Assembly (NCBI GenBank): GCA_936928855.1
Contig: CAKZHZ010000019.1
Span: 76,310 to 140,309, forward strand
DNA: 64,000 nucleotides
Origin: an uncultured Polycyclovorans sp.
Lineage (GTDB): Bacteria; Pseudomonadota; Gammaproteobacteria; Nevskiales; Nevskiaceae
Direction of reading: 5' to 3'
Shown here: positions 1 through 64,000 of the stretch, in pieces
Layout of the letters: every line of letters begins with the position of its first letter
How positions within the stretch are numbered: the stretch's first letter is position 1
Notes under the pieces: model-generated
Databases searched by the model: none
The model's input: the letters and a program-made list of their open reading frames with translations, nothing else
Told to the model about the DNA's origin: nothing
Translations under genes and position numbers: made by a program

Positions 1-2203
<2,203 letters not shown>

Positions 2204-2269
2204 ACGCGGCTTGCAGGCGACCGAGGTGGCTGGCAGGCTCGAGTCACGCCCACAACAAGGTCGTCAACA

Positions 2270-3712
2270 ATGGCGCTACGCAACCAGATCCAGCTGATCG
2301 CCTATCCCAATCGCATCGGCGCGAATCTGCGCGATCTGCACAGTGCGATGACAGGCTATTTCCGCAAGGCGGTCGGCGGCGTCCATATTCTGCCGCTGTA
2401 TCCCTCCAATGCCGACGGCGGGTTTTCGCCGCTGACGCATACCGAGGTCGATCCCGCCTTCGGCACCTGGAACGATGTCGAGCGCATCGCGGGTGAGTTC
2501 GATCTCTGCCTTGATCTCACCATCAACCACATTTCGGATGCTTCTGCGGAGTTCCAGGACTTTCTCCAGCATGGCTACAAGAGCGAGCATGCGGACCTGT
2601 TCGTGCATGTCGATCAGATGGGCGATATCACGCCCGATGACATGGCCAAGATCCACATCCGCAAGGAGAAGGAACCATTTCGCGATATCCGTTTCGCTGA
2701 TGGCACGACGGGTCGGGTGTGGTGCACCTTCACCGAGAAGCAGATCGACCTCAACTACAACAACCAGAGCGCCTATGCGCTGATGGAGCATTACATCCGC
2801 TTCCTGGCAGCCCGGGGCGTCAAGCTGTTTCGCCTCGACGCCTTCGGCTACACCACCAAGAAGATCGGGACCAGTTGTTTTCTGGTGGAACCGGATGTCT
2901 ACGAGATTCTCGACTGGGCCAATGGCATCGCCGCCGAGTGTGATGCCGAGATTCTGCCGGAGGTTCACGACCACTCCAGTTACCAGTACGCCATCGCGCA
3001 GCGCGACATGCGGCCGTATGCCTTCGCCCTGCCGCCGCTGCTGCTGTACTCGCTGCTGGACGCCAACAGTGTCTATCTCAAGCATTGGCTGCGCACCTGT
3101 CCTCGGCAGCAGATCACCGTACTCGACACCCATGACGGCATCTGCATTCCGGATGTCGAGGGCATCCTGCCGGCCGACAAGATCCAGGCGGTGGTGGACA
3201 ACGTCAGTGCGCGCTCGGCCGACCCCATTCTTCGGCGCTCTGCCGCCAATGTGCACAGCGTCGGCGCCATCTATCAGCTGACCTGTACATATTACGATGC
3301 CCTGCGCGGCAACGATGATGCCTACATTGCGGCGCGTGCCATCCAGTTCTTCACGCCCGGCATCCCGCAGGTCTATTACGTCGGGCTGCTGGCCCTGTCG
3401 AACAATCATGAGTTGATGGATGAAACCGGCGAGCTGCGCGACATCAACCGCCACTGGCTGAGCCTCGAAGATGTCGATGATGCGGTGAAGCGGCCGGTGG
3501 TGCGGCGCCTGCTCAAGCTCATGGAGTTTCGGAATCAGTACCCCGCGTTCAACGGGCGTTTCGAGCTCCACTACTCCAACGATTCGAGCATCAAGATGGG
3601 CTGGCGCGACGGCGAGTGGGTGTGTGAACTGTTTGTCGATCTGAACTTCAAGAAGACCACCATTCGCCACGTCGACACGCGCTCCCGGCGCATGGTATCG
3701 GTGACCTGCTGA
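2270..3712 (+). CDS. sucrose phosphorylase-family (GH13_18) glycoside phosphorylase
   Basis: 480 aa. FRLDAFGY nucleophile region, LPEVHD acid/base region, and an overall sucrose/glucosylglycerol phosphorylase-like sequence. Confidence 0.75.
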   Translation: MALRNQIQLIAYPNRIGANLRDLHSAMTGYFRKAVGGVHILPLYPSNADGGFSPLTHTEVDPAFGTWNDVERIAGEFDLCLDLTINHISDASAEFQDFLQHGYKSEHADLFVHVDQMGDITPDDMAKIHIRKEKEPFRDIRFADGTTGRVWCTFTEKQIDLNYNNQSAYALMEHYIRFLAARGVKLFRLDAFGYTTKKIGTSCFLVEPDVYEILDWANGIAAECDAEILPEVHDHSSYQYAIAQRDMRPYAFALPPLLLYSLLDANSVYLKHWLRTCPRQQITVLDTHDGICIPDVEGILPADKIQAVVDNVSARSADPILRRSAANVHSVGAIYQLTCTYYDALRGNDDAYIAARAIQFFTPGIPQVYYVGLLALSNNHELMDETGELRDINRHWLSLEDVDDAVKRPVVRRLLKLMEFRNQYPAFNGRFELHYSNDSSIKMGWRDGEWVCELFVDLNFKKTTIRHVDTRSRRMVSVTC

Positions 3713-3722
3713 GGGGGACGGT

Positions 3723-4694
3723 TCAGTTCCCGAGCGGGCGTGCCAGCGACGCACGCAGTACGTCGCGGGTAATGGCGCGCGGCCGGCGGCCCAGCCGGTG
3801 AAAGTCTCCTGAGGGAATCAGCGCCGCGATCCGCCGCAGGTTGCGTTGGATGGCGTCACGATAGGGCGTGGCACCGTCGAAATGCGCGGCCTCCAGGCGA
3901 TAGGCGTGGTCAAAGGCGGACGCCAGTCGTTCATCCCATAGCCGCTGGTTGAACTCGACCGTGGTGGTGAGCAGCGATTCGACCGAGTCATACACCGGTG
4001 TCGGCCCCGTCGTCCTCGCGGGTCCGGCCAGACCGCAGCAGGTGAACTCCGGAAACAGGAAGTCCCGACATTTCTCCAGGTAGCAACGGTCAGCGGTCTG
4101 CGCGAGCAGATCGGCGGTGCCGATGATCTGTCCCATGCGCCGGTACGCCGGATCCGCAACCCGGAGGGCCTCGATGGCGATCTCGTAACCGGTGAAGTGG
4201 ACGATGTGGGCCGCCATGGCCGCTTCGGCCCGGAAGCCGAGGGCGGGCAGCAGGGTGCGCAGAAAGTCGGCGCTGCGGCTCACATGGGTGAGTGTATAGG
4301 CGGCGCCATTGCTGGCTGCATCGTTGTCATGCCGGACGTAGCCGGCGTCGTGAAACAGGGCAACGATCACCGCGATGACGGCCTGTCGGCCGCTCAGCCG
4401 TTCGCTGCGTGGCGCGCTGCGCGCATGGCCGTCGAGCAGGCGCGCGCAGGTCAGCGCGCAGTCGAGCGAGTGCTGGGTGTCGTGATACCGGGTATCGCAG
4501 CCGTAAAAGCCCGGCAGCGTACCGGCATAAAGTGCGCTGAACTGCTGGAATGCCTCGGTGAGCGCGGGCAGTGCGTCCACGCCACCGCAGGCGTGCATCA
4601 GGGGCTGGATCGCCGCTTCGACCGCCCGCGGGTCCGCGACGTTGACCCGGTTGGTCACGTCATAGTGATTGCGCCGCCGCTCGTTGTCGGTCAT
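3723..4694 (-). CDS. HD-domain phosphohydrolase (hypothetical)
   Basis: H...HD...H...H...D pattern (YHDTQHS, LFHDAGY, AHIVHF, GTADLL). 323 aa. Confidence 0.6.
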   Translation of the reverse strand: MTDNERRRNHYDVTNRVNVADPRAVEAAIQPLMHACGGVDALPALTEAFQQFSALYAGTLPGFYGCDTRYHDTQHSLDCALTCARLLDGHARSAPRSERLSGRQAVIAVIVALFHDAGYVRHDNDAASNGAAYTLTHVSRSADFLRTLLPALGFRAEAAMAAHIVHFTGYEIAIEALRVADPAYRRMGQIIGTADLLAQTADRCYLEKCRDFLFPEFTCCGLAGPARTTGPTPVYDSVESLLTTTVEFNQRLWDERLASAFDHAYRLEAAHFDGATPYRDAIQRNLRRIAALIPSGDFHRLGRRPRAITRDVLRASLARPLGN

Positions 4695-4758
4695 TGCCCC
4701 CTCCCACAGCTTCGTTCGGGATCATAGGGCCATCAGGCATGGCCTGACGTGCGCCGGG

Positions 4759-5526
4759 TCACGTCGCCAGCTCAATCCAGACCGGGGCGTGATCCGACGG
4801 GCGCTCGAGTTTGCGCGGAGCAGTGTCCACCGCCCATTGGCGCAAGCGTTGACGCAGCGGGGCGCTGACCAGCAGATGGTCGATACGCAGCCCCATGTCG
4901 CGGCGGAAGGCCGCCTGTCGGTAGTCCCACCAGGTAAAGCGGCCCTCACGGTTTGGCGCAGCCTCAAAGCTGTCGCTCAGGCCGAGATCGCAAATGGCGG
5001 TAAGCGCGGCGCGCTCCGCGTCGGAGCAGAGGATGGCACCTTCCCAGACCTGCGGGTCATGCGTGTCCTCCGGCGTCGGCGCGATGTTGAAGTCGCCCAT
5101 GACCAGCAGGTCGTCATGTTGCGTCAGTTCGGTCTGCAGCCAGTGGCGGAACGCGTCGAGAAACCGCAGCTTGTACGCATACTTTTCGCCGCCGACCGCC
5201 TGCCCGTTGACAACATAGGCGTTCACCACGCGGATGCCGCCGATGCGGGCGGCAATGACGCGGCGCTGTTCATCTTCGAACGCCGGAATGCCGCGCTGGA
5301 CATCCTCCAGCGGCTGCCGCGCCAGCAGGGCCACGCCGTTATAGGTTTTCTGACCATGGCTGACGCTCTGATAGCCGACCTCGGCGAGGGCCTCGGTCGG
5401 AAACTGGTGATCCTCGCACTTGAGTTCCTGCAGGCCGACCACATCGGGCTTGGCTGTGGCGAGCCAGTCGAGCAGGTGGGGCAGGCGGACCCGCAGGCTG
5501 TTGACGTTCCAGGTGGCGATCTTCAT
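4759..5526 (-). CDS. xthA: exodeoxyribonuclease III
   Basis: MKIATWNVNSLRVRL...VMGDFNIAP...DHAPVWIEL, the canonical ExoIII/EEP nuclease sequence. Confidence 0.9.
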   Translation of the reverse strand: MKIATWNVNSLRVRLPHLLDWLATAKPDVVGLQELKCEDHQFPTEALAEVGYQSVSHGQKTYNGVALLARQPLEDVQRGIPAFEDEQRRVIAARIGGIRVVNAYVVNGQAVGGEKYAYKLRFLDAFRHWLQTELTQHDDLLVMGDFNIAPTPEDTHDPQVWEGAILCSDAERAALTAICDLGLSDSFEAAPNREGRFTWWDYRQAAFRRDMGLRIDHLLVSAPLRQRLRQWAVDTAPRKLERPSDHAPVWIELAT

Positions 5527-5603
5527 TGGAGTCCGGTGGCGGGAGCGCAGGGCGCAATCAGGTGGGCATTCTATTCTTGCCGAAGCCTGCCGCCGGCATC
5601 AAA

Positions 5604-5642
5604 GAAAAAGGCCGCCGGTGTTGCCGCCGGCGGCCTCTTTTC
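5604..5642. terminator. bidirectional rho-independent terminator
   Basis: aaagaaaaaGGCCGCCGGtgttgCCGCCGGCGGCCtcttttcg: a 9-bp GC stem flanked by an A-tract and a T-tract. It lies downstream of the minus-strand lipoprotein gene. Confidence 0.6.
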
Positions 5643-5656
5643 GATCCCCCTTGGAA

Positions 5657-7675
5657 TCAGGGAGCGGGGATCAATGCCACTTCGATATCGCGGTCGGCGA
5701 TGGCCCACCAGAGACCGTCGCCGGCGGTGTCGTGCCCGACCACGAACGCATCGTCACAGCCGGCCGGACGGGTCGGCGGCGTTTCCAGATAGGCGGCATC
5801 GAAGCCGCCGCTGACCACGCAGGATGCGCTGCTCATGGCAGCCCAGGTGTCGCCGTCGCGATAGCCCAGCACCACTGACTGGCTGGCGAGCGCCGCTGGC
5901 ACCTGCAGGCTCATCGCGTAGGGGTCGGCCCGGGTGCCCTCGATATCCCAGGCCTGCGAGGCGTAGGCGGGCAGGGCGTGTTCGGCCTTGGCGCTGCCGT
6001 CGGGCTGGCTTTGCGGGAAGCCGGCCGCCAGCTTGCCCGGCGAAGACTTCAGGGCGCCCCAGGTGCCCAGGTAGATCCCGTTCTGGTTCTGCAGGCCGCT
6101 GATCAGCAACACGCTGGAGGCGGTTGCATCTTCTTTCGGCATCCAGCTCAGGGTGACATGCTCCTTGAGATCGATGGTGGTTTCGGGGATCTGCACCGAG
6201 TCGCCGGAGATGCGGAGGCGTTCGTTGCCGTTGACGTTCGGCGTCCAGGCCTGGTGATACTGGAACAGATACTGGTAACCCAGCCGGGCGAGGTCGGTCA
6301 CGGTTTCCGCCCGGCTCCACCCCGGTGTCACGCCCATCGAACGCGTACGCGAGTCGATCCGGTTGAAGGTGTTGTTGGTGCCTGCCTCCAGTCGCGCGAT
6401 CATGCCTTCGCTGCTGCGGCACTCATTGGTGCGGTAGGACGGGTCCAGATCGAGCACGGGGCGGGTACCGGCCGGAATGCTGTTGGGGTAGACGATCTTC
6501 TCGCAGCGGTCGGTTGAGCGGCTGAAGCGGTCAAACAGCGTCCATACGGGGTCGGCCAGTTCCTTCGGGCCATCACTGTTTCGCAGCACGGTGTGCTCGG
6601 CGAACCAGGCCTGGTAGTCGAGGCGCGGCCCCTCGAAGGTCAGCAGTGGTGCCGTGACGTCCAGTGCGGTCGAGCCGTTTTCCATCGAGTTGACCTTGTG
6701 CTGCACCACGCGCTGGACCAGCTCGGACTCGCCATAGCGGAACTCGTAACCCTTGTAGGAGGCGTTGCCGGACATGATCTGCGTGAAGTAGGGCAGGCGG
6801 TAGTTACCGCCGGTCTCGGTCCACGACTTGTTGATCGCCGTGAACGGGCCACGGATCACGCTGCGCTGGTATTGGTGCTCGTGGCCCTGGACCCAGATCA
6901 CGTCATTGTCGACAAAGAACTTGCGGATTTCGTCGTACTGATCGATCAGCGCGTTCTCGCCCTTGGTGCCTTCGACGATCTGCTCGCGCACCTGTCCGTA
7001 CTTGGCGCCGATCAGGCCGTCGTGGCTGCCGATGACGATATGGTCCACGGCGTCCCGATGGCGACCCACCACCTCCTTGATCCACGGAAAGGCGCCGGCC
7101 AGGCCCCAGTACCGCAGATTGATGATCAGTACGTTTTCGCGCACCACGGCGTAGTTGAGAAACTCGGCATAGGGCATGTGCTCCGCGTCCGCCGGAATGT
7201 ACGGGCGCATGGCGTCGACCCAGCGGGTGGTGATGGCAAAGCTGTCTTCGTGATTGCCCATCAATGGCAGGATCTCGATGCCGGCCTCGCGATACTTGCC
7301 GGCAACCTCGACCCATTCACCGAACTCCTTGGCGGACCCGTCGTTGGTCAGATCGCCGACGGCGATCACCACATCGGCGCCCATGGCCTGATGCTGCTTG
7401 AGCACGGCTTCCATGGCATGAATGGCCACTTCCGAACCATTGCCCTGGGTGTCCGGCAACAGGCCGATGCGCAGTGTTTCGGGGGCAGGGGCTGGCGTCG
7501 GAGTGGGGCTCGGGCTCGGGCTCGGGCTGGGCGTCGGGCTGGGGGACGGTGTGCTCGATGGCGTCGGGCTGGGCTGAGGGTCGCCGATGGGATTGTTGTT
7601 TCCATCGCTGCACGCGCACAGCAGGGTGGTGAGCAGCGCGAAAGTGGCGCCACCCAGGGTCTTGTTGAGTTGCAT
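5657..7675 (-). CDS. lipoprotein with calcineurin-like metallophosphoesterase domain
   Basis: Signal peptide and lipobox (LLTTLLCAC), a Pro/Ser/Thr linker (PSPTPSPSPSPSPTPTP), and GDLTNDG / GNHE metallophosphoesterase motifs. The ~400-aa C-terminal extension is unassigned. Start placed at MQLNKTL (7675). Confidence 0.7.
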   Translation of the reverse strand: MQLNKTLGGATFALLTTLLCACSDGNNNPIGDPQPSPTPSSTPSPSPTPSPSPSPSPTPTPAPAPETLRIGLLPDTQGNGSEVAIHAMEAVLKQHQAMGADVVIAVGDLTNDGSAKEFGEWVEVAGKYREAGIEILPLMGNHEDSFAITTRWVDAMRPYIPADAEHMPYAEFLNYAVVRENVLIINLRYWGLAGAFPWIKEVVGRHRDAVDHIVIGSHDGLIGAKYGQVREQIVEGTKGENALIDQYDEIRKFFVDNDVIWVQGHEHQYQRSVIRGPFTAINKSWTETGGNYRLPYFTQIMSGNASYKGYEFRYGESELVQRVVQHKVNSMENGSTALDVTAPLLTFEGPRLDYQAWFAEHTVLRNSDGPKELADPVWTLFDRFSRSTDRCEKIVYPNSIPAGTRPVLDLDPSYRTNECRSSEGMIARLEAGTNNTFNRIDSRTRSMGVTPGWSRAETVTDLARLGYQYLFQYHQAWTPNVNGNERLRISGDSVQIPETTIDLKEHVTLSWMPKEDATASSVLLISGLQNQNGIYLGTWGALKSSPGKLAAGFPQSQPDGSAKAEHALPAYASQAWDIEGTRADPYAMSLQVPAALASQSVVLGYRDGDTWAAMSSASCVVSGGFDAAYLETPPTRPAGCDDAFVVGHDTAGDGLWWAIADRDIEVALIPAP

Positions 7676-7798
7676 TGAGGCTCTCGGTTTTTCTGGGGTC
7701 AGCCGGCTCGTGACCGGGCCATGCACCCTAGTCTGTGGCGGTGACACCGATGTGAAACGCGGGGCGGCGACCCCGCGTGTCGACCGAGTCTTACAGCC

Positions 7799-9844
7799 TC
7801 ACGCGCTGCTGGCGGACGAGGCGATCAGGCCATCGTGGCGCAGCAGCGCGTCCAGCGTTGGTGGGCGTCCGCGGAATGCCGTGAACAGCTCCAGTGCCGG
7901 GGCACTGCCACCGCGCGACAGCAGCGCATCCCGGAAGCGATGGCCGGTGTCGACGGCGAAACCGGATTCCTCGAATGCCGCAAAAGCATCGGCCGACAAC
8001 ACCTCGGCCCACTTGTAGCTGTAGTAACCGGCTGCGTAGCCGCCAGCGAAGATGTGGCTGAAGCTCCAGGGCATGCGATTGAACGCGGGAGGCTGCATCA
8101 GGGCCACTTCCGCGCGCACCGCCTCGAGTTGCTGCAGCAGGGCGTCGGTATCGTCGGGTGGCGCATCACGGTGCAGGCGCAGGTCGAACAGGGCGAATTC
8201 GATCTGCCGCAGTGTGGCCATGCCACTCTGCCAGCTGCGGGAGGCCTGGAGTTTGTCGATCAGGGTGTGCGGCAGGGCGTCGCCGGTCTGCCAGTGGCGG
8301 GCGAAGCGTTGCAGTGTGGGGGCGTGGTAGCACCAGTTCTCCATGAACTGGCTGGGGAGTTCCACGGCATCCCACTCCACGCCGTGAATGCCGGAGACGC
8401 TGGCCTCCTCCACCTGGGTCAGGAGGTGGTGCAGGCCGTGGCCGAACTCGTGAAACAGCGTCAGCACCTCGTCGTGGGTCAGCAGTGCCGGCTGGCCGGG
8501 GGCGGGCGGCGTGAAGTTGCCGACCAGATACGCGACCGGCAGCTGCAGCTGCCCGTCGATGCGCTGCCGTGTCAGGCACTCGTCCATCCAGGCGCCGCCG
8601 CGTTTGTGCGCCCGGGCATACGGGTCCAGATAGAACAGTCCGATCGGCTCGCCTGAAAGCGTTGACAGCGAGTAGACCGTCACGTCCTCGTGCCAGGTGG
8701 CGATGCCCTCCACCGCCGTGATGCGAACCCCATAGAGGGATTCGACCTGATCGAACATGCCCTGGATCACCTGCGGCGCCGGGAAGTAGGGCTTCAGGGC
8801 TTCGTCAGACAGTCCCAGCGTGGCATCGCGATAGCGTTCGCTGTAGTAGGCAACATCCCAGGGCTCCAGCCGATCCAGGCCATCCTGCGCATGCGCGTAA
8901 TCGCGCAAGGCCTCCAGCTCGGTTTCCGCACGTGCGCGTGCGCGTCGGGCGAGATCGGTCAGAAACTGCTCCACGGCCTCAGCGGAGTCCGCCATCTTGG
9001 TGGCCAGCGACAGCGCAGCATAGTGGGGGAAGCCGAGCAGCTCGGCTTCCTCACGACGCAGGCGGAGGATCTCGAGCATCGGGGGGCCGTTGTCGAACTG
9101 TCCGGCCTGCGGACCCTGGTCGGACGCACGGGTCGCGTAGGCGGTGTACAGCGACCGGCGTAACTCGCGGTCGTGGGCGTGGCTGATCACCGCGTCGAAG
9201 GAGGGGAAATCGAGGGTGATCCAGGCCCCGTCCAGATCCCGGTCTCGGGCCTTGGCCTCCGCGCTGGCGCGGGCGCCATCACTCATCCCGGACAGTCGGT
9301 TCGGGTCGGGAACGTGCAGGCCGTAGGCCTGGATCGCGTCCATCAGGTTCGACTCGAACTGCGACTGCAAGGTCGACAGGCGCAGCGAAATCGCCTTGTA
9401 GCGGGCCTTGTCCTGTTCGGGCAGGCCGATGCCCGACAGCCGGAAGTCACGCAGGGCATCTTCGACCACCTTGCGGCGTTCGGTGCTGAGCTGCGGGAAG
9501 TCAGGGCGCGCCGCGAGGGCCTGGTAGGCGCGGAACAGCGGCTCCGACTGCGACAACTCCAGGCTGTACTCGGTGATCTTCGGGAGGGCAGTGTTGTAGG
9601 CCTCGCGCCAGGCCGGGGTGCTGCATACCCCGAACAGGTGGGACAAGGGTCCCCAGGCCTGCCCCAGCGCGTTGTTCATCCGTTCCAGTGGTACCACCAG
9701 GGAATCCCAATCCGGCGACGTGAGACCCTCCAGTGTCTGCAACTGCTGGCGGTTCCCGGTCAGGACGGCGTCGAGTCGGGCCAGGACGCCGTCGGGCGTC
9801 AGGTTGGGAAAATCGGGGAGCGGCAGGGCGGCGCTGGGCATCAC
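7799..9844 (-). CDS. prlC: oligopeptidase A (M3 family)
   Basis: 681 aa, HEFGHGLHH zinc motif, and overall OpdA-like sequence. Confidence 0.9.
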   Translation of the reverse strand: MMPSAALPLPDFPNLTPDGVLARLDAVLTGNRQQLQTLEGLTSPDWDSLVVPLERMNNALGQAWGPLSHLFGVCSTPAWREAYNTALPKITEYSLELSQSEPLFRAYQALAARPDFPQLSTERRKVVEDALRDFRLSGIGLPEQDKARYKAISLRLSTLQSQFESNLMDAIQAYGLHVPDPNRLSGMSDGARASAEAKARDRDLDGAWITLDFPSFDAVISHAHDRELRRSLYTAYATRASDQGPQAGQFDNGPPMLEILRLRREEAELLGFPHYAALSLATKMADSAEAVEQFLTDLARRARARAETELEALRDYAHAQDGLDRLEPWDVAYYSERYRDATLGLSDEALKPYFPAPQVIQGMFDQVESLYGVRITAVEGIATWHEDVTVYSLSTLSGEPIGLFYLDPYARAHKRGGAWMDECLTRQRIDGQLQLPVAYLVGNFTPPAPGQPALLTHDEVLTLFHEFGHGLHHLLTQVEEASVSGIHGVEWDAVELPSQFMENWCYHAPTLQRFARHWQTGDALPHTLIDKLQASRSWQSGMATLRQIEFALFDLRLHRDAPPDDTDALLQQLEAVRAEVALMQPPAFNRMPWSFSHIFAGGYAAGYYSYKWAEVLSADAFAAFEESGFAVDTGHRFRDALLSRGGSAPALELFTAFRGRPPTLDALLRHDGLIASSASSA

Positions 9845-9902
9845 GGGGACTTTGGATGGGCTATCGGAGGGCTATGATCCCGCATCTGCGCACGGCGTGC
9901 GC

Positions 9903-10838
9903 TTACAGCAGTCCCCGTGCCTCCAGCGCCATGGCGGCAAAGACGAACCCCGCGAGGCCCGCCAGCAGCCACAGGGCGCCACCAATCCGGGTGCGACGTC
10001 CCAGATCGGCTTCCGACATCGTGGACAGCAGGAAGGGGCGCCGATCGGTGGGCTGGCACAGGACATGGAGATCCGGCATCACCGCCTGCTCAACGTGTCG
10101 TTGCCGAACGGCCTGGAGTGCCGCCTCGCGAGCCGCCTCCCACTCGCCGAGATCGATCTCGCCATCGCCGTTGGTATCGAAGCGCTGCAGCAACTGGCGG
10201 CGGTCGCGCTTCCAATCGGCCAGCAGCTCGCGCACATCGTCGCCTTCGCTGAAACTGTGCTGTCCGTGCTGGGTGCGGAACAGACCCACCGTGTAGAGGG
10301 GATCGCCGACTTTGACCAGCCGCTCGGTGTATCGGTATCCCCCGAAGGAAATCCATGGCGAGCGTTCCGGGATCTGCGCCGGGACCCGGCCGTGCCCCTG
10401 CCACCGGCGACGCAGGCTGGGATGGACCTTGGCTCCGTGGGGGTCGACCACGCAGTCGCCGCTGGGGTCCGTGAGCAGAAACAACTCGTCCGAGGTGGCG
10501 CGCGCAATGGTTTTCCATTCGCTGCGACTGCGACCGTTGACCATGCGTCGGTCGCGGCGTTCCACCTGATAGTCCCACCAGACGCAGCGCGCACGCGTGA
10601 GGGGGGAATAGATGGGAGGGCCTGGCAACAGTCCGGCATGACCTTCGAGTTCGACGTAGCCCTGCGCGGCACTGGCGATGCGGGAGGTGGGCAGGTCCTG
10701 CATCAGGCGCGCGTGCCGCAACTGGCGCAATCCCCATGCGGTGCCGCCGACGGCGAGCAGCAACGCCAGCCCGACCGCCAGCACGAAGCCCTCGATCGAG
10801 GTTGTCGCCAGCGAGGCGAACAGGGCCTGCGCGGCCAC
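9903..10838 (-). CDS. two-TM membrane protein with a canonical EF-hand (possibly GIDE-like), LemA partner
   Basis: N- and C-terminal hydrophobic helices, and a central soluble region with a perfect EF-hand loop (DTNGDGEIDLGEWE). A 3-nt gap separates it from the lemA stop. Confidence 0.6.
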   Translation of the reverse strand: MAAQALFASLATTSIEGFVLAVGLALLLAVGGTAWGLRQLRHARLMQDLPTSRIASAAQGYVELEGHAGLLPGPPIYSPLTRARCVWWDYQVERRDRRMVNGRSRSEWKTIARATSDELFLLTDPSGDCVVDPHGAKVHPSLRRRWQGHGRVPAQIPERSPWISFGGYRYTERLVKVGDPLYTVGLFRTQHGQHSFSEGDDVRELLADWKRDRRQLLQRFDTNGDGEIDLGEWEAAREAALQAVRQRHVEQAVMPDLHVLCQPTDRRPFLLSTMSEADLGRRTRIGGALWLLAGLAGFVFAAMALEARGLL

Positions 10839-10841
10839 CGG

Positions 10842-11414
10842 TCAGTTGCCGAACAGGGCCTTGAAGTTGGGGTCCTGGAGTTCCTCTGCGGTGAACTCCA
10901 GCAAGGTGGCGGGTGCGAACCCCAGCAGGCGGGCCACCACGACATCGGGGAACTGCTCGATCCGAACGTTGTTGAGGTTGACGCTCTCGTTGTAGAACTC
11001 GCGGCGATCGGAGATGGCGTTCTCAAGGGCCGTCACCCGTGACAACAGGGTCTGGATCGACTGGTTGGCCTTGAGTTCCGGATAGGCTTCCACGGTGGCC
11101 TGAATGCTGCCGAGTGCGGCCCGCATCATGCCTTCGCTTTTGCCCACGCCGACGACGTCGCCATTTTCCCGTGCCACCTGGGCGCCGCTACGGGCGGCCA
11201 TGACACGTTCCAGTGCGTCACGTTCGAACTGCATGTACTGCTTGCAGGTTTCCACCAGCTTGGGCAGCTCCTCGTGACGCTGCCGCAGCAGGACATCGAT
11301 GTTGCTCCAGCTCTTGGAAACGTTGTGCTTGAGGTTGACCAGGCCGTTGTAGATCACGATGCCGTACAGCAGTGCGATCCCGACGATCCCGAGGAGGATG
11401 TAGGTCACCATCCG
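10842..11414 (-). CDS. lemA: LemA family protein
   Basis: Start at MVTYILLGIVGIALLYG (TM helix), followed by a LemA-like sequence (NLKHNVSKSWSNIDVLLRQRHEELPKLVETCKQYMQFERDALERV...). The upstream in-frame extension is rejected. Confidence 0.8.
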   Translation of the reverse strand, partial: RMVTYILLGIVGIALLYGIVIYNGLVNLKHNVSKSWSNIDVLLRQRHEELPKLVETCKQYMQFERDALERVMAARSGAQVARENGDVVGVGKSEGMMRAALGSIQATVEAYPELKANQSIQTLLSRVTALENAISDRREFYNESVNLNNVRIEQFPDVVVARLLGFAPATLLEFTAEELQDPNFKALFGN

Positions 11415-11518
11415 TTTGACTCCCGTCCCTTGCCCGTTATGGGCCAAGCATGCGGGAATTGCGTGGGCCGCGCTACCATAGGCGCATGACACTCCAGTAT
11501 CTGACGAGGACCTGCGCC

Positions 11519-12412
11519 ATGCGCCCTCTGATCGTGGCAGCCTGCCTGTTGCTGACGGCCTGCGCCGGCACCACCGTGCTCAACACCTTGACGCCCGAGC
11601 GTGGTTACACCGTGGCGACCAACCAGCCCTACGATGGTGAACACGGGTTGCGTCTGGACATCTACACCCCGGATGACGCGCAAGCCGCGCCCGTGGTGGT
11701 GTTCTTCTATGGCGGACGCTGGAGTGAAGGCAGCAAGGATGACTACAAGTTCGTGGGGCAGGCGCTGGCTTCCCGCGGATTCGTCGCAGTGCTTGCCGAT
11801 TACCGGCTCTATCCCGATGTACGCTTCCCGACCTTTGTCGAGGATGCAGCGCGTGCCGTGGCCTGGACGCGGCAGCGCATCGACGGGTTTGGCGGCGACC
11901 CGGACAAGATGTTCGTCATGGGGCATTCCGCCGGCGCGCACATCGCTGCCATGCTGGCGCTCAATCCCGCGTATCTCGAAGCTGTCGCGCTCAAGCCGGA
12001 CGCGCTCAAGGGCATGATCGGTCTGGCCGGCGCCTACGATTTTCTGCCGATCACGGCGCCGGATCTACGCGATATCTTCGGGCCCCCGGAGGCATTCCAG
12101 AAAAGCCAGCCGATCTTTTTCGCCAATGGGCGCAATCCGCCCCTGCTGCTGGTGCATGGCGAAGATGATGAGGCGGTGTGGGTGAAGAACACCCGCAACC
12201 TCGCCAAGGCGGTTGCCCAGGCGGGCGGCGCGGTGGAAACGGTCATCTATCCGAAGATGAGTCACCGCTTTATCGTCGCCACGTTGGCGGCGCCGTTGCG
12301 CGGACAGTCCGATGTGCTCGACACCGTGGCCGAGTTCGTCAATCGGCGGGCCGCTGCTGCGCCGCGCCGTGACGGACCCGAGATCGAGACCACCCCGATC
12401 TACCTGCCCTGA
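11519..12412 (+). CDS. alpha/beta-hydrolase lipoprotein (esterase)
   Basis: Lipoprotein signal MRPLIVAACLLLTACAG, a GHSAGAH nucleophile elbow, and an HGEDD region. Transcribed divergently from lemA. Confidence 0.75.
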   Translation: MRPLIVAACLLLTACAGTTVLNTLTPERGYTVATNQPYDGEHGLRLDIYTPDDAQAAPVVVFFYGGRWSEGSKDDYKFVGQALASRGFVAVLADYRLYPDVRFPTFVEDAARAVAWTRQRIDGFGGDPDKMFVMGHSAGAHIAAMLALNPAYLEAVALKPDALKGMIGLAGAYDFLPITAPDLRDIFGPPEAFQKSQPIFFANGRNPPLLLVHGEDDEAVWVKNTRNLAKAVAQAGGAVETVIYPKMSHRFIVATLAAPLRGQSDVLDTVAEFVNRRAAAAPRRDGPEIETTPIYLP

Positions 12413-12483
12413 ACCCGTGTGCCCGCGCCTGAGGCCGTTGTCGGTCTCGGCGCTTCACCCTGCTGCATGATATTGAGAGTGCG

Positions 12484-13233
12484 ATGACCCATAAACTTGT
12501 CCTTCTGCGCCACGGCCAGAGCCAGTGGAATCTCGAGAACCGCTTCACCGGATGGGTGGACGTGGACATCACGGAGCAGGGCGCGCATGAGGCGCAGACC
12601 GCCGGCCGTTTGATGCGCGACGAAGGGCTGGTCTTCGACGTCGCCCATACCTCGGTACTGAAGCGCGCGATCCGCACCTGCTGGACGGCGCTGGATGCGA
12701 TGGATCAACTGTGGGTGCCGACGCACAAGTCCTGGCGGCTCAACGAGCGTCATTACGGCGCCTTGCAGGGGCTGGACAAGGCAGAGACGACCGCCAAGCA
12801 CGGTGAGGCGCAAGTCAAGATCTGGCGCCGTTCCTACGATGTCCCGCCTCCGGCCATGGAAACGGCGGACCCGGGCCACCCGGTGCATGATCGCCGCTAC
12901 GGCACACTCGATCCCGCCGCCCTTCCGGGCACCGAGTCCCTGGCCACCACACTGGTGCGGGTGTTGCCCTATTGGCACGATCGCATCGCCCCGGACCTCA
13001 AGGCCGGACAGACCGTGCTCGTCACCGCGCATGGCAATTCGCTGCGGGCGCTGTACAAATACCTCAACCAGGTGTCCGATGACGCGATTCTGGAGGTGAA
13101 CATTCCCACCGGCATTCCGTTGCTGTTCGAGCTCGACGAGGCGCTGCGGGTTCGCGAGTTCCGCTACCTCGGAGATCCCGAGGCGGCCAAGCGTGCCGCC
13201 GAGGCGGTGGCCAATCAGGCCAAGAAGGGCTGA
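12484..13233 (+). CDS. gpmA: 2,3-bisphosphoglycerate-dependent phosphoglycerate mutase
   Basis: [12 protein letters not shown]...RHYG...[10 protein letters not shown], the canonical GpmA sequence. Confidence 0.95.
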
Positions 13234-13364
13234 ACGGCTGCTAAACACGGATCAATGACACGGTGGTGACATCGTGCATCGACTGAGCTACCTTCCGTCG
13301 GAACAACGTCGCCGCTCGTCCCCGGGCTGAAGCGGCGAACAGCGGTATACGACAGGGAGGAGTT

Positions 13365-15974
13365 GTGATGAAGACTGTGCGTTCGCCGGTTTGGACGGGT
13401 GCCCTCGGCCTGATGCTGGCCATGGGCCTTGGCGCTTGCAGCGGCAACAATGGTGGCGGTACGGCGCCGTCACCGACCCCGGCGACCACGCCGACGCCCG
13501 GGCCAACCGCCACGCCGGTGCCCACCCCCACGGTGGCGCCCACCCCCACGCCGAGTCCGACGGTGGGGCCAACGCCGACGCCAACGGTCAGCCCGACACC
13601 GACCACGAGCCCCACACCGACTACCAGTCCGACGCCGACGCCCACGCCGCCGCCGGGTGACGGTGGTTCGCCGCTGGATCTGCTCTTCGAACAGCTGGCG
13701 GAGGCCTGTACCGCGGACCCGCTTATCGAGCAGGACCCCACGCCGCTCTCCGCCTGCCTCGCCACCGGGCTGCAGGCCTTCTGCGATGCGGCGGATCCCG
13801 AGGGCGAAACACTGCCGATCTGTGGTGACGGCGGATTCACGCCGCCCACCAGCCCCGAGGATCTGCTGGCATTGCTGGCGCCCATCACGGATCAGATCGG
13901 TGAGTTCTGCACCGCAGATCCGTTGGTGCCGGACGATCCGACGCCGCTCAGCAGTTGCCTGGCGACGGGACTGGAGGCCTTCTGTGATGCCGCCGATCCC
14001 GAAGGCACGACCTTCCCGTTCTGCGGTGACGGTGAGTTCGAGCCGCCGACCAGCCCTGAGGACCTGCTGGCCCTGCTATCCCCGATTACCGATCAGATCA
14101 GCGAGTTCTGTACGGCGGAATCGCCCATCGGAACCGACCCGACCGGCCTGACCAACTGCCTGGCGACCGGGCTCGAAGCGTTCTGCGACGCCGCCGATCC
14201 CGAGGGCACCACCTTCCCGTTCTGCGGTGAAGGCGGAATCGAGCCGCCCGACAGCCCCGAAGACCTGCTGGCATTGCTGGCGCCGATCACCGAGGCCATT
14301 GAAACCTTCTGTACCGAGGCTTCGCCGATCGAAGAGGATCCCACCGGGCTCACCCGTTGCCTGGCCACCGGCCTGGCCCAGTTCTGCGCGCTGCCGGGTG
14401 CGGACCAAACGCCTATCTGTGGCGAGTTCACCCCGCCGACGGATCCGGAGGATCTGCTGCTGTTGCTGGCGCCGGTGACTGACGCGATCGCCATGTTCTG
14501 CGGAACCGAGGGCGGCATCGAAGGGGACCCCATCGGGCTCAGCAATTGCCTTGCAGCTGGGCTGGCTCAGTTCTGCCAGGCGCCGGGCGCGGATCAGCTG
14601 CCGATCTGCGGGGAGGGGGGGCTGGAGCCCCCTGACAGTCCCGAGGATCTGTTGGCGTTGCTGGCGCCGGTGACGGACGCCATCGGCGAGTTCTGCGGCG
14701 AGGACGGCGGGATTGACGGCGACCCGACCGGGTTCAGCAATTGCCTGGCTGCAGGGCTGGCCCAGTTCTGCCAGGCGCCCGGGGCCGATCAGCTGCCGTT
14801 CTGTGACGAGGGGGGCATCACGCCGCCGAGCGGACCGGAGGATCTGCTGGCACTGCTGGCGCCGCTCACCGATGCGATCGCCGAGTTCTGTGGCGAAGAG
14901 GGTGGCGTCGAGGGTGACCCCACCGGCCTGTCGAACTGCCTTGCGGCGGGCTTGGGGCAGTTCTGCCAGGCGCCGGGCGCGGATGCCCTGCCAGTTTGTG
15001 AAGACGGCGGTATCACGCCGCCGACCGATCCGGCTGACCTGTTGGCGTTGCTGGCACCGCTCACTGATGCGATCGGTGAATTCTGCGGCACTGAGGGTGG
15101 CATCGAGGGCGACCCCACCGGATTCTCCAACTGCCTCGCGGCGGGGCTGGCCCAGCTGTGTCAGGCCCCGGGTGCCGATCAACTGCCCTTCTGCGGCGAA
15201 GGGGGCATCACGCCGCCCACCAGTCCGGAGGACCTGCTGGCCCTGTTGGCACCCGTTACCGATGCGATTGGCGCGTTCTGCGGCGACGAGGGTGGCATCG
15301 ACGGTGACCCGACGGGTTTGTCGACGTGTCTGGCTGCGGGGCTGACGCAGTTCTGCGCAGCTCCGGGGGCCGACCAGCTGCCGTTCTGTGGCGAAGGGGG
15401 CATCAGTCCGCCGACAAGCCCTGAAGACCTGCTGGCCTTGCTGGCACCGGTGACGGAGGCCATTGAGACCTTCTGTACCGAGGCGCCGCTCATCCCCGGG
15501 GATCCCACGGGACTGAGCAGCTGCCTTGCCACCGGGCTGGCACAGTTCTGCCAAGCCCCAGGCGCGGATCAGCTGCCATTCTGTGATGCTGACGGAGGGG
15601 TGCCGGTGCCGTCCGACCCGGCTGACCTGCTGGCCTTGTTGGCCCCCGTGACCGAGGCCATCGCCGGGTTCTGCGACGCCGATCCCGCCATTCCACAGGA
15701 TCCGACCGGTCTCTCGAACTGCCTGACCGCCGGCCTTGAGACTTTCTGCGACACCCCAGGCGCGGATGCGCTTCCTGTATGTGGGGGTGACGGCGAGGTG
15801 CCTTCGCTGGATCCAAGTCTGCTCACCGATGCCCTCTGCGGTATTCCGGGGACCGAGGCACTGCCGCTGTGTACTGAGGGGGGTGTGCCCGAACTGGATC
15901 CGGATCTGCTGACCGGTGCGCTGTGCGCCATCCCCGGCGTCAGTCTGCTGCCTCTCTGCACCGCAGCACCCTGA
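13365..15974 (+). CDS. secreted lipoprotein with Pro/Thr linker and ~11 tandem 4-Cys repeats of ~66 aa (unrecognised repeat family)
   Basis: GGGAGGAG RBS; lipobox LGAC; PT-rich linker at aa 33-97; repeat consensus PEDLLALLAP(V/I)TDAIGEFCg.EGGi.GDPTGLSnCLAaGLaQFCqAPGADqLPfCgEGGi.PP(T/D)S; two short C-terminal degenerate copies. Confidence 0.85.
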   Translation: MMKTVRSPVWTGALGLMLAMGLGACSGNNGGGTAPSPTPATTPTPGPTATPVPTPTVAPTPTPSPTVGPTPTPTVSPTPTTSPTPTTSPTPTPTPPPGDGGSPLDLLFEQLAEACTADPLIEQDPTPLSACLATGLQAFCDAADPEGETLPICGDGGFTPPTSPEDLLALLAPITDQIGEFCTADPLVPDDPTPLSSCLATGLEAFCDAADPEGTTFPFCGDGEFEPPTSPEDLLALLSPITDQISEFCTAESPIGTDPTGLTNCLATGLEAFCDAADPEGTTFPFCGEGGIEPPDSPEDLLALLAPITEAIETFCTEASPIEEDPTGLTRCLATGLAQFCALPGADQTPICGEFTPPTDPEDLLLLLAPVTDAIAMFCGTEGGIEGDPIGLSNCLAAGLAQFCQAPGADQLPICGEGGLEPPDSPEDLLALLAPVTDAIGEFCGEDGGIDGDPTGFSNCLAAGLAQFCQAPGADQLPFCDEGGITPPSGPEDLLALLAPLTDAIAEFCGEEGGVEGDPTGLSNCLAAGLGQFCQAPGADALPVCEDGGITPPTDPADLLALLAPLTDAIGEFCGTEGGIEGDPTGFSNCLAAGLAQLCQAPGADQLPFCGEGGITPPTSPEDLLALLAPVTDAIGAFCGDEGGIDGDPTGLSTCLAAGLTQFCAAPGADQLPFCGEGGISPPTSPEDLLALLAPVTEAIETFCTEAPLIPGDPTGLSSCLATGLAQFCQAPGADQLPFCDADGGVPVPSDPADLLALLAPVTEAIAGFCDADPAIPQDPTGLSNCLTAGLETFCDTPGADALPVCGGDGEVPSLDPSLLTDALCGIPGTEALPLCTEGGVPELDPDLLTGALCAIPGVSLLPLCTAAP
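13668..15971 (+). repeat. in-frame tandem coding repeats (~198 nt period, ~11 units plus 2 short variants)
   Basis: Protein-level periodicity with four cysteines per unit. The DNA copies differ at many synonymous sites (ctgttggcgttgctggcg / ctgctggcactgctggcg / ctgctggccctgttggca). Confidence 0.85.
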
Positions 15975-15999
15975 GGTAGCGGACGGCGTCGGCGTCGTT

Positions 16000-16497
16000 T
16001 CAGGGGGTCAACCGGAGGCGACCGGTGAGGGCGCCGTCCGCATCCAGCAGGCCGTGGCGCTGCAGAAACCCTCGCGCGTCGTCACTATCCTGTTCGAACC
16101 ACGCGCGGGCACTGCCGAGGATGAAGTGGTAACCCCAGGCGTCCATGTCGGCGAGGAGGCGCTCACGCGAGTAGCCGGGTATGCGGTCGGCCAGCAGTGC
16201 CTGCAGGTAGCACACGGCATTCTCTTCGGTGTCGGTTCCGCAGGCGTCGGTGTCCACGATGGCACGCCGTTCTGGATCCATGCAGCGCCAGTGTCCCAGC
16301 TCGTGCAGCAGCGAGTGCACCGGGGTGTCCCGGCGGACGTAGAGACGCGCGCCGATGATCCCCGCTTCTGGCTCGCCCCAATAGCTCCCGGGGATGGCCT
16401 GACCCTCCTCCACCCACGTCAACTGCATGCCCTGATGCGCCACGAAAGCGGCAAGCGCCTCGGCGTTCAAGGCGGCGCAGGGCAGTACAGGGGGCAT
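16000..16497 (-). CDS. hypothetical protein with HExxH motif
   Basis: 165 aa containing SLLHELGHWRCMD. Convergent with the repeat lipoprotein across a 25-nt gap. Confidence 0.5.
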   Translation of the reverse strand: MPPVLPCAALNAEALAAFVAHQGMQLTWVEEGQAIPGSYWGEPEAGIIGARLYVRRDTPVHSLLHELGHWRCMDPERRAIVDTDACGTDTEENAVCYLQALLADRIPGYSRERLLADMDAWGYHFILGSARAWFEQDSDDARGFLQRHGLLDADGALTGRLRLTP

Positions 16498-16584
16498 GAT
16501 TTCCTACTGTGTGGCGGCGGAGGCTGCACTACGCTGATCAAAACCTGACGCTTGATTCAGATCTACAACAGGGGGAGAACAGCC

Positions 16585-19500
16585 ATGCGCCATTTTACGG
16601 GAGGGCGTCGCTGGGGTGTTGTGTTGGCGGCGACAGTCACCTTGGCGGCATGCGGTACCAGTGATCCGGTGGCAGGTGATCTCGGCAATCGGGATCCTGC
16701 TCCGGGCCAGGGCAACATCTTCATGAGCGCGATGCCGCCCGGGGCCAATGGCAACGCGGCAGGCGGCGTCGGGGCGCCGGCCGGGATACCGCCGTCGGCC
16801 ACCGTGTACCCCGACCATTACAACGATCAATTGGCGCTGTATGCGAACCTGGCCCATGCCCGGACGCCGCTGCAGCGCGGCAATTGCACGCCACCGGCGT
16901 CACTGGCCGCGCATGAACCCGCCTCGGATCAGGCCTGCAATTACTTCAAGAATGCGCCGATCGAGTTGCCGGATGCGCAAGCGGTCAGCGCACGGACGCT
17001 GAGTGCGCCGAACGGCGGCAGTGTCACCATCCGACGCGATGGATGGGGTGTGCCCTACGTGGATGGCAGCGATCGCGCGGCGGCCCAGTATGGGCTTGGT
17101 TATGCGGCTGCGGAGGATCGCCTCTGGCTGTTCGATGTGCTGCGGTACGCGGGACGAGGGCGCGCGTCGGAATATCTCGGCCCCTCGCAGACAACCTATG
17201 ACCTTGATCTGGAGTTTGGTTCGGCTTCCGCCTACAGCGAAGCGGAGATCGCCACTGTGCTGAGCCGCGCAGTGGAGAAGGTGGGGGAGCCCTACGGCTC
17301 GCAGTTTCTCAACGACACCGAAATGTTCGTCGCCGGCATGAACGCCTTTGTCGACTCGCTGACCGGTACCAACGTTAGCCGCATTCCGCCCGAGTACCTG
17401 ACACTGGGGCTGGCCGTGGGTGCCGAGTTGCCCAAGTTTCCGCCGGCCCCCTTTACGGTGAACGATATCGTTGCCAATGCCATTCTGATCCAGTCTGCGC
17501 TGGGCCTGGGCGGTGGCGGCGAGGCCAGCAATGTACGACTGCTGCAGGCGTTGGACGCCGGTATCGGTGGTGCGACGCGCACCTTGCCGGTGGCAGCCTG
17601 CGAAACCTGGCGGGACCTTCGCCATGCCAACGCCACCGACAGCTATCACACCGCCACCGGCACCTTCGACACGCAGTCGGGGTTCTTCAGTGAGGCGTGC
17701 CCCTTGGCGCTGGCCGAAGGGGCGGTGATCTGGGATGCCGGCAGCTACCGGGGGCTGGCTTTGGTGGGGACCGAAAGTGCCGGGCTGTTGGTGCCCGATA
17801 TCCCCGGGATTCTCAACGATCTGCAGCGCATCCTCGGCGGACTGCTGCCAGGCAATGCCCTGCAAATGGCACAGACCGCACGCATTCCCCTGCGCAGGAC
17901 GGCGGAGCAGACACTGTTGGCGCTCAACGATGCGCCGGGAACCGCCCTTGATGCGCTGCTGGCGTCGCTGGGCATGCCGAGCTCCACGTCGAACTGGATT
18001 GCGGTGAATGCGGACCAGACCCAGTCCGGCCACCCGATCCTGGTGGGCGGGCCGCAGACCGGCTACTTCAATCCGCAGCTGCTGTGGGAGGCGGCGGTGA
18101 TCTCTCGTGGCGGCACAGCGATGGATCTGGCCGCGCGAGGGATCTCCACGGTCAATCTGCCCTATATCGTGATCGGACACGGCCTCGACTTCGCCTGGGT
18201 GCCGACGTCTGCGGGCTCCGATTTCACCGATACCCGCGTGTCGAAGATGTGCAATCTGGATGGCTCGCCACCGTCACGCGACGATGGCGACGGTGATGGG
18301 TTTCCGGACGCGGATGGCTACCTTTTCAAAGGCGAGTGCAAGCGCTTCTACACCCGCGTCGATACCTGGACCGCGACGCCGACGGTCGCCAGTATCGCCC
18401 TCGGTGGCGGCCCGACGCCGGAAACGGTCAGCCGCTATGTGATCCGTACGCATTACGGTCCGGTGTTCGCCACCGCGACGGTCAGTGGCGAGCCTGTGGC
18501 GATCTCCACCCAGCGATCCACATTCCTGGCCGATGTCGACACCGCCATTCCGTTCGGCATCCTCACCGCGCAGGGAGTGGACATGGACCACACCCGATTC
18601 AAAAAGCTGTTCAACAGCATGACGGCGACCTTCAACTGGCTGTACGTCGACGAGCAGGATGTGGCCTACATCCAGTCCGGACTGTACCCGGTACGTCATC
18701 CCGGGCACATGCCGGAGCTGCCGGTCTGGGGTGATGGGCGATTCGAGTGGCAGAACGACCAGCAACTGCCAGCGTCGTTCTTCACCGATTTTGGCGGGGA
18801 TGGCAATGCCGGCGCTGACAGCTGGCCGTCGCGCAACCAGCCGGTAGCCCAGGACGCGCTGGGGTATTTCGAGTGGCCGGGGTATCTGCCCCTGACGGAT
18901 CATGTGCAGGACACCAATCCGCCCACGGGGTTTCTCGCCAACTGGAACAACTCCGGCGCGTTCGGATGGACGGCCCCTGACGGGGACGGTTCCTATGGGC
19001 CCACGCATCGGGTGCTGAACCTGTCGAAACGCCTCGAGGCCTTTCGCGATACCGGGCGCAAGCATGATCTCGCCACCATGATCGAGGTGGCGGGTGATGC
19101 GGCCTATACCGATACCCGAGGGCTCGATGTCCTGCCCCTGATGCTGCGGGTACTGGCGTCGGAGCCGATGACGTCCGAACAGGAGGCTGTTGCCAACCTG
19201 ATGCAGGCATGGATGGACGATGGATCCGGTCACTGGATCGACGATACCCCGGGGCTGGGCGCGATGCGGCGGGACCGGGATAGGGACGGAGCCTACGATC
19301 ACCGCAGCGCTGTCGTGCTGATGGATGCCTGGTACCAGCGCATGCTGCCGCGCGTAACGGTGCAGCTCGATCAGTTGGTGGCCAACGGCGGCACGGCGCT
19401 GCAGGGTCGGTTCGATGCGCCGGGGGCGGTGGGCTCAGCGTTTCAGAGTGGCTGGTTCCAGCACATGAAGCGTATGTTCGGCATGGCGCTCGGGGATGCG

Positions 19501-19779
19501 GTCCCGCCGTATCGACAGTTGCGCTGTGCGGGCGCGGATGGTCTGCCGGCCTGTCGTGCCGCAGTGACGGAGGCCCTGGACCTTGCGCTCACGGATCTTG
19601 GCGGCCTGGCGATGATGACGCAGTGGGATGGCAGCAGCCTGTACGGCGGTGACACAGTGGAGGCCCACGACGCGGTGGTGCACACCAACTTCGGATTCCT
19701 GCCCATCGCGTCGATTCACTGGATCAACCGCCCGACGTTTCATCAAGCGGCCGAGATTCAGCAGTCTCGCGACCGCTGA
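16585..19779 (+). CDS. penicillin amidase / acyl-homoserine-lactone acylase family (Ntn hydrolase) lipoprotein
   Basis: Lipobox LAACG. An SSTSNWIAVNAD...GGPQTGYFNPQLLWE junction matches the S-N nucleophile start of the beta subunit. About 1064 aa, with Asp/Gly-rich inserts (DDGDGDGFPDADG). Confidence 0.8.
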   Translation: MRHFTGGRRWGVVLAATVTLAACGTSDPVAGDLGNRDPAPGQGNIFMSAMPPGANGNAAGGVGAPAGIPPSATVYPDHYNDQLALYANLAHARTPLQRGNCTPPASLAAHEPASDQACNYFKNAPIELPDAQAVSARTLSAPNGGSVTIRRDGWGVPYVDGSDRAAAQYGLGYAAAEDRLWLFDVLRYAGRGRASEYLGPSQTTYDLDLEFGSASAYSEAEIATVLSRAVEKVGEPYGSQFLNDTEMFVAGMNAFVDSLTGTNVSRIPPEYLTLGLAVGAELPKFPPAPFTVNDIVANAILIQSALGLGGGGEASNVRLLQALDAGIGGATRTLPVAACETWRDLRHANATDSYHTATGTFDTQSGFFSEACPLALAEGAVIWDAGSYRGLALVGTESAGLLVPDIPGILNDLQRILGGLLPGNALQMAQTARIPLRRTAEQTLLALNDAPGTALDALLASLGMPSSTSNWIAVNADQTQSGHPILVGGPQTGYFNPQLLWEAAVISRGGTAMDLAARGISTVNLPYIVIGHGLDFAWVPTSAGSDFTDTRVSKMCNLDGSPPSRDDGDGDGFPDADGYLFKGECKRFYTRVDTWTATPTVASIALGGGPTPETVSRYVIRTHYGPVFATATVSGEPVAISTQRSTFLADVDTAIPFGILTAQGVDMDHTRFKKLFNSMTATFNWLYVDEQDVAYIQSGLYPVRHPGHMPELPVWGDGRFEWQNDQQLPASFFTDFGGDGNAGADSWPSRNQPVAQDALGYFEWPGYLPLTDHVQDTNPPTGFLANWNNSGAFGWTAPDGDGSYGPTHRVLNLSKRLEAFRDTGRKHDLATMIEVAGDAAYTDTRGLDVLPLMLRVLASEPMTSEQEAVANLMQAWMDDGSGHWIDDTPGLGAMRRDRDRDGAYDHRSAVVLMDAWYQRMLPRVTVQLDQLVANGGTALQGRFDAPGAVGSAFQSGWFQHMKRMFGMALGDAVPPYRQLRCAGADGLPACRAAVTEALDLALTDLGGLAMMTQWDGSSLYGGDTVEAHDAVVHTNFGFLPIASIHWINRPTFHQAAEIQQSRDR

Positions 19780-19836
19780 GGAAAAAGGCCCGACCCCCGA
19801 GGGGGCCGGGCCTGTCTCGTTGGGCGGAAGCCCGGC

Positions 19837-21093
19837 TCAGTGGTCGTGAGCTTCTTCAGCCACGCCCAGCCAGGCAATGCCGACCGGCGCGAAGTCGAGA
19901 TCGACGTGATCGATCACCTCTACCGCTTCGAGATCGACCACGGCGATGGCGCGGCCTGCGGGGTCGGTGACATAGGCATGATCTGCCGAGGCGCTGGTGG
20001 CGATGCGCGCAGCGGGCTGGTCGCCGGTATAGATCTCCGCGCTTCCCTTGGCTTCAAGTCCGGTCGCAGCCGCTTCGAATACGTGCAGCGTCCCGGTGTT
20101 GTCGAGGATCAGCAGATGCTCGCCGTGCGTATCAAAGGTGTGCTGGCGGCGCGTGACGGTGGCGCCCGCTTTCCAGTCGAACGCCGTGGCGGTCGCGGTA
20201 TCGGGATCGACGATGTACAGCGCGTCGTTGTCGGCGCTGCCGGCAAAGGCGACGAAGTAGGGGACCTCGTGGTGGCCGGCCACCTGTGAGATGCGTACCG
20301 GGACCACGACCTTCTGATCGGTGAACGTGCTGCCCTCCTGACGGATGAGGAGGACGCCGTCGCTGCAACCAAAGGCAGTGTGATCCTCGTTGGACGCACC
20401 GCCGTGGAGGTTCAGGCACGGTGTGGCGAAGCGGCCTTCATCGTGAAAGTGATCGCCATGCAGTTCGTACAGCTTCACTGCGCTGCGGGGTGCACTGAGG
20501 GCGGCTTCCTCTGCGGAGTAGTCCGACACGAGCACGAACCCGTCACGGGGCTCGGCGATGCCGTGCACCGCAACGGGCAGCGATGCGGCAGCCACGACGG
20601 TGTTGGTTTCCAGGCTCGCGTCGGTGAGCAGCTCGAACTTTGCCGCTTCGGTGGCATCGCCGTCGTAGAACATTGCGGCTTGATCTTCATGGCGTTGGAA
20701 ATGGGCCGGCTTGGTGCCGAACCGCGTCAGTGCGAGCAGGCTCGGGTCATCGGCATGAAGGTGGTCGTCGTGAAGCCAGACCCCGCCATCGACAAAGTTG
20801 ACCTGTCCCGCGCCAGCCTGAGGAACCACTGCGTAACGCATGCCCGGCGATGCATAGACGGCCGTCGGCGGGTTGCTGAGATCGATCGCGGTGCTGTTGC
20901 GCGCTTCCAGATCGAACACGATGAGTTGATTGGCGCCATCGTCGCGGCCAAAGGCCAGGCGGCCTGACGACTCGGCATGGTCGTGATCGTCGTGGTCACG
21001 CAAGGCATCGTCGTCATTGCAGCCGATCAGCGTCAGCGAAGCGGCGAGCAAGACCAGCTTGATGGGGTGACTGAGAAAGCGTGTTGCATCCAT
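19837..21093 (-). CDS. His-rich periplasmic lipoprotein, YVTN-type beta-propeller-like (putative metal-binding)
   Basis: Lipobox LIGC followed directly by DDDALRDHDDHDHAE. Further HxxH clusters (HDDHLHADD, HGDHFHDEG, C-terminal EEAHDH) and YVTD-like blade motifs. Immediately downstream of the TonB receptor. Confidence 0.65.
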   Translation of the reverse strand: MDATRFLSHPIKLVLLAASLTLIGCNDDDALRDHDDHDHAESSGRLAFGRDDGANQLIVFDLEARNSTAIDLSNPPTAVYASPGMRYAVVPQAGAGQVNFVDGGVWLHDDHLHADDPSLLALTRFGTKPAHFQRHEDQAAMFYDGDATEAAKFELLTDASLETNTVVAAASLPVAVHGIAEPRDGFVLVSDYSAEEAALSAPRSAVKLYELHGDHFHDEGRFATPCLNLHGGASNEDHTAFGCSDGVLLIRQEGSTFTDQKVVVPVRISQVAGHHEVPYFVAFAGSADNDALYIVDPDTATATAFDWKAGATVTRRQHTFDTHGEHLLILDNTGTLHVFEAAATGLEAKGSAEIYTGDQPAARIATSASADHAYVTDPAGRAIAVVDLEAVEVIDHVDLDFAPVGIAWLGVAEEAHDH

Positions 21094-21203
21094 GGGGTTC
21101 TCCTGGCGGTCAGAAACGGACAGCCCGACAGCCACAGGCCTTAGGCGAATCGATCCCCGTGAGGGCGGGCGATATCGGCATGTGCCTGCGGCACACGGGC
21201 CTG

Positions 21204-23420
21204 TTACGGGGAAGTGAAAAAGTCGAACCGAAGACCCGCGAACACGGATCGGCCCGGTTGCGGCGAAATGTCCTTGAGGAACGAAGTGCTCAGGCGCTGT
21301 TTTTCGTCGAGCAAGTTGCGCCCCTGAAGGTAGAGCGTGGCCTGCAAGCCGCCGCGTTCGAGGGTGTACCCGAGATCGGCATTCACCAGGTCGTGCCCCG
21401 GGGTGTTGGTCTCGAGCGGGGCCAGCCGATCCTGCTCCATCACCCGGATGTAGCTGATCGCCGCCGTGATCGGCCCGTAGGCTGCATCGGCCCCGATGCC
21501 AAGCCGCACCGGGGTCATGCGAGGCAGCGGAATGCCACCGTCGCGCAGCTCGCCGCGCACGATATCGCCGAAGCCGTTCAGGCTCAGTCGGAGGGGGCCG
21601 TCCTGCAGCAGGTGGAACTCCGATGACAGCTCGGCACCGTAAAAGTCGGCATTCTGCTGCACGAAATCCAGCAACAGCAGTTCGCCGTCAGGCGAGTGCT
21701 GCCCGCGCTCATCGACACGGTCGGCTTCGCCGTCTGAAACGGCAGTGCCGCTGCCGTCGGCGTTGAGGCCCTGGTCAACTTCCTGCGGGAAGATGTAGTC
21801 GTCGATGCGGTTGTAGAACACCGACGCCTCCCAGGTCCAGCGGCCATGGTCCAGGCCGATACTGAGATCGAGGTTGTTGGCGGTTTCGGGATCCAGCTGC
21901 AGGTTGCCGCGTTCGAAGGCCTGGGTAGCGAGGTGGGGGCCGAAGGCGAACAGTTCCTCGGCAGCCGGTGCCCGTTGTGCACGTTGCAGATTGATGCGCA
22001 GATGAAGGTGGTCCGCCAACTTGATGTGGGTGCCGGCAGACAGACTCACTGGTGTGAAGTCCTGGCGATTGTCGTTTGCGACATCCGCGTCGTGCCGAAC
22101 ACGGTCGATACGGGCGCCGAGCTCGAGGTGGTGATTTCCCAGCGCCAGGCCCTCCACCAGAAAGATGCCGAGTCCGCGGGTGACGACCGGAGGTACAAAG
22201 GCTTCCGCGCCCTCTGCAACGAAGTCGCGGTCACTATGGTGTATGCCCGCCACGCCGACCCAGCCGGCCAAGGGGCGATGCGCAAGTTCCACTCGGGACT
22301 CGCTTTCGTTCACATCGAAGCGGGTTCCGACAGTCCCATCGGGCTCGACTTCAAGGTGGGTATAGTCATTGAAGCCGGCGCGAACTTCGAGGCGTTCGAA
22401 TCCGGGGAGTGGGTCGAGTAGCAGGCCGCGCAGGTCGGTCCGCGTCTGATCGAGGTCGATGCGAATGTCCCCGTCCTCATGTCCATGGTCATCTCCACCC
22501 GGGGTGCCGCCATCATCCTCGTGGGCATGGGAATGCCCGGCGATGCCGTAGTTGGAGGTGAAGCGCCGAACCGTAACACCGGCCATGCCGCGATCCTGCA
22601 CCCAGGCGGCGGATGCACCGTGGCTCTCGGTGCGGAGGCGGCTGTTTTCAAGGACACCGTAACGTTCGGGCTCGTCCGCGTGCGCATGGTCGTGGTCGTG
22701 GTCGTGCGCATCTTCTGCGCCTTCCCGCGTGGCATAGCCCGGGATCTCGAAATCGCCAGCATCACGGTCGCTGAAATCCACGCCGAACTGCAAGGCTCCC
22801 AGGCCCCATCCCAGCCTGAGCGCATGGTTGCGCTCGTCGCCGTTGCTGCCGTACGAGGTATTGCCGCGCAGCCGGAGGCCGGGCGTGACGTGATCCGGGA
22901 GGCGGTCATCGACGACGTTGACGATGCCGGCGGAAGCACCACCGCCGTAGATCAAGGTGGCCGGGCCCTTGATGACTTCGATTTGATCCGCGTTGAGAGG
23001 GTCGATCGACACTGCGTGATCGGCACTGATCGACGAGGCATCCATGGAGGCAATGCCGTTCTCGAGCATCTGCACGCGTGGCCCACCCTGGCCACGGATC
23101 ACCGGGCGCCCGACGCCGGGGCCGAAACTGGCGCTTGCGATCCCCGGCCGAAGGTTGAGTACGTCGCCGAGTGTGCCGCGCCGGTTGCGTTCCAGGGTTT
23201 CACCCGACAGGACGTCGACACGCTGCACCAGCTCGTCGGCGGTGCGCTCGAAGGCGCCCGAGCGCACGACGATGGTGTCCAGAGGGGTGGACGCCGTGGG
23301 CGGCGTATCGGCTCTGACTGCTCCGGGGAAGCTGGCGGCCAGCAGTGCCAGCAAGGATGCGCGCCTGAGGCCAGGGACGTAGGCGCGGCGTGGCGCCGTG
23401 AAGCGGATAGTGGGTTTCAT
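21204..23420 (-). CDS. TonB-dependent receptor with His-rich loops (ZnuD-like)
   Basis: Plug and barrel sequence with a TonB-receptor-type C-terminus. His-rich stretches EDAHDHDHDHAHADE and HSHAHEDDGGTPGGDDHGHEDGD. Start at MKPTIRF. Confidence 0.85.
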   Translation of the reverse strand: MKPTIRFTAPRRAYVPGLRRASLLALLAASFPGAVRADTPPTASTPLDTIVVRSGAFERTADELVQRVDVLSGETLERNRRGTLGDVLNLRPGIASASFGPGVGRPVIRGQGGPRVQMLENGIASMDASSISADHAVSIDPLNADQIEVIKGPATLIYGGGASAGIVNVVDDRLPDHVTPGLRLRGNTSYGSNGDERNHALRLGWGLGALQFGVDFSDRDAGDFEIPGYATREGAEDAHDHDHDHAHADEPERYGVLENSRLRTESHGASAAWVQDRGMAGVTVRRFTSNYGIAGHSHAHEDDGGTPGGDDHGHEDGDIRIDLDQTRTDLRGLLLDPLPGFERLEVRAGFNDYTHLEVEPDGTVGTRFDVNESESRVELAHRPLAGWVGVAGIHHSDRDFVAEGAEAFVPPVVTRGLGIFLVEGLALGNHHLELGARIDRVRHDADVANDNRQDFTPVSLSAGTHIKLADHLHLRINLQRAQRAPAAEELFAFGPHLATQAFERGNLQLDPETANNLDLSIGLDHGRWTWEASVFYNRIDDYIFPQEVDQGLNADGSGTAVSDGEADRVDERGQHSPDGELLLLDFVQQNADFYGAELSSEFHLLQDGPLRLSLNGFGDIVRGELRDGGIPLPRMTPVRLGIGADAAYGPITAAISYIRVMEQDRLAPLETNTPGHDLVNADLGYTLERGGLQATLYLQGRNLLDEKQRLSTSFLKDISPQPGRSVFAGLRFDFFTSP

Positions 23421-23482
23421 GGAAGCGGTCCTGCACACACATCAGGGTGTGCCGAGGCACACCGGAAGTAGTCGACGACGGT

Positions 23483-23785
23483 TCAGACGTCGGTGTGTGG
23501 AGGGCCGCGAATCTGTTGCAGCCGTGCGTGTGTCCCGGGCGGGGCGAAGGAGCCGAAGGAGTGGGGCGCTTCGGTCTGCCCTGCCCAGGTCGCCGTGGAG
23601 GCGGTGCAGGGAAGTGCCCCCCCGTCGGCGCCCGAGGCGTGCAGGCAGTACGTGCAGGTCTGTTCAAAGGTCAGCGCGGGATGCGCGTCGTGCTCTGCAT
23701 GCGCGTGCGCGTGCGCCACGGTCAGCCACTGGCCGGCCAACAGGGCCAGCACCAGGACCAGTATTCGGCTCACGGGCGTACGCAT
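23483..23785 (-). CDS. small secreted His/Cys protein (possibly DUF2946-like)
   Basis: 100 aa with a signal peptide, then HAHAHAEHDAHP and a CTYC..C Cys motif. Sits 62 nt upstream of the TonB receptor. Confidence 0.5.
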   Translation of the reverse strand: MRTPVSRILVLVLALLAGQWLTVAHAHAHAEHDAHPALTFEQTCTYCLHASGADGGALPCTASTATWAGQTEAPHSFGSFAPPGTHARLQQIRGPPHTDV

Positions 23786-23805
23786 AACGTAATCTTATAA
23801 CATCT
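23783..23805. promoter_or_regulatory. AT-rich motif overlapping the small-protein start codon (candidate Zur/Fur-type operator)
   Basis: cataacgtaatcttataacatc is a conspicuous AT-rich stretch in a high-GC context. It contains a TATAACA half-site and overlaps the RBS and ATG of the metal-uptake operon. It does not match the Zur or Fur consensus well. Confidence 0.25.
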
Positions 23806-23865
23806 CGTCAGCGGCGCACGCACGTGAACCGTGCCGGGTTGACGCCTGCGGCGTCGGCGTCGGCG

Positions 23866-24225
23866 CTACGGGGTCAGAATTCGGACCTGGTCGGCATCGA
23901 TCTCGGGATCGCGCAGGCGGCGGGTGTCGATCTCGCCCACGATCTCGATTTCGGTTTGCTCGCCAATCTGCGCATTGGGAAAGTCGTCGTCATCAATCTC
24001 GACATCGATCTCACCACTCCCATCGGTAAAGCGATAGGTGTCCTCATCAATCTGGCGGATGAGGCGGCCACGCAAGGTGACCTGCTGGTCATCCTTGCCC
24101 TGACTCAGGACGAGACCGACGGTGTTCAGAACGGGGCGTTGCCCGGGGCCTTCGTACTGGGCGTGAGCCAGCGGCAGGGCCAGCAGGGCGGCGGCGCCGA
24201 GGGACAGGGTTGCATTACGGATCAT
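23866..24225 (-). CDS. BOF (YgiW/YdeI, DUF388) periplasmic OB-fold protein
   Basis: Signal peptide MIRNATLSLGAAALLALPLAHA. A ~100-aa mature region with VTLRGRLIRQIDEDTYRFTDGSGEIDVEIDDDDFP, typical of BOF proteins. Confidence 0.75.
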   Translation of the reverse strand: MIRNATLSLGAAALLALPLAHAQYEGPGQRPVLNTVGLVLSQGKDDQQVTLRGRLIRQIDEDTYRFTDGSGEIDVEIDDDDFPNAQIGEQTEIEIVGEIDTRRLRDPEIDADQVRILTP

Positions 24226-24321
24226 GAGAGACTCCAGTGGAAAGTGGGCCGGGTCCCCGGGAAATGGATTCGCCGTGGTACCTCGGTGCGTCAGCATCCT
24301 GGGGGCGCTGCCCTCAGCGTT

Positions 24322-24353
24322 TCGTGAACAATGCGTTCACGAGATATTCACGA
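24322..24353. promoter_or_regulatory. candidate OmpR-family response-regulator box (inverted plus direct TTCACGA repeats, 11-bp period)
   Basis: TCGTGAACaatgcGTTCACGAgataTTCACGA lies in the divergent BOF/PepSY promoter region, 22-53 nt upstream of the PepSY start. Confidence 0.35.
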
Positions 24354-24374
24354 TGCTGGCGTCATAACGCGCTG

Positions 24375-24707
24375 ATGAACCGTTCCCGTGGTGCCCTTTC
24401 ACTGCTACTTGCCTTCCTGGCGCTGACGCTGTCATCGCCTGGCTGGACTGATGACGATGATCGTGACCGTTTGCGAGACGCCGTCCGTCGTGGGGAAATC
24501 CTGCCGCTGTCGACCATCCTTGAACACATCAACCGGGACTACCAGGGTGAGGTGATCGAAGTCGAGCTGGATGAAGACGATGATCAGTGGGTGTATGAGA
24601 TCGACCTGCTGGCGCCTACCGGCGACCGCATCGAGTTCGAGTTCGATGCCCGCTCGGGGCGGCTGCTGGAGGTCGAGGGCCGCAATCTAGAGCGTGTTCG
24701 CCGGTGA
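24375..24707 (+). CDS. PepSY-domain periplasmic protein
   Basis: Signal peptide, then LPLSTILEHINRDYQGEVIEVELDEDDDQWVYEIDLL, a PepSY-like sequence. Its stop overlaps the GTG start of the response regulator. Confidence 0.65.
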   Translation: MNRSRGALSLLLAFLALTLSSPGWTDDDDRDRLRDAVRRGEILPLSTILEHINRDYQGEVIEVELDEDDDQWVYEIDLLAPTGDRIEFEFDARSGRLLEVEGRNLERVRR

Positions 24708-25369
24708 GGGTGTTGATCGCCGAGGATGATGACGATCTGGCGCGCGGTCTGGCGCAGGTGCTCGCGCGCGCCGATTTCGTCGTCGACCGGAGCGGCAGCG
24801 GTGATCAGGTCGACTTCCTGGTTCGCACCGAACACTACGATGCGGTGGTGCTGGATCTGGGCCTGCCCGTACGGGACGGCCTGTCGCTGCTTCGGGAGTG
24901 GCGGGAGGCAGCGATCGCCGTGCCGGTCCTGATTCTCACAGCGCGCGGGCGTTGGCCGGACAAGGCGGCGGGCTTCTCCGCTGGCGCGGATGATTTCGTT
25001 TCCAAGCCCTTTGAGCCGATGGAGGTGGTGCTGCGGCTGCAGGCCCTGATTCGTCGCAGTCGTGGCGAGGCGCGAGTGGTACTGCAGTTCGGGGAGGTGG
25101 TGGTGGACTGTGGACGAGGGGAGGTCAGCGAGCGTGCGATGCCGGTGCCGCTCACCGCGCAGGAATACAAGTTGTTGGTGTATCTCGCCCTGGCGGCCGA
25201 CCGCGTGGTCAGCCGGACGGAGTTGAGCGAGCACGTTTATGAGCGTGACCGGGATCCCGACTCGAATGTGCTGGATGTCCTGATCGGACGCATTCGCCGA
25301 AAACTCGACACGCCGCTGATCGAAACGGTGCGGGGCCGTGGCTTTCGCGTCCGGCGGCAGCCCGCATGA
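24704..25369 (+). CDS. OmpR-family response regulator
   Basis: Receiver domain (MRVLIAEDDDDLARGL...DAVVLDLGLP...) and a winged-helix output domain (LTAQEYKLLVYL...GRGFRV). Confidence 0.9.
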   Translation: MRVLIAEDDDDLARGLAQVLARADFVVDRSGSGDQVDFLVRTEHYDAVVLDLGLPVRDGLSLLREWREAAIAVPVLILTARGRWPDKAAGFSAGADDFVSKPFEPMEVVLRLQALIRRSRGEARVVLQFGEVVVDCGRGEVSERAMPVPLTAQEYKLLVYLALAADRVVSRTELSEHVYERDRDPDSNVLDVLIGRIRRKLDTPLIETVRGRGFRVRRQPA

Positions 25370-26721
25370 GGGTCTCGATCAGCACCCGTCTGCTGATCGT
25401 CACGACCCTGACCGTGATGCTCGCCCTGCCGGCGGCCGGGGCCCTGTTGTCGGATGCTTTTCGGCGGGCGGTCGGCGTGGCCCACGATCAACGGTTGCAG
25501 GCGCTGGTCGAGACGCTTGCCGCCCGACTCGAAGCGCCTGCGGGTGGTGGGCTGCAACTCCGCGGTACGGTCACCGAGGCGCGCTACGCCCAAGTCTATT
25601 CGGGCTGGTACTGGCAGGTGGTGCAGCGGGATCGCGTGGTCGCCACTTCACGATCGCTGTGGGATGCCAGTCTCGATGTCCCGCCGCTGTCCAGTCCGCT
25701 GGTCCAGGGCGCGATGACCTTGCGCGGGCCCATGGGCGAGGCCTTGCGGGGCTATTACCTGCGACTGCAGCTGGCCGGTAGCCCGGCACCGGTCGAACTC
25801 GTGGTGACCGAGCCTCATGCAGCACTGGATGCGGAAGTGACCGCCTTCAACCGGCTGCTGTGGTGGGGATTGGGCACGCTGGGCGGGCTGCTCCTGCTGT
25901 TGTTCGCGGTGCAGGTGCGCTGGGGATTGCGCCCCTTGCGGCGGATGCGTGAGGATCTGGAGGCGGTTCGCGATGGGGCCAAGCCGCAACTGGACACCGC
26001 GCTGCCCCCGGATCTCGCGGGACTGGCCGAGACGCTCAACGATGTGCTGGCGCATCAAGTGGCGGTGGTGACTCGGGGCCGGACCGTCGCCGGGAACCTC
26101 GCGCATGCGCTCAAGCAACCGTTGGCCACGCTGCGGCTGGCGGCGGCGGAAGCGGCGCCTGATCGCGCTGTGCTTCGGCGTGCACTCTCCGAGATCGACG
26201 CCACTGTCGACCATCATCTGGCGCGCGCCGCTGCGGGTGGAGCCGCCGGAGGGCGCTATCGCAGGGTGGACCTTCGGCAGACGCTGATGCCCGTTGTGGA
26301 GGCCGTTCGTGCCCTTCACGGCGGGCGGGGGAAGGTGATCGATGCCGCGTTGCCAGACGATGTCGGCGTGTCGATGGAGGCGCAGGATCTGCAGGAGCTG
26401 GTCGGAAATCTGCTCGACAACGCTGGAAAGTGGGCCGCCTCGCGTGTACGGCTGTCGGCACGGGCCGACGAAGACCACATCGTTCTCTGGGTGGACGACG
26501 ACGGGCCGGGTCTGCGGCCCGATCAGCGCGACGGAGCCATGCAGCGGGGTGTTCGCTGGGACGAACGGCAACCCGGCAGTGGCCTGGGGTTGGCCATCGT
26601 GCAGGATCTGGTTGCGCTGTATGACTGGCGCCTGGCCCTGGAGGACAGCCCTTCGGGCGGGCTGCGTGCGCGGCTGACGGGGCCGGCGCCCCGCGTTCGC
26701 CGATCCGCCGGGGCCCGCTAA
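25366..26721 (+). CDS. sensor histidine kinase
   Basis: Two TM segments flanking a periplasmic domain. H-box LAHALKQPLATLRL, then N and G boxes (LLDNAGKW, DDDGPGL, GSGLGLAIV). ATGA overlap with the response regulator. Confidence 0.85.
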   Translation: MRVSISTRLLIVTTLTVMLALPAAGALLSDAFRRAVGVAHDQRLQALVETLAARLEAPAGGGLQLRGTVTEARYAQVYSGWYWQVVQRDRVVATSRSLWDASLDVPPLSSPLVQGAMTLRGPMGEALRGYYLRLQLAGSPAPVELVVTEPHAALDAEVTAFNRLLWWGLGTLGGLLLLLFAVQVRWGLRPLRRMREDLEAVRDGAKPQLDTALPPDLAGLAETLNDVLAHQVAVVTRGRTVAGNLAHALKQPLATLRLAAAEAAPDRAVLRRALSEIDATVDHHLARAAAGGAAGGRYRRVDLRQTLMPVVEAVRALHGGRGKVIDAALPDDVGVSMEAQDLQELVGNLLDNAGKWAASRVRLSARADEDHIVLWVDDDGPGLRPDQRDGAMQRGVRWDERQPGSGLGLAIVQDLVALYDWRLALEDSPSGGLRARLTGPAPRVRRSAGAR

Positions 26722-26731
26722 ACTGTCGGAC

Positions 26732-27607
26732 ATGCCCGCCGCGTCTCCGTTTCGAGATTACATTGCCCTGACCCGACTGGATCGGCCGGTCGGGATCTGG
26801 CTGCTGCTGTGGCCGACGCTGTGGGGGCTCTGGTGGGCTGCGGGGGGCTGGCCGCCGTGGCCGGTGCTGCTGGTATTCGTATTGGGTACCGTGCTGATGC
26901 GGTCGGCGGGGTGCGCCATCAATGATGTGGCGGATCGCAAGGTTGATCCGCACGTCCGGCGCACGGCCGACCGGCCCATCGCCGCAGGGCGGCTGCGTCC
27001 AGGCCAGGGCGTCATGGTTGCCGTCGTGTTGACCCTGCTGGCGCTGTTGCTGCTGCTGAGTCTGCGCAGCCTGCCGGCACTGCTGTGGTCAGTGCCGGCG
27101 GCGATGCTGGCAGGCGTCTACCCGCTGATGAAGCGCTATATCGACCTGCCGCAGGCGGTGCTGGGCCTGGCCTTCAGCTGGGGCATCCCGATGGCCTGGG
27201 CGGCGCAGGGGGGCGATGTGCCGATGTGGCCGGTGCTGCCGCTGATGCTCGCCAACGTCTGCTGGGTGGTGGCCTATGACACCTATTACGCGATGGCGGA
27301 CCGCGAGGATGACGAGCGGGTCGGTGTCCGCTCCTCTGCACGCCTGTTCGGCCGGCACGCGCGAGGCGTGGTGCTGTTGCTCAACCTTGTCACCGTCGCG
27401 ATTTTGGCGGTGATGGGGATGGTTGCCGCGCGTGGGCTCCCGTTTGCGTGCGGATTGGGGGTGGCGCTGTGGTTGATGGTCTCGGCGCATCGTGCCACCC
27501 GGTCGGGGGGCGCCGAGGCCTGTTTCGCGGCATTCCGCCGCAGTCACTGGCAGGGCGCAGCAGTCTGGGCCGGCCTGGCGCTGGATCTGGGCATCCACGG
27601 GGTTTGA
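26732..27607 (+). CDS. ubiA: 4-hydroxybenzoate octaprenyltransferase
   Basis: LTRLDRPVGIWLLLWPTLWGL...NDVADRKVD, the canonical UbiA sequence. Confidence 0.9.
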   Translation: MPAASPFRDYIALTRLDRPVGIWLLLWPTLWGLWWAAGGWPPWPVLLVFVLGTVLMRSAGCAINDVADRKVDPHVRRTADRPIAAGRLRPGQGVMVAVVLTLLALLLLLSLRSLPALLWSVPAAMLAGVYPLMKRYIDLPQAVLGLAFSWGIPMAWAAQGGDVPMWPVLPLMLANVCWVVAYDTYYAMADREDDERVGVRSSARLFGRHARGVVLLLNLVTVAILAVMGMVAARGLPFACGLGVALWLMVSAHRATRSGGAEACFAAFRRSHWQGAAVWAGLALDLGIHGV

Positions 27608-27615
27608 GGGGCGGG

Positions 27616-28848
27616 CTATCCCGCCGCAATCCGCATGAGCTGGGCGCACAGCCAGGCGGCATAGGTTCCCAGTCCGTAGCCGAGCACGGCCAGCAGCACT
27701 CCGACGGGCGCCAGTGCAGGATGGAAGGCACTGGCTACCACCGGCGCGCTGGCGGCGGCGCCGATGTTGGCCTGGCTGCCCACCGCAAACAGGAAACTGG
27801 GGGCCTTGAGCACCTGTGCCGCGATCAACAGGACGGTGGCATGTACCGCCATCCAGATCACCCCGATCGCGAACAGCCCCGGTTGTCGGACGATGCTGGT
27901 GAGGTCCATGTGCAGGCCGATGGTGGCGATCAGGACGTAGAGCAGGGCCGACCCGACCCGCGAGGCACCCGCCCCCTCCAGGCGTCGCGCCGGGGTAAAG
28001 GAAAGCCCCACGCCCAGGGCCGTGGTGATCACCACCACCCAGAAAAAGGTCGAGGTGAGCGACAGGCGCACAGCCCAGTCCTGACCCGCGAACGCGGCGG
28101 ACAGCGGCGCGGCCAGCACCGCCGCGAAGCCGGCGGCGCCGAACCCGACTGCAAGAATGCGAATCAGGTCCGCCAGCGTGGGGATGCGCGCATGGGCGGC
28201 CTGAAACGAGGCCATCCGCGCCTGCAGGGCTTCGATGGCGGTGGTATCGGCGCCGCGTCGCGCGTCGATGCGGCGATGATTGGCGGCGATCCACAGCAGT
28301 ACGGCCATCCACAGGTTGGCGACCACGATATCGACCGCCACGAAGGCGCCGAAGAGGTCGGCGTCGACATCGAAGACGGCTTTCATCGCAGCCTGGTTGG
28401 CGCCACCGCCGATCCAGCTGCCAGCCAGCGTGGCCATGCCGGTCCAGGTGTCGCCCGCTACGGTTTCGGGTGACAGGGCGCGAAACGCGAGGATGGCAAT
28501 CGGCCCGCCGATGACGATCCCGAAGGTGCCGGCGAGGAACATGGCGATGGCCTTGCCGCCCAACCGGCGGATGCCCGGGAGATCGACCGACAGCGTCAGC
28601 AGTGCCAGCGTTGGTGGCAGCAGGTAGTCGATGGCAACCCGGTACAGCGGCGTGCCGGTGCCATCAATGATGCCCAGCGTGTTCATCAGGGCGGGCAGCA
28701 GATAGCACAGCAGCAGCGCCGGGACATACCGGTAGAACCGCTGCCAGAAGGGGTGGGGGCTCTGGGTGGTGTGGAACACCAGGCCGAGCAGGATCAGCAG
28801 CAGGCCGAGCACGGCGGCAGGGTGCGTGATCAGGGGAGCGTCAGTCAT
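27616..28848 (-). CDS. polytopic membrane protein (DUF819-like)
   Basis: 410 aa with about 10-12 hydrophobic helices and no catalytic motifs recognised. Confidence 0.55.
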   Translation of the reverse strand: MTDAPLITHPAAVLGLLLILLGLVFHTTQSPHPFWQRFYRYVPALLLCYLLPALMNTLGIIDGTGTPLYRVAIDYLLPPTLALLTLSVDLPGIRRLGGKAIAMFLAGTFGIVIGGPIAILAFRALSPETVAGDTWTGMATLAGSWIGGGANQAAMKAVFDVDADLFGAFVAVDIVVANLWMAVLLWIAANHRRIDARRGADTTAIEALQARMASFQAAHARIPTLADLIRILAVGFGAAGFAAVLAAPLSAAFAGQDWAVRLSLTSTFFWVVVITTALGVGLSFTPARRLEGAGASRVGSALLYVLIATIGLHMDLTSIVRQPGLFAIGVIWMAVHATVLLIAAQVLKAPSFLFAVGSQANIGAAASAPVVASAFHPALAPVGVLLAVLGYGLGTYAAWLCAQLMRIAAG

Positions 28849-29555
28849 GGCGGCATCATGGCGGAATCGGACAGAGGCGGAAACCGGGATTGCGGCATCG
28901 GCGTGCGGGCGATGGCCCAGACTTCGACGTGACCGGCACCCGCGCGACGCAGGGTGCGGGCGATCTCGTCGAGGGTGGCGCCCGACGTCATCACGTCATC
29001 AATGACCGCGACACGTCGACCGCGGATGTCGGCGGTCACGCCAAAGGCGCCGCGAACCCCGCGCCGCCGGGCGGCGGCGGATTGTCCGATCTGGTCCGGG
29101 GTTGCGTGAAACCGAGTCAGCAGGGCCGGCGCCCAGGGGATGCCCAGCTGGCACGCCGCCGCCCGTCCCAGCACCGCTGCCTGGTTGTAGCTGCGGTGCC
29201 ACAGGCGCTTCCAGTGCAGCGGAACCGGCGCCATCAACTGGGGGGGAGGCGGACCCAGCGCCCGACGGTGACTGACCAGTGCCTGCGCGAGCCAGTGCGC
29301 GTCTGCCAGGCGGCGGTGGTATTTCAGGCCGTGCAGCACGCGCTGGACCGGAGGCGCCAGGCGGAACGGTACGCAGGCAAGGTCGGCGGGAGGCTGGCGA
29401 CGTCGGCAGCGCGCACAGGCGCCGGGCACGACCACGGGCAGGGCACAGCTGGGGCAGGCCGGGGTGTTCCAGGGCAGCGCGGCCCAGCAGGCGTCGCAGA
29501 CCGCATGGTGTGACGGACTGCGACAGAACCGGCAGGGGCGCGACTGGTCAACCAT
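28845..29555 (-). CDS. comF: ComF-family phosphoribosyltransferase-domain protein
   Basis: N-terminal Cys-rich zinc-finger-like region (CRFCRSP...CDAC...CPSC), and a C-terminal PRTase motif VAVIDDVMTSGATL. Confidence 0.7.
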   Translation of the reverse strand: MVDQSRPCRFCRSPSHHAVCDACWAALPWNTPACPSCALPVVVPGACARCRRRQPPADLACVPFRLAPPVQRVLHGLKYHRRLADAHWLAQALVSHRRALGPPPPQLMAPVPLHWKRLWHRSYNQAAVLGRAAACQLGIPWAPALLTRFHATPDQIGQSAAARRRGVRGAFGVTADIRGRRVAVIDDVMTSGATLDEIARTLRRAGAGHVEVWAIARTPMPQSRFPPLSDSAMMPP

Positions 29556-29631
29556 GAGCTCGTCCGATGGTTGACAATGCCCTGAAATCGCTTAGCGTAT
29601 GCCGACACTTCCTCATATTGAGTACGCCTCC

Positions 29632-30639
29632 ATGCGTGTGCGCCACGATTGGACCCGCGATCAGGTCCAGGCCCTGTTCGACCTGCCGTTCAACGACCTG
29701 CTGTTCCAGGCCCACACCGTGCACCGGGCCCACTTTGACCCCAACACCCTGCAACGATCGACCCTGCTGTCGATCAAGACCGGGGCCTGTCCCGAGGATT
29801 GTGCCTACTGTCCGCAATCCGTGCGGTATGACACCGGCCTCAAGAAGGATCCCCTGATGGAGATCGAGGCGGTCGTCGAGGCGGCGCGGGAAGCGAAGGC
29901 CAACGGTGCCACGCGCTTCTGCATGGGGGCCGCCTGGCGCTCGCCCAAGGATCGTGATCTCGGCAAGGTCGAGGCGATGGTGCGTGAAGTGAAGGCGTTG
30001 GGGATGGAGACCTGCGTCACCCTCGGCATGCTCAAGCCAACCCAGGCACAGCGGCTCGCGGACGCCGGTCTGGACTACTACAACCACAACCTCGACACCT
30101 CGCCCGAGTACTACGACAAGATCATCACCACCCGCACCTATGCGGATCGACTCGACACGCTGTCGAACGTGCGCTCGGCAGGGGTCAAGGTCTGCTGCGG
30201 CGGCATCGTCGGCATGGGCGAGGAAAGCGAGGATCGCGCCGAACTGCTGCGCCAGCTTGCGGTGATGGACCCCCATCCCGAAAGCGTGCCGATCAACAAC
30301 CTGGTGAAGGTGCCCGGTACGCCGCTGGACGGCGCCGAGGCCCTGCACCCGATCGAGTTCGTGCGGACCATTGCGGTCGCCCGCATCCTGATGCCGGCCT
30401 CCTATGTGCGGCTGTCCGCCGGGCGCACCGACATGAGCGACGAGCTGCAGGCGATGTGTTTCTTTGCCGGCGCCAACTCCATGTTCTATGGCGAAAAGCT
30501 GCTGACCACCGAGAACCCCCAGAACGCCCGCGACGAGGCCTTGCTGGCGCGACTGTGCATTCGCCCGGAAACCTTGCGCGAAGGCCACATGCACGTGCCG
30601 GCGGCGCCGGAGGCTGCGCCGCGCTGTGCGGTCGCCTGA
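29632..30639 (+). CDS. bioB: biotin synthase
   Basis: [19 protein letters not shown] radical-SAM motif. The N-terminus aligns with E. coli BioB from MRVRHDW. Confidence 0.95.
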
Positions 30640-31822
30640 GGCGGGAACGGGACTCGACGCCCGCCTGGCGCCACGGCTGGAGGCGCTGAAGGCCCAGCAG
30701 CGATACCGGGTCCGGCGCACGGTCGACGGCGGGCATGGCGTCTGGTTGCAGGTGGACGGCGAGCGCTGCCTGAACTTCTGCAGCAATGACTACCTCGGCC
30801 TGGCGACCGACGCGCGGGTGCGCAAGGCCGCGCAGGATGCGCTGGACACCGGCTGTGGCAGTACCGCCTCGCCGTTGATCTGCGGCTACAACCGGCACCA
30901 CCGGGCGCTTGAGGAGGCTCTGGCCGCGTTTTCCGGCTACCCCCGTGCCCTGTTGTTCACCTCGGGGTGGGCTGCCAACCTGGGCGTGCTGCGTGGCGTG
31001 CTGGGGCGCAACGACCTGCTGCTGGCCGACGAACTCAATCACGCCTCCCTGATCGATGGCGGGCGCCTCTCCGGTGCCCGCTATGTGCGGGTTCCGCATG
31101 CCGATGTCGCGGCCTTCGAGCAGGCGTTGGCGGCCCCGGAGCCGGGCCCCGACGCGCTGCGGATGGTGGTGACCGACAGCGTTTTCAGCATGGATGGCGA
31201 TATCGCGCCGCTGCCGCAACTGTCCGCGCTGGCGGCGGCGCACGGGGCTGCGTTGATGGTGGACGATGCCCATGGCTTCGGGGTGCTCGGAGCCAGTGGG
31301 CGCGGCGCGGTGGAGGCGTTTGATGACGCCGGAGGATGCCCCCGGCCTGCGCTCTATGTGGCGACGTTCGGCAAGGCCCTCGGCGCTGCCGGCGCCTTTG
31401 TTGCCGGCAGTGACGTGCTGATCGAGTACCTGATTCAACGTGCGCGCTCGTGGATCTATTCCACGGCCCCGCCACCCGCCCTCAGCGCGGCGGCCCTGGC
31501 GGCCCTGCGCATCGTGGAGGACGAGCCACAGCGGCGCGCCCACCTGCACGCGCTGATCCGGCGTTTCCGCGAGGGTGCCGCGGCGCTGGGGATTCCCCTG
31601 ATGGCGTCCCGCACGCCGATCCAGCCGGTGCGGATCGGGCCCGACGCTACCGCGCTGGCGGTGAGCCAACGCCTGCGCGCGCGCGGCTTCTGGGTGGCGG
31701 CGATCCGGCCGCCGACCGTGCCCGAGGGGACCGCGCGGTTGCGCATCACCCTGACGGCGGCGCACAGCGGTGCGCAGGTGGATCAGCTGCTCGATGCCCT
31801 GGCGGTGGCGCTGCGCCCCTGA
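30626..31822 (+). CDS. bioF: 8-amino-7-oxononanoate synthase
   Basis: NDYLGL...[10 protein letters not shown]...FSMDGD, a PLP-dependent acyltransferase sequence. Overlaps the bioB end. Confidence 0.9.
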
Positions 31823-31851
31823 GGCCGACCGCCGGCTGCGGAGCCCACAAA

Positions 31852-31888
31852 AAGAAACCCCGGCGTGTGTGGCCACACGCCGGGGTTG
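31852..31888. terminator. rho-independent terminator (hairpin CCCCGGCGTGTG/CACACGCCGGGG)
   Basis: A 12-bp GC-rich stem, with a T-rich tract on the minus-strand side (tttctttt) and a weaker one on the plus side. It lies between bioF and the convergent OmpA gene. Confidence 0.65.
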
Positions 31889-31904
31889 AGCACGACCGGA
31901 ACGA

Positions 31905-33392
31905 TCAGTCGCGGACCGTCAATTCCACGCGACGGTTCTCTTCGCGGCCATCTTCACTGCCGTTGTCCGCAATCGGCTGCGTGAGGCCATAGCCCACGGG
32001 CACCATGCGGTTGGCGGCAATGCCGCGGCCCACCAGGTATTCCTTCACCGCAATGGCGCGGCGCTCGGACAGGCCCAGGTTGTAGGCGGCGGTGCCGATG
32101 TTGTCGGTATGCCCTTCGAGTTCCACATTGATCTCGGGGTAGGCCACCAGCGTTTCGGACACGCGGTCGAGGATGCGACGGGCTTCCTGCGTGAGGATGG
32201 CCGAGTCGAACTCGAACTTCACGCCCCGGAGGATGAAGCCGCGATCCACGGCGCAACCGTTGGCGTCGACTTCTTCGCCCGGACGCGGCTTGCGACAGTC
32301 GCCGGACAGCGCGCAGCCGTTCGGCAGCACCTTGGCGCCCGCTGGCGAGTTCGGGCATTCATCGAGGTAGTCGGGAATGCCGTCGCCATCACTGTCGAGC
32401 GGGCAGCCATCCTCACCCACCGGCACGCCCGGGGGCGAGTCGGGGCAGAGATCCCGGAAGTCGGGGACGCCATCGCCGTCGGCATCGGTGGCCGGGCAGC
32501 CATCGGCATCCACTTCCACACCCTTCGGGGTGCCGGGGCACTTGTCGCGGCTGTCGGGAACACCATCGCCATCGCTGTCGAGCGGGCAGCCGTTCGGACC
32601 GACTTCGGTGCCCGGCGGGGTGTTGGGGCACTGGTCAAGGTAGTCGGGCACGCCGTCGCCATCACTGTCGAGCGGGCAGCCGCGGGCGTCCACCATCACG
32701 CCAGCAGGCGTGTTGGGGCACTGGTCGAGCCCGTTCGGCACGCCATCGCCATCATCATCCCGGTCTTCCGGACGCATCGGCTTTTCGCCGAGGGCGACCT
32801 TGAGGCCGATAAGGCCCTGCCAGGTGTAGTAGCTCTGGTCGACGATGAGGCCGCTGTTCTGCACATCGTCCAGCTGGTAGCGGGCTTCGATGATGCCGCT
32901 GAAGCGGTCGCTGAAACGCTGCATGAAGCCCAGACCGCCGTAAGGGCCGTAGGCTGCGGTGCTCTCCCCGATGAACTCGATATTGGAGATGTGTGCGCCG
33001 CCACTCAGGAACACCTGGAAATCCGAGCTGCTGTCGTAGAACGGCTTGCCGAGGAACAGCATGCCGCCGATCCTCACCGAGATACGCTCGTAGTCTCCGG
33101 CATTCTGGCTGTCGAGCAGGCTGTAGTCGGCCCCCAGGTCCAGCGCCAGAAAGTCCAGCAGAGGACGCATCAGTCGTCCGCCAAAGGTGCCGCCGAAGTC
33201 GAGGTCACTTGAGTCGGAGAACACGACGCCGCCCATTGGCACGAGAGACCAGCGGTTGTCCCGCGGCTCGGGCGTCGACACCGGCGCGGATACTGCCGCC
33301 GGTGTCTCGGTTGCGGTGGTCTCAGGCGCGGGCTCCTGCGCCTGGGCGACGCCGATCATCAGCGCCAGCCCCGCCATCAACATTGTGCGCAT
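31905..33392 (-). CDS. OmpA-family outer-membrane protein with thrombospondin type-3 Ca-binding repeats
   Basis: Signal peptide MRTMLMAGLALMIGVAQA. Eight DxDGDGVPD / CPNTP repeats. C-terminal OmpA_C domain (NVELEGHTDNIGTAAYNLGLSERRA). Confidence 0.8.
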   Translation of the reverse strand: MRTMLMAGLALMIGVAQAQEPAPETTATETPAAVSAPVSTPEPRDNRWSLVPMGGVVFSDSSDLDFGGTFGGRLMRPLLDFLALDLGADYSLLDSQNAGDYERISVRIGGMLFLGKPFYDSSSDFQVFLSGGAHISNIEFIGESTAAYGPYGGLGFMQRFSDRFSGIIEARYQLDDVQNSGLIVDQSYYTWQGLIGLKVALGEKPMRPEDRDDDGDGVPNGLDQCPNTPAGVMVDARGCPLDSDGDGVPDYLDQCPNTPPGTEVGPNGCPLDSDGDGVPDSRDKCPGTPKGVEVDADGCPATDADGDGVPDFRDLCPDSPPGVPVGEDGCPLDSDGDGIPDYLDECPNSPAGAKVLPNGCALSGDCRKPRPGEEVDANGCAVDRGFILRGVKFEFDSAILTQEARRILDRVSETLVAYPEINVELEGHTDNIGTAAYNLGLSERRAIAVKEYLVGRGIAANRMVPVGYGLTQPIADNGSEDGREENRRVELTVRD

Positions 33393-33437
33393 GCTTGCCA
33401 TGTGCTGTATCCCTTGGTTCATGTGTGGTTTGACGCC

Positions 33438-35543
33438 TTACGGAAGAGGCAGGTCGCCACATTCCTGATTGCCGCCGCCGCCCGACAGCAGGCCGAGCAG
33501 CAGATTGATGCCATTGGTTACCTGGCAGACCAGCGGCTCCAGCACCGGCGATACCAGCCCTTGATCCAGCGGCTGGATGATCAACTGGGTGAGGGCGGTG
33601 AGGCCCGGAATGTCACCCTGACCCTCGAGCAGTGTTGTCAGGATCTGATCCAACGGCAGCACGTCGAGTTGTTCCAACGCTGGGTTCACGATCTCGGTGA
33701 TGACCGACAGCGTGTTGATCAGCTCGATGCGGCCCAGCACTTCCAGCGGCGTCCCTTCCAGCGCGCCCAGCAGCGGGTTGCTGAATGCGGGCAGCAGGGT
33801 GGTGCACAGCCGGTCCGCGTCGTCCGAGGCGCCCAGCAGCGCATCGTTGGCGATCGGCAGGATCAGCACGGTCATACCGTCGGTGACCACGTTGCTGCCA
33901 TCAAGCGGGTTGGTGATGGTGGCGGTGACGCAGGTGAAGCCCAGGCGCACCGCGCCATCGGCGTAGACCAGGCCATTCGGCTGCACCAACGGATCGTCCA
34001 CCGGAATGTTGCCCGAGCTGAGCTGCAGCACGCGCGGGTCGACAAAGGCATCGCCTACATTCGCCGGGCTGTTCGGGTTGCTGCCCCCGGAGCCGGTGAT
34101 CTCGCAGGACTCGCCGTTCCAAAAGCCCGCCTGAGCCATCCAGGTGGTGCTGTCGTCGATTTCACCTTCAGCCGGCTCCGGGTTGGTGACGTCGTTCTGC
34201 AGCTGCAGTGCATTGAACGCGGATACCGACCGGAGTTGCTCTTCGGTTTCGGGGTCGACAACGGCATTGCCGTCGCCGTCGAACACCAACGCGGTGCAGG
34301 CCCCGTCCTGAAGCTCGTTGTCGCCGCAGGTGCGGGTGCGGGCGTGCGCCAGCAGCTGACCGCGCAGCTGACCGCCGCCGAGCCCGGCCACCAGGTCATT
34401 GGCGCCGACGCAGGCAAAGCGCTGCGCATTGCCGAAGGTGAACGGCTGGTCGTTGACCACTTCCCGGGCGGACACAGCCAAGCTGTTGCTGCCCAATACC
34501 TGATCGACCCGAACCTGGGCCTCGCGGGTGCCGGTCTGGCCCTGGAACGTGGCGCTGATCTCGGCAGTGCCCTCGGCCTGCGAGGTGGCAAGGCCCGCAT
34601 CGTTGATGGTGATGATGCCGGCCGGAGCGGCGCTCAGGTCAGCGACATCGGTGACGTTGCACTGCGTGCCGTTGTTGAAGCGGGCGCGAATCTGCAACTG
34701 GCGCTGATTGTTTTCGGCGAGGCCAAAGACCAGCGGTTCGGTGACGCATTCGCCCTTGTCGGCGGTGCAGTTGGCCTGCCCCGGTTCGAGCGGAGTCGCC
34801 GGCGGGGTGGCCTCAATGCAGATGCCGCCAGGGCTCAGCACCGTGGCGGGGATCACCGTCAAGGCGGTAGCGTTGGTCAGCGGGGCGGTGCCGCTGCAGG
34901 GGGAGTTCGGTCCGTTATAGGTGCCGGTAATGACCACGGTGGTGTTGGCACCGATGTCGGCATTGGACGACGCCACATTGGCATCCAGCGTCACCGCATC
35001 CGGGTCTTCGTTCGGGTTGGTGACCGTGAAGGTGGTCTGCTCGGTGACGTCGAGTTCGTCATCATCGCTGGTGGTCAGCGTGGCCTTGTAGGTCTGCTTG
35101 AGGCCGGCCACGATGCTGGCTGCGGCGGGTGTGACCTGCAACGCTTCGCCACACGCTGCGGAAACCGTGATCGTCGTAGCCGGGCTGCGGACGCCATCGG
35201 CCGTCACCGAGATTTGCGTGACGCCGGCTGCAGAAGCCGTCAGTTTCAGGTCCTGATCAAGCGAGGCGACGTTGGGCGCCGTGCTGTCGGGCTGCAGCGC
35301 CGGGCAGGGTTCGAACTTGGGGATCGTGTTGCCGTTCTTGTCGACCACGTCGAACTTGCAGGAGCTGACGCGGCAATCGGTGGTTTGTCCCACCGCCAGC
35401 AACGTGTCGTTACAGGTGAGGGTGCCGATCTCGGTCAGCTGAGGCGGCGGCAGGTCTGGACTTCTGACGGAACTATCGCCGCTGCATCCGGCAACTAGCA
35501 GCACGCCGGCGAGCGCGGCCAGTGCAGGTCGAAAATCGATCAT
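33438..35543 (-). CDS. large surface lipoprotein with bacterial Ig-like (BIG2-type) domains
   Basis: Lipobox LLVAGCSG. Thr/Ser/Asn-rich beta-rich sequence with BIG2-like segments (VTQISVTADGVRSP, AEISATFQG). 701 aa. Confidence 0.6.
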   Translation of the reverse strand: MIDFRPALAALAGVLLVAGCSGDSSVRSPDLPPPQLTEIGTLTCNDTLLAVGQTTDCRVSSCKFDVVDKNGNTIPKFEPCPALQPDSTAPNVASLDQDLKLTASAAGVTQISVTADGVRSPATTITVSAACGEALQVTPAAASIVAGLKQTYKATLTTSDDDELDVTEQTTFTVTNPNEDPDAVTLDANVASSNADIGANTTVVITGTYNGPNSPCSGTAPLTNATALTVIPATVLSPGGICIEATPPATPLEPGQANCTADKGECVTEPLVFGLAENNQRQLQIRARFNNGTQCNVTDVADLSAAPAGIITINDAGLATSQAEGTAEISATFQGQTGTREAQVRVDQVLGSNSLAVSAREVVNDQPFTFGNAQRFACVGANDLVAGLGGGQLRGQLLAHARTRTCGDNELQDGACTALVFDGDGNAVVDPETEEQLRSVSAFNALQLQNDVTNPEPAEGEIDDSTTWMAQAGFWNGESCEITGSGGSNPNSPANVGDAFVDPRVLQLSSGNIPVDDPLVQPNGLVYADGAVRLGFTCVTATITNPLDGSNVVTDGMTVLILPIANDALLGASDDADRLCTTLLPAFSNPLLGALEGTPLEVLGRIELINTLSVITEIVNPALEQLDVLPLDQILTTLLEGQGDIPGLTALTQLIIQPLDQGLVSPVLEPLVCQVTNGINLLLGLLSGGGGNQECGDLPLP

Positions 35544-35696
35544 CGGAACAACTCCCTAGGGTGCGGTTACACTCGAAGTATAGTGCGTAATGTGCGATGT
35601 ACGCACTAGTTTTTGGGAATTTTGTCAAGAGGGCGCGGGGCCCTCCATCGTCAGGATGGCGCCGGCTGTCGGTTGGCGCCCTACAAGGGGGAGCGA

Positions 35697-36410
35697 GTGG
35701 CGGCCAGTACGCTGGTGGTGACCGGTACGGATACCGATGTCGGCAAGACGGTGGTGGCCAGCGCGCTGCTGCGGATGGCGCGTGACCGGGGGCTCCGTGC
35801 GGTGGGCTTCAAGCCCGTGGCCAGCGGCGACATTGCCACCGGGGCCGGGTGGGAAAATCCTGACGTGAAGGCGTTGCAGGCCGCTTCGGGTTTGGCGTTG
35901 CCCGACCATCAGGTCAATCCGTACCGGTTCAAACCTGCCATTGCCCCGCATATCGCGGCCCGCCGAGCGGGTGTGACGATCTCCCTGACGCACCTTGCGG
36001 AATGTCACCGGGCGCTGTCAGCACAGGCAGATCTGGTGGTGCTGGAGGGGGCCGGCGGATGGCTGGTGCCCCTGAACGAGGACGTCAGTTTCGGAGGATG
36101 GGTGGCACAGCAGGGCTGGCCGGTACTGCTGGTGGTCGGGCTGCGCCTGGGGTGTATCAATCACGCGTTGCTTACGATTGAGGCGATTCGCCGGCGGGCG
36201 CCGTTGGTGGGGTGGGTGGCCAATGGCTTGCAGCACCCGATGCCCGAGCTCGACGCCAACCTTGAGAGTCTGCGGGCCCGGATCGATGTGCCGTGCTGGG
36301 GCGTGATCGCGCCGGGCGGCGCCGATGCGGCGCCCCGCATGCTGTCAGCGGAGGCGTTTTCCGATTTTCTGCACGCACCGCCGGAGGGCGATTTCAGCCC
36401 GGCGGCGTGA
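35697..36410 (+). CDS. bioD: dethiobiotin synthetase
   Basis: GTG start gives VAASTLVVTGTDTDVGKTVVASALL, the P-loop, aligned to the E. coli BioD N-terminus. Confidence 0.85.
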   Translation: MAASTLVVTGTDTDVGKTVVASALLRMARDRGLRAVGFKPVASGDIATGAGWENPDVKALQAASGLALPDHQVNPYRFKPAIAPHIAARRAGVTISLTHLAECHRALSAQADLVVLEGAGGWLVPLNEDVSFGGWVAQQGWPVLLVVGLRLGCINHALLTIEAIRRRAPLVGWVANGLQHPMPELDANLESLRARIDVPCWGVIAPGGADAAPRMLSAEAFSDFLHAPPEGDFSPAA

Positions 36411-36840
36411 GCTTGCGGAGCGGCGGTAGCGGCTCTCCTTCGGGAACGAATCGCAGTGCCAGGCCGTTGTTGCAATAGCGCTGCCCTGTGGGGGCAGGGC
36501 CGTCATCGAAGACGTGCCCCTGATGTCCTCCGCATTGGGTGCAGTGGTATTCCGTGCGCAACATGAAGAATTTTCGATCCTCACGGGTGCCGACCGCGCC
36601 GGGCAGGGTCTCGAAGAAGCTGGGCCAGCCGGTGCCGCTCTCGTACTTGGCGCTGCTGCGGAACAGCGGATGGTGGCAGGCGGCGCAGACGAACACCCCG
36701 GGGCGTTTCTCCTGATTCAGTTCGCTGCTGTGAGGGGGCTCTGTGGCTTCGGCGAACAGGACGCGCCAGGCATCCTCCGGCAGATGCGGGCGCCAGGCGT
36801 CGGCGGCAGGATCATCAGGGGTGCGCTTGAACAGGGACAT
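36394..36840 (-). CDS. msrB: peptide-methionine (R)-S-oxide reductase
   Basis: CAACHHPLF...GWPSF...HCTQCGGHQGHVF, with both CxxC pairs typical of MsrB. Confidence 0.9.
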   Translation of the reverse strand: MSLFKRTPDDPAADAWRPHLPEDAWRVLFAEATEPPHSSELNQEKRPGVFVCAACHHPLFRSSAKYESGTGWPSFFETLPGAVGTREDRKFFMLRTEYHCTQCGGHQGHVFDDGPAPTGQRYCNNGLALRFVPEGEPLPPLRKLTPPG

Positions 36841-37001
36841 GGTCGAGTGCCATCACGAGCGGGCCAGCGGCGAGTCTACGCGACGGCTACGAGGGTGTGC
36901 GGCGTTGGGGAATCAGGCAGGCGTTACCTTGTCCACGGCTTTGCGCCTGCCTTCACCGTTGCACTACAATCCCGGGCCTTCCGCTGTCCCGGTCCCTGCG
37001 C

Positions 37002-37499
37002 GTGGATACGACCTTCGTCATCGGCCCGAATGCCTCTCTGACACCGCGTCAGGCGGTGGCATTCATGGTGGTGACGTCGGCATTGGCCATGACCGTTGCG
37101 CTGGGAATGGCCTGGATGGGCTTCTGGCCGGTGATTCCGTTTGCCGGACTGGAGCTGGTTGCGTTGGGCGCGGCCCTCTGGGTCAGCGTCCGAGGCAACC
37201 GTTACCGGGAGGTGGTGAGGCTGCAAGGCGATGCGGTCGTCGTGGAGTTCGGTGTGGTGGGAGGGGGTGTCCGCTCCAGGGTCACCTTGCCGCGCGCCTG
37301 GACCCGGGTGGTGTTGATGCCCGGCCCGCGACGTCTGGCGCCGAATCGTCTGCTGTTGGCGTATGCCGCACAGCGGGTGGAGTTGGCGCGGTGCCTCACG
37401 GATGAAGAGCGCGAGCAATTGGCAGGCCGCATGGCGCGGTCGCTGCCGATGCCGCGTCCCACGTTGGCGGGAGCCGAGACGGCTCCGGACGCAGGTTGA
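37002..37499 (+). CDS. DUF2244-like membrane protein upstream of coxB
   Basis: IGPNASLTPRQAVAFMVVTSALAMTVALGMAWMGFWPVIPFAGLELVALGAALWV. This gene type commonly precedes coxB in gamma-proteobacteria. The start is uncertain (GTG 37002 or ATG 37065). Confidence 0.5.
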   Translation: MDTTFVIGPNASLTPRQAVAFMVVTSALAMTVALGMAWMGFWPVIPFAGLELVALGAALWVSVRGNRYREVVRLQGDAVVVEFGVVGGGVRSRVTLPRAWTRVVLMPGPRRLAPNRLLLAYAAQRVELARCLTDEEREQLAGRMARSLPMPRPTLAGAETAPDAG

Positions 37500-37517
37500 T
37501 TGATTGGAGAGTTGACG

Positions 37518-38732
37518 ATGGCGAAGCTTCACAAGGTCCTGGCCATGCTGGGGGCGCTGGTGACCGGGCTGTTCCACGCGGCCGGCGCCTGGGCCTACAC
37601 CGAAACCAGTGGGGGTTGGAACCTGCCGACCGGCGCAACGGGCATCGCCAAGGAGGTGTATGACCTCCACATGATGATGTTCTGGGTGTGCACCGTCATC
37701 GGTATTCTGGTGTTCGGCGTGATGATCTACTCCATCTTCAAGCACCGGAAATCGCTGGGCGCGAAGCCCGCCAGTTTTCATGAGTCGACCACCGTGGAGA
37801 TCATCTGGACCGGCCTGCCGTTCCTCATCCTGATCGCGGTGGCGGTGCCCGCCGCCGGCACCCTGATCCGCATGGAAGACACTCGCAATGCCGACATGAC
37901 GGTGAAGGTCACCGGCTATCAGTGGAAGTGGGAATACGAATATCTGGGAGAGGACGTTCAGTTCTTCTCCAACCTGTCGGCGGCGTCGAACGAAGCGCGC
38001 CAGCTGGGTTCGGGCGTCGACGTCAATACCATTGACAACTACCTTGTAGATGTCGACAAGCCGCTGGTGCTGCCGGTGGGCAAGAAGGTGCGCTTCCTCA
38101 TCACCTCCAACGATGTCATTCATGCCTGGTGGGTACCGGAGCTGGCCGTCAAGAAGGACGCCATCCCGGGCTATATCAACGAAACCTGGGCGCTGATCGA
38201 GAAGCCGGGGGTTTACCGTGGCGTCTGTGCCGAGCTGTGCGGCCGTGACCACGGTTTCATGCCGATCGTGGTGGAAGCCAAGTCGGAAGCTGATTACGCC
38301 GCCTGGCTCGCGCAGCAGCAGGGCGGCGAGTCAGCGCCGGCTGCCGCCGAAGCGACGCCGGCCGCCAGTGCCCCGACGCAGGAAGTGGCGGCTGCAGATA
38401 CGGTGGCCACCGATGCTGCGGAAGCGGCCGCGGACATGAGCCAGGCCGACCTTGTGGCGGCCGGTGAGAAGGTCTACGCACGCAACTGCCTTGCTTGCCA
38501 TCAGGCCAACGGGGAAGGCATGCCGCCCAATTTCCCGTCGCTGGTGGGTAGCGCTGTGGTCGCTGGTGATGCGGGCGTGCAGGTTGAGCAGGTGCTCAAG
38601 GGCAAGGGCCTGATGCCGCCGTTCCCGCAGCTGTCGGATGCCGACATTGCGGCCGTGGTCACCTACACCCGCAACAGCTGGGGCAACGACGCCGGGGTGG
38701 TTCAGCCCGCCGCCGTCGCCGCGCTTCGTTAA
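37518..38732 (+). CDS. coxB: cytochrome c oxidase subunit II with fused C-terminal cytochrome c domain
   Basis: GGAGAG RBS. CuA site ([29 protein letters not shown]). C-terminal CLACH haem-c motif. Confidence 0.9.
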
Positions 38733-38764
38733 GTTTCGCTGTAACCGCAGTCTGGAGTTTCACA

Positions 38765-40408
38765 ATGGCTCACGCGCACGCTCATCACGACGATCACGAA
38801 CACCACGGCCCCGAGAAGGGGATCATGCGGTGGATCAAGACCACCAACCACAAGGATCTGGGAACGCTGTATCTGTTCTTCGCGTTCACCATGTTCTTCA
38901 TCGGCGGCCTGATGTCGCTGGTGATCCGTGCCGAGCTGTTCCAGCCCGGGCTGCAGTTCGTGCACCCCGAGTTCTTCAACCAGATGACCACCATGCACGC
39001 GCTGGTGATGATCTTCGGTGGGGTGATGCCAGCCTTCGTCGGTCTGGCCAACTGGATGGTGCCGATGATGGTCGGCTGTTCCGACCTCGCGCTGCCGCGC
39101 ATCAACAACTGGGGCTTCTGGATTCTCCCGTTCGCCTTCGCCCTGCTGCTGTCGACGCTGTTCCTCGACGGCGGTGCGCCGGCGGGTGGCTGGACCATGT
39201 ACCCACCGCTGGTGCTGCAGACCGGGGATGCTTTTCCGTTTCTGATCTTTGCCGTGCACTTGATGGGGATCTCCTCCATCACCGGCGCCATCAACGTGGT
39301 GGTGACCATCCTCAACATGCGCGCGCCAGGCATGACCCTGCTGAAGATGCCGCTGTTCGTGTGGACCTGGCTGATCACCGCCTACCTGCTGATCGCCGTG
39401 ATGCCGGTGCTGGCAGGTGCGGTCACCATGCTGCTGACCGACAAGTACTTCGGCACCAGCTTCTTCACCGCCGCCGGCGGTGGTGACCCGGTGATGTTCC
39501 AGCACATCTTCTGGTTCTTCGGGCACCCCGAGGTGTACATCATGATTCTGCCGGCCTTCGGCATTGTCAGCACCATCATCCCGGCCTTCGCCCGCAAGCG
39601 CCTGTTCGGCTATGACTCCATGGTCTACGCCACCGCGTCGATCGCCTTCCTGTCGTTCATCGTGTGGGCCCACCACATGTTCACCGTCGGCATGCCGCTG
39701 TCGGGTGAGCTGTTCTTCATGTTCGCCACCATGCTGATTGCGGTGCCGACCGGTGTGAAGGTGTTCAACTGGGTGGCCACCATGTGGCGCGGCTCGATGA
39801 CCTTCGAAACGCCGATGCTGTTCGCGCTGGCCTTCGTGTTCCTGTTCACCATCGGCGGCTTCTCCGGCCTGATGCTGGCCATGACACCGGTGGATTTCCA
39901 GTACCACGACACCTATTTCGTGGTCGCACACTTCCACTACGTGCTGGTGCCGGGCGCGGTGTTTTCGATCATTGCTGCCGTGTACTACTGGATTCCGAAG
40001 TGGACCGGCCGCATGTACAGCGAGTTCTGGGGCAAGGTCCACTTCTGGCTGTCGGCGATCTTCATCAACGTCACCTTCTTCCCACAGCACTTCTCCGGCC
40101 TGGCGGGCATGCAGCGCCGCGTGCCCGATTATGCGGTGCAGTTCACCGACCTCAACGTGTGGAGCTCGGTGGGGGCGTTCGTGTTCTTCTTCGCCCAGTT
40201 CATCTTCATCTTCAACATGCTGGCCAGCTGCTTCGGTTGGGGCAAGCGCGCCAGCCAGAAGTTGCCGGACCGCGTCTGGGAAGGCGCTACCGGGCTGGAG
40301 TGGACCGTGCCGAGTCCGGCGCCCTACCACACCTTCGAGGACCCGCCGACCATCGGCGACGACGGCGAGCCGGTCAATGGCGCTGCCCGTCCGGCGGCGG
40401 CACACTGA
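38765..40408 (+). CDS. coxA: cytochrome c oxidase subunit I
   Basis: 547 aa with the canonical haem-copper oxidase sequence ([23 protein letters not shown]...). Confidence 0.95.
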
Positions 40409-40459
40409 TGACCGGTCCCGGCCCGGGGCAAGTGCCCGGGCCGGGATGATCACCTGACC

Positions 40460-40576
40460 ATGAACGCTCCCGACCCTCGCAAGAAAGCCCGCAGCAACCT
40501 CGTGCTCTTTGCCGTGCACCTGGTGCTGGCGGCTGCGTGCTTCGCGGCTTTTTACTACAAGGTGACGCAGGGATGA
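40460..40576 (+). CDS. unannotated 38-aa single-TM ORF between coxA and ctaG (candidate small oxidase-associated membrane protein)
   Basis: MNAPDPRKKARSNLVLFAVHLVLAAACFAAFYYKVTQG: a basic N-terminus, then one hydrophobic helix. The stop overlaps the ctaG ATG (ATGA). It is too short to appear in the ORF track. Confidence 0.35.
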   Translation: MNAPDPRKKARSNLVLFAVHLVLAAACFAAFYYKVTQG

Positions 40577-41136
40577 GCGAGCACCGGGATCGTCGCGGCC
40601 ACACGTTCCGGCTGGTGCTGGTGGTGGTGGCCATGTTCGGTTTCGGTTATGCGTTGGCGCCGATGTACGATGCCCTGTGCAATGCGCTGGGCATCAACGG
40701 CAAGATGGCGCTGGAGCAGGCCGAAGTGCTTGCCGAAGTACCGGTGGATGAGAACCGGGTGGTCACGGTCGAGTTCGTCACCACGGTGAACGGTGGCAAG
40801 GCCTGGCGGTTCCAGCCGGACACACCGCGCATTGAGGTGCATCCCGGGCAGCTGTACACGGTGACGTTCCTGGTGGAGAACACCGAGGACCGCGACATGG
40901 TCGGTCAGGCGGTTCCCAACGTCGCCCCCTGGAATGCCGCCAAGCATCTGCGCAAGACCGAATGCTTCTGTTTCAACAACCAGCCCCTGGCACGCGGTGA
41001 GGTACAGCACATGCCCGTCCGGTTCATGCTGGATCCCGCCTTGCCGGCTGATGTCGACACGGTGACCTTGTCGTACACCTTCTTTGATGTCACGGAGTCT
41101 GCGGCGAAGTCTGCAGGCCCCACCACCAAGCTCTAG
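40573..41136 (+). CDS. ctaG: cytochrome c oxidase assembly protein CtaG/Cox11
   Basis: TM helix LVLVVVAMFGFGYALAPMYDALC, and a copper-binding CFCF motif (KTECFCFNNQ). Confidence 0.85.
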   Translation: MSEHRDRRGHTFRLVLVVVAMFGFGYALAPMYDALCNALGINGKMALEQAEVLAEVPVDENRVVTVEFVTTVNGGKAWRFQPDTPRIEVHPGQLYTVTFLVENTEDRDMVGQAVPNVAPWNAAKHLRKTECFCFNNQPLARGEVQHMPVRFMLDPALPADVDTVTLSYTFFDVTESAAKSAGPTTKL

Positions 41137-41155
41137 CAATACAGAGGGAATCCCG

Positions 41156-42031
41156 ATGGCTTCCGCAGCTCCTTCAAACGACCGCTATTTTGTCCCCGCC
41201 CCCAGTGCCTGGCCGTTTGCGTTGACCGTTGGCCTGGTGTCGCTGGTGATCGGGGTTTCCAGCTATCTGGAAGACAAGACCTTTGGCGCGGCGCCCACCA
41301 TTGCCGGCATCGTCATTTCCATTTTCATGATCTATCGCTGGTTCGCTGGCGTCATCAACGAGAGTGAAAGTGGCCTGTATGGGGCGCAGGTGGATCGGAC
41401 CTATCGCTGGAGCATGGCCTGGTTCATCTTTTCCGAGGTGATGTTCTTCGCCGCGTTTTTCGGTGCGCTTTACTATGCGCGTGAACTGTCGCTGCCCTGG
41501 CTGGCGGGCGCTGGCGAGAAGATTGAAACCAACGTCCAGCTGTGGTCGGGCTTCGAGGCGGTCTGGCCGAGCAACGGCCCGGCGAATCTGGGTGGCGCGT
41601 TCGAAACCATCCCGGCGTTCGACGTGCCGCTGGTCAACACGCTGCTGCTGCTGACCTCCGGTGTCACGCTGACATTTGCGCACCATGCCCTGAAGGAGCA
41701 GCACCGCACCTCGAGCATCCTGTGGATGTGGGCCACGGTCGCGCTCGGATGCCTGTTCCTCTTCTTCCAGGTCGAGGAGTACATGCACGCTTACGGTGAC
41801 CTCAACCTCACCATGGAATCGGGGATCTACGGCAGCACCTTCTTCATGCTCACCGGTTTTCACGGTATGCACGTGACGCTGGGAACGTTGATGCTGTTCG
41901 TGATCACGCTGCGCATCATGAAGGGGCACTTCAAGCCGGAAAGCCACTTCGGCTTCGAGGCCGTGGCCTGGTATTGGCACTTCGTCGACGTTGTCTGGAT
42001 CGGCCTGTTTATCGTGGTGTACTGGCTCTGA
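41156..42031 (+). CDS. coxC: cytochrome c oxidase subunit III
   Basis: GAGGGAA RBS; seven-TM COX3-like sequence (GFHGMHVTLGTLMLFV, WYWHFVDVVW). Confidence 0.9.
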   Translation: MASAAPSNDRYFVPAPSAWPFALTVGLVSLVIGVSSYLEDKTFGAAPTIAGIVISIFMIYRWFAGVINESESGLYGAQVDRTYRWSMAWFIFSEVMFFAAFFGALYYARELSLPWLAGAGEKIETNVQLWSGFEAVWPSNGPANLGGAFETIPAFDVPLVNTLLLLTSGVTLTFAHHALKEQHRTSSILWMWATVALGCLFLFFQVEEYMHAYGDLNLTMESGIYGSTFFMLTGFHGMHVTLGTLMLFVITLRIMKGHFKPESHFGFEAVAWYWHFVDVVWIGLFIVVYWL

Positions 42032-42052
42032 TCCTTCCAGCCTGCGAATCAC

Positions 42053-42078
42053 AAAAGGCCCGCTCGCGGGCCTTTTGT
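42053..42078. terminator. bidirectional rho-independent terminator
   Basis: aaaaGGCCCGCtcGCGGGCCtttt, between coxC (+) and the convergent twin-TM gene (-). Confidence 0.6.
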
Positions 42079-42093
42079 TTGTCCGCCACCGCC

Positions 42094-42303
42094 TCAGCGG
42101 CCGGGCGCGTGTGGTTGGATCCAACCGAAGTGATAGGCCAGCAGCATGAAGGCCACCAGCAGTACCGACAAGGTGACACGGAGCTTCAGGCCGGTGAGCG
42201 TGCGCTTGCGCTGACTGTCGTCCTTGACCAGAAAGAAGGCGCTGGAGAAGAGGCTGACGATGATCGCCAGCAGCATCAGCACGATGACGAGTTTGACGAA
42301 CAT
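42094..42303 (-). CDS. twin-transmembrane-helix small protein (DUF2909-like)
   Basis: 69 aa with two hydrophobic helices. Cox-locus context. Confidence 0.6.
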   Translation of the reverse strand: MFVKLVIVLMLLAIIVSLFSSAFFLVKDDSQRKRTLTGLKLRVTLSVLLVAFMLLAYHFGWIQPHAPGR

Positions 42304-42377
42304 TGTGAGCGCACCGGAGTCAAAGCGACGATGATAAACGGCCCTGTTCGCCGCGTGCAGCGAGGTTCAGCAAAACC

Positions 42378-43100
42378 ATGAGCATCCGCCGATTTCGCCC
42401 CCGAGCGTGGTCGGTGCTGGCCTACCTGCCGGTCGTGGCGTTGTTGGTGGGGCTCGGTACCTGGCAAACCCAGCGCGGACTGCAGAAGCTGCGATTGGAT
42501 CAGGCGATCGAGCAATCGCAGGACGAGGTGGACTGGCATGCGCAGTTGCGACCGCGGCTGGATCCGCCCCTGCGGGTGACGGTGGCGGGCGTGTTCAGGC
42601 CGCAGACGCGCATCCTGCTCGATGGGCAGTCGCGGCAGCGCCGGCCGGGGTATCACGTGTGGTCGGTGCTCGAGACGCCGGATGGCGGCGTGTTGCTGGT
42701 CAACCGCGGTTGGCTGCCGGCCCCTCCGGGGCAGGAGGCCCCGGTGCTGCCCGCCCCGCCAGAAGGGCCGCATGAGATTGCCGGCCTCTGGCGGCCCCTG
42801 CCGGTGCCGGGTCTGCGGCTCGCCGCGCCCCCCTGTCAGGGAGTCGCTCCGTCAGCCACGCCTTTGATCGTGCAGTATCCGGACATTGCGACGTTGCGGT
42901 GCCTGACCGGCCTGCCGCTGGCGGACGGTATCGTATTGCAGGACCCGGCCGCGGGTGACGCGCTGGTTCGGGACTGGACGGTGGGGCAGGCGGTGCCACC
43001 CACCCGGCATTTCGGGTATGCCGCGCAGTGGTTCATGTTCGCCCTCGTGCTCAGCTACTTTTTTGTTCGACTCAACCTTCGGAATTCACGCGATGTCTGA
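42378..43100 (+). CDS. surf1: SURF1 family cytochrome oxidase assembly protein
   Basis: N-terminal TM helix, then GTWQTQRGLQKL...VLLVNRGWLP, and a C-terminal TM helix. Confidence 0.8.
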   Translation: MSIRRFRPRAWSVLAYLPVVALLVGLGTWQTQRGLQKLRLDQAIEQSQDEVDWHAQLRPRLDPPLRVTVAGVFRPQTRILLDGQSRQRRPGYHVWSVLETPDGGVLLVNRGWLPAPPGQEAPVLPAPPEGPHEIAGLWRPLPVPGLRLAAPPCQGVAPSATPLIVQYPDIATLRCLTGLPLADGIVLQDPAAGDALVRDWTVGQAVPPTRHFGYAAQWFMFALVLSYFFVRLNLRNSRDV

Positions 43101-43689
43101 CCCCGTGCTCAAGGGCCGTATCCAGTTCCTGCTGCTGGCCGCGCTGTTCGCTGCGCCGTTGCTGGCGGCCTGGATCCTGTATTTCGTCAAACCCGACTGG
43201 CAACCCGAGGGGCGCACCAACTACGGTGACCTCGTGGTGCCGGTGAAGACCCTGCCGGACGATTTCGCCTGGGTGGACGCGGAGGGCGCCGCCCGTGGTT
43301 ATCCGCTGGTGCGGGGTCATTGGAGTCTCGTCATGCCATTGGCAGGTGCTTGCGATGCGCGGTGTGCGGAAGACCTCCACGATTACCGGCAGGCGTGGCT
43401 GCTTCTCAATGAAAAGCGGTTGCGGGTGAAGCGCGTGGTGCTCGCGCCGAATCCCGAGGTGCTGCCCGAGCTGCGCGACCTGTTGGGGGCGGCACATCCT
43501 GACCTCTCCCTGGTGGCACCGGTGGCAGTGGATGACAGCGCTGTGCCGGCTTTTCAGGGCGCGCCGGCGGGGAGTGTGTTCGTGGTCGATCCGCTCGGCA
43601 ACGTCATGATGGTATTCCCGCCGCAGCCGGACCACCGCAAGGTGCTGAAGGACGTCAAGCGCCTGCTGCGGCTGTCTCAGATCGGCTGA
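43093..43689 (+). CDS. membrane-anchored hypothetical protein of the cox biogenesis cluster
   Basis: ATG overlaps the surf1 stop (ATGTCTGA). N-terminal TM helix (IQFLLLAALFAAPLLAAWILYFV). Conserved position between surf1 and ctaA. Confidence 0.55.
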   Translation: MSDPVLKGRIQFLLLAALFAAPLLAAWILYFVKPDWQPEGRTNYGDLVVPVKTLPDDFAWVDAEGAARGYPLVRGHWSLVMPLAGACDARCAEDLHDYRQAWLLLNEKRLRVKRVVLAPNPEVLPELRDLLGAAHPDLSLVAPVAVDDSAVPAFQGAPAGSVFVVDPLGNVMMVFPPQPDHRKVLKDVKRLLRLSQIG

Positions 43690-43729
43690 GTCGTTCGACC
43701 CACAGTGTAAAATCCGCCCCCCCCCGAGT

Positions 43730-44743
43730 TTGAGATTGTCCATGCGCTGGTTTTATCGCCTGACCACCCTGGCCACCGTGCTGTGCCTCTGTGTGGTCGT
43801 ACTGGGCGCCTACGTACGCCTCTCCGACGCCGGCCTCGGGTGCCCGGACTGGCCCGGCTGCTACGGTCACGTCACCATTCCGAAGACGGATGCGGATGTG
43901 GCACGGGCGGAAGCGCGCTTCCCTGAACGGCCGGTGGAGGCCCATAAGGCCTGGAAAGAGATGATCCACCGCTATCTGGCCTCCACGCTGGGCTTGCTGA
44001 TCGTGGCGCTGGCCGTGATGCGGTTTCGCCTGCGCGACAGCCGACTGCCCCCCGTACTGCCCTACGCGCTGGTTGGGCTGGTGGTGTTTCAGGGCATTCT
44101 TGGCATGTGGACGGTGACCTGGCAGCTCAAGCCCTTTGTCGTCACCGCCCACCTGTTGGGAGGGATGGCCACACTGTCGCTGCTGTTCTGGTTGTGGCTG
44201 GCGGCGCGGCGTGCCCACAAGACACCGGCCTCCGCTGCCGCCAACGGGGTGCGGATCACCCCGGGCCTGAGGCGCCTCGGCCTGGTGGCCCTGGTGGTAT
44301 TGGGGATGCAGGTTTTCCTGGGCGGCTGGACATCCACCAACTACGCCGCACTTGGCTGCCCGGATTTTCCCACCTGCCATGGGTCCTACTGGCCGGAAAT
44401 GGATATGGCAGAAGCCTTTACGCTGTGGCACGGGCTGGGCATCAACTACGAGTTCGGCATTCTCGATAACCGGGCCCGCGCCACCATTCACTTCGTGCAC
44501 CGTCTCGGCGCCATCGTCGCCACGGGGGTGCTGATGCTGTTCGCCTGGCGGCTGTGGCAGCGAGCGGCGTTGCGGCGCTATGCCGTGGCGGTCGGTGTGG
44601 CGCTGCTGGTGCAGGTGCTGATCGGCATCAGCGTGGTGGAGCTGCAGCTGCCTTTGTGGCTGGCCACCGCCCACAACCTGGGGGCCGCGCTGTTGCTGCA
44701 GACGCTGGTTGCGGCCAATCACCGACTGTGGCGACGATCATGA
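43730..44743 (+). CDS. ctaA: haem A synthase (COX15/CtaA)
   Basis: [21 protein letters not shown], plus multiple TM helices with conserved His residues. Confidence 0.85.
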
Positions 44744-45633
44744 CCCGCCTGGAACCGGTGTCCGGCGGGCGCCTCACCGAATACTACGAGTTGTGCAAGC
44801 CGCGGGTGGTGATGCTGATCGTGTTTACCGCGGTGGTGGGCATGTTCCTGGCCGTGCCGGGCCTGCCGCCGCTCCATGCGCTGCTGCTGGGCACCCTGGG
44901 GATCGGTCTGCAGGCTTCGGCGGCAGCGGCCATCAACCAGATCATCGACCGCGAGATCGACGCCCGCATGGCGCGCACCTGCGGCCGGCCGTTGGTGACG
45001 GGTGCACTCGGCATGACCGAGAGCATCGCCTTTGCCACCGTGCTGGGGCTCGCGGGTTTCGCGGTGCTGTGGTTCTGGGTCAATCCCCTGACGGCAGTAC
45101 TGACGCAGTTCACGCTGATCGGCTATGCCGGCATCTATACGCTGTTCCTGAAGCGTGCGACGCCGCAGAACATCGTGATCGGCGGGGCGGCGGGCGCCGC
45201 GCCACCAGTGTTGGGATGGGCAGCGGTGACGGGGGAGATCCACCCGCATGCGCTCATCCTGTTCCTGATCATCTTCATCTGGACGCCCCCGCATTTCTGG
45301 GCGCTGGCGATCGAGCGCCACAAGGAATATGCCGAGGCAGACATCCCGATGCTGCCGGTGACGCATGGCATCGAGTTCACCCGTACCCAGGTGCTGCTCT
45401 ATACGATTCTGCTGTTCGTCACCAGCCTGCTGCCTTTCGTGTTCGGCATGAGCGGCTGGTTCTATCTGGCCGGGGCGCTGGTGCTCAGCGGTGTGTTCCT
45501 GCGGTATGCGGTGCAGCTCAAGTTTGCGCCGCGGGAGGGGCTGCCGATGAAAACCTTCGGCTACAGCATCGTCTACCTGATGGGCATTTTCACGCTGCTG
45601 CTGGTGGATCACTACCTGCCGTATCCGGGTTGA
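44740..45633 (+). CDS. ctaB: protohaem IX farnesyltransferase
   Basis: ATGA overlap with ctaA. UbiA-superfamily sequence ([21 protein letters not shown]..., [20 protein letters not shown]). Confidence 0.9.
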
Positions 45634-45649
45634 GCCGGAACCGGACATG

Positions 45650-45686
45650 AAAAACCCCGCCGGGCTTCGGGCCGCGGCGGGGTGTT
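45650..45686. terminator. rho-independent terminator (mainly for minus-strand rpoH)
   Basis: aaaaaCCCCGCCGggcttcgggcCGCGGCGGGGtgtt. There is a T-run on the minus-strand side. Confidence 0.6.
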
Positions 45687-45701
45687 CGGAGCCGGGTGAT
45701 A

Positions 45702-46565
45702 TCAGTCGGTCGTTTCGATGGCCTTGCGCAGCTTTTTCATCGCGGCGGCCTCGATCTGGCGGATACGCTCGGCGGAAACGCCGTATTCGTCCCCCAGTTC
45801 CTGCAGGCCGGCCTTGCCCTCGTCGGCCAGCCAGCGACGCATGAGGATGTCGCGGGCGCGATCATCCAGCGTGGCGAGCGCGGTGCGCATACGGGCTTCA
45901 CGGGCTTCCTGCCACTCGGCTTCCTCGATGGCCTCGAAGTCGTCCGCGTCGTCGGCCAGAAAGTCTTCCGGGACATAGGCTTCGTCCCCGTCGCTGGGCG
46001 TGGCGCTGAAGGACACGTCCTGGCCGCCCAGGCGGTACTCCATCTGCAGCACTTCTTCCGGCTTCACGTTGAGGTCGGCAGCGACCGCTGCCACTTCCTC
46101 GGCGTTGAGCCACCCGAGGCGCTGCTTGGCCGAGCGCAGGTTGAAGAACAGTTTGCGCTGCGCCTTGGTGGTGGCGATCTTGACGATGCGCCAGTTACGC
46201 AGGATGAACTCGTGGATCTCGGCCTTGATCCAGTGCACCGCAAAACTGATCAGCCGGACGCCGACGTCCGGATCGAAGCGTTTGACCGCTTTCATCAGGC
46301 CGATGTTGCCTTCCTGGATGAGATCGGCCAGCGGCAGGCCGTAACCCTGATAGCCGCGAGCGATATGCACCACGAAGCGCAGATTGGACAACACCAGCGT
46401 CTGGGCGGCGTTGAGATCGTTTTCGGCCTGCAGGCGCTCGGCAAGGCGCTTCTCGGCCTCGGCATCGAGCACGGGAATACGGGCCACCGAGGCCATGTAG
46501 GCATCGAGGCTGCCTGACAGGGGTACCGGCAGGCTGGCGGGGCGAACGGCGAGGGCAGTGGTCAT
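45702..46565 (-). CDS. rpoH: RNA polymerase sigma-32 factor
   Basis: RpoH box (QRKLFFNLR), and regions 2 and 4 of the sigma-70 family. Confidence 0.95.
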
Positions 46566-46625
46566 AACAGTAACTCCCAAGTGACCGTAGTCTAGCAGTC
46601 AGCCTGTTGGAGTGCTAAAAGCGCG

Positions 46626-47576
46626 TCAAGTTCCCTGTTTGGGGGTACCGGGCTCGACGGTGTCCAGGTGTCGATGAACGGTCCAGAAGGCGCCCAGCCA
46701 TCCCAGCGCCGGTCCCGCCAGCATCAGGGCCAGGGCGCCATCAAGGGTCAGGCCGCGTACCACGAAGCCGCTGTCGTACAGGCCGGCCAGCAGCACAGCG
46801 GGGCCGGTCATGGCGATCACGGTACCCTCGACCAGGACGAAGGCGATGAGGCTGCCTGCAAGTCCGTAGGCGATACCGCTGTAGAGAAAGGGACGGCGGA
46901 TGAAGGGGGGCGGGGCGCCCACCAGCTTCATCACCAGGATCTCCTCGCGCCGATGCTCGATCTCCAGCCGCAAGGTGTTGCCGACCGTCAGGATCACGGC
47001 CAGCGCCAGGCCCGCCGCCACGATCCATACCGCCCGGCTCACCAGCTTCAGCAGCGCGTTGAGGCGCGTGAGCCACTGTTGATCGAGTTTTGCGGCTGCC
47101 ACTTCTTCGCGCGCCGACAGGCGTGTCATCAGGTCGCGGATGCCGGCATCATCCAGATCGCCGGCGGGGCGCAACAGCACCACGCCGGGCAAAGGGTTGT
47201 CGTCGAGTAGCGCCAGCGCCGCATCGAAACCGGAACGCTGGCGGAACTCGGCCAGATTGACTGCCGGGCTCCGGTACTCCGCGCTGGCTACCCCGGGCCA
47301 GTCCGACAGGGTTTGCGCGAGCGCCTTGCCGGTTGGCTCGTCAACCGTTTCATGCAGATACAGCGTCGCCTGAATGGTGCCCTGCCAGGCGGCGCCGACG
47401 CTGGAAACGTTGCGTACCAGCACCTCCAGCCCTGCGGGCAGCGCCAGCGTGATGCCGATGACAGCGCTGGTGATCAGACTTCCCACCGGATGGCGGCCGA
47501 GCTTGCCCAGCGCAAAGAAGAAGGCGCGCGCATGGGCCTCGGCCCAGCGGTTGAGCCAGTTTGGCCGTTCACTCGC
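46626..47576 (-). CDS. ftsX: cell division ABC transporter permease FtsX
   Basis: Four TM segments with a periplasmic loop. Follows ftsE with an 8-nt overlap. Confidence 0.9.
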   Translation of the reverse strand, partial: ASERPNWLNRWAEAHARAFFFALGKLGRHPVGSLITSAVIGITLALPAGLEVLVRNVSSVGAAWQGTIQATLYLHETVDEPTGKALAQTLSDWPGVASAEYRSPAVNLAEFRQRSGFDAALALLDDNPLPGVVLLRPAGDLDDAGIRDLMTRLSAREEVAAAKLDQQWLTRLNALLKLVSRAVWIVAAGLALAVILTVGNTLRLEIEHRREEILVMKLVGAPPPFIRRPFLYSGIAYGLAGSLIAFVLVEGTVIAMTGPAVLLAGLYDSGFVVRGLTLDGALALMLAGPALGWLGAFWTVHRHLDTVEPGTPKQGT

Positions 47577-48261
47577 CATCGTCTGCTCCGCTGATGCGGG
47601 TCTGCAGCCGCCCCTCCGCAAGATGAAACACCCGATGGCCCGGCAGGGCGTCGATCAGCTCCATCGCGTGACTGGCGATCAGGATCGAAACCCCGGCTTC
47701 GTTGTAGCGGCGGAACAGCTTCATCACGTCCAGCGCGGTATCCGGGTCCAGATTGCCGGTGGGCTCATCGGCCAGCAGCAGCAACGGCTTGCGAATCACG
47801 GCGCGGGCGATCCCGACGCGCTGCTGCTCGCCACCGGACAGCACGATCGGCATCAGGTGGGCTTTGTTGAGCAGGCCCACGGAATCCAGGGCGGCACGCA
47901 CGCGGCGTGCGATGTCTGCGTGGCGCAGGCCCTCGATCACCAGGGGCAGCGCGACATTGTCGAATACGCTGCGGTCGTAGAGCAGGTTGAACTGCTGGAA
48001 GATCAGGCCCAGGTGCTGACGGTAGGCGGGCACATGACGGGGATGCAGGCGGGCCACGTTCTGTCCGTGCACCAGCACCTGACCGCGGGTGGGGATCTCC
48101 AGTCGCGCAATCAACTTCAGCAGGGTGGACTTGCCGGCACCGGAGGCGCCGGTGAGAAAAGCCATCTCGCCCATGCCCAGCCGCAGCTCCAGATTGGACA
48201 GCACATCCTGCCCATCGGCGTAGCGGTGGCTGACGCGCTGCAGGTGGACGAGGTCGGTCAT
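47569..48261 (-). CDS. ftsE: cell division ATP-binding protein FtsE
   Basis: Walker A (GASGAGKST), ABC signature (LSGGEQQRV), Walker B (LLLADEPT). Confidence 0.95.
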
Positions 48262-48275
48262 GGCCGGATGTTAGT

Positions 48276-48430
48276 GCAGCGCTTCCAACAAATCACTCGT
48301 TCTGGCGGCGCGCTTGAGCACAGCGCTTCATTGCTCATCGTCGCGATAGCGCCCGCTATCGTTCCTCTTCGCGCCTCGCGCTGCACTCAATCGCACTCGC
48401 CATCTCCAAACGCTTTGTTGGAAGCGATGC
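48276..48430. repeat. 155-bp intergenic element with 17-nt terminal inverted repeats, inserted between ftsY and ftsE
   Basis: gcagCGCTTCCAACAAA at 48276-48292 and TTTGTTGGAAGCGatgc at 48414-48430 (16 of 17 complementary). Internal perfect hairpin GATAGCGccCGCTATC. No ORF. Confidence 0.55.
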
Positions 48431-48431
48431 A

Positions 48432-49352
48432 TTAGCGGTCGACCAGCGCGTCCGCATAGGCGTCGGCATCGAAGGGGATGAGGTCGTCCACCCCTTCGCC
48501 GATGCCGACAAAGCGGATCGGCAGTGCCAGCCGTTTGGCAATGGCCAACAGCACCCCGCCCTTGGCCGTGCCATCGAGCTTGGTCACCACCAGGCCGGTG
48601 AGGCCAATGGCCTCGTGGAACTGCAGCGCCTGCGTCAGTGCATTGCCGCCGGTAGTGGCGTCGACCACCAGCAGCACCTCGTGCGGGGCATACGGGTCGT
48701 GCTTCTGCACTACCCGTTTGATCTTGCGCAACTCCTCCATGAGATGACTCTGTGTGTGCAGTCGTCCTGCGGTATCGGCGATCACCATGTCCAGATCCCG
48801 TGCCTTGGCTGACTGCACGGCATCAAAGATGACACTGGCGGCATCGGCGCCCTCGCCCTGCGACAGGATCGGTACGCCGGTGCGTTCGGACCAGGTGGTG
48901 AGCTGTTGCACGGCCGCCGCACGGAAGGTGTCCCCTGCAGCCAGCAGCACACGGCGGCCCTCTTCCTGATACCGCTTGGCGAGCTTGCCAATGGTGGTGG
49001 TCTTGCCGACCCCGTTGACGCCAGTGACGAACAGAATGAACGGCTTGATGAACGGGGGTACCTCCAGCGGGATTGCCACCGGTTTGAGGATGGCCAGCAG
49101 GGCGTCGTGGAGCGCCTTGCGCAGCTGGGCCTCGGTCTTGATATGCCCCATTCTCACTTCGTTCCCCAGCCGCTCGATCAGTGCGGTCGTGGCTTCCAGG
49201 CCGGCATCAGCCAGCAGCAGGCGCTCTTCGAGAATCTCCAGGGCATCGTCGTTCAGACGTTCCCCGGAAAACAGGCTGCCGAGGTCGCGGGTGAGAAAGG
49301 AGTCACCCTGATTGATCTTGGCGCGAACCTTGGAAAGCCAGTTATCCGTCAT
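48432..49352 (-). CDS. ftsY: signal recognition particle receptor FtsY (short form, NG domains only)
   Basis: GVNGVGKTTT, DTAGR, TKLDGTAKGG. 306 aa with no acidic A domain. Confidence 0.9.
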   Translation of the reverse strand: MTDNWLSKVRAKINQGDSFLTRDLGSLFSGERLNDDALEILEERLLLADAGLEATTALIERLGNEVRMGHIKTEAQLRKALHDALLAILKPVAIPLEVPPFIKPFILFVTGVNGVGKTTTIGKLAKRYQEEGRRVLLAAGDTFRAAAVQQLTTWSERTGVPILSQGEGADAASVIFDAVQSAKARDLDMVIADTAGRLHTQSHLMEELRKIKRVVQKHDPYAPHEVLLVVDATTGGNALTQALQFHEAIGLTGLVVTKLDGTAKGGVLLAIAKRLALPIRFVGIGEGVDDLIPFDADAYADALVDR

Positions 49353-51332
49353 GCATCGACTCCGACTGCGGGGCAGGGGTGGTGAGAAGGTAGAGGTCGC
49401 CCACCTGGCGCATCAAGGGCGCGGCGGGCCGCAGCAGGGGGTCAGGGGGCACCGAGGCCACCGCGATGGGCAGCCGCAGCAGGCCGAGGTAGGCGCTGCG
49501 CGCATCCTGCAGCGACAGGCTGCCGATCCACAGCGGCGTGCCGTCATCGAAGCGGGCGTCGGCGGGCCACAGCCGCAACAGCCATTGTTGCTGATCGCTT
49601 TGTGCCAGCCGCAGCACCAGCGCCTGACGTTCGCCGTTGTGAATCTGCGGCAACACCGGCAGCGAGGCCAGTGGCGCGGTGTCGCTGAGCCAGCGCAGCA
49701 GTTCAGCGCTGGCCACCGATGGCGGCGGGGTCCAGCCGTCGGCGAGCAGGCTGTGTTCGATGACGTCCAGTGTGCCGGCCCACTGGAGATTCAAGGGCTG
49801 CTTCGGCCGGCCGGCGATGTCGTAGCGCTGGGTGGCGAACTGGTCATGTGCGCCCTGCTGCCACTCGGTCCAGGTGAACCCGCTGCGCACCTCTGCCTGG
49901 CGGCTGGCGGGCAGTAGATTCCGGTCGTCGACCGACCACTGCGCCCCGGCCGCGATCACGAACACCATCAGGACCGGCATCAGCGTGGCGACCAGCCCCA
50001 CCGGCGTGGCCCGGTGTCGTCGGTAGCCGAGTCCGAGCAGCGCGGTCCACAGCAAGCCGATCACCAGAAAGATCGCTGCATGGCTGAACCACTGTGCGCC
50101 CAGGTAGAGCCGGCTGGCCGCCACCAGCGCCACCAACGCGCTCGCCAGGCCATAGAACCAGGTACGCAGTGCGGCCGGCTGACGGGTCGACAGCAGGACC
50201 GGGATCAGGCCGTAGATGACGGTGGTGAGTACCAGGTCGCGGGCGCTGAAGCCCGGCGGCGGTGGCAACCCGAAATAGGCATGAGGCGCTTCCACGGTCG
50301 GTACCCGGGACAACGCCAGGGAGAGCACGCCCCCGAAGGCCAGTGCGGCCAGCCAATGGGCTGCGGCGCGGGGTTTGCGCTGCATCACCAGGCTGATCAG
50401 CATCACCGCGGCTACCGGCAGGTAGACCGGCCACTCGCCCAGGTGAAGGATCGCGCTGGCAATCGCAATGCCGTAGGGCGTGTGCAGATCCCGCAGCGAT
50501 TGAAAGATGGCGGCATCGGACGGCCAGGGGTAGGCGTGCAGCGTGGGCGCCGCCATCAGGTACAGCGCTACCGCGCCCAGCACCCCGAGCAGCAGCGCCA
50601 GCAGCGCCAGCACCGGGGTCTCCGGCTGTGTCGGATCCGCCAGTGCGGCCCCGAAGCTGCCGAGCCGGCGGTGTCGCCGCGACCAGTCCAGCATGCGACC
50701 GATCCAGTCCTCGGCCCGGGTGGACACGGCCTGCAGCACCAAACGGGTCAGGGCGAACGCGCCCCAGATCACGGCGGCCACCAGCACCAGCAGCAGCGCC
50801 AGCCGGCCTGCCACCTGGGCCGCCAGTCCGATGGAGGCACCGAACGCCACGCCTGGGAGGATGTAGGCGCAGGACCAGATCAGCGCGGCCAGGCCGTCGG
50901 CCAGCAGAAACAGCCACAACGGCATGGGCGAGGCGCCGGCCACGGCCGGCAGCACCGCGCGCAGCGGACCGAGAAACCGCGCCACCAGCACGCCTTTGCC
51001 GCCATGCCGCTCGAAGAAGCCCTGCGCCCGCGTGACGATGGCCTGGCGTCGCCGCAGCCAGCCACTGTCGAACAGCCGGTCGCGGTAGCGCCGCCCCAGC
51101 GCAAACGACAGCAGGTCGCCGCTCAAGGCGCCCGCAGCGGCAATCATCACCGCAGGCCAGAACTGCAGGATGTCCAGCGCCACCAGTGCGCCGATGGCGA
51201 ACAGCACCAGTCCGGCCGGCACGAACACGCCGATCAGGAACACCGCATCGAGCGCGGCGGCGAGAAACAGGATCAACAGCGCGAGGCCCGGATGGGCCTC
51301 GGTCCACAGCAGGAAGGCCTGCCCCAGCGACG

Positions 51333-51336
<4 letters not shown>
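49342..51336 (-). CDS. bifunctional DedA-family / PAP2 phosphatase-family membrane protein
   Basis: N-terminal DedA/VTT region ([19 protein letters not shown]...[16 protein letters not shown]), a central PAP2-like polytopic segment, and an unassigned ~200-aa C-terminal soluble domain. Confidence 0.75.
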
Positions 51337-52625
<1,289 letters not shown>

Positions 52626-52679
52626 AATCAGCTCCGGGATCGGTGCGTCCAGCGACGACCCGGTGCACGGGGCGCGCCT

Positions 52680-53339
52680 TCAGACGCGAGGCGAACCGTG
52701 ATTGTACGTTGCCAGCTCGATGCAGTAGGCGCGTGCAGCCGCTTCGATGTCGGGTGCACCGAACACGCCGTCCACCACGGCGAACAGGTGGGCACCGGCG
52801 GCCGCCACTTCGGCGACGTGGGGCGGGCGCAGCCCGCCGATGGCGCACACCGGGCAACCCAGCGCGCCTGCCGCCGTGAGAGTGGACAGGCGCGCAGGCG
52901 GTGCATCGGGTTTGGTCCGCGACGGGTACAGGCGGCCAAAGGCGACATAATCCGCGCCCGCCCTCCGAGCGGCGGCGGCGCGGGCCAGATCGTCGCCGCA
53001 GGTGACGCCCAGCCAGGCCGGGTCACCCAGTCGCGCACGGACGTCGGCGACCTCACCGTCGCTGCGGCCGATGTGGACGCCGGCGGCGCCCACGGTCAGG
53101 GCCAGCGCGACATCGTCGTTGATGATCAGCGGTACGCCGGCCGCCGCACAGTCCGCCTGCAGTTGCTGCGCGCGCCGCAGGCGCTCGGTCGGAGTGGCGG
53201 TCTTGTCGCGGTACTGCACCAGTGCGGCACCTCCGCGTATCGCAGCCCGCACGCCGTCGCGGAGCCGCTGCGGGGTTTCGCACAGTGCGGTGGAGGTGAT
53301 CACGTACAGCCCGGTCGGCAAGGCAGGGCGGATCGTCAC
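52680..53339 (-). CDS. thiE: thiamine-phosphate synthase
   Basis: GLYVITS...LVQYRDK...GADYVAFG, a ThiE sequence. Confidence 0.9.
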   Translation of the reverse strand: MTIRPALPTGLYVITSTALCETPQRLRDGVRAAIRGGAALVQYRDKTATPTERLRRAQQLQADCAAAGVPLIINDDVALALTVGAAGVHIGRSDGEVADVRARLGDPAWLGVTCGDDLARAAAARRAGADYVAFGRLYPSRTKPDAPPARLSTLTAAGALGCPVCAIGGLRPPHVAEVAAAGAHLFAVVDGVFGAPDIEAAARAYCIELATYNHGSPRV

Positions 53340-54097
53340 GGTCCCCGTCCCGGGATCAAGCGACCCTGGCCGATGCGGCTGCCGCGCGTGAGCATGCCGT
53401 GCACCTCACGCTGGGCGGTTTCGATCGCTTCCGCGACGGGCTGCCCCAGCGCCAGTCGCGCCGCCAGGGTCGATGCCAGCGTGCAGCCCGCGCCATGAAA
53501 CGCGGCCGCCACGCGCGGCCATTCGAACACCGCGACGCCACCGGCGTGCACCCACCAGTTGCGCACCCGGTCGCCGGGCAGATCACCGCCGGTCACCAGC
53601 ACATGGGCGCAGCCGCGGCGGCGCAGGGCCTCGCCCTGCGCGGCGGGATCTGCTGCGTCCGGTGCCAGTTGCGCCGCCTCGGCGGCGTTCGGTGTCAGCA
53701 CCGTCACCGTTGGCAACAGCCTGTCCAGGAACGCTGGCTCGGCCAGTCGGGCCCCGCCGCCGGCCTTGAGCACGGGGTCGACCACCACCGGCACCTTCAT
53801 CGTGCGCACGATGCCGGCAAGCCAGTCCGCCTGGGCGGCATTGCCGAGCAGGCCGACCTTCACCGCCGAGACCTGACTGTCCGCGCGCAGCAAGGCCCAT
53901 TGACGCTGCAGCCAGGGCAGGGGCACAGGCTCCACCGCTTCCACGTTGCGGGTGTCCTGCAGCGTCAGCGAGGTGATCAGGCTGAGGGCGTGGGCACCTT
54001 GTGCGCGGATGGCTTCGATGTCGGCCTGTATGCCGGCGCCCCCCGAAGGGTCATGCCCCGACAGGCACAGCACGAGCGGGGGTGTTTGCGGTGTCAT
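53336..54097 (-). CDS. thiD: hydroxymethylpyrimidine/phosphomethylpyrimidine kinase
   Basis: LCLSGHDPSGGAGIQAD...VKVGLLGN...GAGCTLAS. 4-nt overlap with thiE. Confidence 0.9.
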   Translation of the reverse strand: MTPQTPPLVLCLSGHDPSGGAGIQADIEAIRAQGAHALSLITSLTLQDTRNVEAVEPVPLPWLQRQWALLRADSQVSAVKVGLLGNAAQADWLAGIVRTMKVPVVVDPVLKAGGGARLAEPAFLDRLLPTVTVLTPNAAEAAQLAPDAADPAAQGEALRRRGCAHVLVTGGDLPGDRVRNWWVHAGGVAVFEWPRVAAAFHGAGCTLASTLAARLALGQPVAEAIETAQREVHGMLTRGSRIGQGRLIPGRGP

Positions 54098-54130
54098 CGT
54101 GGCGGTTCCGACAGGGGCCGGTGCCCGTGC

Positions 54131-54329
54131 TTATGCACAAGTGCGGTGCAACGCAGGCTGCGCTCCGGCGCGGGGGACGCCGACGGCGTCCGAAAAATGT
54201 AAAGAAAGTTCAAGATGTTGAATTCAATGGAAAATTTTAGATGAACAGAAAGTTTCCATCGGGCAGAAACTCAAGCCGGCACGGTCACTTAGCGGGCTGT
54301 TCCGGTGGCTATGCACAAGTTTATCCACA
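54131..54329. promoter_or_regulatory. AT-rich intergenic island with DnaA-box-like sites and palindromes (upstream of thiD-thiE, downstream of mtgA)
   Basis: TTATGCACA (54131-39), CTATGCACA (54309-17), and a perfect TTATCCACA (54321-29). Palindromes TGCACaagtgcgGTGCA, TTGAATTCAA, and ATGGAAA-N20-TTTCCAT. About 40% GC, against roughly two-thirds G+C in the flanks. Confidence 0.3.
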
Positions 54330-54422
54330 GATGATGTGAGTAAATCCGATAAAACGATTGTTGATAGAAGCTTGCAGAGTAAACTTAAAGTGAAACATGA
54401 GTTCATGCACTCCGAGGGACCT

Positions 54423-55095
54423 TCACCGCAGAATCTCTGCCAGCCACCCGGGCCCCAACTGGGTCATCTGGTCCTGGATCCAATCCGCCCGGGTCTGCAC
54501 ATAGTCGCCCGGGGCGTCTGCACGGTAACGCGAGGGCGCGGGCAGCGAGGCCGCCAGCAGCGCGGCCTGGCGAGGGCTCAGCGCCGTCGCCGGCAATAAC
54601 CAGTAGTGCTGCGCAGCTGCCCCCACCCCGTAGAGGCCAGGCCCGAGTTCCGCGATGTTGAGATACACCTCCAGGATGCGACGCTTGCTCCACAGCAGCT
54701 CGATCAACACGGTGTAGCCGGCTTCCAATCCCTTGCGCGCCCAACTGCGGCCGCGCCAGAGGAACAGGTTCTTGGCCACCTGCTGGCTGATGGTGGAGGC
54801 GCCCCGTACCCGCCCCCCATCCGCGTTGTGCGCGAGCGCGTCGCGAATCGCCCCCAGGTCGAAGCCGTGATGGTCGGGAAAATCCTGGTCTTCAGCGGCC
54901 ACGAAGGCCAGCGGCACGTGGGCGGGGAGCGTGTCGAGAGGGACCCATTGCTGGCGGATCGGCGGCCCCTCGCCATCCAGGGCGTCGGCCAGCATGAACG
55001 CGGTGGTCGGCGGCGGCAGCAGGGCGAGCACCAGTACGGGCACCACTGTCAACAGCAGGCCGACCGCCAGCGCAGTCCACAGCAGGCGCCTCACA
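54423..55095 (-). CDS. mtgA: monofunctional biosynthetic peptidoglycan transglycosylase
   Basis: N-terminal TM helix, then AAEDQDFPDHHGFD...RGASTISQQVAKNLFLW...VYLNIAE. A GTG start at 55095 aligns with E. coli MtgA. Confidence 0.85.
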
Positions 55096-55349
55096 GCAGC
55101 GCACCCCGTTGACAGGGACGACGTTCTGCACCGACACTTCTGACCGAACCTTTCATTTCTGCATTGTCGCGCACCTTTCCCTGCCATGACGCACATGTTT
55201 GCCAAAGCCGTCATTGCCGCGCTCGTCGTTACCAACGACGCGCCGTAGGGGACGTTGCAGCCAAATCAACCCCCCGCCGGCGCCCGTCCGGTGGGGGGTT
55301 TCTCGTTGAGGGGCCCGCGCCGGATCCACCGGCCCAGTCGAGCCCTGTC

Positions 55350-55682
55350 ATGAATCCCAACCCGACCGATTGCGAATCCTCACCGCCGCCGTGGCGGCGG
55401 ACCACCACCTCCGCCCTGCCTGCGCTGGCGGTCGAGGTGGCGGCCGCCGACAACAGCTGCACCGCCCTGCTGGTGCTGGCGGTGCGCGACGCCCCTGCCC
55501 GGCTGCCTGGCCTTGCCGGCCTGTGCGTGGCCCCCTTCACCCGTGCCCAGTACCGCGTCGAGTCCGCCGAGGAGTGGTCCGCAGTGCTGGACGACGCCGG
55601 ACGCGTGGCACGGATGGCTCCTGCCGGGCCGGTGCTGATCGAGGTGGCGCCGGAACTGGCGCTGCCGCCGGCATTTGCCTGA
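55350..55682 (+). CDS. hypothetical protein
   Basis: An ~110-aa ORF starting at MNPNPTD, with no recognisable motifs. The upstream in-frame extension is Arg/Cys-rich and probably not coding. Confidence 0.3.
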   Translation: MNPNPTDCESSPPPWRRTTTSALPALAVEVAAADNSCTALLVLAVRDAPARLPGLAGLCVAPFTRAQYRVESAEEWSAVLDDAGRVARMAPAGPVLIEVAPELALPPAFA

Positions 55683-55714
55683 TGGCGGCCAGCCCCGTGC
55701 AGCCCGTCGGGGTC

Positions 55715-56431
55715 TCAGGCCAGCACTTCGGCCAGGAAGGCGTCGGCGCTTGCCAGGCTGCGGCGTTCGGCGTCGGGCTGGTGGCGGGCGCCGATGTCCG
55801 GGACATCCGTGCCCGGCACCGCGAAGGCATGCTTGGCGCCGCCGTAGAGATGCACCTGCCAATCACAGCCGGCAGCGTTGAGCTCTTCCCGCAGGGCGAC
55901 CACGTCCTCGATCGGGGCAAGCGGATCGTCGGCGCCATGCAGCACCAGCACCTTGGCGGCAATGGCCTGTGCCGTCAGTCCGGTGGGCTTGAGCAGGCCA
56001 TGAAAGCTGATGGCGCCGCGGATGTCCGCGCCGCTGCGGGCCAGATCGAGCGCGCACAGGCCACCAAAGCAGAAACCCATGATCGCCACCCGCGTGGCGT
56101 CCGCCTGGGGCAGGCCGCGTGCGGTGTTGAGGGCTGCCTGCACGCGGCTGCGGACGCGCATGCGATCCTCCATGAAGGGGCCCATCAAGGCGCTGTTTTC
56201 CTCGATGCTGTTGCCACGCACGCCGGTGCCATACATATCGAGCGCAAACCCCAGGTAGCCGGCCTCCGCCAGCCGCCGGGCGTGGCCGGCGACGAAATCG
56301 TCGCGCCCGCCCCACTGGTGGCCGATCAGCACCACCGGGCGGGGGCCGCTGCGCTGATCGTCGAAGGCGACGAAAGCCTCGAGGGCGGTGGTGCCGTCGC
56401 GGTATTCGAGAGTCTGGGTCTGGATACTCAT
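55715..56431 (-). CDS. dienelactone hydrolase family protein
   Basis: MGFCFGG nucleophile motif, and a C-terminal H in a DLH-like alpha/beta fold. Confidence 0.8.
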   Translation of the reverse strand: MSIQTQTLEYRDGTTALEAFVAFDDQRSGPRPVVLIGHQWGGRDDFVAGHARRLAEAGYLGFALDMYGTGVRGNSIEENSALMGPFMEDRMRVRSRVQAALNTARGLPQADATRVAIMGFCFGGLCALDLARSGADIRGAISFHGLLKPTGLTAQAIAAKVLVLHGADDPLAPIEDVVALREELNAAGCDWQVHLYGGAKHAFAVPGTDVPDIGARHQPDAERRSLASADAFLAEVLA

Positions 56432-56547
56432 CCAATGCTCCTGTTGCAATCCCGTGGGGGGTCGAGGATAGGCGCTCTGCTGTGCACTGTGCAGCCCACA
56501 GTGCCGTCATTGAAGCGCCACGTGGCCTACCGTACAGTGACCGCCCC

Positions 56548-57171
56548 ATGACGCCCGACCTACACACGCCCGCCGCAGCCAACGGCCTGCAGGCCCTCAT
56601 CGACGCTGGCCGCCTGTTTCATCAGCGGGGCTGGGTGCCGGCCACCGGGGGCAATTTCTCGCTTCGACTGGATCCGGCGCACCTGCTGATCACAGCCTCC
56701 GGCGGGCACAAGGGCGAACTCACGCCCGACCATTTTCTGGTGGCCGATCTCGAGGGTCGACCGTTGGACGCCGGCCGCAAGGCCTCCTATGAAACCGGGC
56801 TCCATGTGCAGCGCTACCGCAGCGCCACGACCGATATCGGCGCGGTCCTGCACACCCACTCGATTGCCAACACCGTGCTGTCGCGACGTTTCGAGCGCAT
56901 CGTGCTGCAGGGTTACGAACTGCAGAAGGTGCTGCCCGGACATCCCGACCCCGCAGAAGCGGTCACGTTGCCGGTGTTCGAGAACGATCAGGACATCGCC
57001 CGGCTGGCTGCGCAGGTCGATGCCTATCTCGATGCGGCGCCGGGCACGCCCGCCTATCTCATTGCCGGCCACGGCCTCTATGCCTGGGGCGCCAGCGTCG
57101 CAGCGGCGCGCCACGCGGTTGAAGCGCTGGAGTTCATGCTGGCCTGTCATCTGGAGGAACTGAAACGATGA
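56548..57171 (+). CDS. mtnB: methylthioribulose-1-phosphate dehydratase
   Basis: Class II aldolase/adducin fold (GGNFS, HTHS), immediately followed by mtnD and mtnC. Confidence 0.85.
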   Translation: MTPDLHTPAAANGLQALIDAGRLFHQRGWVPATGGNFSLRLDPAHLLITASGGHKGELTPDHFLVADLEGRPLDAGRKASYETGLHVQRYRSATTDIGAVLHTHSIANTVLSRRFERIVLQGYELQKVLPGHPDPAEAVTLPVFENDQDIARLAAQVDAYLDAAPGTPAYLIAGHGLYAWGASVAAARHAVEALEFMLACHLEELKR

Positions 57172-57722
57172 CCACGCTGACCATTACCCCCGACCACGCG
57201 CCGGACCAGGTGCAGTTGCACACCGACGACTTCGACATCATCCAGCGCGAACTGGCCGCCATCGGTGTGCCGATGACGCGCTGGCGCGCCGATGTGCCGC
57301 TGGCACCGGACGCAACGCCGGAGACCGTGCTCGAGGCCTACGCGCCTGCGGTCGCGGCGCTCAATGCCAAGTACGGCTTTCAGTCCGTTGACGTGGTGGC
57401 GATGCACCCTGCGCATCCGGATGTGGAAACCGCCCGCGGCAAGTTTCTGGCCGAGCACACCCACGATGATTTCGAGATCCGGTTTTTCGTGGATGGTGCC
57501 GGTGTGTTCTACATCCGCCAGGGTGGCAAGGTTTACACCACGCTGTGCACCGCAGGTGACCTGATCGAACTGCCCGCCGATACCACGCACTGGTTCGACA
57601 TGGGCCCCAAGCCGATGTTCAAGGCCATCCGGTTCTTCACCAAGCCGGATGGCTGGGTGGGCCACTTCACCGGCGACCCCATTGCCCGCAATTTCCCGCC
57701 CTATGCAGGTGCGGCGGCGTGA
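57168..57722 (+). CDS. mtnD: acireductone dioxygenase
   Basis: ARD cupin sequence (EHTHDDFEIRFFVDG). ATGA overlap with mtnB. Confidence 0.9.
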   Translation: MTTLTITPDHAPDQVQLHTDDFDIIQRELAAIGVPMTRWRADVPLAPDATPETVLEAYAPAVAALNAKYGFQSVDVVAMHPAHPDVETARGKFLAEHTHDDFEIRFFVDGAGVFYIRQGGKVYTTLCTAGDLIELPADTTHWFDMGPKPMFKAIRFFTKPDGWVGHFTGDPIARNFPPYAGAAA

Positions 57723-57759
57723 CGGCGAACATGATGTGGAGCGGTGCGGAGGCAGTACG

Positions 57760-58455
57760 ATGATCCAGGTCATATTGACGGATATCGAGGGCACAACCTC
57801 GTCCATCGACTTCGTCCACCAGACGCTCTTCCCCTATGCCCGCAGCCGCATCCGGGCGTTCCTGCGCGATCATGCCGGCGATGCCGAAGTGCACCGCCAG
57901 CTCGACGAGGTCGAGCAGATCGAAAACCGCGACCTGTCACTGCAGGACGCAGCCGATGTGCTCGAACGCTGGATCGACGAGGACCGGAAGGTCACGCCGC
58001 TCAAGGCCTTGCAGGGCATGATCTGGGCCGAGGGCTATCGCGCCGGCGAACTGCGAGGGCATGTCTACCCGGATACGCCGGCGGCACTGCGTGCCTGGCA
58101 GGCGCAGGGCCTGCGGCTTGCGGTGTACTCCTCGGGTTCCGTGGATGCGCAGAAGCTCATTTTCGGACACACCGATCACGGCGATCTCACGCCGCTGTTC
58201 TCCGCGTTCTTCGACACGCGTGTGGGCGGCAAGCGCGACGTTGCCAGCTACCGCGAAATCCTACGGGCGTTGCAGTGTCCCGCCGAAGCGGTGCTGTTCC
58301 TCTCCGATGTGGGGGAGGAACTGGATGCTGCGCGGGCCGCAGGGCTGCGTACCTGTCAGGTGGTTCGTGATGCCAAGACGGTTGTGGCACCCGCACATCC
58401 GCAGGTGCCGGACCTTGCCGCGGTCGATGCCACGCTGGCGCTGCAGGACCTGTAG
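57760..58455 (+). CDS. mtnC: enolase-phosphatase E1
   Basis: HAD motifs (LTDIEGTTS, SSGS, D-rich C-terminus). Start at MIQVILTD. Confidence 0.85.
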   Translation: MIQVILTDIEGTTSSIDFVHQTLFPYARSRIRAFLRDHAGDAEVHRQLDEVEQIENRDLSLQDAADVLERWIDEDRKVTPLKALQGMIWAEGYRAGELRGHVYPDTPAALRAWQAQGLRLAVYSSGSVDAQKLIFGHTDHGDLTPLFSAFFDTRVGGKRDVASYREILRALQCPAEAVLFLSDVGEELDAARAAGLRTCQVVRDAKTVVAPAHPQVPDLAAVDATLALQDL

Positions 58456-58458
58456 GCC

Positions 58459-59295
58459 CTACGCGCGACGTTCGGCGGCGCCGGCCTGTTGCAGCCACTG
58501 CCGCCAGGGGGCCTGGCGATCGCCGACGACCACGAAATCCGGGTTGATCAGACCGTCGCCCTGGTTGTATTGCAAGGGCGTCAGCGTGGGCAGCGCCAGC
58601 ACCGCACCGCCCGCCTGCTCCACCACGCACTGGGCCGCCGCAGTATCCCATTCCGATGTGGGCCCCAGACGGGGGTAGCCATCGGCCGAGCCCTCGGCAA
58701 TCAGACAGAATTTCAGCGAGCTGCCCTTGGACACCTGTTCGTGGGGCGGGAAGCGCGACAGCGCCGCGTCCGCGCGGCGGCCGTGGTGGGAGCGGCTGAC
58801 AAACAGGACGGGTCGGGATGGCCAGCGCCGCGTGTGCAGCGGCTGCCGGTCCTCGCCCTGTTGACGCCAGGCCCCCAGTCCCTGGGCCGCGGCATAGGTC
58901 TGCGCCAGCGCGGGCACATGCACCACGCCCAGTACCGGTCGCCCGTGGGCGATGAGCGCGATATTGACGGTGAACTCGCCATTGCGCTTGATGAACTCGC
59001 GGGTGCCGTCGAGGGGGTCCACCAGCCAGTAGTGCGTCCACTGCCGCCGCACTGCAGCGGGGATGTCGGCATCCTCCTCGGAGAGCAGCGGCAGTCGCGG
59101 CTGCAGCGCCTGCAGGCCCTCGGCGATGCAGTGGTGCGCAGCCAGATCGGCTTCGGTCAAAGGCGAGTCATCGGCTTTGTGAGACACTTCGAACGCGCGG
59201 CGGTACACCGCCATGATGCGGTCGCCGGCGGTGACCGCCAGGCGTTCGATCTCGGGTAACCATTGAGCGAGTTGTGATGTCACGGGATGTTTCAC
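58459..59295 (-). CDS. cysQ: 3'(2'),5'-bisphosphate nucleotidase
   Basis: Inositol-monophosphatase family motifs (LSEEDAD, WLVDPLDGTREF). Confidence 0.75.
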   Translation of the reverse strand: MKHPVTSQLAQWLPEIERLAVTAGDRIMAVYRRAFEVSHKADDSPLTEADLAAHHCIAEGLQALQPRLPLLSEEDADIPAAVRRQWTHYWLVDPLDGTREFIKRNGEFTVNIALIAHGRPVLGVVHVPALAQTYAAAQGLGAWRQQGEDRQPLHTRRWPSRPVLFVSRSHHGRRADAALSRFPPHEQVSKGSSLKFCLIAEGSADGYPRLGPTSEWDTAAAQCVVEQAGGAVLALPTLTPLQYNQGDGLINPDFVVVGDRQAPWRQWLQQAGAAERRA

Positions 59296-59990
59296 CAGAG
59301 CAGGCGGCAGGCGGCAGCAGTGTAGGGGATGCCCAGGTCGACTGGTCTCAGGTCGATGTGGTCATCCTCGACATGGACGGCACCGTACTCGACCTTGCCT
59401 ACGACAATTATTTCTGGCGGCGGCTGGTGCCGCAGCGCTATGGCGCGCTGCACGGCATCAGCGAACAGGAGGCGGCCGCGCGGTTGCAGCCGTTGTTCGA
59501 ATCGACGGCCCACACCCTGCCCTGGTACTGCACCGATTTCTGGAGTGAGCAGACCGGGCTCAACATGGCCGCGCTCAAGCATGAGATCCGCGATCGCATC
59601 GCGCCGCTGCCGGGTGCCGAAGTCTTTCTGCAGGGTGTTCGGGACAGTGGCCGGGGGCTGTGGCTGGCCACCAACGCCCACCGTGACTCCTGGCAGCTGA
59701 AGCTGCGGCATACCGGCTTGCAGCCCTATTTCCACACTGTCGTGTGCTCGCACGACTTCGGCGCGCCCAAGGAGCACCCGTCGTTCTGGCAGCGTTTCGT
59801 CGATGCCCACCCCTTTGATGCCCGGCGTGCACTGTTTGTCGACGACTCGCAGCCGGTTCTCGATGCCGCGCGTGCCTTCGGCATCGGGCAGGTGGTGGCG
59901 ATCCGTCATCCGGACCGCAGCGCACCGCCGCGTCCGGTGCCCGGGCATGCCAGTGTGGACGCGCTGGCGACGCTCAATCCGCCGCAGTAG
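59274..59990 (+). CDS. HAD-family hydrolase (YrfG-like nucleotidase)
   Basis: DVVILDMDGTVLD motif I. A downstream FVDDS-type motif (FVDDSQP). The start is uncertain; the annotated ATG overlaps cysQ by 22 nt. Confidence 0.7.
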   Translation: MMSRDVSPEQAAGGSSVGDAQVDWSQVDVVILDMDGTVLDLAYDNYFWRRLVPQRYGALHGISEQEAAARLQPLFESTAHTLPWYCTDFWSEQTGLNMAALKHEIRDRIAPLPGAEVFLQGVRDSGRGLWLATNAHRDSWQLKLRHTGLQPYFHTVVCSHDFGAPKEHPSFWQRFVDAHPFDARRALFVDDSQPVLDAARAFGIGQVVAIRHPDRSAPPRPVPGHASVDALATLNPPQ

Positions 59991-61020
59991 CGGCGGCACC
60001 CGGCATCAACCCGCAGGTTCCCAGCAGCGCCTGCCAGGCCCGGGTGTGGCGTTGGCCGGCCTGTTCGAGGTCAGTGCGCAGGCTGCCGGTGCCGTCGCCC
60101 AGCACCTGTGTGGCATAGGCGCGGAAGGCGGGGGGCGGGCGTGGGGCGGCGGCCAACAGGCGGTTCATCGACTGCTGCCAGCGCGTGCCATCCCGATGCA
60201 GCTGGGCCAGATAGGGCTGCACCCAGCCCGCGTAGTAGCGGTAGAACACGGTCTCGAGAATGCGGGCCGCAGGGGTAGGGCGCTGCTGTGGACAGAGCCG
60301 CTGCCGGTCCACGGCCATCAGACGCTCGGCCACCGTGTCGAGGGTGGTGGCCAGCCCCTGCATGGCGTGGACCCAGGCACCGCCATAGCCGGACAGGGCA
60401 AGCGCCTGCAGCTGGGGCTCCAGCTGCGTCAGATCCCATCCGTCCGGCGGTGCATCCAGTTGTTCCGCCAGCTGCTCCAGCGCGCGCAGCGCTTCCATCG
60501 GTGGGGCTTCGCCGGGCGGCAGCCACGGGGTGGCCAGGGAGAAATGGCGTTCGAACTCGGGACTGTCGAAGCTGAGCTGCCAGAACACCGCGGGCAGTGT
60601 GCCGGCCTTGCCGCGGGCAATGGCGTCCATCTGGTCGCGCAGGGCGAGGTCGGCCTCGGCTTGGGTGTGCAGCCAGCGCCGGCAGCGCTGCAGGCGATGG
60701 GCAAAGCGCAGTTCGTAGTCGATACGGCGGCTGGCGGGCCAGTAGCGCCCCAGGATGCTGTTGCGCTCGGCGATCAGCTGGGTGAGGTTGCAGGTGTTGA
60801 AGTCGGTCAGATCGAGCAGCCGCGCACGCACCTCCGGCACCGGCAGTTGCCGCTCGCGGTGTCGTGGGTATGGCGGTGGTGACGGCCAGGACAGCTTTTC
60901 CGGGGTTTGCCGCGCGGCGCGGGCGACGCGGTCGGCATAGTCCTGCAGGCGGTACTGCGGGGTATCGCGGTCACAGGCCACGAGCAGCAGGCTCAGCAGC
61001 AATCCCAGGGTCAATCGCAT
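59974..61020 (-). CDS. hypothetical lipoprotein
   Basis: Lipobox LLLVACDRD after MRLTLGLLLSLL. About 350 aa with no catalytic motifs. Confidence 0.5.
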   Translation of the reverse strand: MRLTLGLLLSLLLVACDRDTPQYRLQDYADRVARAARQTPEKLSWPSPPPYPRHRERQLPVPEVRARLLDLTDFNTCNLTQLIAERNSILGRYWPASRRIDYELRFAHRLQRCRRWLHTQAEADLALRDQMDAIARGKAGTLPAVFWQLSFDSPEFERHFSLATPWLPPGEAPPMEALRALEQLAEQLDAPPDGWDLTQLEPQLQALALSGYGGAWVHAMQGLATTLDTVAERLMAVDRQRLCPQQRPTPAARILETVFYRYYAGWVQPYLAQLHRDGTRWQQSMNRLLAAAPRPPPAFRAYATQVLGDGTGSLRTDLEQAGQRHTRAWQALLGTCGLMPGAAATAAD

Positions 61021-61077
61021 GGCCGCAACCGTGGCACAGTGGCGCTGCGTTGGCGACCTGTACGCGCCCCGTACAAA

Positions 61078-61109
61078 CGACGACGGCCGGCGCAGGGCCG
61101 GCCGTCGTT
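61078..61109 (-). terminator. candidate terminator hairpin downstream of the FKBP gene
   Basis: ACGACGGCCGGcgcagggCCGGCCGTCGT: an 11-bp stem, with only a weak T-tract. Confidence 0.4.
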
Positions 61110-61122
61110 GCACAGCAGTCGC

Positions 61123-61857
61123 TTACTCGGTGTCGGGTTCGCCGATGCTGAGCAGCTCCACTTCGAAGATCAGCGTTTCGTTGGGGCCGATCTTGGCACC
61201 GGCACCGCGCTCGCCATATGCGAGTTCGGCGGGGATCACGAAGCGGTACTTGGCGCCGGGCTTCATCAACTGCACGCCCTCGGTCCAGCCGGGGATCACG
61301 TTGGCCAGCGGGAAGGTGACCGGCTCGCCGCGGGCATAGGAGCTGTCGAACTCGGTGCCGTCGATGAGCGTGCCCTTGTAGTGCACGGTGACGCTGTCAT
61401 CGGGCTTGGGGTTGTCGCCCTTGCCTGCGGTCAGCACTTCGTACTGCAGGCCCGATTCGGTCGCTGTCACGCCGTCGCGGGCGCCATTCTCGGCCAGGAA
61501 GGCCGCGCCGCGCTCGGAGGCGGCACCGGCTTGCTCGGCGCGCTCCTTCATCTGGCGCTCCTGCATGGCGCGCGCCACGGTGTTCTTGACCTCTTCGCGG
61601 GCGGCTTCGTCCAGGCGCGGCTCGGTGCCGCTGATGGCATCGTCGAGGCCGGCCTTGAGGGCGGCGATATCGACATCGGCCTTCACCGGTGCCAGCGAGG
61701 TGCCGAGGTCGATGCCGATGGCATAGCCGAACTTCTGGGCATCGCTGTCAAGCGAGACCGGGCCTTCGGTGGCGGTGGCAGAGCTGCCGGGCTGGGAGCA
61801 GGCCGAGGCCAGGCCAACGGCGGCGGCGAGGGCCAGCAGGCGAAACGGATGGGACAT
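61123..61857 (-). CDS. FKBP-type peptidyl-prolyl cis-trans isomerase (FkpA/FklB-like) lipoprotein
   Basis: Signal peptide and lipobox (LASAC). C-terminal FKBP domain (GTLIDGTEFDSSY...PGWTEGVQLMKPGAKYRFVIP). Confidence 0.85.
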   Translation of the reverse strand: MSHPFRLLALAAAVGLASACSQPGSSATATEGPVSLDSDAQKFGYAIGIDLGTSLAPVKADVDIAALKAGLDDAISGTEPRLDEAAREEVKNTVARAMQERQMKERAEQAGAASERGAAFLAENGARDGVTATESGLQYEVLTAGKGDNPKPDDSVTVHYKGTLIDGTEFDSSYARGEPVTFPLANVIPGWTEGVQLMKPGAKYRFVIPAELAYGERGAGAKIGPNETLIFEVELLSIGEPDTE

Positions 61858-61919
61858 GAGAACTCCAGGCGGAGAAAGTGAATGTTGATGCGCCCGCAGC
61901 GCGGGCGTGGCTCAGGATT

Positions 61920-64000
61920 CTAGCGGCTCGCGGGAGGGGCTGCCGATGGTTCGGACGGCTCGGCAGCCGGCTTGCGGCGTTGCAGCAGTTGCATGAGGGT
62001 TTGACGGGCCTCGTCGGATAGGAGTTCCAGCGATCGGTCGGCGATGCGGTCGATGCGGGCATCGACGGCGAGGGTGCGTTCGGCGGTTTCGGTCACCAGG
62101 CCGATGTCGATCAAGGTGTTGAGGTAGCCACGGAACAGGGTCTTGTCGAAGAACTCGGGGGCGTCGCGCCCGGTCAGCAGCGCCATGCGCTCGGCCAGCA
62201 GGCGGCAGTCGCCCTCGAAGCGCTCGCGCGGGAGTTTCTGTTGGCTGCGGCGCTCGTTGGCCAGCAGCAGCGCGGTCATGCAGTAGCGCTCCAGGGTTTC
62301 CCCCATGACCCGCCCCAGCATCGACAGCGTCGAGAACGAGGGGTGGGTGACTTCCGGGCGACGCAGCCGGTGATCGTCCTCGCGCTCGAGCAGGCCCAGT
62401 TGCAGCATGACCTCCAGGCATTGGCGGGTGACGCCATCGATGTCCTCCGCCTTCCACGGCAGGAAGAACTCGGTGCGCAGGAACGGATAGAGCGCGCGCA
62501 CCCCGGTGAGGAGGGCGTCCTCGCTGAGAATCCAGCGCGTGCGGTAGAGGTTGGCGATCAGTCCGGGAATGGCGAACAGGTGCTGGATGTTGTTGCGGTT
62601 GTAGGTCATCAGCACGGCATCGCGACCGGTGACGCCGTAGACGTCGCCCCAGGGATGGCTGACCTGGGCGATGCGTGCGATCGGAGCGGCCCAGTCCACC
62701 ACCGCCGAGGGGCGGGTTTCCGGCAGCATCTGGTCCGGGCCCAGGGGCAGGCCCTTGAGCAGCCAGATGAGATGGCCGATCTGCTCGATGTACTCGTCGC
62801 GGGAGACCGCGCGCTGCGGGCTGGCCAGCAGGGCCACTGCGGCCAGGCCGTTGGGGTTGGCCACGGCCGCAGCGTTGGTGCGCCAGGCGTTCTCGAAGGC
62901 AAGCTCACTGATGAACCGCTTGAAGCCTTCCGGCTTGTCTTCGCTTTCGGGCAGCAGGGTTTCCCGCCATCCCGGCAGGTGGGAATCGGCGTATTCCTGC
63001 AGGGCGATGGGTTCGCCGAAGTTGATGTAGGCCTTGCCGTAGCTCTTCGCCAGGATCTTGCCCGCCTTCAGCAGCCCGTCGGCGGATTCCTTGGTCTTCT
63101 GTGCGCCGCGCAGTTCCTTGGAGTAGCTCGCCACCTCCCAGCACTTGTCGTAGCCGATGTACACCGGCACCAGCGCCACCTTGCGCGAGCGCTGACGCAG
63201 GCTGGCCTCGACCACCATCGACAGCAGGCCGGTCTTCGGCGCCAACAGGCGACCGGTGCGGCTGCGGCCGCCCTCCGGGAAGAACTCGATGGAGTAGCCG
63301 CGCTGGATCAGGGCATCGACATAGGCGCGAAACACCGCCGTGTAGAGGCGGTTGCCGGCGAAGGTGCGCCGCATGTAGAAGGCGCCGCAGCGGCGCAGCA
63401 GGCCGCCCACCGGCCAGAAGTTGAGGTTGATGCCGGCAGCGATGTGCGGTGGCACCAGCCCTCCGTGATAGAGCGCGTAGCTCACCAGCAGGTAGTCGGC
63501 ATGGCTGCGGTGCGAGGGCATATAGATGATCTCGTGGCCCTGCGCCCATTGGCGTACCCGGTCGAGCCCGCGGACATCGATATCGCGGAACACGCGCTTG
63601 AACACCATGCCCCCGAGAAAGCGCTCCAGCAGGTTGATCGCTGCGTTGGAATAGTCGGCGGCGATCTCCTCGGCATAGCGGCGTGCCCGCTGTAGCGCCT
63701 GGGCGTGGGTGACTTCGCCGGCCGCGGTCTCCGCCTCGATGGCGGCCTGGACGCCGTGACTGGCCAGCAGGCCGTCCACCACCACACCCCGCCGCAGCAG
63801 GGCCGGGCCCAGCGCCGCGGTACGCGCCCGCAGGAAGTGGAAGTGCAGCACGCGGGTGAGTTTGCGTTGGCCCAGCGCAGCGCTGGGGGCCCGATCCATG
63901 TACTCCCGAAACGACAGCGGCAGGCCGAAGTTGGCAAGAATGCCGCGCCCGTTGGCCAGCATGATGAACAGCTTGCGAATGCGACCGGCCTGCACGCTGT
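61920..64000 (-). CDS. plsB: glycerol-3-phosphate acyltransferase (5' end outside window)
   Basis: HRSHADYLLVSY (HX4D) and FFPEGGRSRTGRLL motifs. Aligns to E. coli PlsB from about residue 170 onward, so the true start lies beyond coordinate 64000. Confidence 0.85.
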   Translation of the reverse strand, partial: SVQAGRIRKLFIMLANGRGILANFGLPLSFREYMDRAPSAALGQRKLTRVLHFHFLRARTAALGPALLRRGVVVDGLLASHGVQAAIEAETAAGEVTHAQALQRARRYAEEIAADYSNAAINLLERFLGGMVFKRVFRDIDVRGLDRVRQWAQGHEIIYMPSHRSHADYLLVSYALYHGGLVPPHIAAGINLNFWPVGGLLRRCGAFYMRRTFAGNRLYTAVFRAYVDALIQRGYSIEFFPEGGRSRTGRLLAPKTGLLSMVVEASLRQRSRKVALVPVYIGYDKCWEVASYSKELRGAQKTKESADGLLKAGKILAKSYGKAYINFGEPIALQEYADSHLPGWRETLLPESEDKPEGFKRFISELAFENAWRTNAAAVANPNGLAAVALLASPQRAVSRDEYIEQIGHLIWLLKGLPLGPDQMLPETRPSAVVDWAAPIARIAQVSHPWGDVYGVTGRDAVLMTYNRNNIQHLFAIPGLIANLYRTRWILSEDALLTGVRALYPFLRTEFFLPWKAEDIDGVTRQCLEVMLQLGLLEREDDHRLRRPEVTHPSFSTLSMLGRVMGETLERYCMTALLLANERRSQQKLPRERFEGDCRLLAERMALLTGRDAPEFFDKTLFRGYLNTLIDIGLVTETAERTLAVDARIDRIADRSLELLSDEARQTLMQLLQRRKPAAEPSEPSAAPPASR

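Follow-up and report, generated by a model that had tools for sequence, protein, structure and literature searches.

A 64,000-nucleotide stretch of a contig assigned to an uncultured Polycyclovorans sp. of the Nevskiales, Gammaproteobacteria (the window) carries, downstream of gpmA, a long open reading frame of tandem cysteine-containing repeats, which raises the questions of whether this frame is a genuine gene, to which family its product belongs and what this product might do. The upstream gene matches NF010713 (397.6 bits; cut-off 305), and the frame is preceded by its own Shine-Dalgarno sequence, as the original prediction had described for a single gene following gpmA; a scan for promoters and terminators over positions 13150-16100 found none. 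The GGAGG lies 4 nt from the GTG at 13365 and 7 nt from the ATG at 13368. Because of the latter spacing, and because a metagenome gene call of the same gene (P0001) begins with MKTVRS, that is, at 13368, the ATG is the more likely start; the product length of 869 aa given earlier holds for the GTG frame, the likelier protein having 868 aa.

Several features indicate that the frame is coding. Its codon-position GC contents (GC1/2/3 = 0.69/0.585/0.78) are comparable to those of the neighbouring genes, and the sense frame alone has the right pattern, GC3 being lower than GC1 in a long antisense ORF (492 aa, 14076-15554). Comparisons among units 5-9 of the repeat array gave dN/dS values of 0.09-0.25, with dS values of 0.7-1.8 (saturated), from which it follows that the repeats are old and under selection at the protein level. 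Together with a 42%-identical homologue that has the same Cys register (see below), these ratios confirm that the protein and its repeat architecture exceed chance, and on these sequence grounds the gene is real, translated and under purifying selection.

The N-terminus was examined with a lipobox rule, taken to correspond to PROSITE PS51257, that calls for an n-region containing K/R, an h-region without charged residues and the pattern [LIVMFWSTAG]2-[LIVMFYSTAGCQ]-[AGS]-C, whose Cys has to fall within positions 15-35. The sequence MKTVRSPVWTGALGLMLAMGLGAC satisfies this rule, in keeping with the lipoprotein signal LGAC reported at the outset, and so do two homologous proteins, P0057 and P0060. 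The codon of the Cys predicted to be lipid-modified is found at 13437-13439, and cleavage and lipidation at Cys24/25 would leave a mature chain of 844 aa. The rule by which the +2 residue (Asp versus any other) governs lipoprotein sorting comes from E. coli. With Ser instead of Asp at +2, the outer membrane is the probable destination of the lipoprotein. The Pro/Thr linker that follows had also been noticed, although it extends over 76 aa rather than ~65; Tandem Repeats Finder detected a period of 18 in it at 13479-13553 and 13589-13639.

After the signal peptide and linker, the frame encodes eleven units in tandem, each 61-67 aa long, and then, at the C-terminus, two half units with two Cys each (Table 1). 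Translation, the Cys map and the unit alignment thus bear out the 11 repeats and two short C-terminal variants originally described, and Tandem Repeats Finder reported periods of 195, 201 and 390 bp with scores of 612-1167. The alignment of the units has a mean column identity of 73%, and its 15 invariant columns include all four Cys. The protein contains 49 Cys, namely one in the lipobox, 44 in the units and four in the half units. Within a unit, the spacings are 16 (C1-C2), 9 (C2-C3) and 11 (C3-C4; 13 in units 1-3), and 27-30 residues (~29) lead to the next unit, values that replace the earlier estimate of about 20, 15, 7 and 15. Likewise, the DLLALLAP segment thought to be invariant is not so, unit 1 lacking ALLAP and unit 5 having LLLLAP. 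Short GEGGxxPPTSP linkers separate the units. The C1-C2 loop is Gly/Asp-rich in units 5-9 and different, Pro-rich, in units 1-4, and the C-x10-C of half unit A corresponds to a C3-C4 type loop with PG...LP.C.

Table 1. Features of the locus, in window coordinates.
Feature	Residues (aa)	Positions	Strand	Basis or remark
ORF	869 aa	13365..15974	+	GTG start; translation
Shine-Dalgarno GGAGG		13356..13360	+	read from sequence
Predicted lipoprotein signal peptide, ending in lipobox L-G-A-C		13365..13439	+	lipobox regex, K/R in n-region
Pro/Thr-rich low-complexity linker	26-101	13440..13667	+	translation; 18-bp imperfect tandem repeats
Repeat unit 1 (61 aa)	102-162	13668..13850	+	shortened helix 1; 'T-type' loops
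Repeat unit 2 (67 aa)	163-229	13851..14051	+	C3-C4 spacing 13
Repeat unit 3 (67 aa)	230-296	14052..14252	+	C3-C4 spacing 13
Repeat unit 4 (63 aa)	297-359	14253..14441	+	
Repeat unit 5 (65 aa)	360-424	14442..14636	+	
Repeat unit 6 (65 aa)	425-489	14637..14831	+	unit modelled by AlphaFold2
Repeat unit 7 (65 aa)	490-554	14832..15026	+	
Repeat unit 8 (65 aa)	555-619	15027..15221	+	
Repeat unit 9 (65 aa)	620-684	15222..15416	+	
Repeat unit 10 (66 aa)	685-750	15417..15614	+	
Repeat unit 11 (64 aa)	751-814	15615..15806	+	
C-terminal half unit A	815-843	15807..15893	+	helix-like LDPSLLTDAL, then C-x10-C
C-terminal half unit B	844-869	15894..15974	+	LDPDLLTGALC-x10-CTAAP + stop codon

The composition of the mature protein is extreme. 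It has 127 Asp and Glu residues, a single Arg and no Lys, His, Trp or Tyr, which amounts to ~15% acidic residues, ~6% Cys (48 residues) and ~14% Pro, a net charge of about -126 and only one Met. P0057 is also acidic, with the same residue exclusions. CxxC, CxC and CC motifs are absent from the mature protein, the smallest Cys-Cys spacing being 9 in the window protein and P0057 and 8 in P0060.

The repeat unit matched no family in Pfam, NCBIfam or the PDB, as expected from the proposal of an unrecognised domain family, and an NCBIfam scan at E<=10 returned noise only (<=13.6 bits). The one profile returned by Pfam is CLIP_SPH_mas (PF18398), whose precomputed matches were graded 'faint'. It scored 16.0 bits with a single unit, 23.7 with a two-unit piece and 39.8 as an 11-unit sum, against a gathering cut-off of 26; it did not match units 1-3 or P0060, and reached 8.7 bits (E=3.2) with P0057. 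Clip domains, which are modules of arthropods, contain six Cys that form three disulfides and are linked to serine-protease or serine-protease-like domains. What the two have in common is a C-x9-C-x10/11-C arrangement along 23 of the 33 profile positions, and no protease domain is present in the window protein, P0057 or P0060. This identity was rejected because the score adds up partial matches that each stay below threshold, the spacing being coincidental, and because the homologues lack the match; it falls short of the confident Pfam assignment that would have overturned the original proposal. Tandem Cys-rich repeats also occur in TraA of Myxococcales, a surface protein described with a PA14 domain and a sorting tag (PMC3325183). 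Unlike TraA, the window protein has neither PA14 nor MYXO-CTERM, is predicted to be anchored by N-terminal lipidation and is not matched by the Myxococcales Cys-rich repeat profile TIGR04201.

Relatives of the protein are few. A whole-protein homology search was dominated by matches to the Pro/Thr linker, the only real ones being P0001 and P0002, which represent the same gene. An exhaustive profile search over 1.84 billion representative proteins gave seven matches, four of them unrelated repetitive proteins, and yielded two further real members, P0057 and P0060, so that the family comprises three 50%-identity clusters among these representatives. A word-indexed search with a wider unit profile (A2) missed even the known members and so carries no weight in either direction, and the repeat region of P0057 retrieved only itself and P0002. 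Scanning GTDB species-representative genomes with five units detected no relative, viral contigs yielded nothing, and the sole match in the JGI metagenomes was L087, a chimeric contig of coverage 2 with the same gene. Every copy of the exact gene traces to one population, so that evolutionary support comes from two distant homologues only.

P0057 shares 42% identity with the window protein over 358 aa, in the same Cys register, and has a lipobox (LSAC), a Pro/Ser linker, six units and a terminal half unit; from its sequence, its membership in the family is certain. That of P0060 is probable: its lipobox (LAAC) is followed by a short Ala/Gly-rich linker, ~3 units, one of which has an extra Cys pair, and a half unit. 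In both, the terminal two-Cys module is of the same kind and ends in C-T-x. The family may be delimited by a lipobox, a low-complexity linker, at least three units of the form C-x(7-15)-C-x8-C-x(7-12)-C and a terminal two-Cys half unit ending in C-T-x(1-3); this layout is found in all three proteins, the linker being Pro/Thr/Ser-rich in the window protein and P0057 only. When the family members are compared, invariance is confined to the four Cys and one Leu; apart from Cys, no polar position is conserved, which argues for a scaffold character. By these searches, the four-Cys, predicted helical module is new to databases and very rare. It adds a well-delimited repeat module to the domains of the bacterial envelope and is a candidate for deposit as a new family; its unusual composition might make it a convenient model for studying how repeat proteins fold oxidatively or how scaffolds withstand proteases, a value limited by extreme rarity, the lack of conserved gene partners and the uncultured source organisms.

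The genomic context does not point to a function. The predicted functions of the neighbours in the window are unrelated (LemA, GIDE, M3 peptidase, esterase, gpmA, penicillin-amidase family and TonB-dependent receptor), and no gene partner is conserved across the neighbourhoods of the three family members, which are unrelated to each other; guilt by association was rejected because these neighbourhoods differ. Among the metagenome copies of the gene, contig L001 lacks part of the Pro/Thr linker and scaffold L002 lacks units 7-8; in all other respects, L001, L002 and L087 match the window exactly or almost exactly. Of the proposed search for homologues with different repeat numbers, the first part delivered P0057 and P0060, and the length differences among copies of the same gene, read as strain-level variation, are inseparable from short-read assembly collapse in L001, L002 and L087.

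Structure prediction gives some idea of how a unit might be built. For a single unit, AlphaFold2 predicted helices at residues 2-20 and 33-44 (pLDDT 73); of the one-unit and three-unit models proposed at the outset, the second was much less confident (pLDDT 38.7) and uninformative as to the geometry between units, with the helix pattern of the single unit reappearing in it. Each ~65-aa mini-domain would be a helix-loop-helix in which both helices are amphipathic and disulfides close two loops. C1 would be placed at the end of helix 1 and C2 at the start of helix 2, so that a C1-C2 bond would close the variable acidic loop, and the PGADxLP loop would be bridged by a bond from C3, at the end of helix 2, to C4. 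The latter pairing is implied by the half units, which hold only a C3-x10-C4 pair, leaving C1-C2 by elimination, and a C2-C3 pairing appears impossible since both residues are on one predicted helix. The C2-C3 spacing is 9 in all units of the three proteins and the C1-C2 spacing ranges from 8 to 16, which fits C2 and C3 on a rigid helix and a C1-C2 bond closing a variable loop. Two disulfides per unit, C1-C2 and C3-C4, are thus the favoured arrangement from sequence and model.

With a probability that we put at roughly 45%, the product is an outer-membrane-anchored polyanionic chain of disulfide-stapled helix-loop-helix mini-domains that serves as a structural spacer, a tether or a low-specificity adhesin. 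The mature chain would comprise a 76-aa Pro/Thr stalk, eleven mini-domains and the two half modules, and a long, oxidatively stapled, strongly polyanionic filament would result, presumably of extended shape. Such a lipoprotein most likely acts as a structural element of the envelope or cell surface, enzymatic activity or specific binding of a metal being less likely, and the proposed beads-on-a-string adhesin is a plausible candidate. Chlamydiae have Cys-rich envelope proteins, the OmcA lipoprotein and OmcB, whose role is considered structural, through their disulfides. The window protein would resemble them in this respect; unlike OmcA/OmcB, which form intermolecular cross-links and lack 65-aa tandem units, it would have an even number of Cys paired within each unit, and the chlamydial Omc families were not matched in the Pfam and NCBIfam scans. 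The frustulins and pleuralins of diatoms are eukaryotic cell-wall proteins with tandem acidic, Cys- and Pro-rich repeats (ACR and PSCD domains). They share this general character with the window protein but differ in their motifs and diatom origin, and their layout was found in none of the seven matches of the exhaustive profile search.

The stapled scaffold might instead use its acidic loops (GEDGGIDGDPTG, PEDLL, PGADQ) for low-affinity binding of Ca2+ or Mg2+, of mineral or of positive surfaces. This is unlikely in our estimation, even though the mature chain opposes 127 acidic residues to one basic residue, the C1-C2 loop is Gly/Asp-rich in units 5-9 and P0057 is likewise acidic, without basic residues. 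D29 and D4 are invariant in the window protein only and replaced in both homologues, the loop of units 1-4 is of the Pro-rich type, and HemolysinCabind (RTX), EF-hand, thrombospondin-3 (TSP3) and other Ca-binding families gave no match at E<=10.

Equally unlikely is a rigid superhelical alpha/alpha solenoid of the Sel1/Hcp type, with packed, disulfide-locked units forming a scaffold for protein or peptide binding. Two helices per unit with conserved hydrophobic faces would suit it, as would the precedent of HcpB and HcpC of Helicobacter, in which disulfides tether successive helical repeats (PMC3851747). Like these Sel1-like proteins, the window protein would be an exported bacterial array of tandem helical repeats stapled by regularly spaced disulfides. 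On the other hand, it shares no sequence or profile similarity with them and is not matched by the Sel1-like profile PF08238, a 36-44-aa alpha/alpha repeat with one disulfide joining adjacent repeats, whereas the unit described here has 65 aa, four Cys, long loops and Pro-rich linkers. The extreme polyanionic character of the window protein, and its lipobox together with a Pro/Thr stalk, have no counterpart in Hcp proteins.

Slightly more doubtful is thiolate binding of Cu(I), Zn or Cd by reduced Cys, or redox buffering in which the Cys alternate between thiol and disulfide, at ~11-13 sites per chain. The four Cys of a unit are the sole invariant polar positions of the family, and the mature chain offers 48 of them; they are spaced by at least 8-9 residues, no CxxC, CxC or CC brings them together, and they are accompanied by no His and one Met. 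The half units have too few Cys for a Cys4 site, no metallothionein or Csp family was matched in the Pfam and NCBIfam scans, and metal-homeostasis genes are absent nearby in all three contexts. The periplasm is kept oxidising by Dsb systems, and an exported lipoprotein would encounter this environment. Of the two possibilities first raised for each module, two disulfides or a metal site, the former is accordingly favoured and the latter disfavoured, and metal or redox buffering found no positive support.

A new fold with a specific activity is quite improbable. It could be a hydrophobin-like stapled amphipathic module, by which a marine Polycyclovorans relative would wet or attach to hydrophobic or algal surfaces, or a new Cys4 metal site. 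The Polycyclovorans group degrades hydrocarbons. With either the stapled module or the metal site, a polyanion free of Lys, His, Tyr and Trp would represent an adaptation that resists extracellular proteases or oxidants.

Finally, the view that the frame is non-functional, having arisen by chance in repetitive, GC-rich DNA or through misassembly, is effectively refuted: long spurious ORFs such as the antisense one do arise in high-GC DNA and repeat and linker lengths vary among the metagenome copies, but inter-unit dN/dS is ~0.1, codon-position GC fits the sense frame only, a Shine-Dalgarno sequence and a lipobox are present, the Cys register is kept in P0057, and three independent assemblies yielded an identical sequence.

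In the ORF listing, the repeat gene encodes an 869-aa product, in which dissection of the sequence revealed 49 cysteines. One of them, Cys 25, belongs to the motif MGLGAC, and the N-terminus satisfies the lipobox rule. It is followed by a Pro/Thr-rich linker of 76 aa (aa 26-101), by eleven tandem units of 61-67 aa each that harbor 44 of the cysteines (aa 102-814), and by two short C-terminal modules with another four (aa 815-843 and 844-869). A GGAGG motif (13356-13360) precedes two candidate start codons, and ATG 13368 appears likelier than GTG 13365 because of the respective distances (7 and 4 nt) and of a metagenome gene call starting at MKTVRS. The original prediction of four cysteines at fixed spacing in each unit was correct, but its distances (20, 15, 7 and 15) were off: the measured intervals are 16, 9 and 11 residues (the last being 13 in units 1-3), and 27-30 residues separate C4 from the first Cys of the following unit. 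In a MAFFT alignment of the eleven units, mean column identity is 73%, and 15 columns are invariant (P2, D4, L5, L6, C20, D29, P30, C36, L37, G40, L41, C45, P48, P54, and C56). Tandem Repeats Finder detected periods of 195, 201, and 390 bp in the gene (scores 612-1167), and in the linker DNA it found repeats of 18 bp; the 390-bp period, equivalent to two units, hints at block duplication. Two sequence types of units are found, represented by units 1-3 (C1-TADP..DPTP-C2, C3-DAADPEG-C4) and 5-9 (C1-GxEGGIxGDPTG-C2, C3-QAPGADQ-C4), with units 4, 10, and 11 as hybrids.

That the unit would not be placed in any known family was borne out, since per unit the Pfam profile scan yielded only a sub-cut-off score for CLIP_SPH_mas (PF18398; 16 bits for a cut-off of 26). 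This sole family matched by the whole protein reaches 39.8 bits by summing five partial stretches over profile positions 6-28 of 33, a match that precomputed annotation labels "faint." The profile did not match a type-1 unit, and it gave 8.7 bits with the distant homologue P0057 and nothing with another, P0060. Membership was thus rejected as a coincidence of cysteine spacing, given the score of the single unit and the near-absence of the match in homologues. The unit domain is therefore absent from current libraries.

When 5.8 billion clusters were searched with the whole protein, noise from the Pro/Thr linker prevailed, and only P0001 and P0002, two metagenome copies of the gene, were returned. 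The P0001 contig has DNA 100% identical to the window and lacks part of the linker, while the P0002 scaffold has an N-gap inside the gene and lacks exactly two units; as both share the window's synteny, they represent the same population. No relative was found among GTDB species representatives or viral contigs, and the only match in JGI metagenomes was a chimeric, low-coverage copy. An exhaustive HMMER search with the unit profile (1.84 billion 50%-identity representatives, E<=0.001) gave seven matches, three of them real (P0002, P0057, and P0060); the other four were rejected as unrelated repetitive proteins without the cysteine pattern. P0057 (452 aa, 194 bits, 42% identity to the window protein over 358 aa) carries the lipobox LSAC and a Pro/Ser/Thr linker, then six units with four Cys each, and closes with one two-Cys module whose last residues are LLPCTN. 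In P0060 (248 aa, E 4e-8; hhalign probability 60%, E 8.5e-5), the lipobox LAAC precedes about three degenerate units, and the terminal module finishes with PACTD. The gene contexts of the three homologues are unrelated to one another, and hence the family has no conserved operon. The P0060 gene adjoins, at 8936-13536 of its locus (GCA_053528435.1, JAIVPL010000003.1), an opposite-strand cluster of genes for an SrpI-like encapsulin, an aminotransferase class V/cysteine-desulfurase-family protein, a rhodanese, and an HTH regulator, which is probably coincidental. The repeat constitutes a domain family that is very rare and genuinely undescribed, worth depositing as such, and the protein is very probably a real lipoprotein whose repeat is new and of a disulfide type. 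Among the metagenome loci, the sole differences are a missing linker stretch in L001 (981-992), an N-gap and in-frame loss of exactly two units in L002 (7844-7853 and ~8900), and a chimeric junction at coverage 2 in L087 (2284 onward). These length differences could be real alleles or short-read collapse of repeats.

AlphaFold2 modeling of one unit with the 11-row alignment predicted helices at residues 2-20 and 33-44 (mean pLDDT 73). A three-unit run returned the same two-helix pattern with a pLDDT of 38.7, not confident on inter-unit packing. Envelope proteins made of tandem, Cys-stapled repeats are a familiar kind of object. The closest likeness is with Helicobacter Hcp/SLR proteins, whose helical repeats are stapled by disulfides (PMC3851747), and there is also a resemblance to myxobacterial TraA in its region of Cys-rich repeats (PMC3325183). 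Nevertheless, the protein differs from both in unit length, cysteine number, linkers, charge, and anchoring, and it failed the profile tests for both repeat families; it belongs to neither. A rigid, SLR-like solenoid scaffold, which the paired helices might evoke, is unlikely.

The mature chain contains 127 Asp and Glu residues, one Arg, one Met, and no Lys, His, Trp, or Tyr, and P0057 has the same residue exclusions. A polyanion binding cations with low affinity would have such a charge, and we regard this alternative as improbable too. Only the four cysteines and Leu41 are invariant family-wide, and the family alignment has no conserved polar residue, which speaks against a site for catalysis or for a specific ligand and favours a scaffold.

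The periplasm is oxidising for exported lipoproteins, so disulfides are the default expectation. In the model, C1 (position 20) lies at the end of helix 1, C2 (36) in the first turn of helix 2, and C3 (45) after that helix; C4 (56) follows the PGADxLP loop. C2 and C3 are exactly 9 residues apart in every unit of the three proteins, whereas C1-C2 and C3-C4 spacings vary (8-16 and 8-14); lying on one helix, C2 and C3 cannot bond each other. The terminal half modules comprise only a helix and the C3-x10-C4 loop, and their two cysteines can pair only together, which implies C3-C4 in full units and, by elimination, C1-C2, as an inferred disulfide map. The latter bond would close the loop that is most variable in length and sequence. 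A thiolate metal or redox protein might be suspected from the abundance of cysteines; CxxC, CxC, and CC motifs were sought in the protein and its homologues and none was found, and this possibility seems quite remote.

The +2 residue after the lipobox cysteine is Ser, and by analogy with the E. coli rule Lol transfer to the outer membrane is predicted. Context, homology, and fold gave no functional lead. Our overall reading, with a probability of roughly 0.45, is that of an elongated polyanionic chain tethered to the outer membrane, in which helix-loop-helix mini-domains stapled by disulfides are borne on a Pro/Thr stalk; it would act as a structural spacer or tether, or as an adhesin of low specificity. 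Taken separately, a function as spacer or adhesin is tentative. The idea of a non-functional ORF is scarcely credible: codon-position GC (0.69/0.585/0.78) resembles that of neighbouring genes, and among the equal-length units 5-9 dS is 0.66-1.78, dN 0.10-0.22, and dN/dS 0.09-0.25 (Nei-Gojobori), and therefore the copies are old and kept as protein by purifying selection.

Features in and around the repeat gene
Feature	Position	Strand	Remarks
474-aa ORF	9618-11042	+	antisense to real genes, overlaps GIDE and LemA genes
BD-FAE/esterase	11450-12412	+	lipobox-like N-terminus (..LLLTAC)
gpmA	12484-13233		upstream of repeat gene; NF010713, 397.6 bits
Repeat gene	13365-15974	+	869 aa
Two unit sequence types	13754-15585
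492-aa ORF	14076-15554	-	antisense to repeat gene; GC1 > GC3, non-coding pattern; not coding
165-aa conserved protein	16000-16497	-	downstream, convergent; no Pfam or NCBIfam family
Penicillin-amidase-family protein, 1075 aa	16552-19779	+	after 165-aa gene; lipobox-like N-terminus (..TVTLAAC)

Judging from the lipobox-like N-termini of two products, several adjacent genes may encode envelope lipoproteins. The source organism is a member of the Nevskiales; the 165-aa protein shares 74% identity with that of a Polycyclovorans MAG, and across the order the identity of gpmA is ~80%. With at least 490 relatives in GTDB genomes of Nevskiales, Xanthomonadales, Chromatiales, and other orders, the 165-aa protein is widespread, conserved, and unannotated. 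The 64-kb window contains no tRNA or tmRNA, and no Rfam family reaches the gathering threshold in it. The gpmA/165-aa gene pair is syntenic across Nevskiales (loci L004-L073); the two genes abut in many of those genomes and flank unrelated cargo in others, with a gap of 0 to ~6 kb whose content differs by genome. The repeat gene therefore sits at a variable spot, and this gap resembles an insertion hot spot. Cargo elsewhere includes ORFs starting with MITLD(L/V)xHTT(I/T)YRY(V/A)NPV (L025, L035, and L054; the copy in L046 has diverged further), whose sequence resembles a transglutaminase N-terminal domain.

Follow-up and report, generated by a model that had tools for sequence, protein, structure and literature searches.

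Within the window, the whole 64-kb stretch of DNA that was analyzed, four open reading frames follow one another on the minus strand, separated by exactly 80, 62, and 110 nt. In the direction of transcription they encode a BOF/YgiW-family protein, a small His/Cys protein, a TonB-dependent receptor, and a beta-propeller lipoprotein (Table 1). Our ORF check recovered the four genes and gaps at the positions given by the original prediction, and the gene boundaries coincide with those called independently on metagenome contigs of identical sequence; the His-rich segments that the prediction had pointed out in these proteins are all present. The array is physically real, but it is not one functional unit with BOF: it probably combines a stress gene of the neighboring sensor system with a three-gene zinc-import cassette.

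Table 1. Features of the array and its flanks (window positions)
Feature	Position	Strand	Basis or remark
Intrinsic terminator	19786..19813	-	12-bp stem, 10 GC pairs, then U-tract
Lipoprotein, 418 aa; putative AztD-family beta-propeller zinc chaperone	19837..21093	-	
Receptor, 738 aa; ZnuD-family TonB-dependent, putative zinc receptor	21204..23420	-	NCBIfam and PDB matches
Intergenic region, 62 nt, leader to receptor	23421..23482	-	
Receptor Shine-Dalgarno (SD) sequence, AGGA	23432-23429	-	
Local hairpin, GGUGUGC-CUCG-GCACACC	23463-23446	-	within the intergenic region
Leader ORF, 100 aa; putative divergent DUF2946/CruR-like arrest peptide	23483..23785	-	
RGPP arrest-motif codons, CGC GGC CCU CCA	23498..23509	-	5' arm of predicted SD helix
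Zur-box-like operator, GAGATGTTATAAGATTACGTTAT	23784..23806	-	consensus and PWM match
Extended -10, TG-T-TATAAG	23802-23794	-	
BOF/YgiW-family OB-fold gene, 119 aa	23866..24225	-	Pfam BOF and NCBIfam stress_OB_fold
Repeat, GTGAAT-N5-GTGAAC	~24324-24351		conserved
PepSY-regulator-kinase operon	24375-26721	+	divergent from BOF

The identification of a BOF protein was correct (Pfam PF04076, 73.7 bits, cut-off 25.8; the NCBIfam stress_OB_fold match is also above cut-off). Its inclusion in a four-gene metal module was not. One relative locus, L088, has the synteny of the window (UbiA-HK-RR-PepSY, BOF, penicillin amidase) with the other three genes absent; in loci L001 and L003, that trio adjoins the penicillin amidase gene, and BOF and the two-component system are absent. 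No BOF gene was found in any of 84 relative loci, and wherever else the trio occurs, BOF is missing. Since BOF is kept without the trio in L088 and the trio without BOF elsewhere, BOF lies outside the cassette; as judged from gene order, it is part of the neighboring two-component system, and it stays with the PepSY-regulator-kinase operon where the trio is absent. The conserved repeat lies in the promoter region common to BOF and that operon.

We therefore regard as highly improbable the original model of a single four-gene operon, with BOF and the small His/Cys protein as periplasmic metal-handling partners. The common strand, the short gaps, and an exported, His/Cys-rich small protein favor it, and a terminator scan detected no intrinsic terminator between BOF and the leader ORF, so that read-through from BOF is possible. 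Against it count the segregation of BOF with the two-component system, the direct repeat in the BOF/PepSY promoter, a Zur box and -10 element between BOF and the small gene, and the conservation of only the terminal motifs and length of the small protein, a pattern expected of arrest peptides rather than of folded binding proteins. At the other end, a strong terminator 3' of the lipoprotein gene, common to the operon and the convergent penicillin-amidase gene, closes the unit. Positions 19786-23806 of the minus strand are thus likely to form a self-contained three-gene zinc-acquisition operon of leader, ZnuD-family receptor, and AztD-type lipoprotein.

The receptor has a signal peptide, a TonB box (DTIVVRS), and Plug and barrel domains (Pfam), the barrel having 22 strands. 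No other solved structure or NCBIfam model comes close to ZnuD as a match: PDB entry 4rdr matches at 7.8e-61 and the next structure, OprC, at 2.7e-11 over the plug only, and the NCBIfam ZnuD model gives 6e-118 and 395 bits, below its cut-off of 950. The His-rich segments EDAHDHDHDHAHADE and HSHAHEDDGGTPGGDDHGHEDGD occupy the positions of ZnuD loops 2 and 3. Residues D134, H135, E357, and H496 align to D99, H100, E340, and H499, the high-affinity zinc ligands of ZnuD (PMC4557270), and are invariant in 36/36 co-located receptor orthologues. By alignment, then, the protein is a member of the ZnuD family, in keeping with the likeness to ZnuD-type receptors first pointed out, and all four high-affinity ligands are kept. 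Conservation shows the ligands; in transport, the receptor would capture Zn(II) by its His-rich loops and the buried Asp/His/Glu/His site.

The lipoprotein had been described as YVTN-propeller-like. The propeller stands, but its predicted fold is specifically of the AztD type rather than a generic YVTN one. AztD structures are the best Foldseek matches of its AF2 model (pLDDT 90.8; TM 0.73-0.84, E 1e-22), searches against PDB hit 6cmk (2.5e-17) and 6ck1 (3.2e-12), and the NCBIfam AztD model matches at 2.3e-27 with 95.7 bits, below the cut-off of 400. The lipobox L22-I-G-C25 (Cys25) is followed by CNDDDALRDHDDHDHAE, and a His-rich tether, DHDDHDH, lies next to the lipid anchor. Relatives keep the histidines of site 1 (H131/H177/H230) in 83-84/84 cases, those of site 2 (H108/H111/H113 plus the C-terminal H418) in 73/84, and the cysteines of the disulfide (C226-C243) in 83/84; about 75/84 have a lipobox. 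Two proteins, P0033 and P0034, are ZnuA binding proteins that contain an AztD-like propeller as an insertion. On sequence and structural model, the lipoprotein is a distant but recognizable lipid-anchored AztD homologue and not an orphan, with both zinc sites and the disulfide conserved. We envisage an eight-bladed propeller whose lipid anchor and His-rich linker tether it to a membrane, probably the outer one at its inner face rather than the cell surface or the inner membrane. There it would accept zinc that the receptor releases and pass it on to a binding protein of the ZnuA type whose gene lies elsewhere (the 64-kb window encodes no ZnuA or ZnuBC). Such a hand-over is suggested by the known associative transfer from AztD to AztC and by the natural ZnuA-AztD-like fusions.

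In many relative loci, CobW (COG0523) and Zur genes adjoin, and one has zur, two CobW genes, and a DUF3299-ABC system nearby; further neighbors are FolE2, ZnuA with ZnuB, and an ABC-2 system with CobW. In the window, a Zur-box-like site directly 5' of the leader ORF overlaps the extended -10 element and ends at the ATG of the uORF (23785), so the transcript would be leaderless or nearly leaderless. Although it carries two core mismatches, it is the only site in the 64 kb with ≤2 mismatches to GTTATANTATAAC. In the search for a Zur box that had been proposed as a check, run here over the window with a PWM built from the sites of related loci, this promoter scored 26.3-26.4 bits, compared with 3.6 bits for the next independent site and a shuffle maximum of 15.8 bits. 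Upstream of homologous operons, the enrichment of Zur-like boxes is 56-fold, and 48/83 loci have one. A consensus promoter scan found nothing at the operon because a -35 element is absent; transcription would start from the extended -10 promoter inside the operator and, if the site is bound by Zur, be repressed when cytoplasmic zinc is sufficient.

Because the ZnuD and AztD ligands are conserved, a Zur-box-like site lies at the promoter, and zinc genes lie beside relatives, the receptor and lipoprotein are best read as acquiring zinc when metal is limiting, in agreement with the import function originally proposed.

The small protein contains HAHAHAEHDAHP and a CxxC (C44-T-Y-C47, residues 44-47), and its description as His-rich was accurate. 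Its assignment to metal acquisition was most likely not, since it carries instead the defining features of CruR/CutF-type (DUF2946) arrest peptides. A signal peptide ending in AHA is followed by conserved H25 and H35, the CxxC, a variable spacer of 45 residues, R93-G-P-P96, and finally HTDV and the stop codon. DUF2946 is the sole Pfam family matched (E=0.0021; 19.2 bits, below the cut-off of 23.7, so that all three proteins of the operon fall below curated cut-offs); among 38 leader relatives, 16 match it and no other family matches consistently. Spacing between CxxC and R[AG]PP is 43-46 residues in relatives, with a mode of 45, and conservation is limited to the N- and C-terminal motifs. Since only these motifs and the length are conserved, an arrest peptide is preferred over a folded binding protein: the small protein looks like a regulatory leader peptide of the DUF2946/CruR/CutF type and is most likely not a metal-acquisition protein. 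The subfamily has additional conserved histidines (H25, H35, and mostly H49). Leaders of this type occupy the first position, 5' of the TonB-dependent transporter gene, at 12 loci belonging to three orders, and a porin-ZnuA-ZnuB operon in L013 begins with one.

Which metal the leader senses is a separate question. Both characterized DUF2946 leaders, CruR and CutF, respond to copper and not zinc; hence, of the original "Zn or possibly Cu," zinc fits the receptor and lipoprotein best, and the copper caveat stands for the leader signal. Zinc is favored there too, since every context of the leader subfamily is a zinc-uptake context. An entire copper system, in which a true copper-responsive CruR precedes a receptor and propeller that import or handle Cu or a Cu chelate, as in CruR-CrtA(BfrG)-PepSY_TM operons, strikes us as quite unlikely. 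The receptor is ZnuD-like over the whole barrel with four Zn ligands, not CrtA- or OprC-like; the lipoprotein retains the AztD zinc sites, and fusions to ZnuA occur; genes for PepSY_TM, PCuAC, Sco, CopC, and YcnI are absent from all operons, whose neighbors are Zur-regulon genes; and the Zur-box enrichment points the same way. What speaks for copper is the DUF2946 match, with both studied members sensing Cu via a Cys motif, the >40% of crtA operons that start with cruR, the ability of His-rich sites to bind Cu(II) as well, a weak likeness of the receptor to OprC that is confined to the plug, and a DUF411/CopG-like gene after the lipoprotein gene in one relative, L092. According to a published analysis, however, not all DUF2946 proteins are Cu-specific.

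A recognizable Zur box is lacking in five of the 12 leader-bearing loci, and three Alcanivorax loci carry it between leader and receptor; the arrangement of the two control layers seen in the window is therefore not universal. Their independent occurrence would suit two inputs, with Zur controlling zinc import and a copper-sensing leader vetoing the His-rich zinc gate when copper competes for the same sites. Such a division is supported by the zinc assignment of the structural genes, the Zur box, the precedent of copper sensing among DUF2946 leaders with a CxxC, and the logic of CruR, whereby metal switches an importer off. We nonetheless consider it unlikely: zinc responsiveness would need another source in the five loci that lack the box, and the extra histidines of the leader are compatible with a Cys2His2-type Zn site.

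RNA folding suggests how arrest could be coupled to receptor synthesis. The receptor SD is sequestered in a predicted long-range helix with the last codons of the leader; the MFE structure has -42.7 kcal/mol (z = -3.3), a stability reached by 0/200 shuffles. Pairing of the SD with the uORF tail is predicted in 9/9 independent loci (P = 0.5-1.0) and exceeds the mean of synonymous recodings in all nine, at ≤5% in 3-4 loci, only a minority of the loci being significant on their own; part of the signal follows from the complementarity of Pro codons to SD sequences. A GC-rich hairpin lies 3' of the uORF in all uORF-bearing loci. By homology and this fold, a ribosome at RGPP of the roughly 100-codon exported leader would be 45 residues past the CxxC/His cluster, a distance close to the combined length of ribosomal tunnel and translocon. 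Paused there, it would cover the segment otherwise paired with the SD, allowing translation of the receptor, and, by analogy with CruR, would keep Rho off the transcript; metal bound by the nascent CxxC/His motif would release the pause and shut down the operon. DUF2946 leaders are known to act through stem-loops that shield the ribosome-binding site (CutF) and through Rho (CruR).

All three families are known, but the combination of a leader, an outer membrane zinc gate, and a tethered chaperone has yet to be described. In the searchable literature, we found neither a CruR-like leader on zinc-uptake operons nor the pairing of an AztD-type lipoprotein with a TonB receptor, in line with the original remark that this pairing is not a well-described layout; the published AztD neighborhood analysis does not mention TonB receptors.

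For the BOF gene only, the counterpart is ygiW-qseBC of Escherichia coli (visP in Salmonella), in which a BOF/YgiW OB-fold gene is divergent from an OmpR-family regulator and histidine-kinase operon; in the window, a small PepSY gene precedes the regulator, and this type of module is unrelated to the zinc cassette. The receptor resembles Neisseria meningitidis ZnuD (NMB0964; PDB 4RDR/4RDT/4RVW) in its TonB-dependent plug and barrel, four buried Zn ligands, a His/Asp-rich loop 3 at the homologous position (HSHAHEDD versus HSHEYDD), and an upstream Zur-type operator. Identity is only ~30%, however, and the window receptor has an extra His-rich loop-2 segment, its gene being preceded by that of a leader peptide and followed by that of an AztD-type lipoprotein, whereas ZnuD has neither leader ORF nor dedicated lipoprotein partner. 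With AztD of Paracoccus denitrificans and Citrobacter koseri (PDB 6CK1, 6CMK, 6N01), the lipoprotein shares the beta-propeller fold, the site-1 His triad, site 2 as HxDHx[D/H] plus a C-terminal His, the disulfide, a terminal His-rich tract, and neighborhood links to Zur, CobW, and ZnuA. Identity is ~22%, with an NCBIfam score far below cut-off; Gram-negative AztD is soluble in the periplasm, and its gene is co-transcribed with the aztABC transporter instead of a TonB receptor.

Among leaders, CutF of Rhodobacter capsulatus (cutFOG) is a DUF2946 protein whose stalling melts a stem-loop shielding the downstream ribosome-binding site, a geometry also predicted for the window. The CutF motifs are CxxxC and PPP, and CutF turns on a copper-detoxifying oxidase with Cu; the window leader controls an importer, so its logic should oppose that of CutF, as with CruR. 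CruR of Bordetella pertussis (Bp2923; cruR-crtA(bfrG)-bp2921) is likewise the first ORF of a TonB-transporter operon, with an export signal, CxxC, 45 residues, and R-x-P-P 3-4 residues from the stop, and a structured intergenic region follows in both. In its motif architecture and its spacing of 45 residues, the window leader conforms to the published rule for the CruR family, which argues for a CruR-type leader. The window leader and CruR differ in motif (RGPP versus RAPP), length (100 versus 145 aa), and intergenic distance (62 versus 162 nt); unlike CruR, the window leader is below the Pfam cut-off, has extra conserved histidines, and is accompanied by a Zur box, and the genes 3' of it are zinc-type (ZnuD-like and AztD-like), whereas those of CruR encode CrtA and PepSY_TM.

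In the 64-kb window, the original prediction read four minus-strand genes as one module for transition-metal acquisition. Rederivation of the open reading frames (ORFs) returned all four between 19837 and 24225, with gaps of 80, 62, and 110 nt; the boundaries are the same in independent gene calls on identical metagenomic contigs, and every His-rich segment and the CxxC motif quoted earlier were found in the sequence. The interpretation fared less well than this observation: synteny in relatives divides the array into one gene plus three, leaving a zinc uptake trio (leader ORF, TonB receptor, and AztD-like lipoprotein) without the BOF gene.

Features of the window and of relatives' loci (L handles), each in the coordinates of its own sequence
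Sequence	Feature	Position	Strand	Length or remark
Window	Putative zinc-uptake cassette	19786-23806	minus	
Window	BOF gene	23866-24225	minus	119 aa
Window	Small ORF (putative leader)	23483-23785	minus	100 aa
Window	TonB-dependent receptor gene	21204-23420	minus	738 aa
Window	AztD-like lipoprotein gene	19837-21093	minus	418 aa
Window	Intrinsic terminator	19813-19786		12-bp stem, after lipoprotein gene
Window	Penicillin-amidase/PvdQ-like acylase gene	16552-19779	plus	1,075 aa
Window	Small hypothetical protein gene	16009-16488	minus	
Window	Zur-box-like site	23784-23806		23 nt
Window	Repeats in BOF/PepSY intergenic region	24324-24351		
Window	First hairpin	23446-23463	minus	
Window	Second hairpin	about 21175-21195	minus	
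L088	BOF/PepSY intergenic repeat	5880-5925		
L010	Zur box between leader and receptor	4849-4871		Alcanivorax
L021	Zur box between leader and receptor	4656-4678		Alcanivorax
L023	Zur box between leader and receptor	4596-4618		Alcanivorax
L013	Leader-porin-ZnuA-ZnuB operon	3359-8860		Salinisphaerales MAG
L092	DUF411 (CopG-like) gene	10338-10871		Panacagrimonas
L089	Propeller-ZnuA fusion P0033	7001-9130		
L090	Propeller-ZnuA fusion P0034	1130-3259		

The BOF assignment itself is secure (PF04076, 73.7 against a cutoff of 25.8; NF033674, 97.9 against 35). In one related locus, L088, a UbiA-kinase-regulator-PepSY series, a divergent BOF gene (protein 70% identical to that of the window), and a convergent penicillin amidase reproduce the window synteny without the trio, so that BOF and the PepSY-regulator-kinase genes stay together where the zinc genes are absent. 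Conversely, L001 and L003, where the small ORF, receptor, and lipoprotein genes adjoin this penicillin amidase, lack both BOF and the two-component system, and a BOF gene is found near lipoprotein relatives in 0 of 84 loci. Membership of BOF in the zinc operon was therefore rejected. Since BOF stays with the two-component genes and the trio occurs without it, BOF appears to be part of the PepSY-regulator-kinase unit and an unrelated neighbor of the zinc cassette, much as ygiW is grouped with qseBC in Escherichia coli. Some read-through from BOF into the leader is possible, because a scan found no canonical terminator after BOF. The case illustrates how adjacency on the same strand can wrongly assign a gene to a module.

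The intergenic region between BOF and PepSY contains a direct repeat, GTGAAT-N5-GTGAAC, followed by GTTCACGAAACGCTGAG, which is related to the GTGAAC half-site as a 7-bp inverted repeat; the whole arrangement is kept in L088. Its geometry is that of OmpR-family sites, making it a candidate target of the adjacent OmpR/PmrA-like response regulator. On the other flank, several Nevskiales-like genomes keep synteny between the cassette and two further genes, those of the acylase and of the small hypothetical protein (64% identical to its L001 counterpart). The acylase gene converges on the cassette terminator, which is probably bidirectional.

The receptor contains Plug (PF07715, 6.8e-19) and barrel (PF00593, 1.8e-34) domains, both past the Pfam cutoffs. 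Its best NCBIfam model is ZnuD (NF038289; 395.3 bits, E = 6.3e-118), at a score below the curated 950-bit cutoff, and by sequence it is a distant member or a sister clade of the Neisseria-type ZnuD equivalog. Among solved structures, ZnuD is the sole full-length relative (7.8e-61 across plug and barrel); the next, OprC, matches the plug alone (2.7e-11). The high-affinity zinc site of ZnuD is formed by Asp99, His100, Glu340, and His499 (PMC4557270). In a HMMER alignment these residues correspond to D134, H135, E357, and H496 of the receptor, which do not vary in any of the 36 receptors encoded directly upstream of AztD-like genes. The second His-rich segment, HSHAHEDDGGTPGGDDHGHEDGD, aligns with the His/Asp-rich loop 3 clusters of ZnuD, and such runs are present in about half of the receptor orthologs. 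The ZnuD-type reading of the original prediction is thus upheld. The alternative that it had raised, a siderophore or B12 receptor, was checked and rejected together with a heme receptor, as their profile scores are at least 80 orders of magnitude weaker than that of ZnuD. An OprC-type copper receptor was likewise rejected, given a likeness confined to the plug and different operon partners.

The lipoprotein resembles AztD, a zinc metallochaperone of the periplasm. It scores 95.7 bits (E = 2.3e-27) with the NCBIfam AztD model NF038015, short of the 400-bit cutoff, and also matches both solved AztD proteins. Its AlphaFold2 model (pLDDT 90.8, pTM 0.86) is an eight-bladed β-propeller, for which the top nine Foldseek hits in the PDB are all AztD (TM 0.73 to 0.84; best E, 1e-22); the best match of any other fold is 1e-10. 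AztD binds zinc at site 1 through His124, His167, and His218 and at site 2 through His99, His102, Asp104, and the C-terminal His408 (PMC6689063). The equivalents here are H131, H177, and H230 for site 1 and the H108-D-D-H111-L-H113 motif plus the C-terminal H418 for site 2, and C226 and C243 match the AztD disulfide pair. In 83 to 84 of 84 loci, the site 1 histidines and the Cys pair are conserved; for the site 2 histidines, the number is 73. A lipobox, LIGC in the window with an invariant Cys25, is found in ∼75 of the 84 relatives, usually followed by a Gly/Ser/His/Asp-rich tether. By the E. coli sorting rules, under which Asn or Gly at position +2 leads to the outer membrane, this clade, with Asn or Gly at +2, would go to the outer membrane.

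The AztD-like clade comprises at least 490 species-level loci. A receptor gene lies directly upstream in 36 of the 83 loci examined, and these range over Nevskiales, Alcanivorax, Pseudoalteromonas, Rheinheimera, and others. The clade is tied to ZnuA-type proteins by P0033 and P0034, in which an AztD-like propeller is inserted in a ZnuA (PF01297) binding protein at the His-rich loop. These secreted proteins of 704 to 709 aa, arranged as ZnuA N-lobe, propeller, and C-lobe with DHDHDH linkers on both sides of the propeller, are natural fusions of chaperone and binding protein. Acinetobacter loci (L020, L022, L025, L030, L033, L034, L036, L040, L041, and L051), A. haemolyticus among them, have the lipoprotein gene without an upstream receptor and with a near-perfect Zur box, GTTATGTTATAAC, immediately ahead of it; in this clinically relevant genus, the AztD-like lipoprotein is probably Zur regulated.

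Zinc genes surround the relatives of the cassette. They adjoin zur, two COG0523/CobW genes, a GTP cyclohydrolase gene, and a DUF3299-ABC system; many further loci have CobW and/or Zur, and FolE2, an ABC-2 system with CobW, and ZnuA with ZnuB also occur beside them. We searched 1.18 Mb of relatives' loci for the Zur box GTTATANTATAAC, allowing up to 2 mismatches. Among 97 matches, 70 fell in the stretches immediately ahead of operon heads, which make up 4.4% of the sequence; the enrichment is 56-fold, and 48 of 83 loci were positive. A 23-nt position weight matrix (PWM) built from these sites matches the classical consensus GAAATGTTATAATATAACATTTC. When this check on the cassette promoter was run across the 64-kb window, the Zur-box-like site scored 26.3 bits, far above the next independent site (3.6) and the shuffle maximum (15.8); a PWM trained solely on loci without the leader ORF gave 26.4 bits. 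Together with the conserved ZnuD and AztD ligands and the neighboring zinc genes, this site supports the proposed role of the receptor and the lipoprotein in zinc acquisition.

The site holds an extended −10 element, TG-T-TATAAG, which ends 8 nt before the leader ATG; no Shine-Dalgarno (SD) sequence precedes this ATG, and L001 and L005 have a −10-like hexamer 7 nt ahead of theirs. From these features, a leaderless cassette transcript is likely. A consensus σ70 scan of 19600 to 24800 returned no promoter because it requires a −35 element, so the promoter is assigned from the extended −10 within the Zur box. An Rfam scan of 19500 to 24600 gave just two subthreshold chance matches. In three Alcanivorax loci (L010, L021, and L023), a Zur box of 27 to 32 bits separates the leader ORF from the receptor gene, implying either a second promoter or a Zur roadblock on leader-initiated transcripts; the two controls are therefore separable.

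The small His/Cys protein had been taken for a metal-acquisition protein. A word-indexed search with it returned only itself, and an exhaustive phmmer search was needed to collect 43 representative homologs. Its only Pfam match is DUF2946 (PF11162; 19.2 bits, E = 0.0021), below the 23.7-bit gathering score; of 38 subfamily members, 16 hit DUF2946 (best E = 6.3e-5), and hits to other families are not consistent. The alignment conserves an export signal (GQWL..AHA..HPAL), CxxC(L)H, and a C-terminal IRGPP followed by 2 to 7 residues, around a middle of variable sequence and constant length. The window ORF has all three: MRTPVSRILVLVLALLAGQWLTVAHA, C44xxC47, and R93GPP96, after which 4 residues remain. 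R93, P95, and P96 are the same in every member, and at least 90% of members retain C44 and C47. In DUF2946 leaders, ∼45 residues (within 1 to 2) separate the Cys motif from the arrest motif, and the leader CruR opens an operon that includes a TonB transporter gene (PMC9426467). This distance is exactly 45 residues in the window and 43 to 46 (mode, 45) in 34 relatives. A leader-type ORF opens the operon in 12 loci; such ORFs stand ahead of a ZnuD-like receptor in Nevskiales (the window, L001, L003, and L005) and Alcanivorax (eight loci). Conservation of only terminal motifs and length led us to reject a periplasmic metallochaperone; by pattern and motifs, the small ORF most likely encodes a leader of the CruR/CutF type.

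Other leader relatives widen this picture. In L013, the operon behind a CruR-like leader encodes an OmpL-like porin, ZnuA, and an ABC-3 permease of the ZnuB type, and after it come a Zur box and the gene of an AztD-like protein of 679 aa; the subfamily thus also occurs ahead of genes other than those of TonB receptors. The same porin type follows the leader in L093, and a Plug-domain gene follows it in L094.

RNA folding predicts a structured region after the leader. The segment 23400 to 23520 folds at −42.7 kcal/mol (z = −3.3), with no shuffle equally stable, and the RGPP-HT codons (GCGGCCCUCCACACAC) are predicted to pair with GUGUGUGCAGGACCGC, the site of the receptor SD sequence AGGA. In 9 of 9 independent loci of differing sequence, the SD is predicted to pair with the last 4 to 9 codons or the stop of the leader (probability, 0.50 to 1.00). 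Compared with synonymous recodings of the leader tail, pairing is above the mean in all nine loci and ranks among the highest 5% for three or four of them. We regard this predicted signal as moderately supportive and not decisive, because any Pro codon has an inherent complementarity to SD sequences. The helix would be compatible with CruR, in which stalling blocks Rho (PMC9426467). The 110-nt receptor-lipoprotein spacer folds no more stably than shuffles (z = −1.0). The second hairpin lies within this spacer and shares the core GTGTGCC...GGCACA with the first.

If the leader follows CruR logic for an importer, metal binding would release the pause and turn the operon off. The Cys2/His cluster would leave the translocon exactly when the ribosome is on RGPP and so read periplasmic or cytoplasmic zinc, setting importer translation and Rho-dependent read-through as a second, fast layer over Zur, while the AztD-type lipoprotein would take zinc straight from the periplasmic face of the receptor. 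That the leader senses zinc has, in our judgment, somewhat less than an even chance. Copper, as a veto or as the substrate, is a rather doubtful signal, although both characterized DUF2946 leaders sense it and one relative (L092) has a DUF411 gene 60 nt after the AztD-like gene, the sole copper-flavored neighbor among the cassettes. Against copper, all contexts of this leader subfamily are zinc uptake, and a published DUF2946 survey, which does not mention zinc, finds that not all members are copper specific. Moreover, 5 of 12 leader-bearing loci have no recognizable Zur box (L001 has a 35-bit box elsewhere), leaving the leader as their sole visible metal-responsive element, and the Alcanivorax arrangement separates Zur box from leader. 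The remaining probability falls to another metal or no signal. Taken together, a zinc-sensing nascent leader and a lipoprotein acting as dedicated docking acceptor are a tentative and, on balance, unlikely pair.

For the passage of free zinc from a TonB receptor to the ABC importer in bacteria, a lipid-tethered AztD-type chaperone encoded directly after a ZnuD-type receptor offers a concrete candidate; if true, a metal-ion TonB receptor would for the first time have a defined hand-off partner. Metal-sensing DUF2946 arrest peptides have so far been tied to copper only. A subfamily heading zinc operons (ZnuD/AztD-like and porin-ZnuA-ZnuB) suggests zinc nascent-chain sensing or a copper veto; the former, if true, would mean that zinc uptake is under arrest-peptide control, for which it would be the first case. 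The literature searched, which was not exhaustive, gave no description of a TonB receptor in AztD neighborhoods, of a propeller lipoprotein partner for ZnuD, or of a zinc-uptake context for DUF2946 leaders; as originally proposed, the lipoprotein-receptor pairing lies outside the well-described ZnuD/ZnuABC layouts.

We consider it probable that the trio is a Zur-box-fronted, leader-gated ZnuD-like/AztD-like zinc-uptake cassette. Because ligands and architecture agree with known proteins, curated scores fall short, and the genomic partners differ, it represents a new combination of three known families. The leader has the architecture of CruR at a subthreshold Pfam score. In Bordetella, CruR precedes the copper receptor CrtA (BfrG), described as a cluster apart from all structurally known receptors, with a PepSY_TM gene next in the operon; the window cassette has neither feature, its receptor being ZnuD-like and its next gene AztD-like, and a CrtA-type receptor was rejected. 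By its ligands and structural matches, the receptor appears to work like ZnuD, despite its subequivalog score and different genomic partner. The lipoprotein, from its predicted fold and ligands, would work like AztD, again with a score below the equivalog cutoff. Whereas Gram-negative AztD is a soluble periplasmic protein encoded with an AztC/ZnuA-type ABC binding protein that it supplies with zinc, the operon and the 64-kb window contain no ZnuA or ABC genes (tblastn for ZnuA was negative); members of the clade found here are almost always lipoproteins, and the partner gene in the window encodes a TonB receptor.
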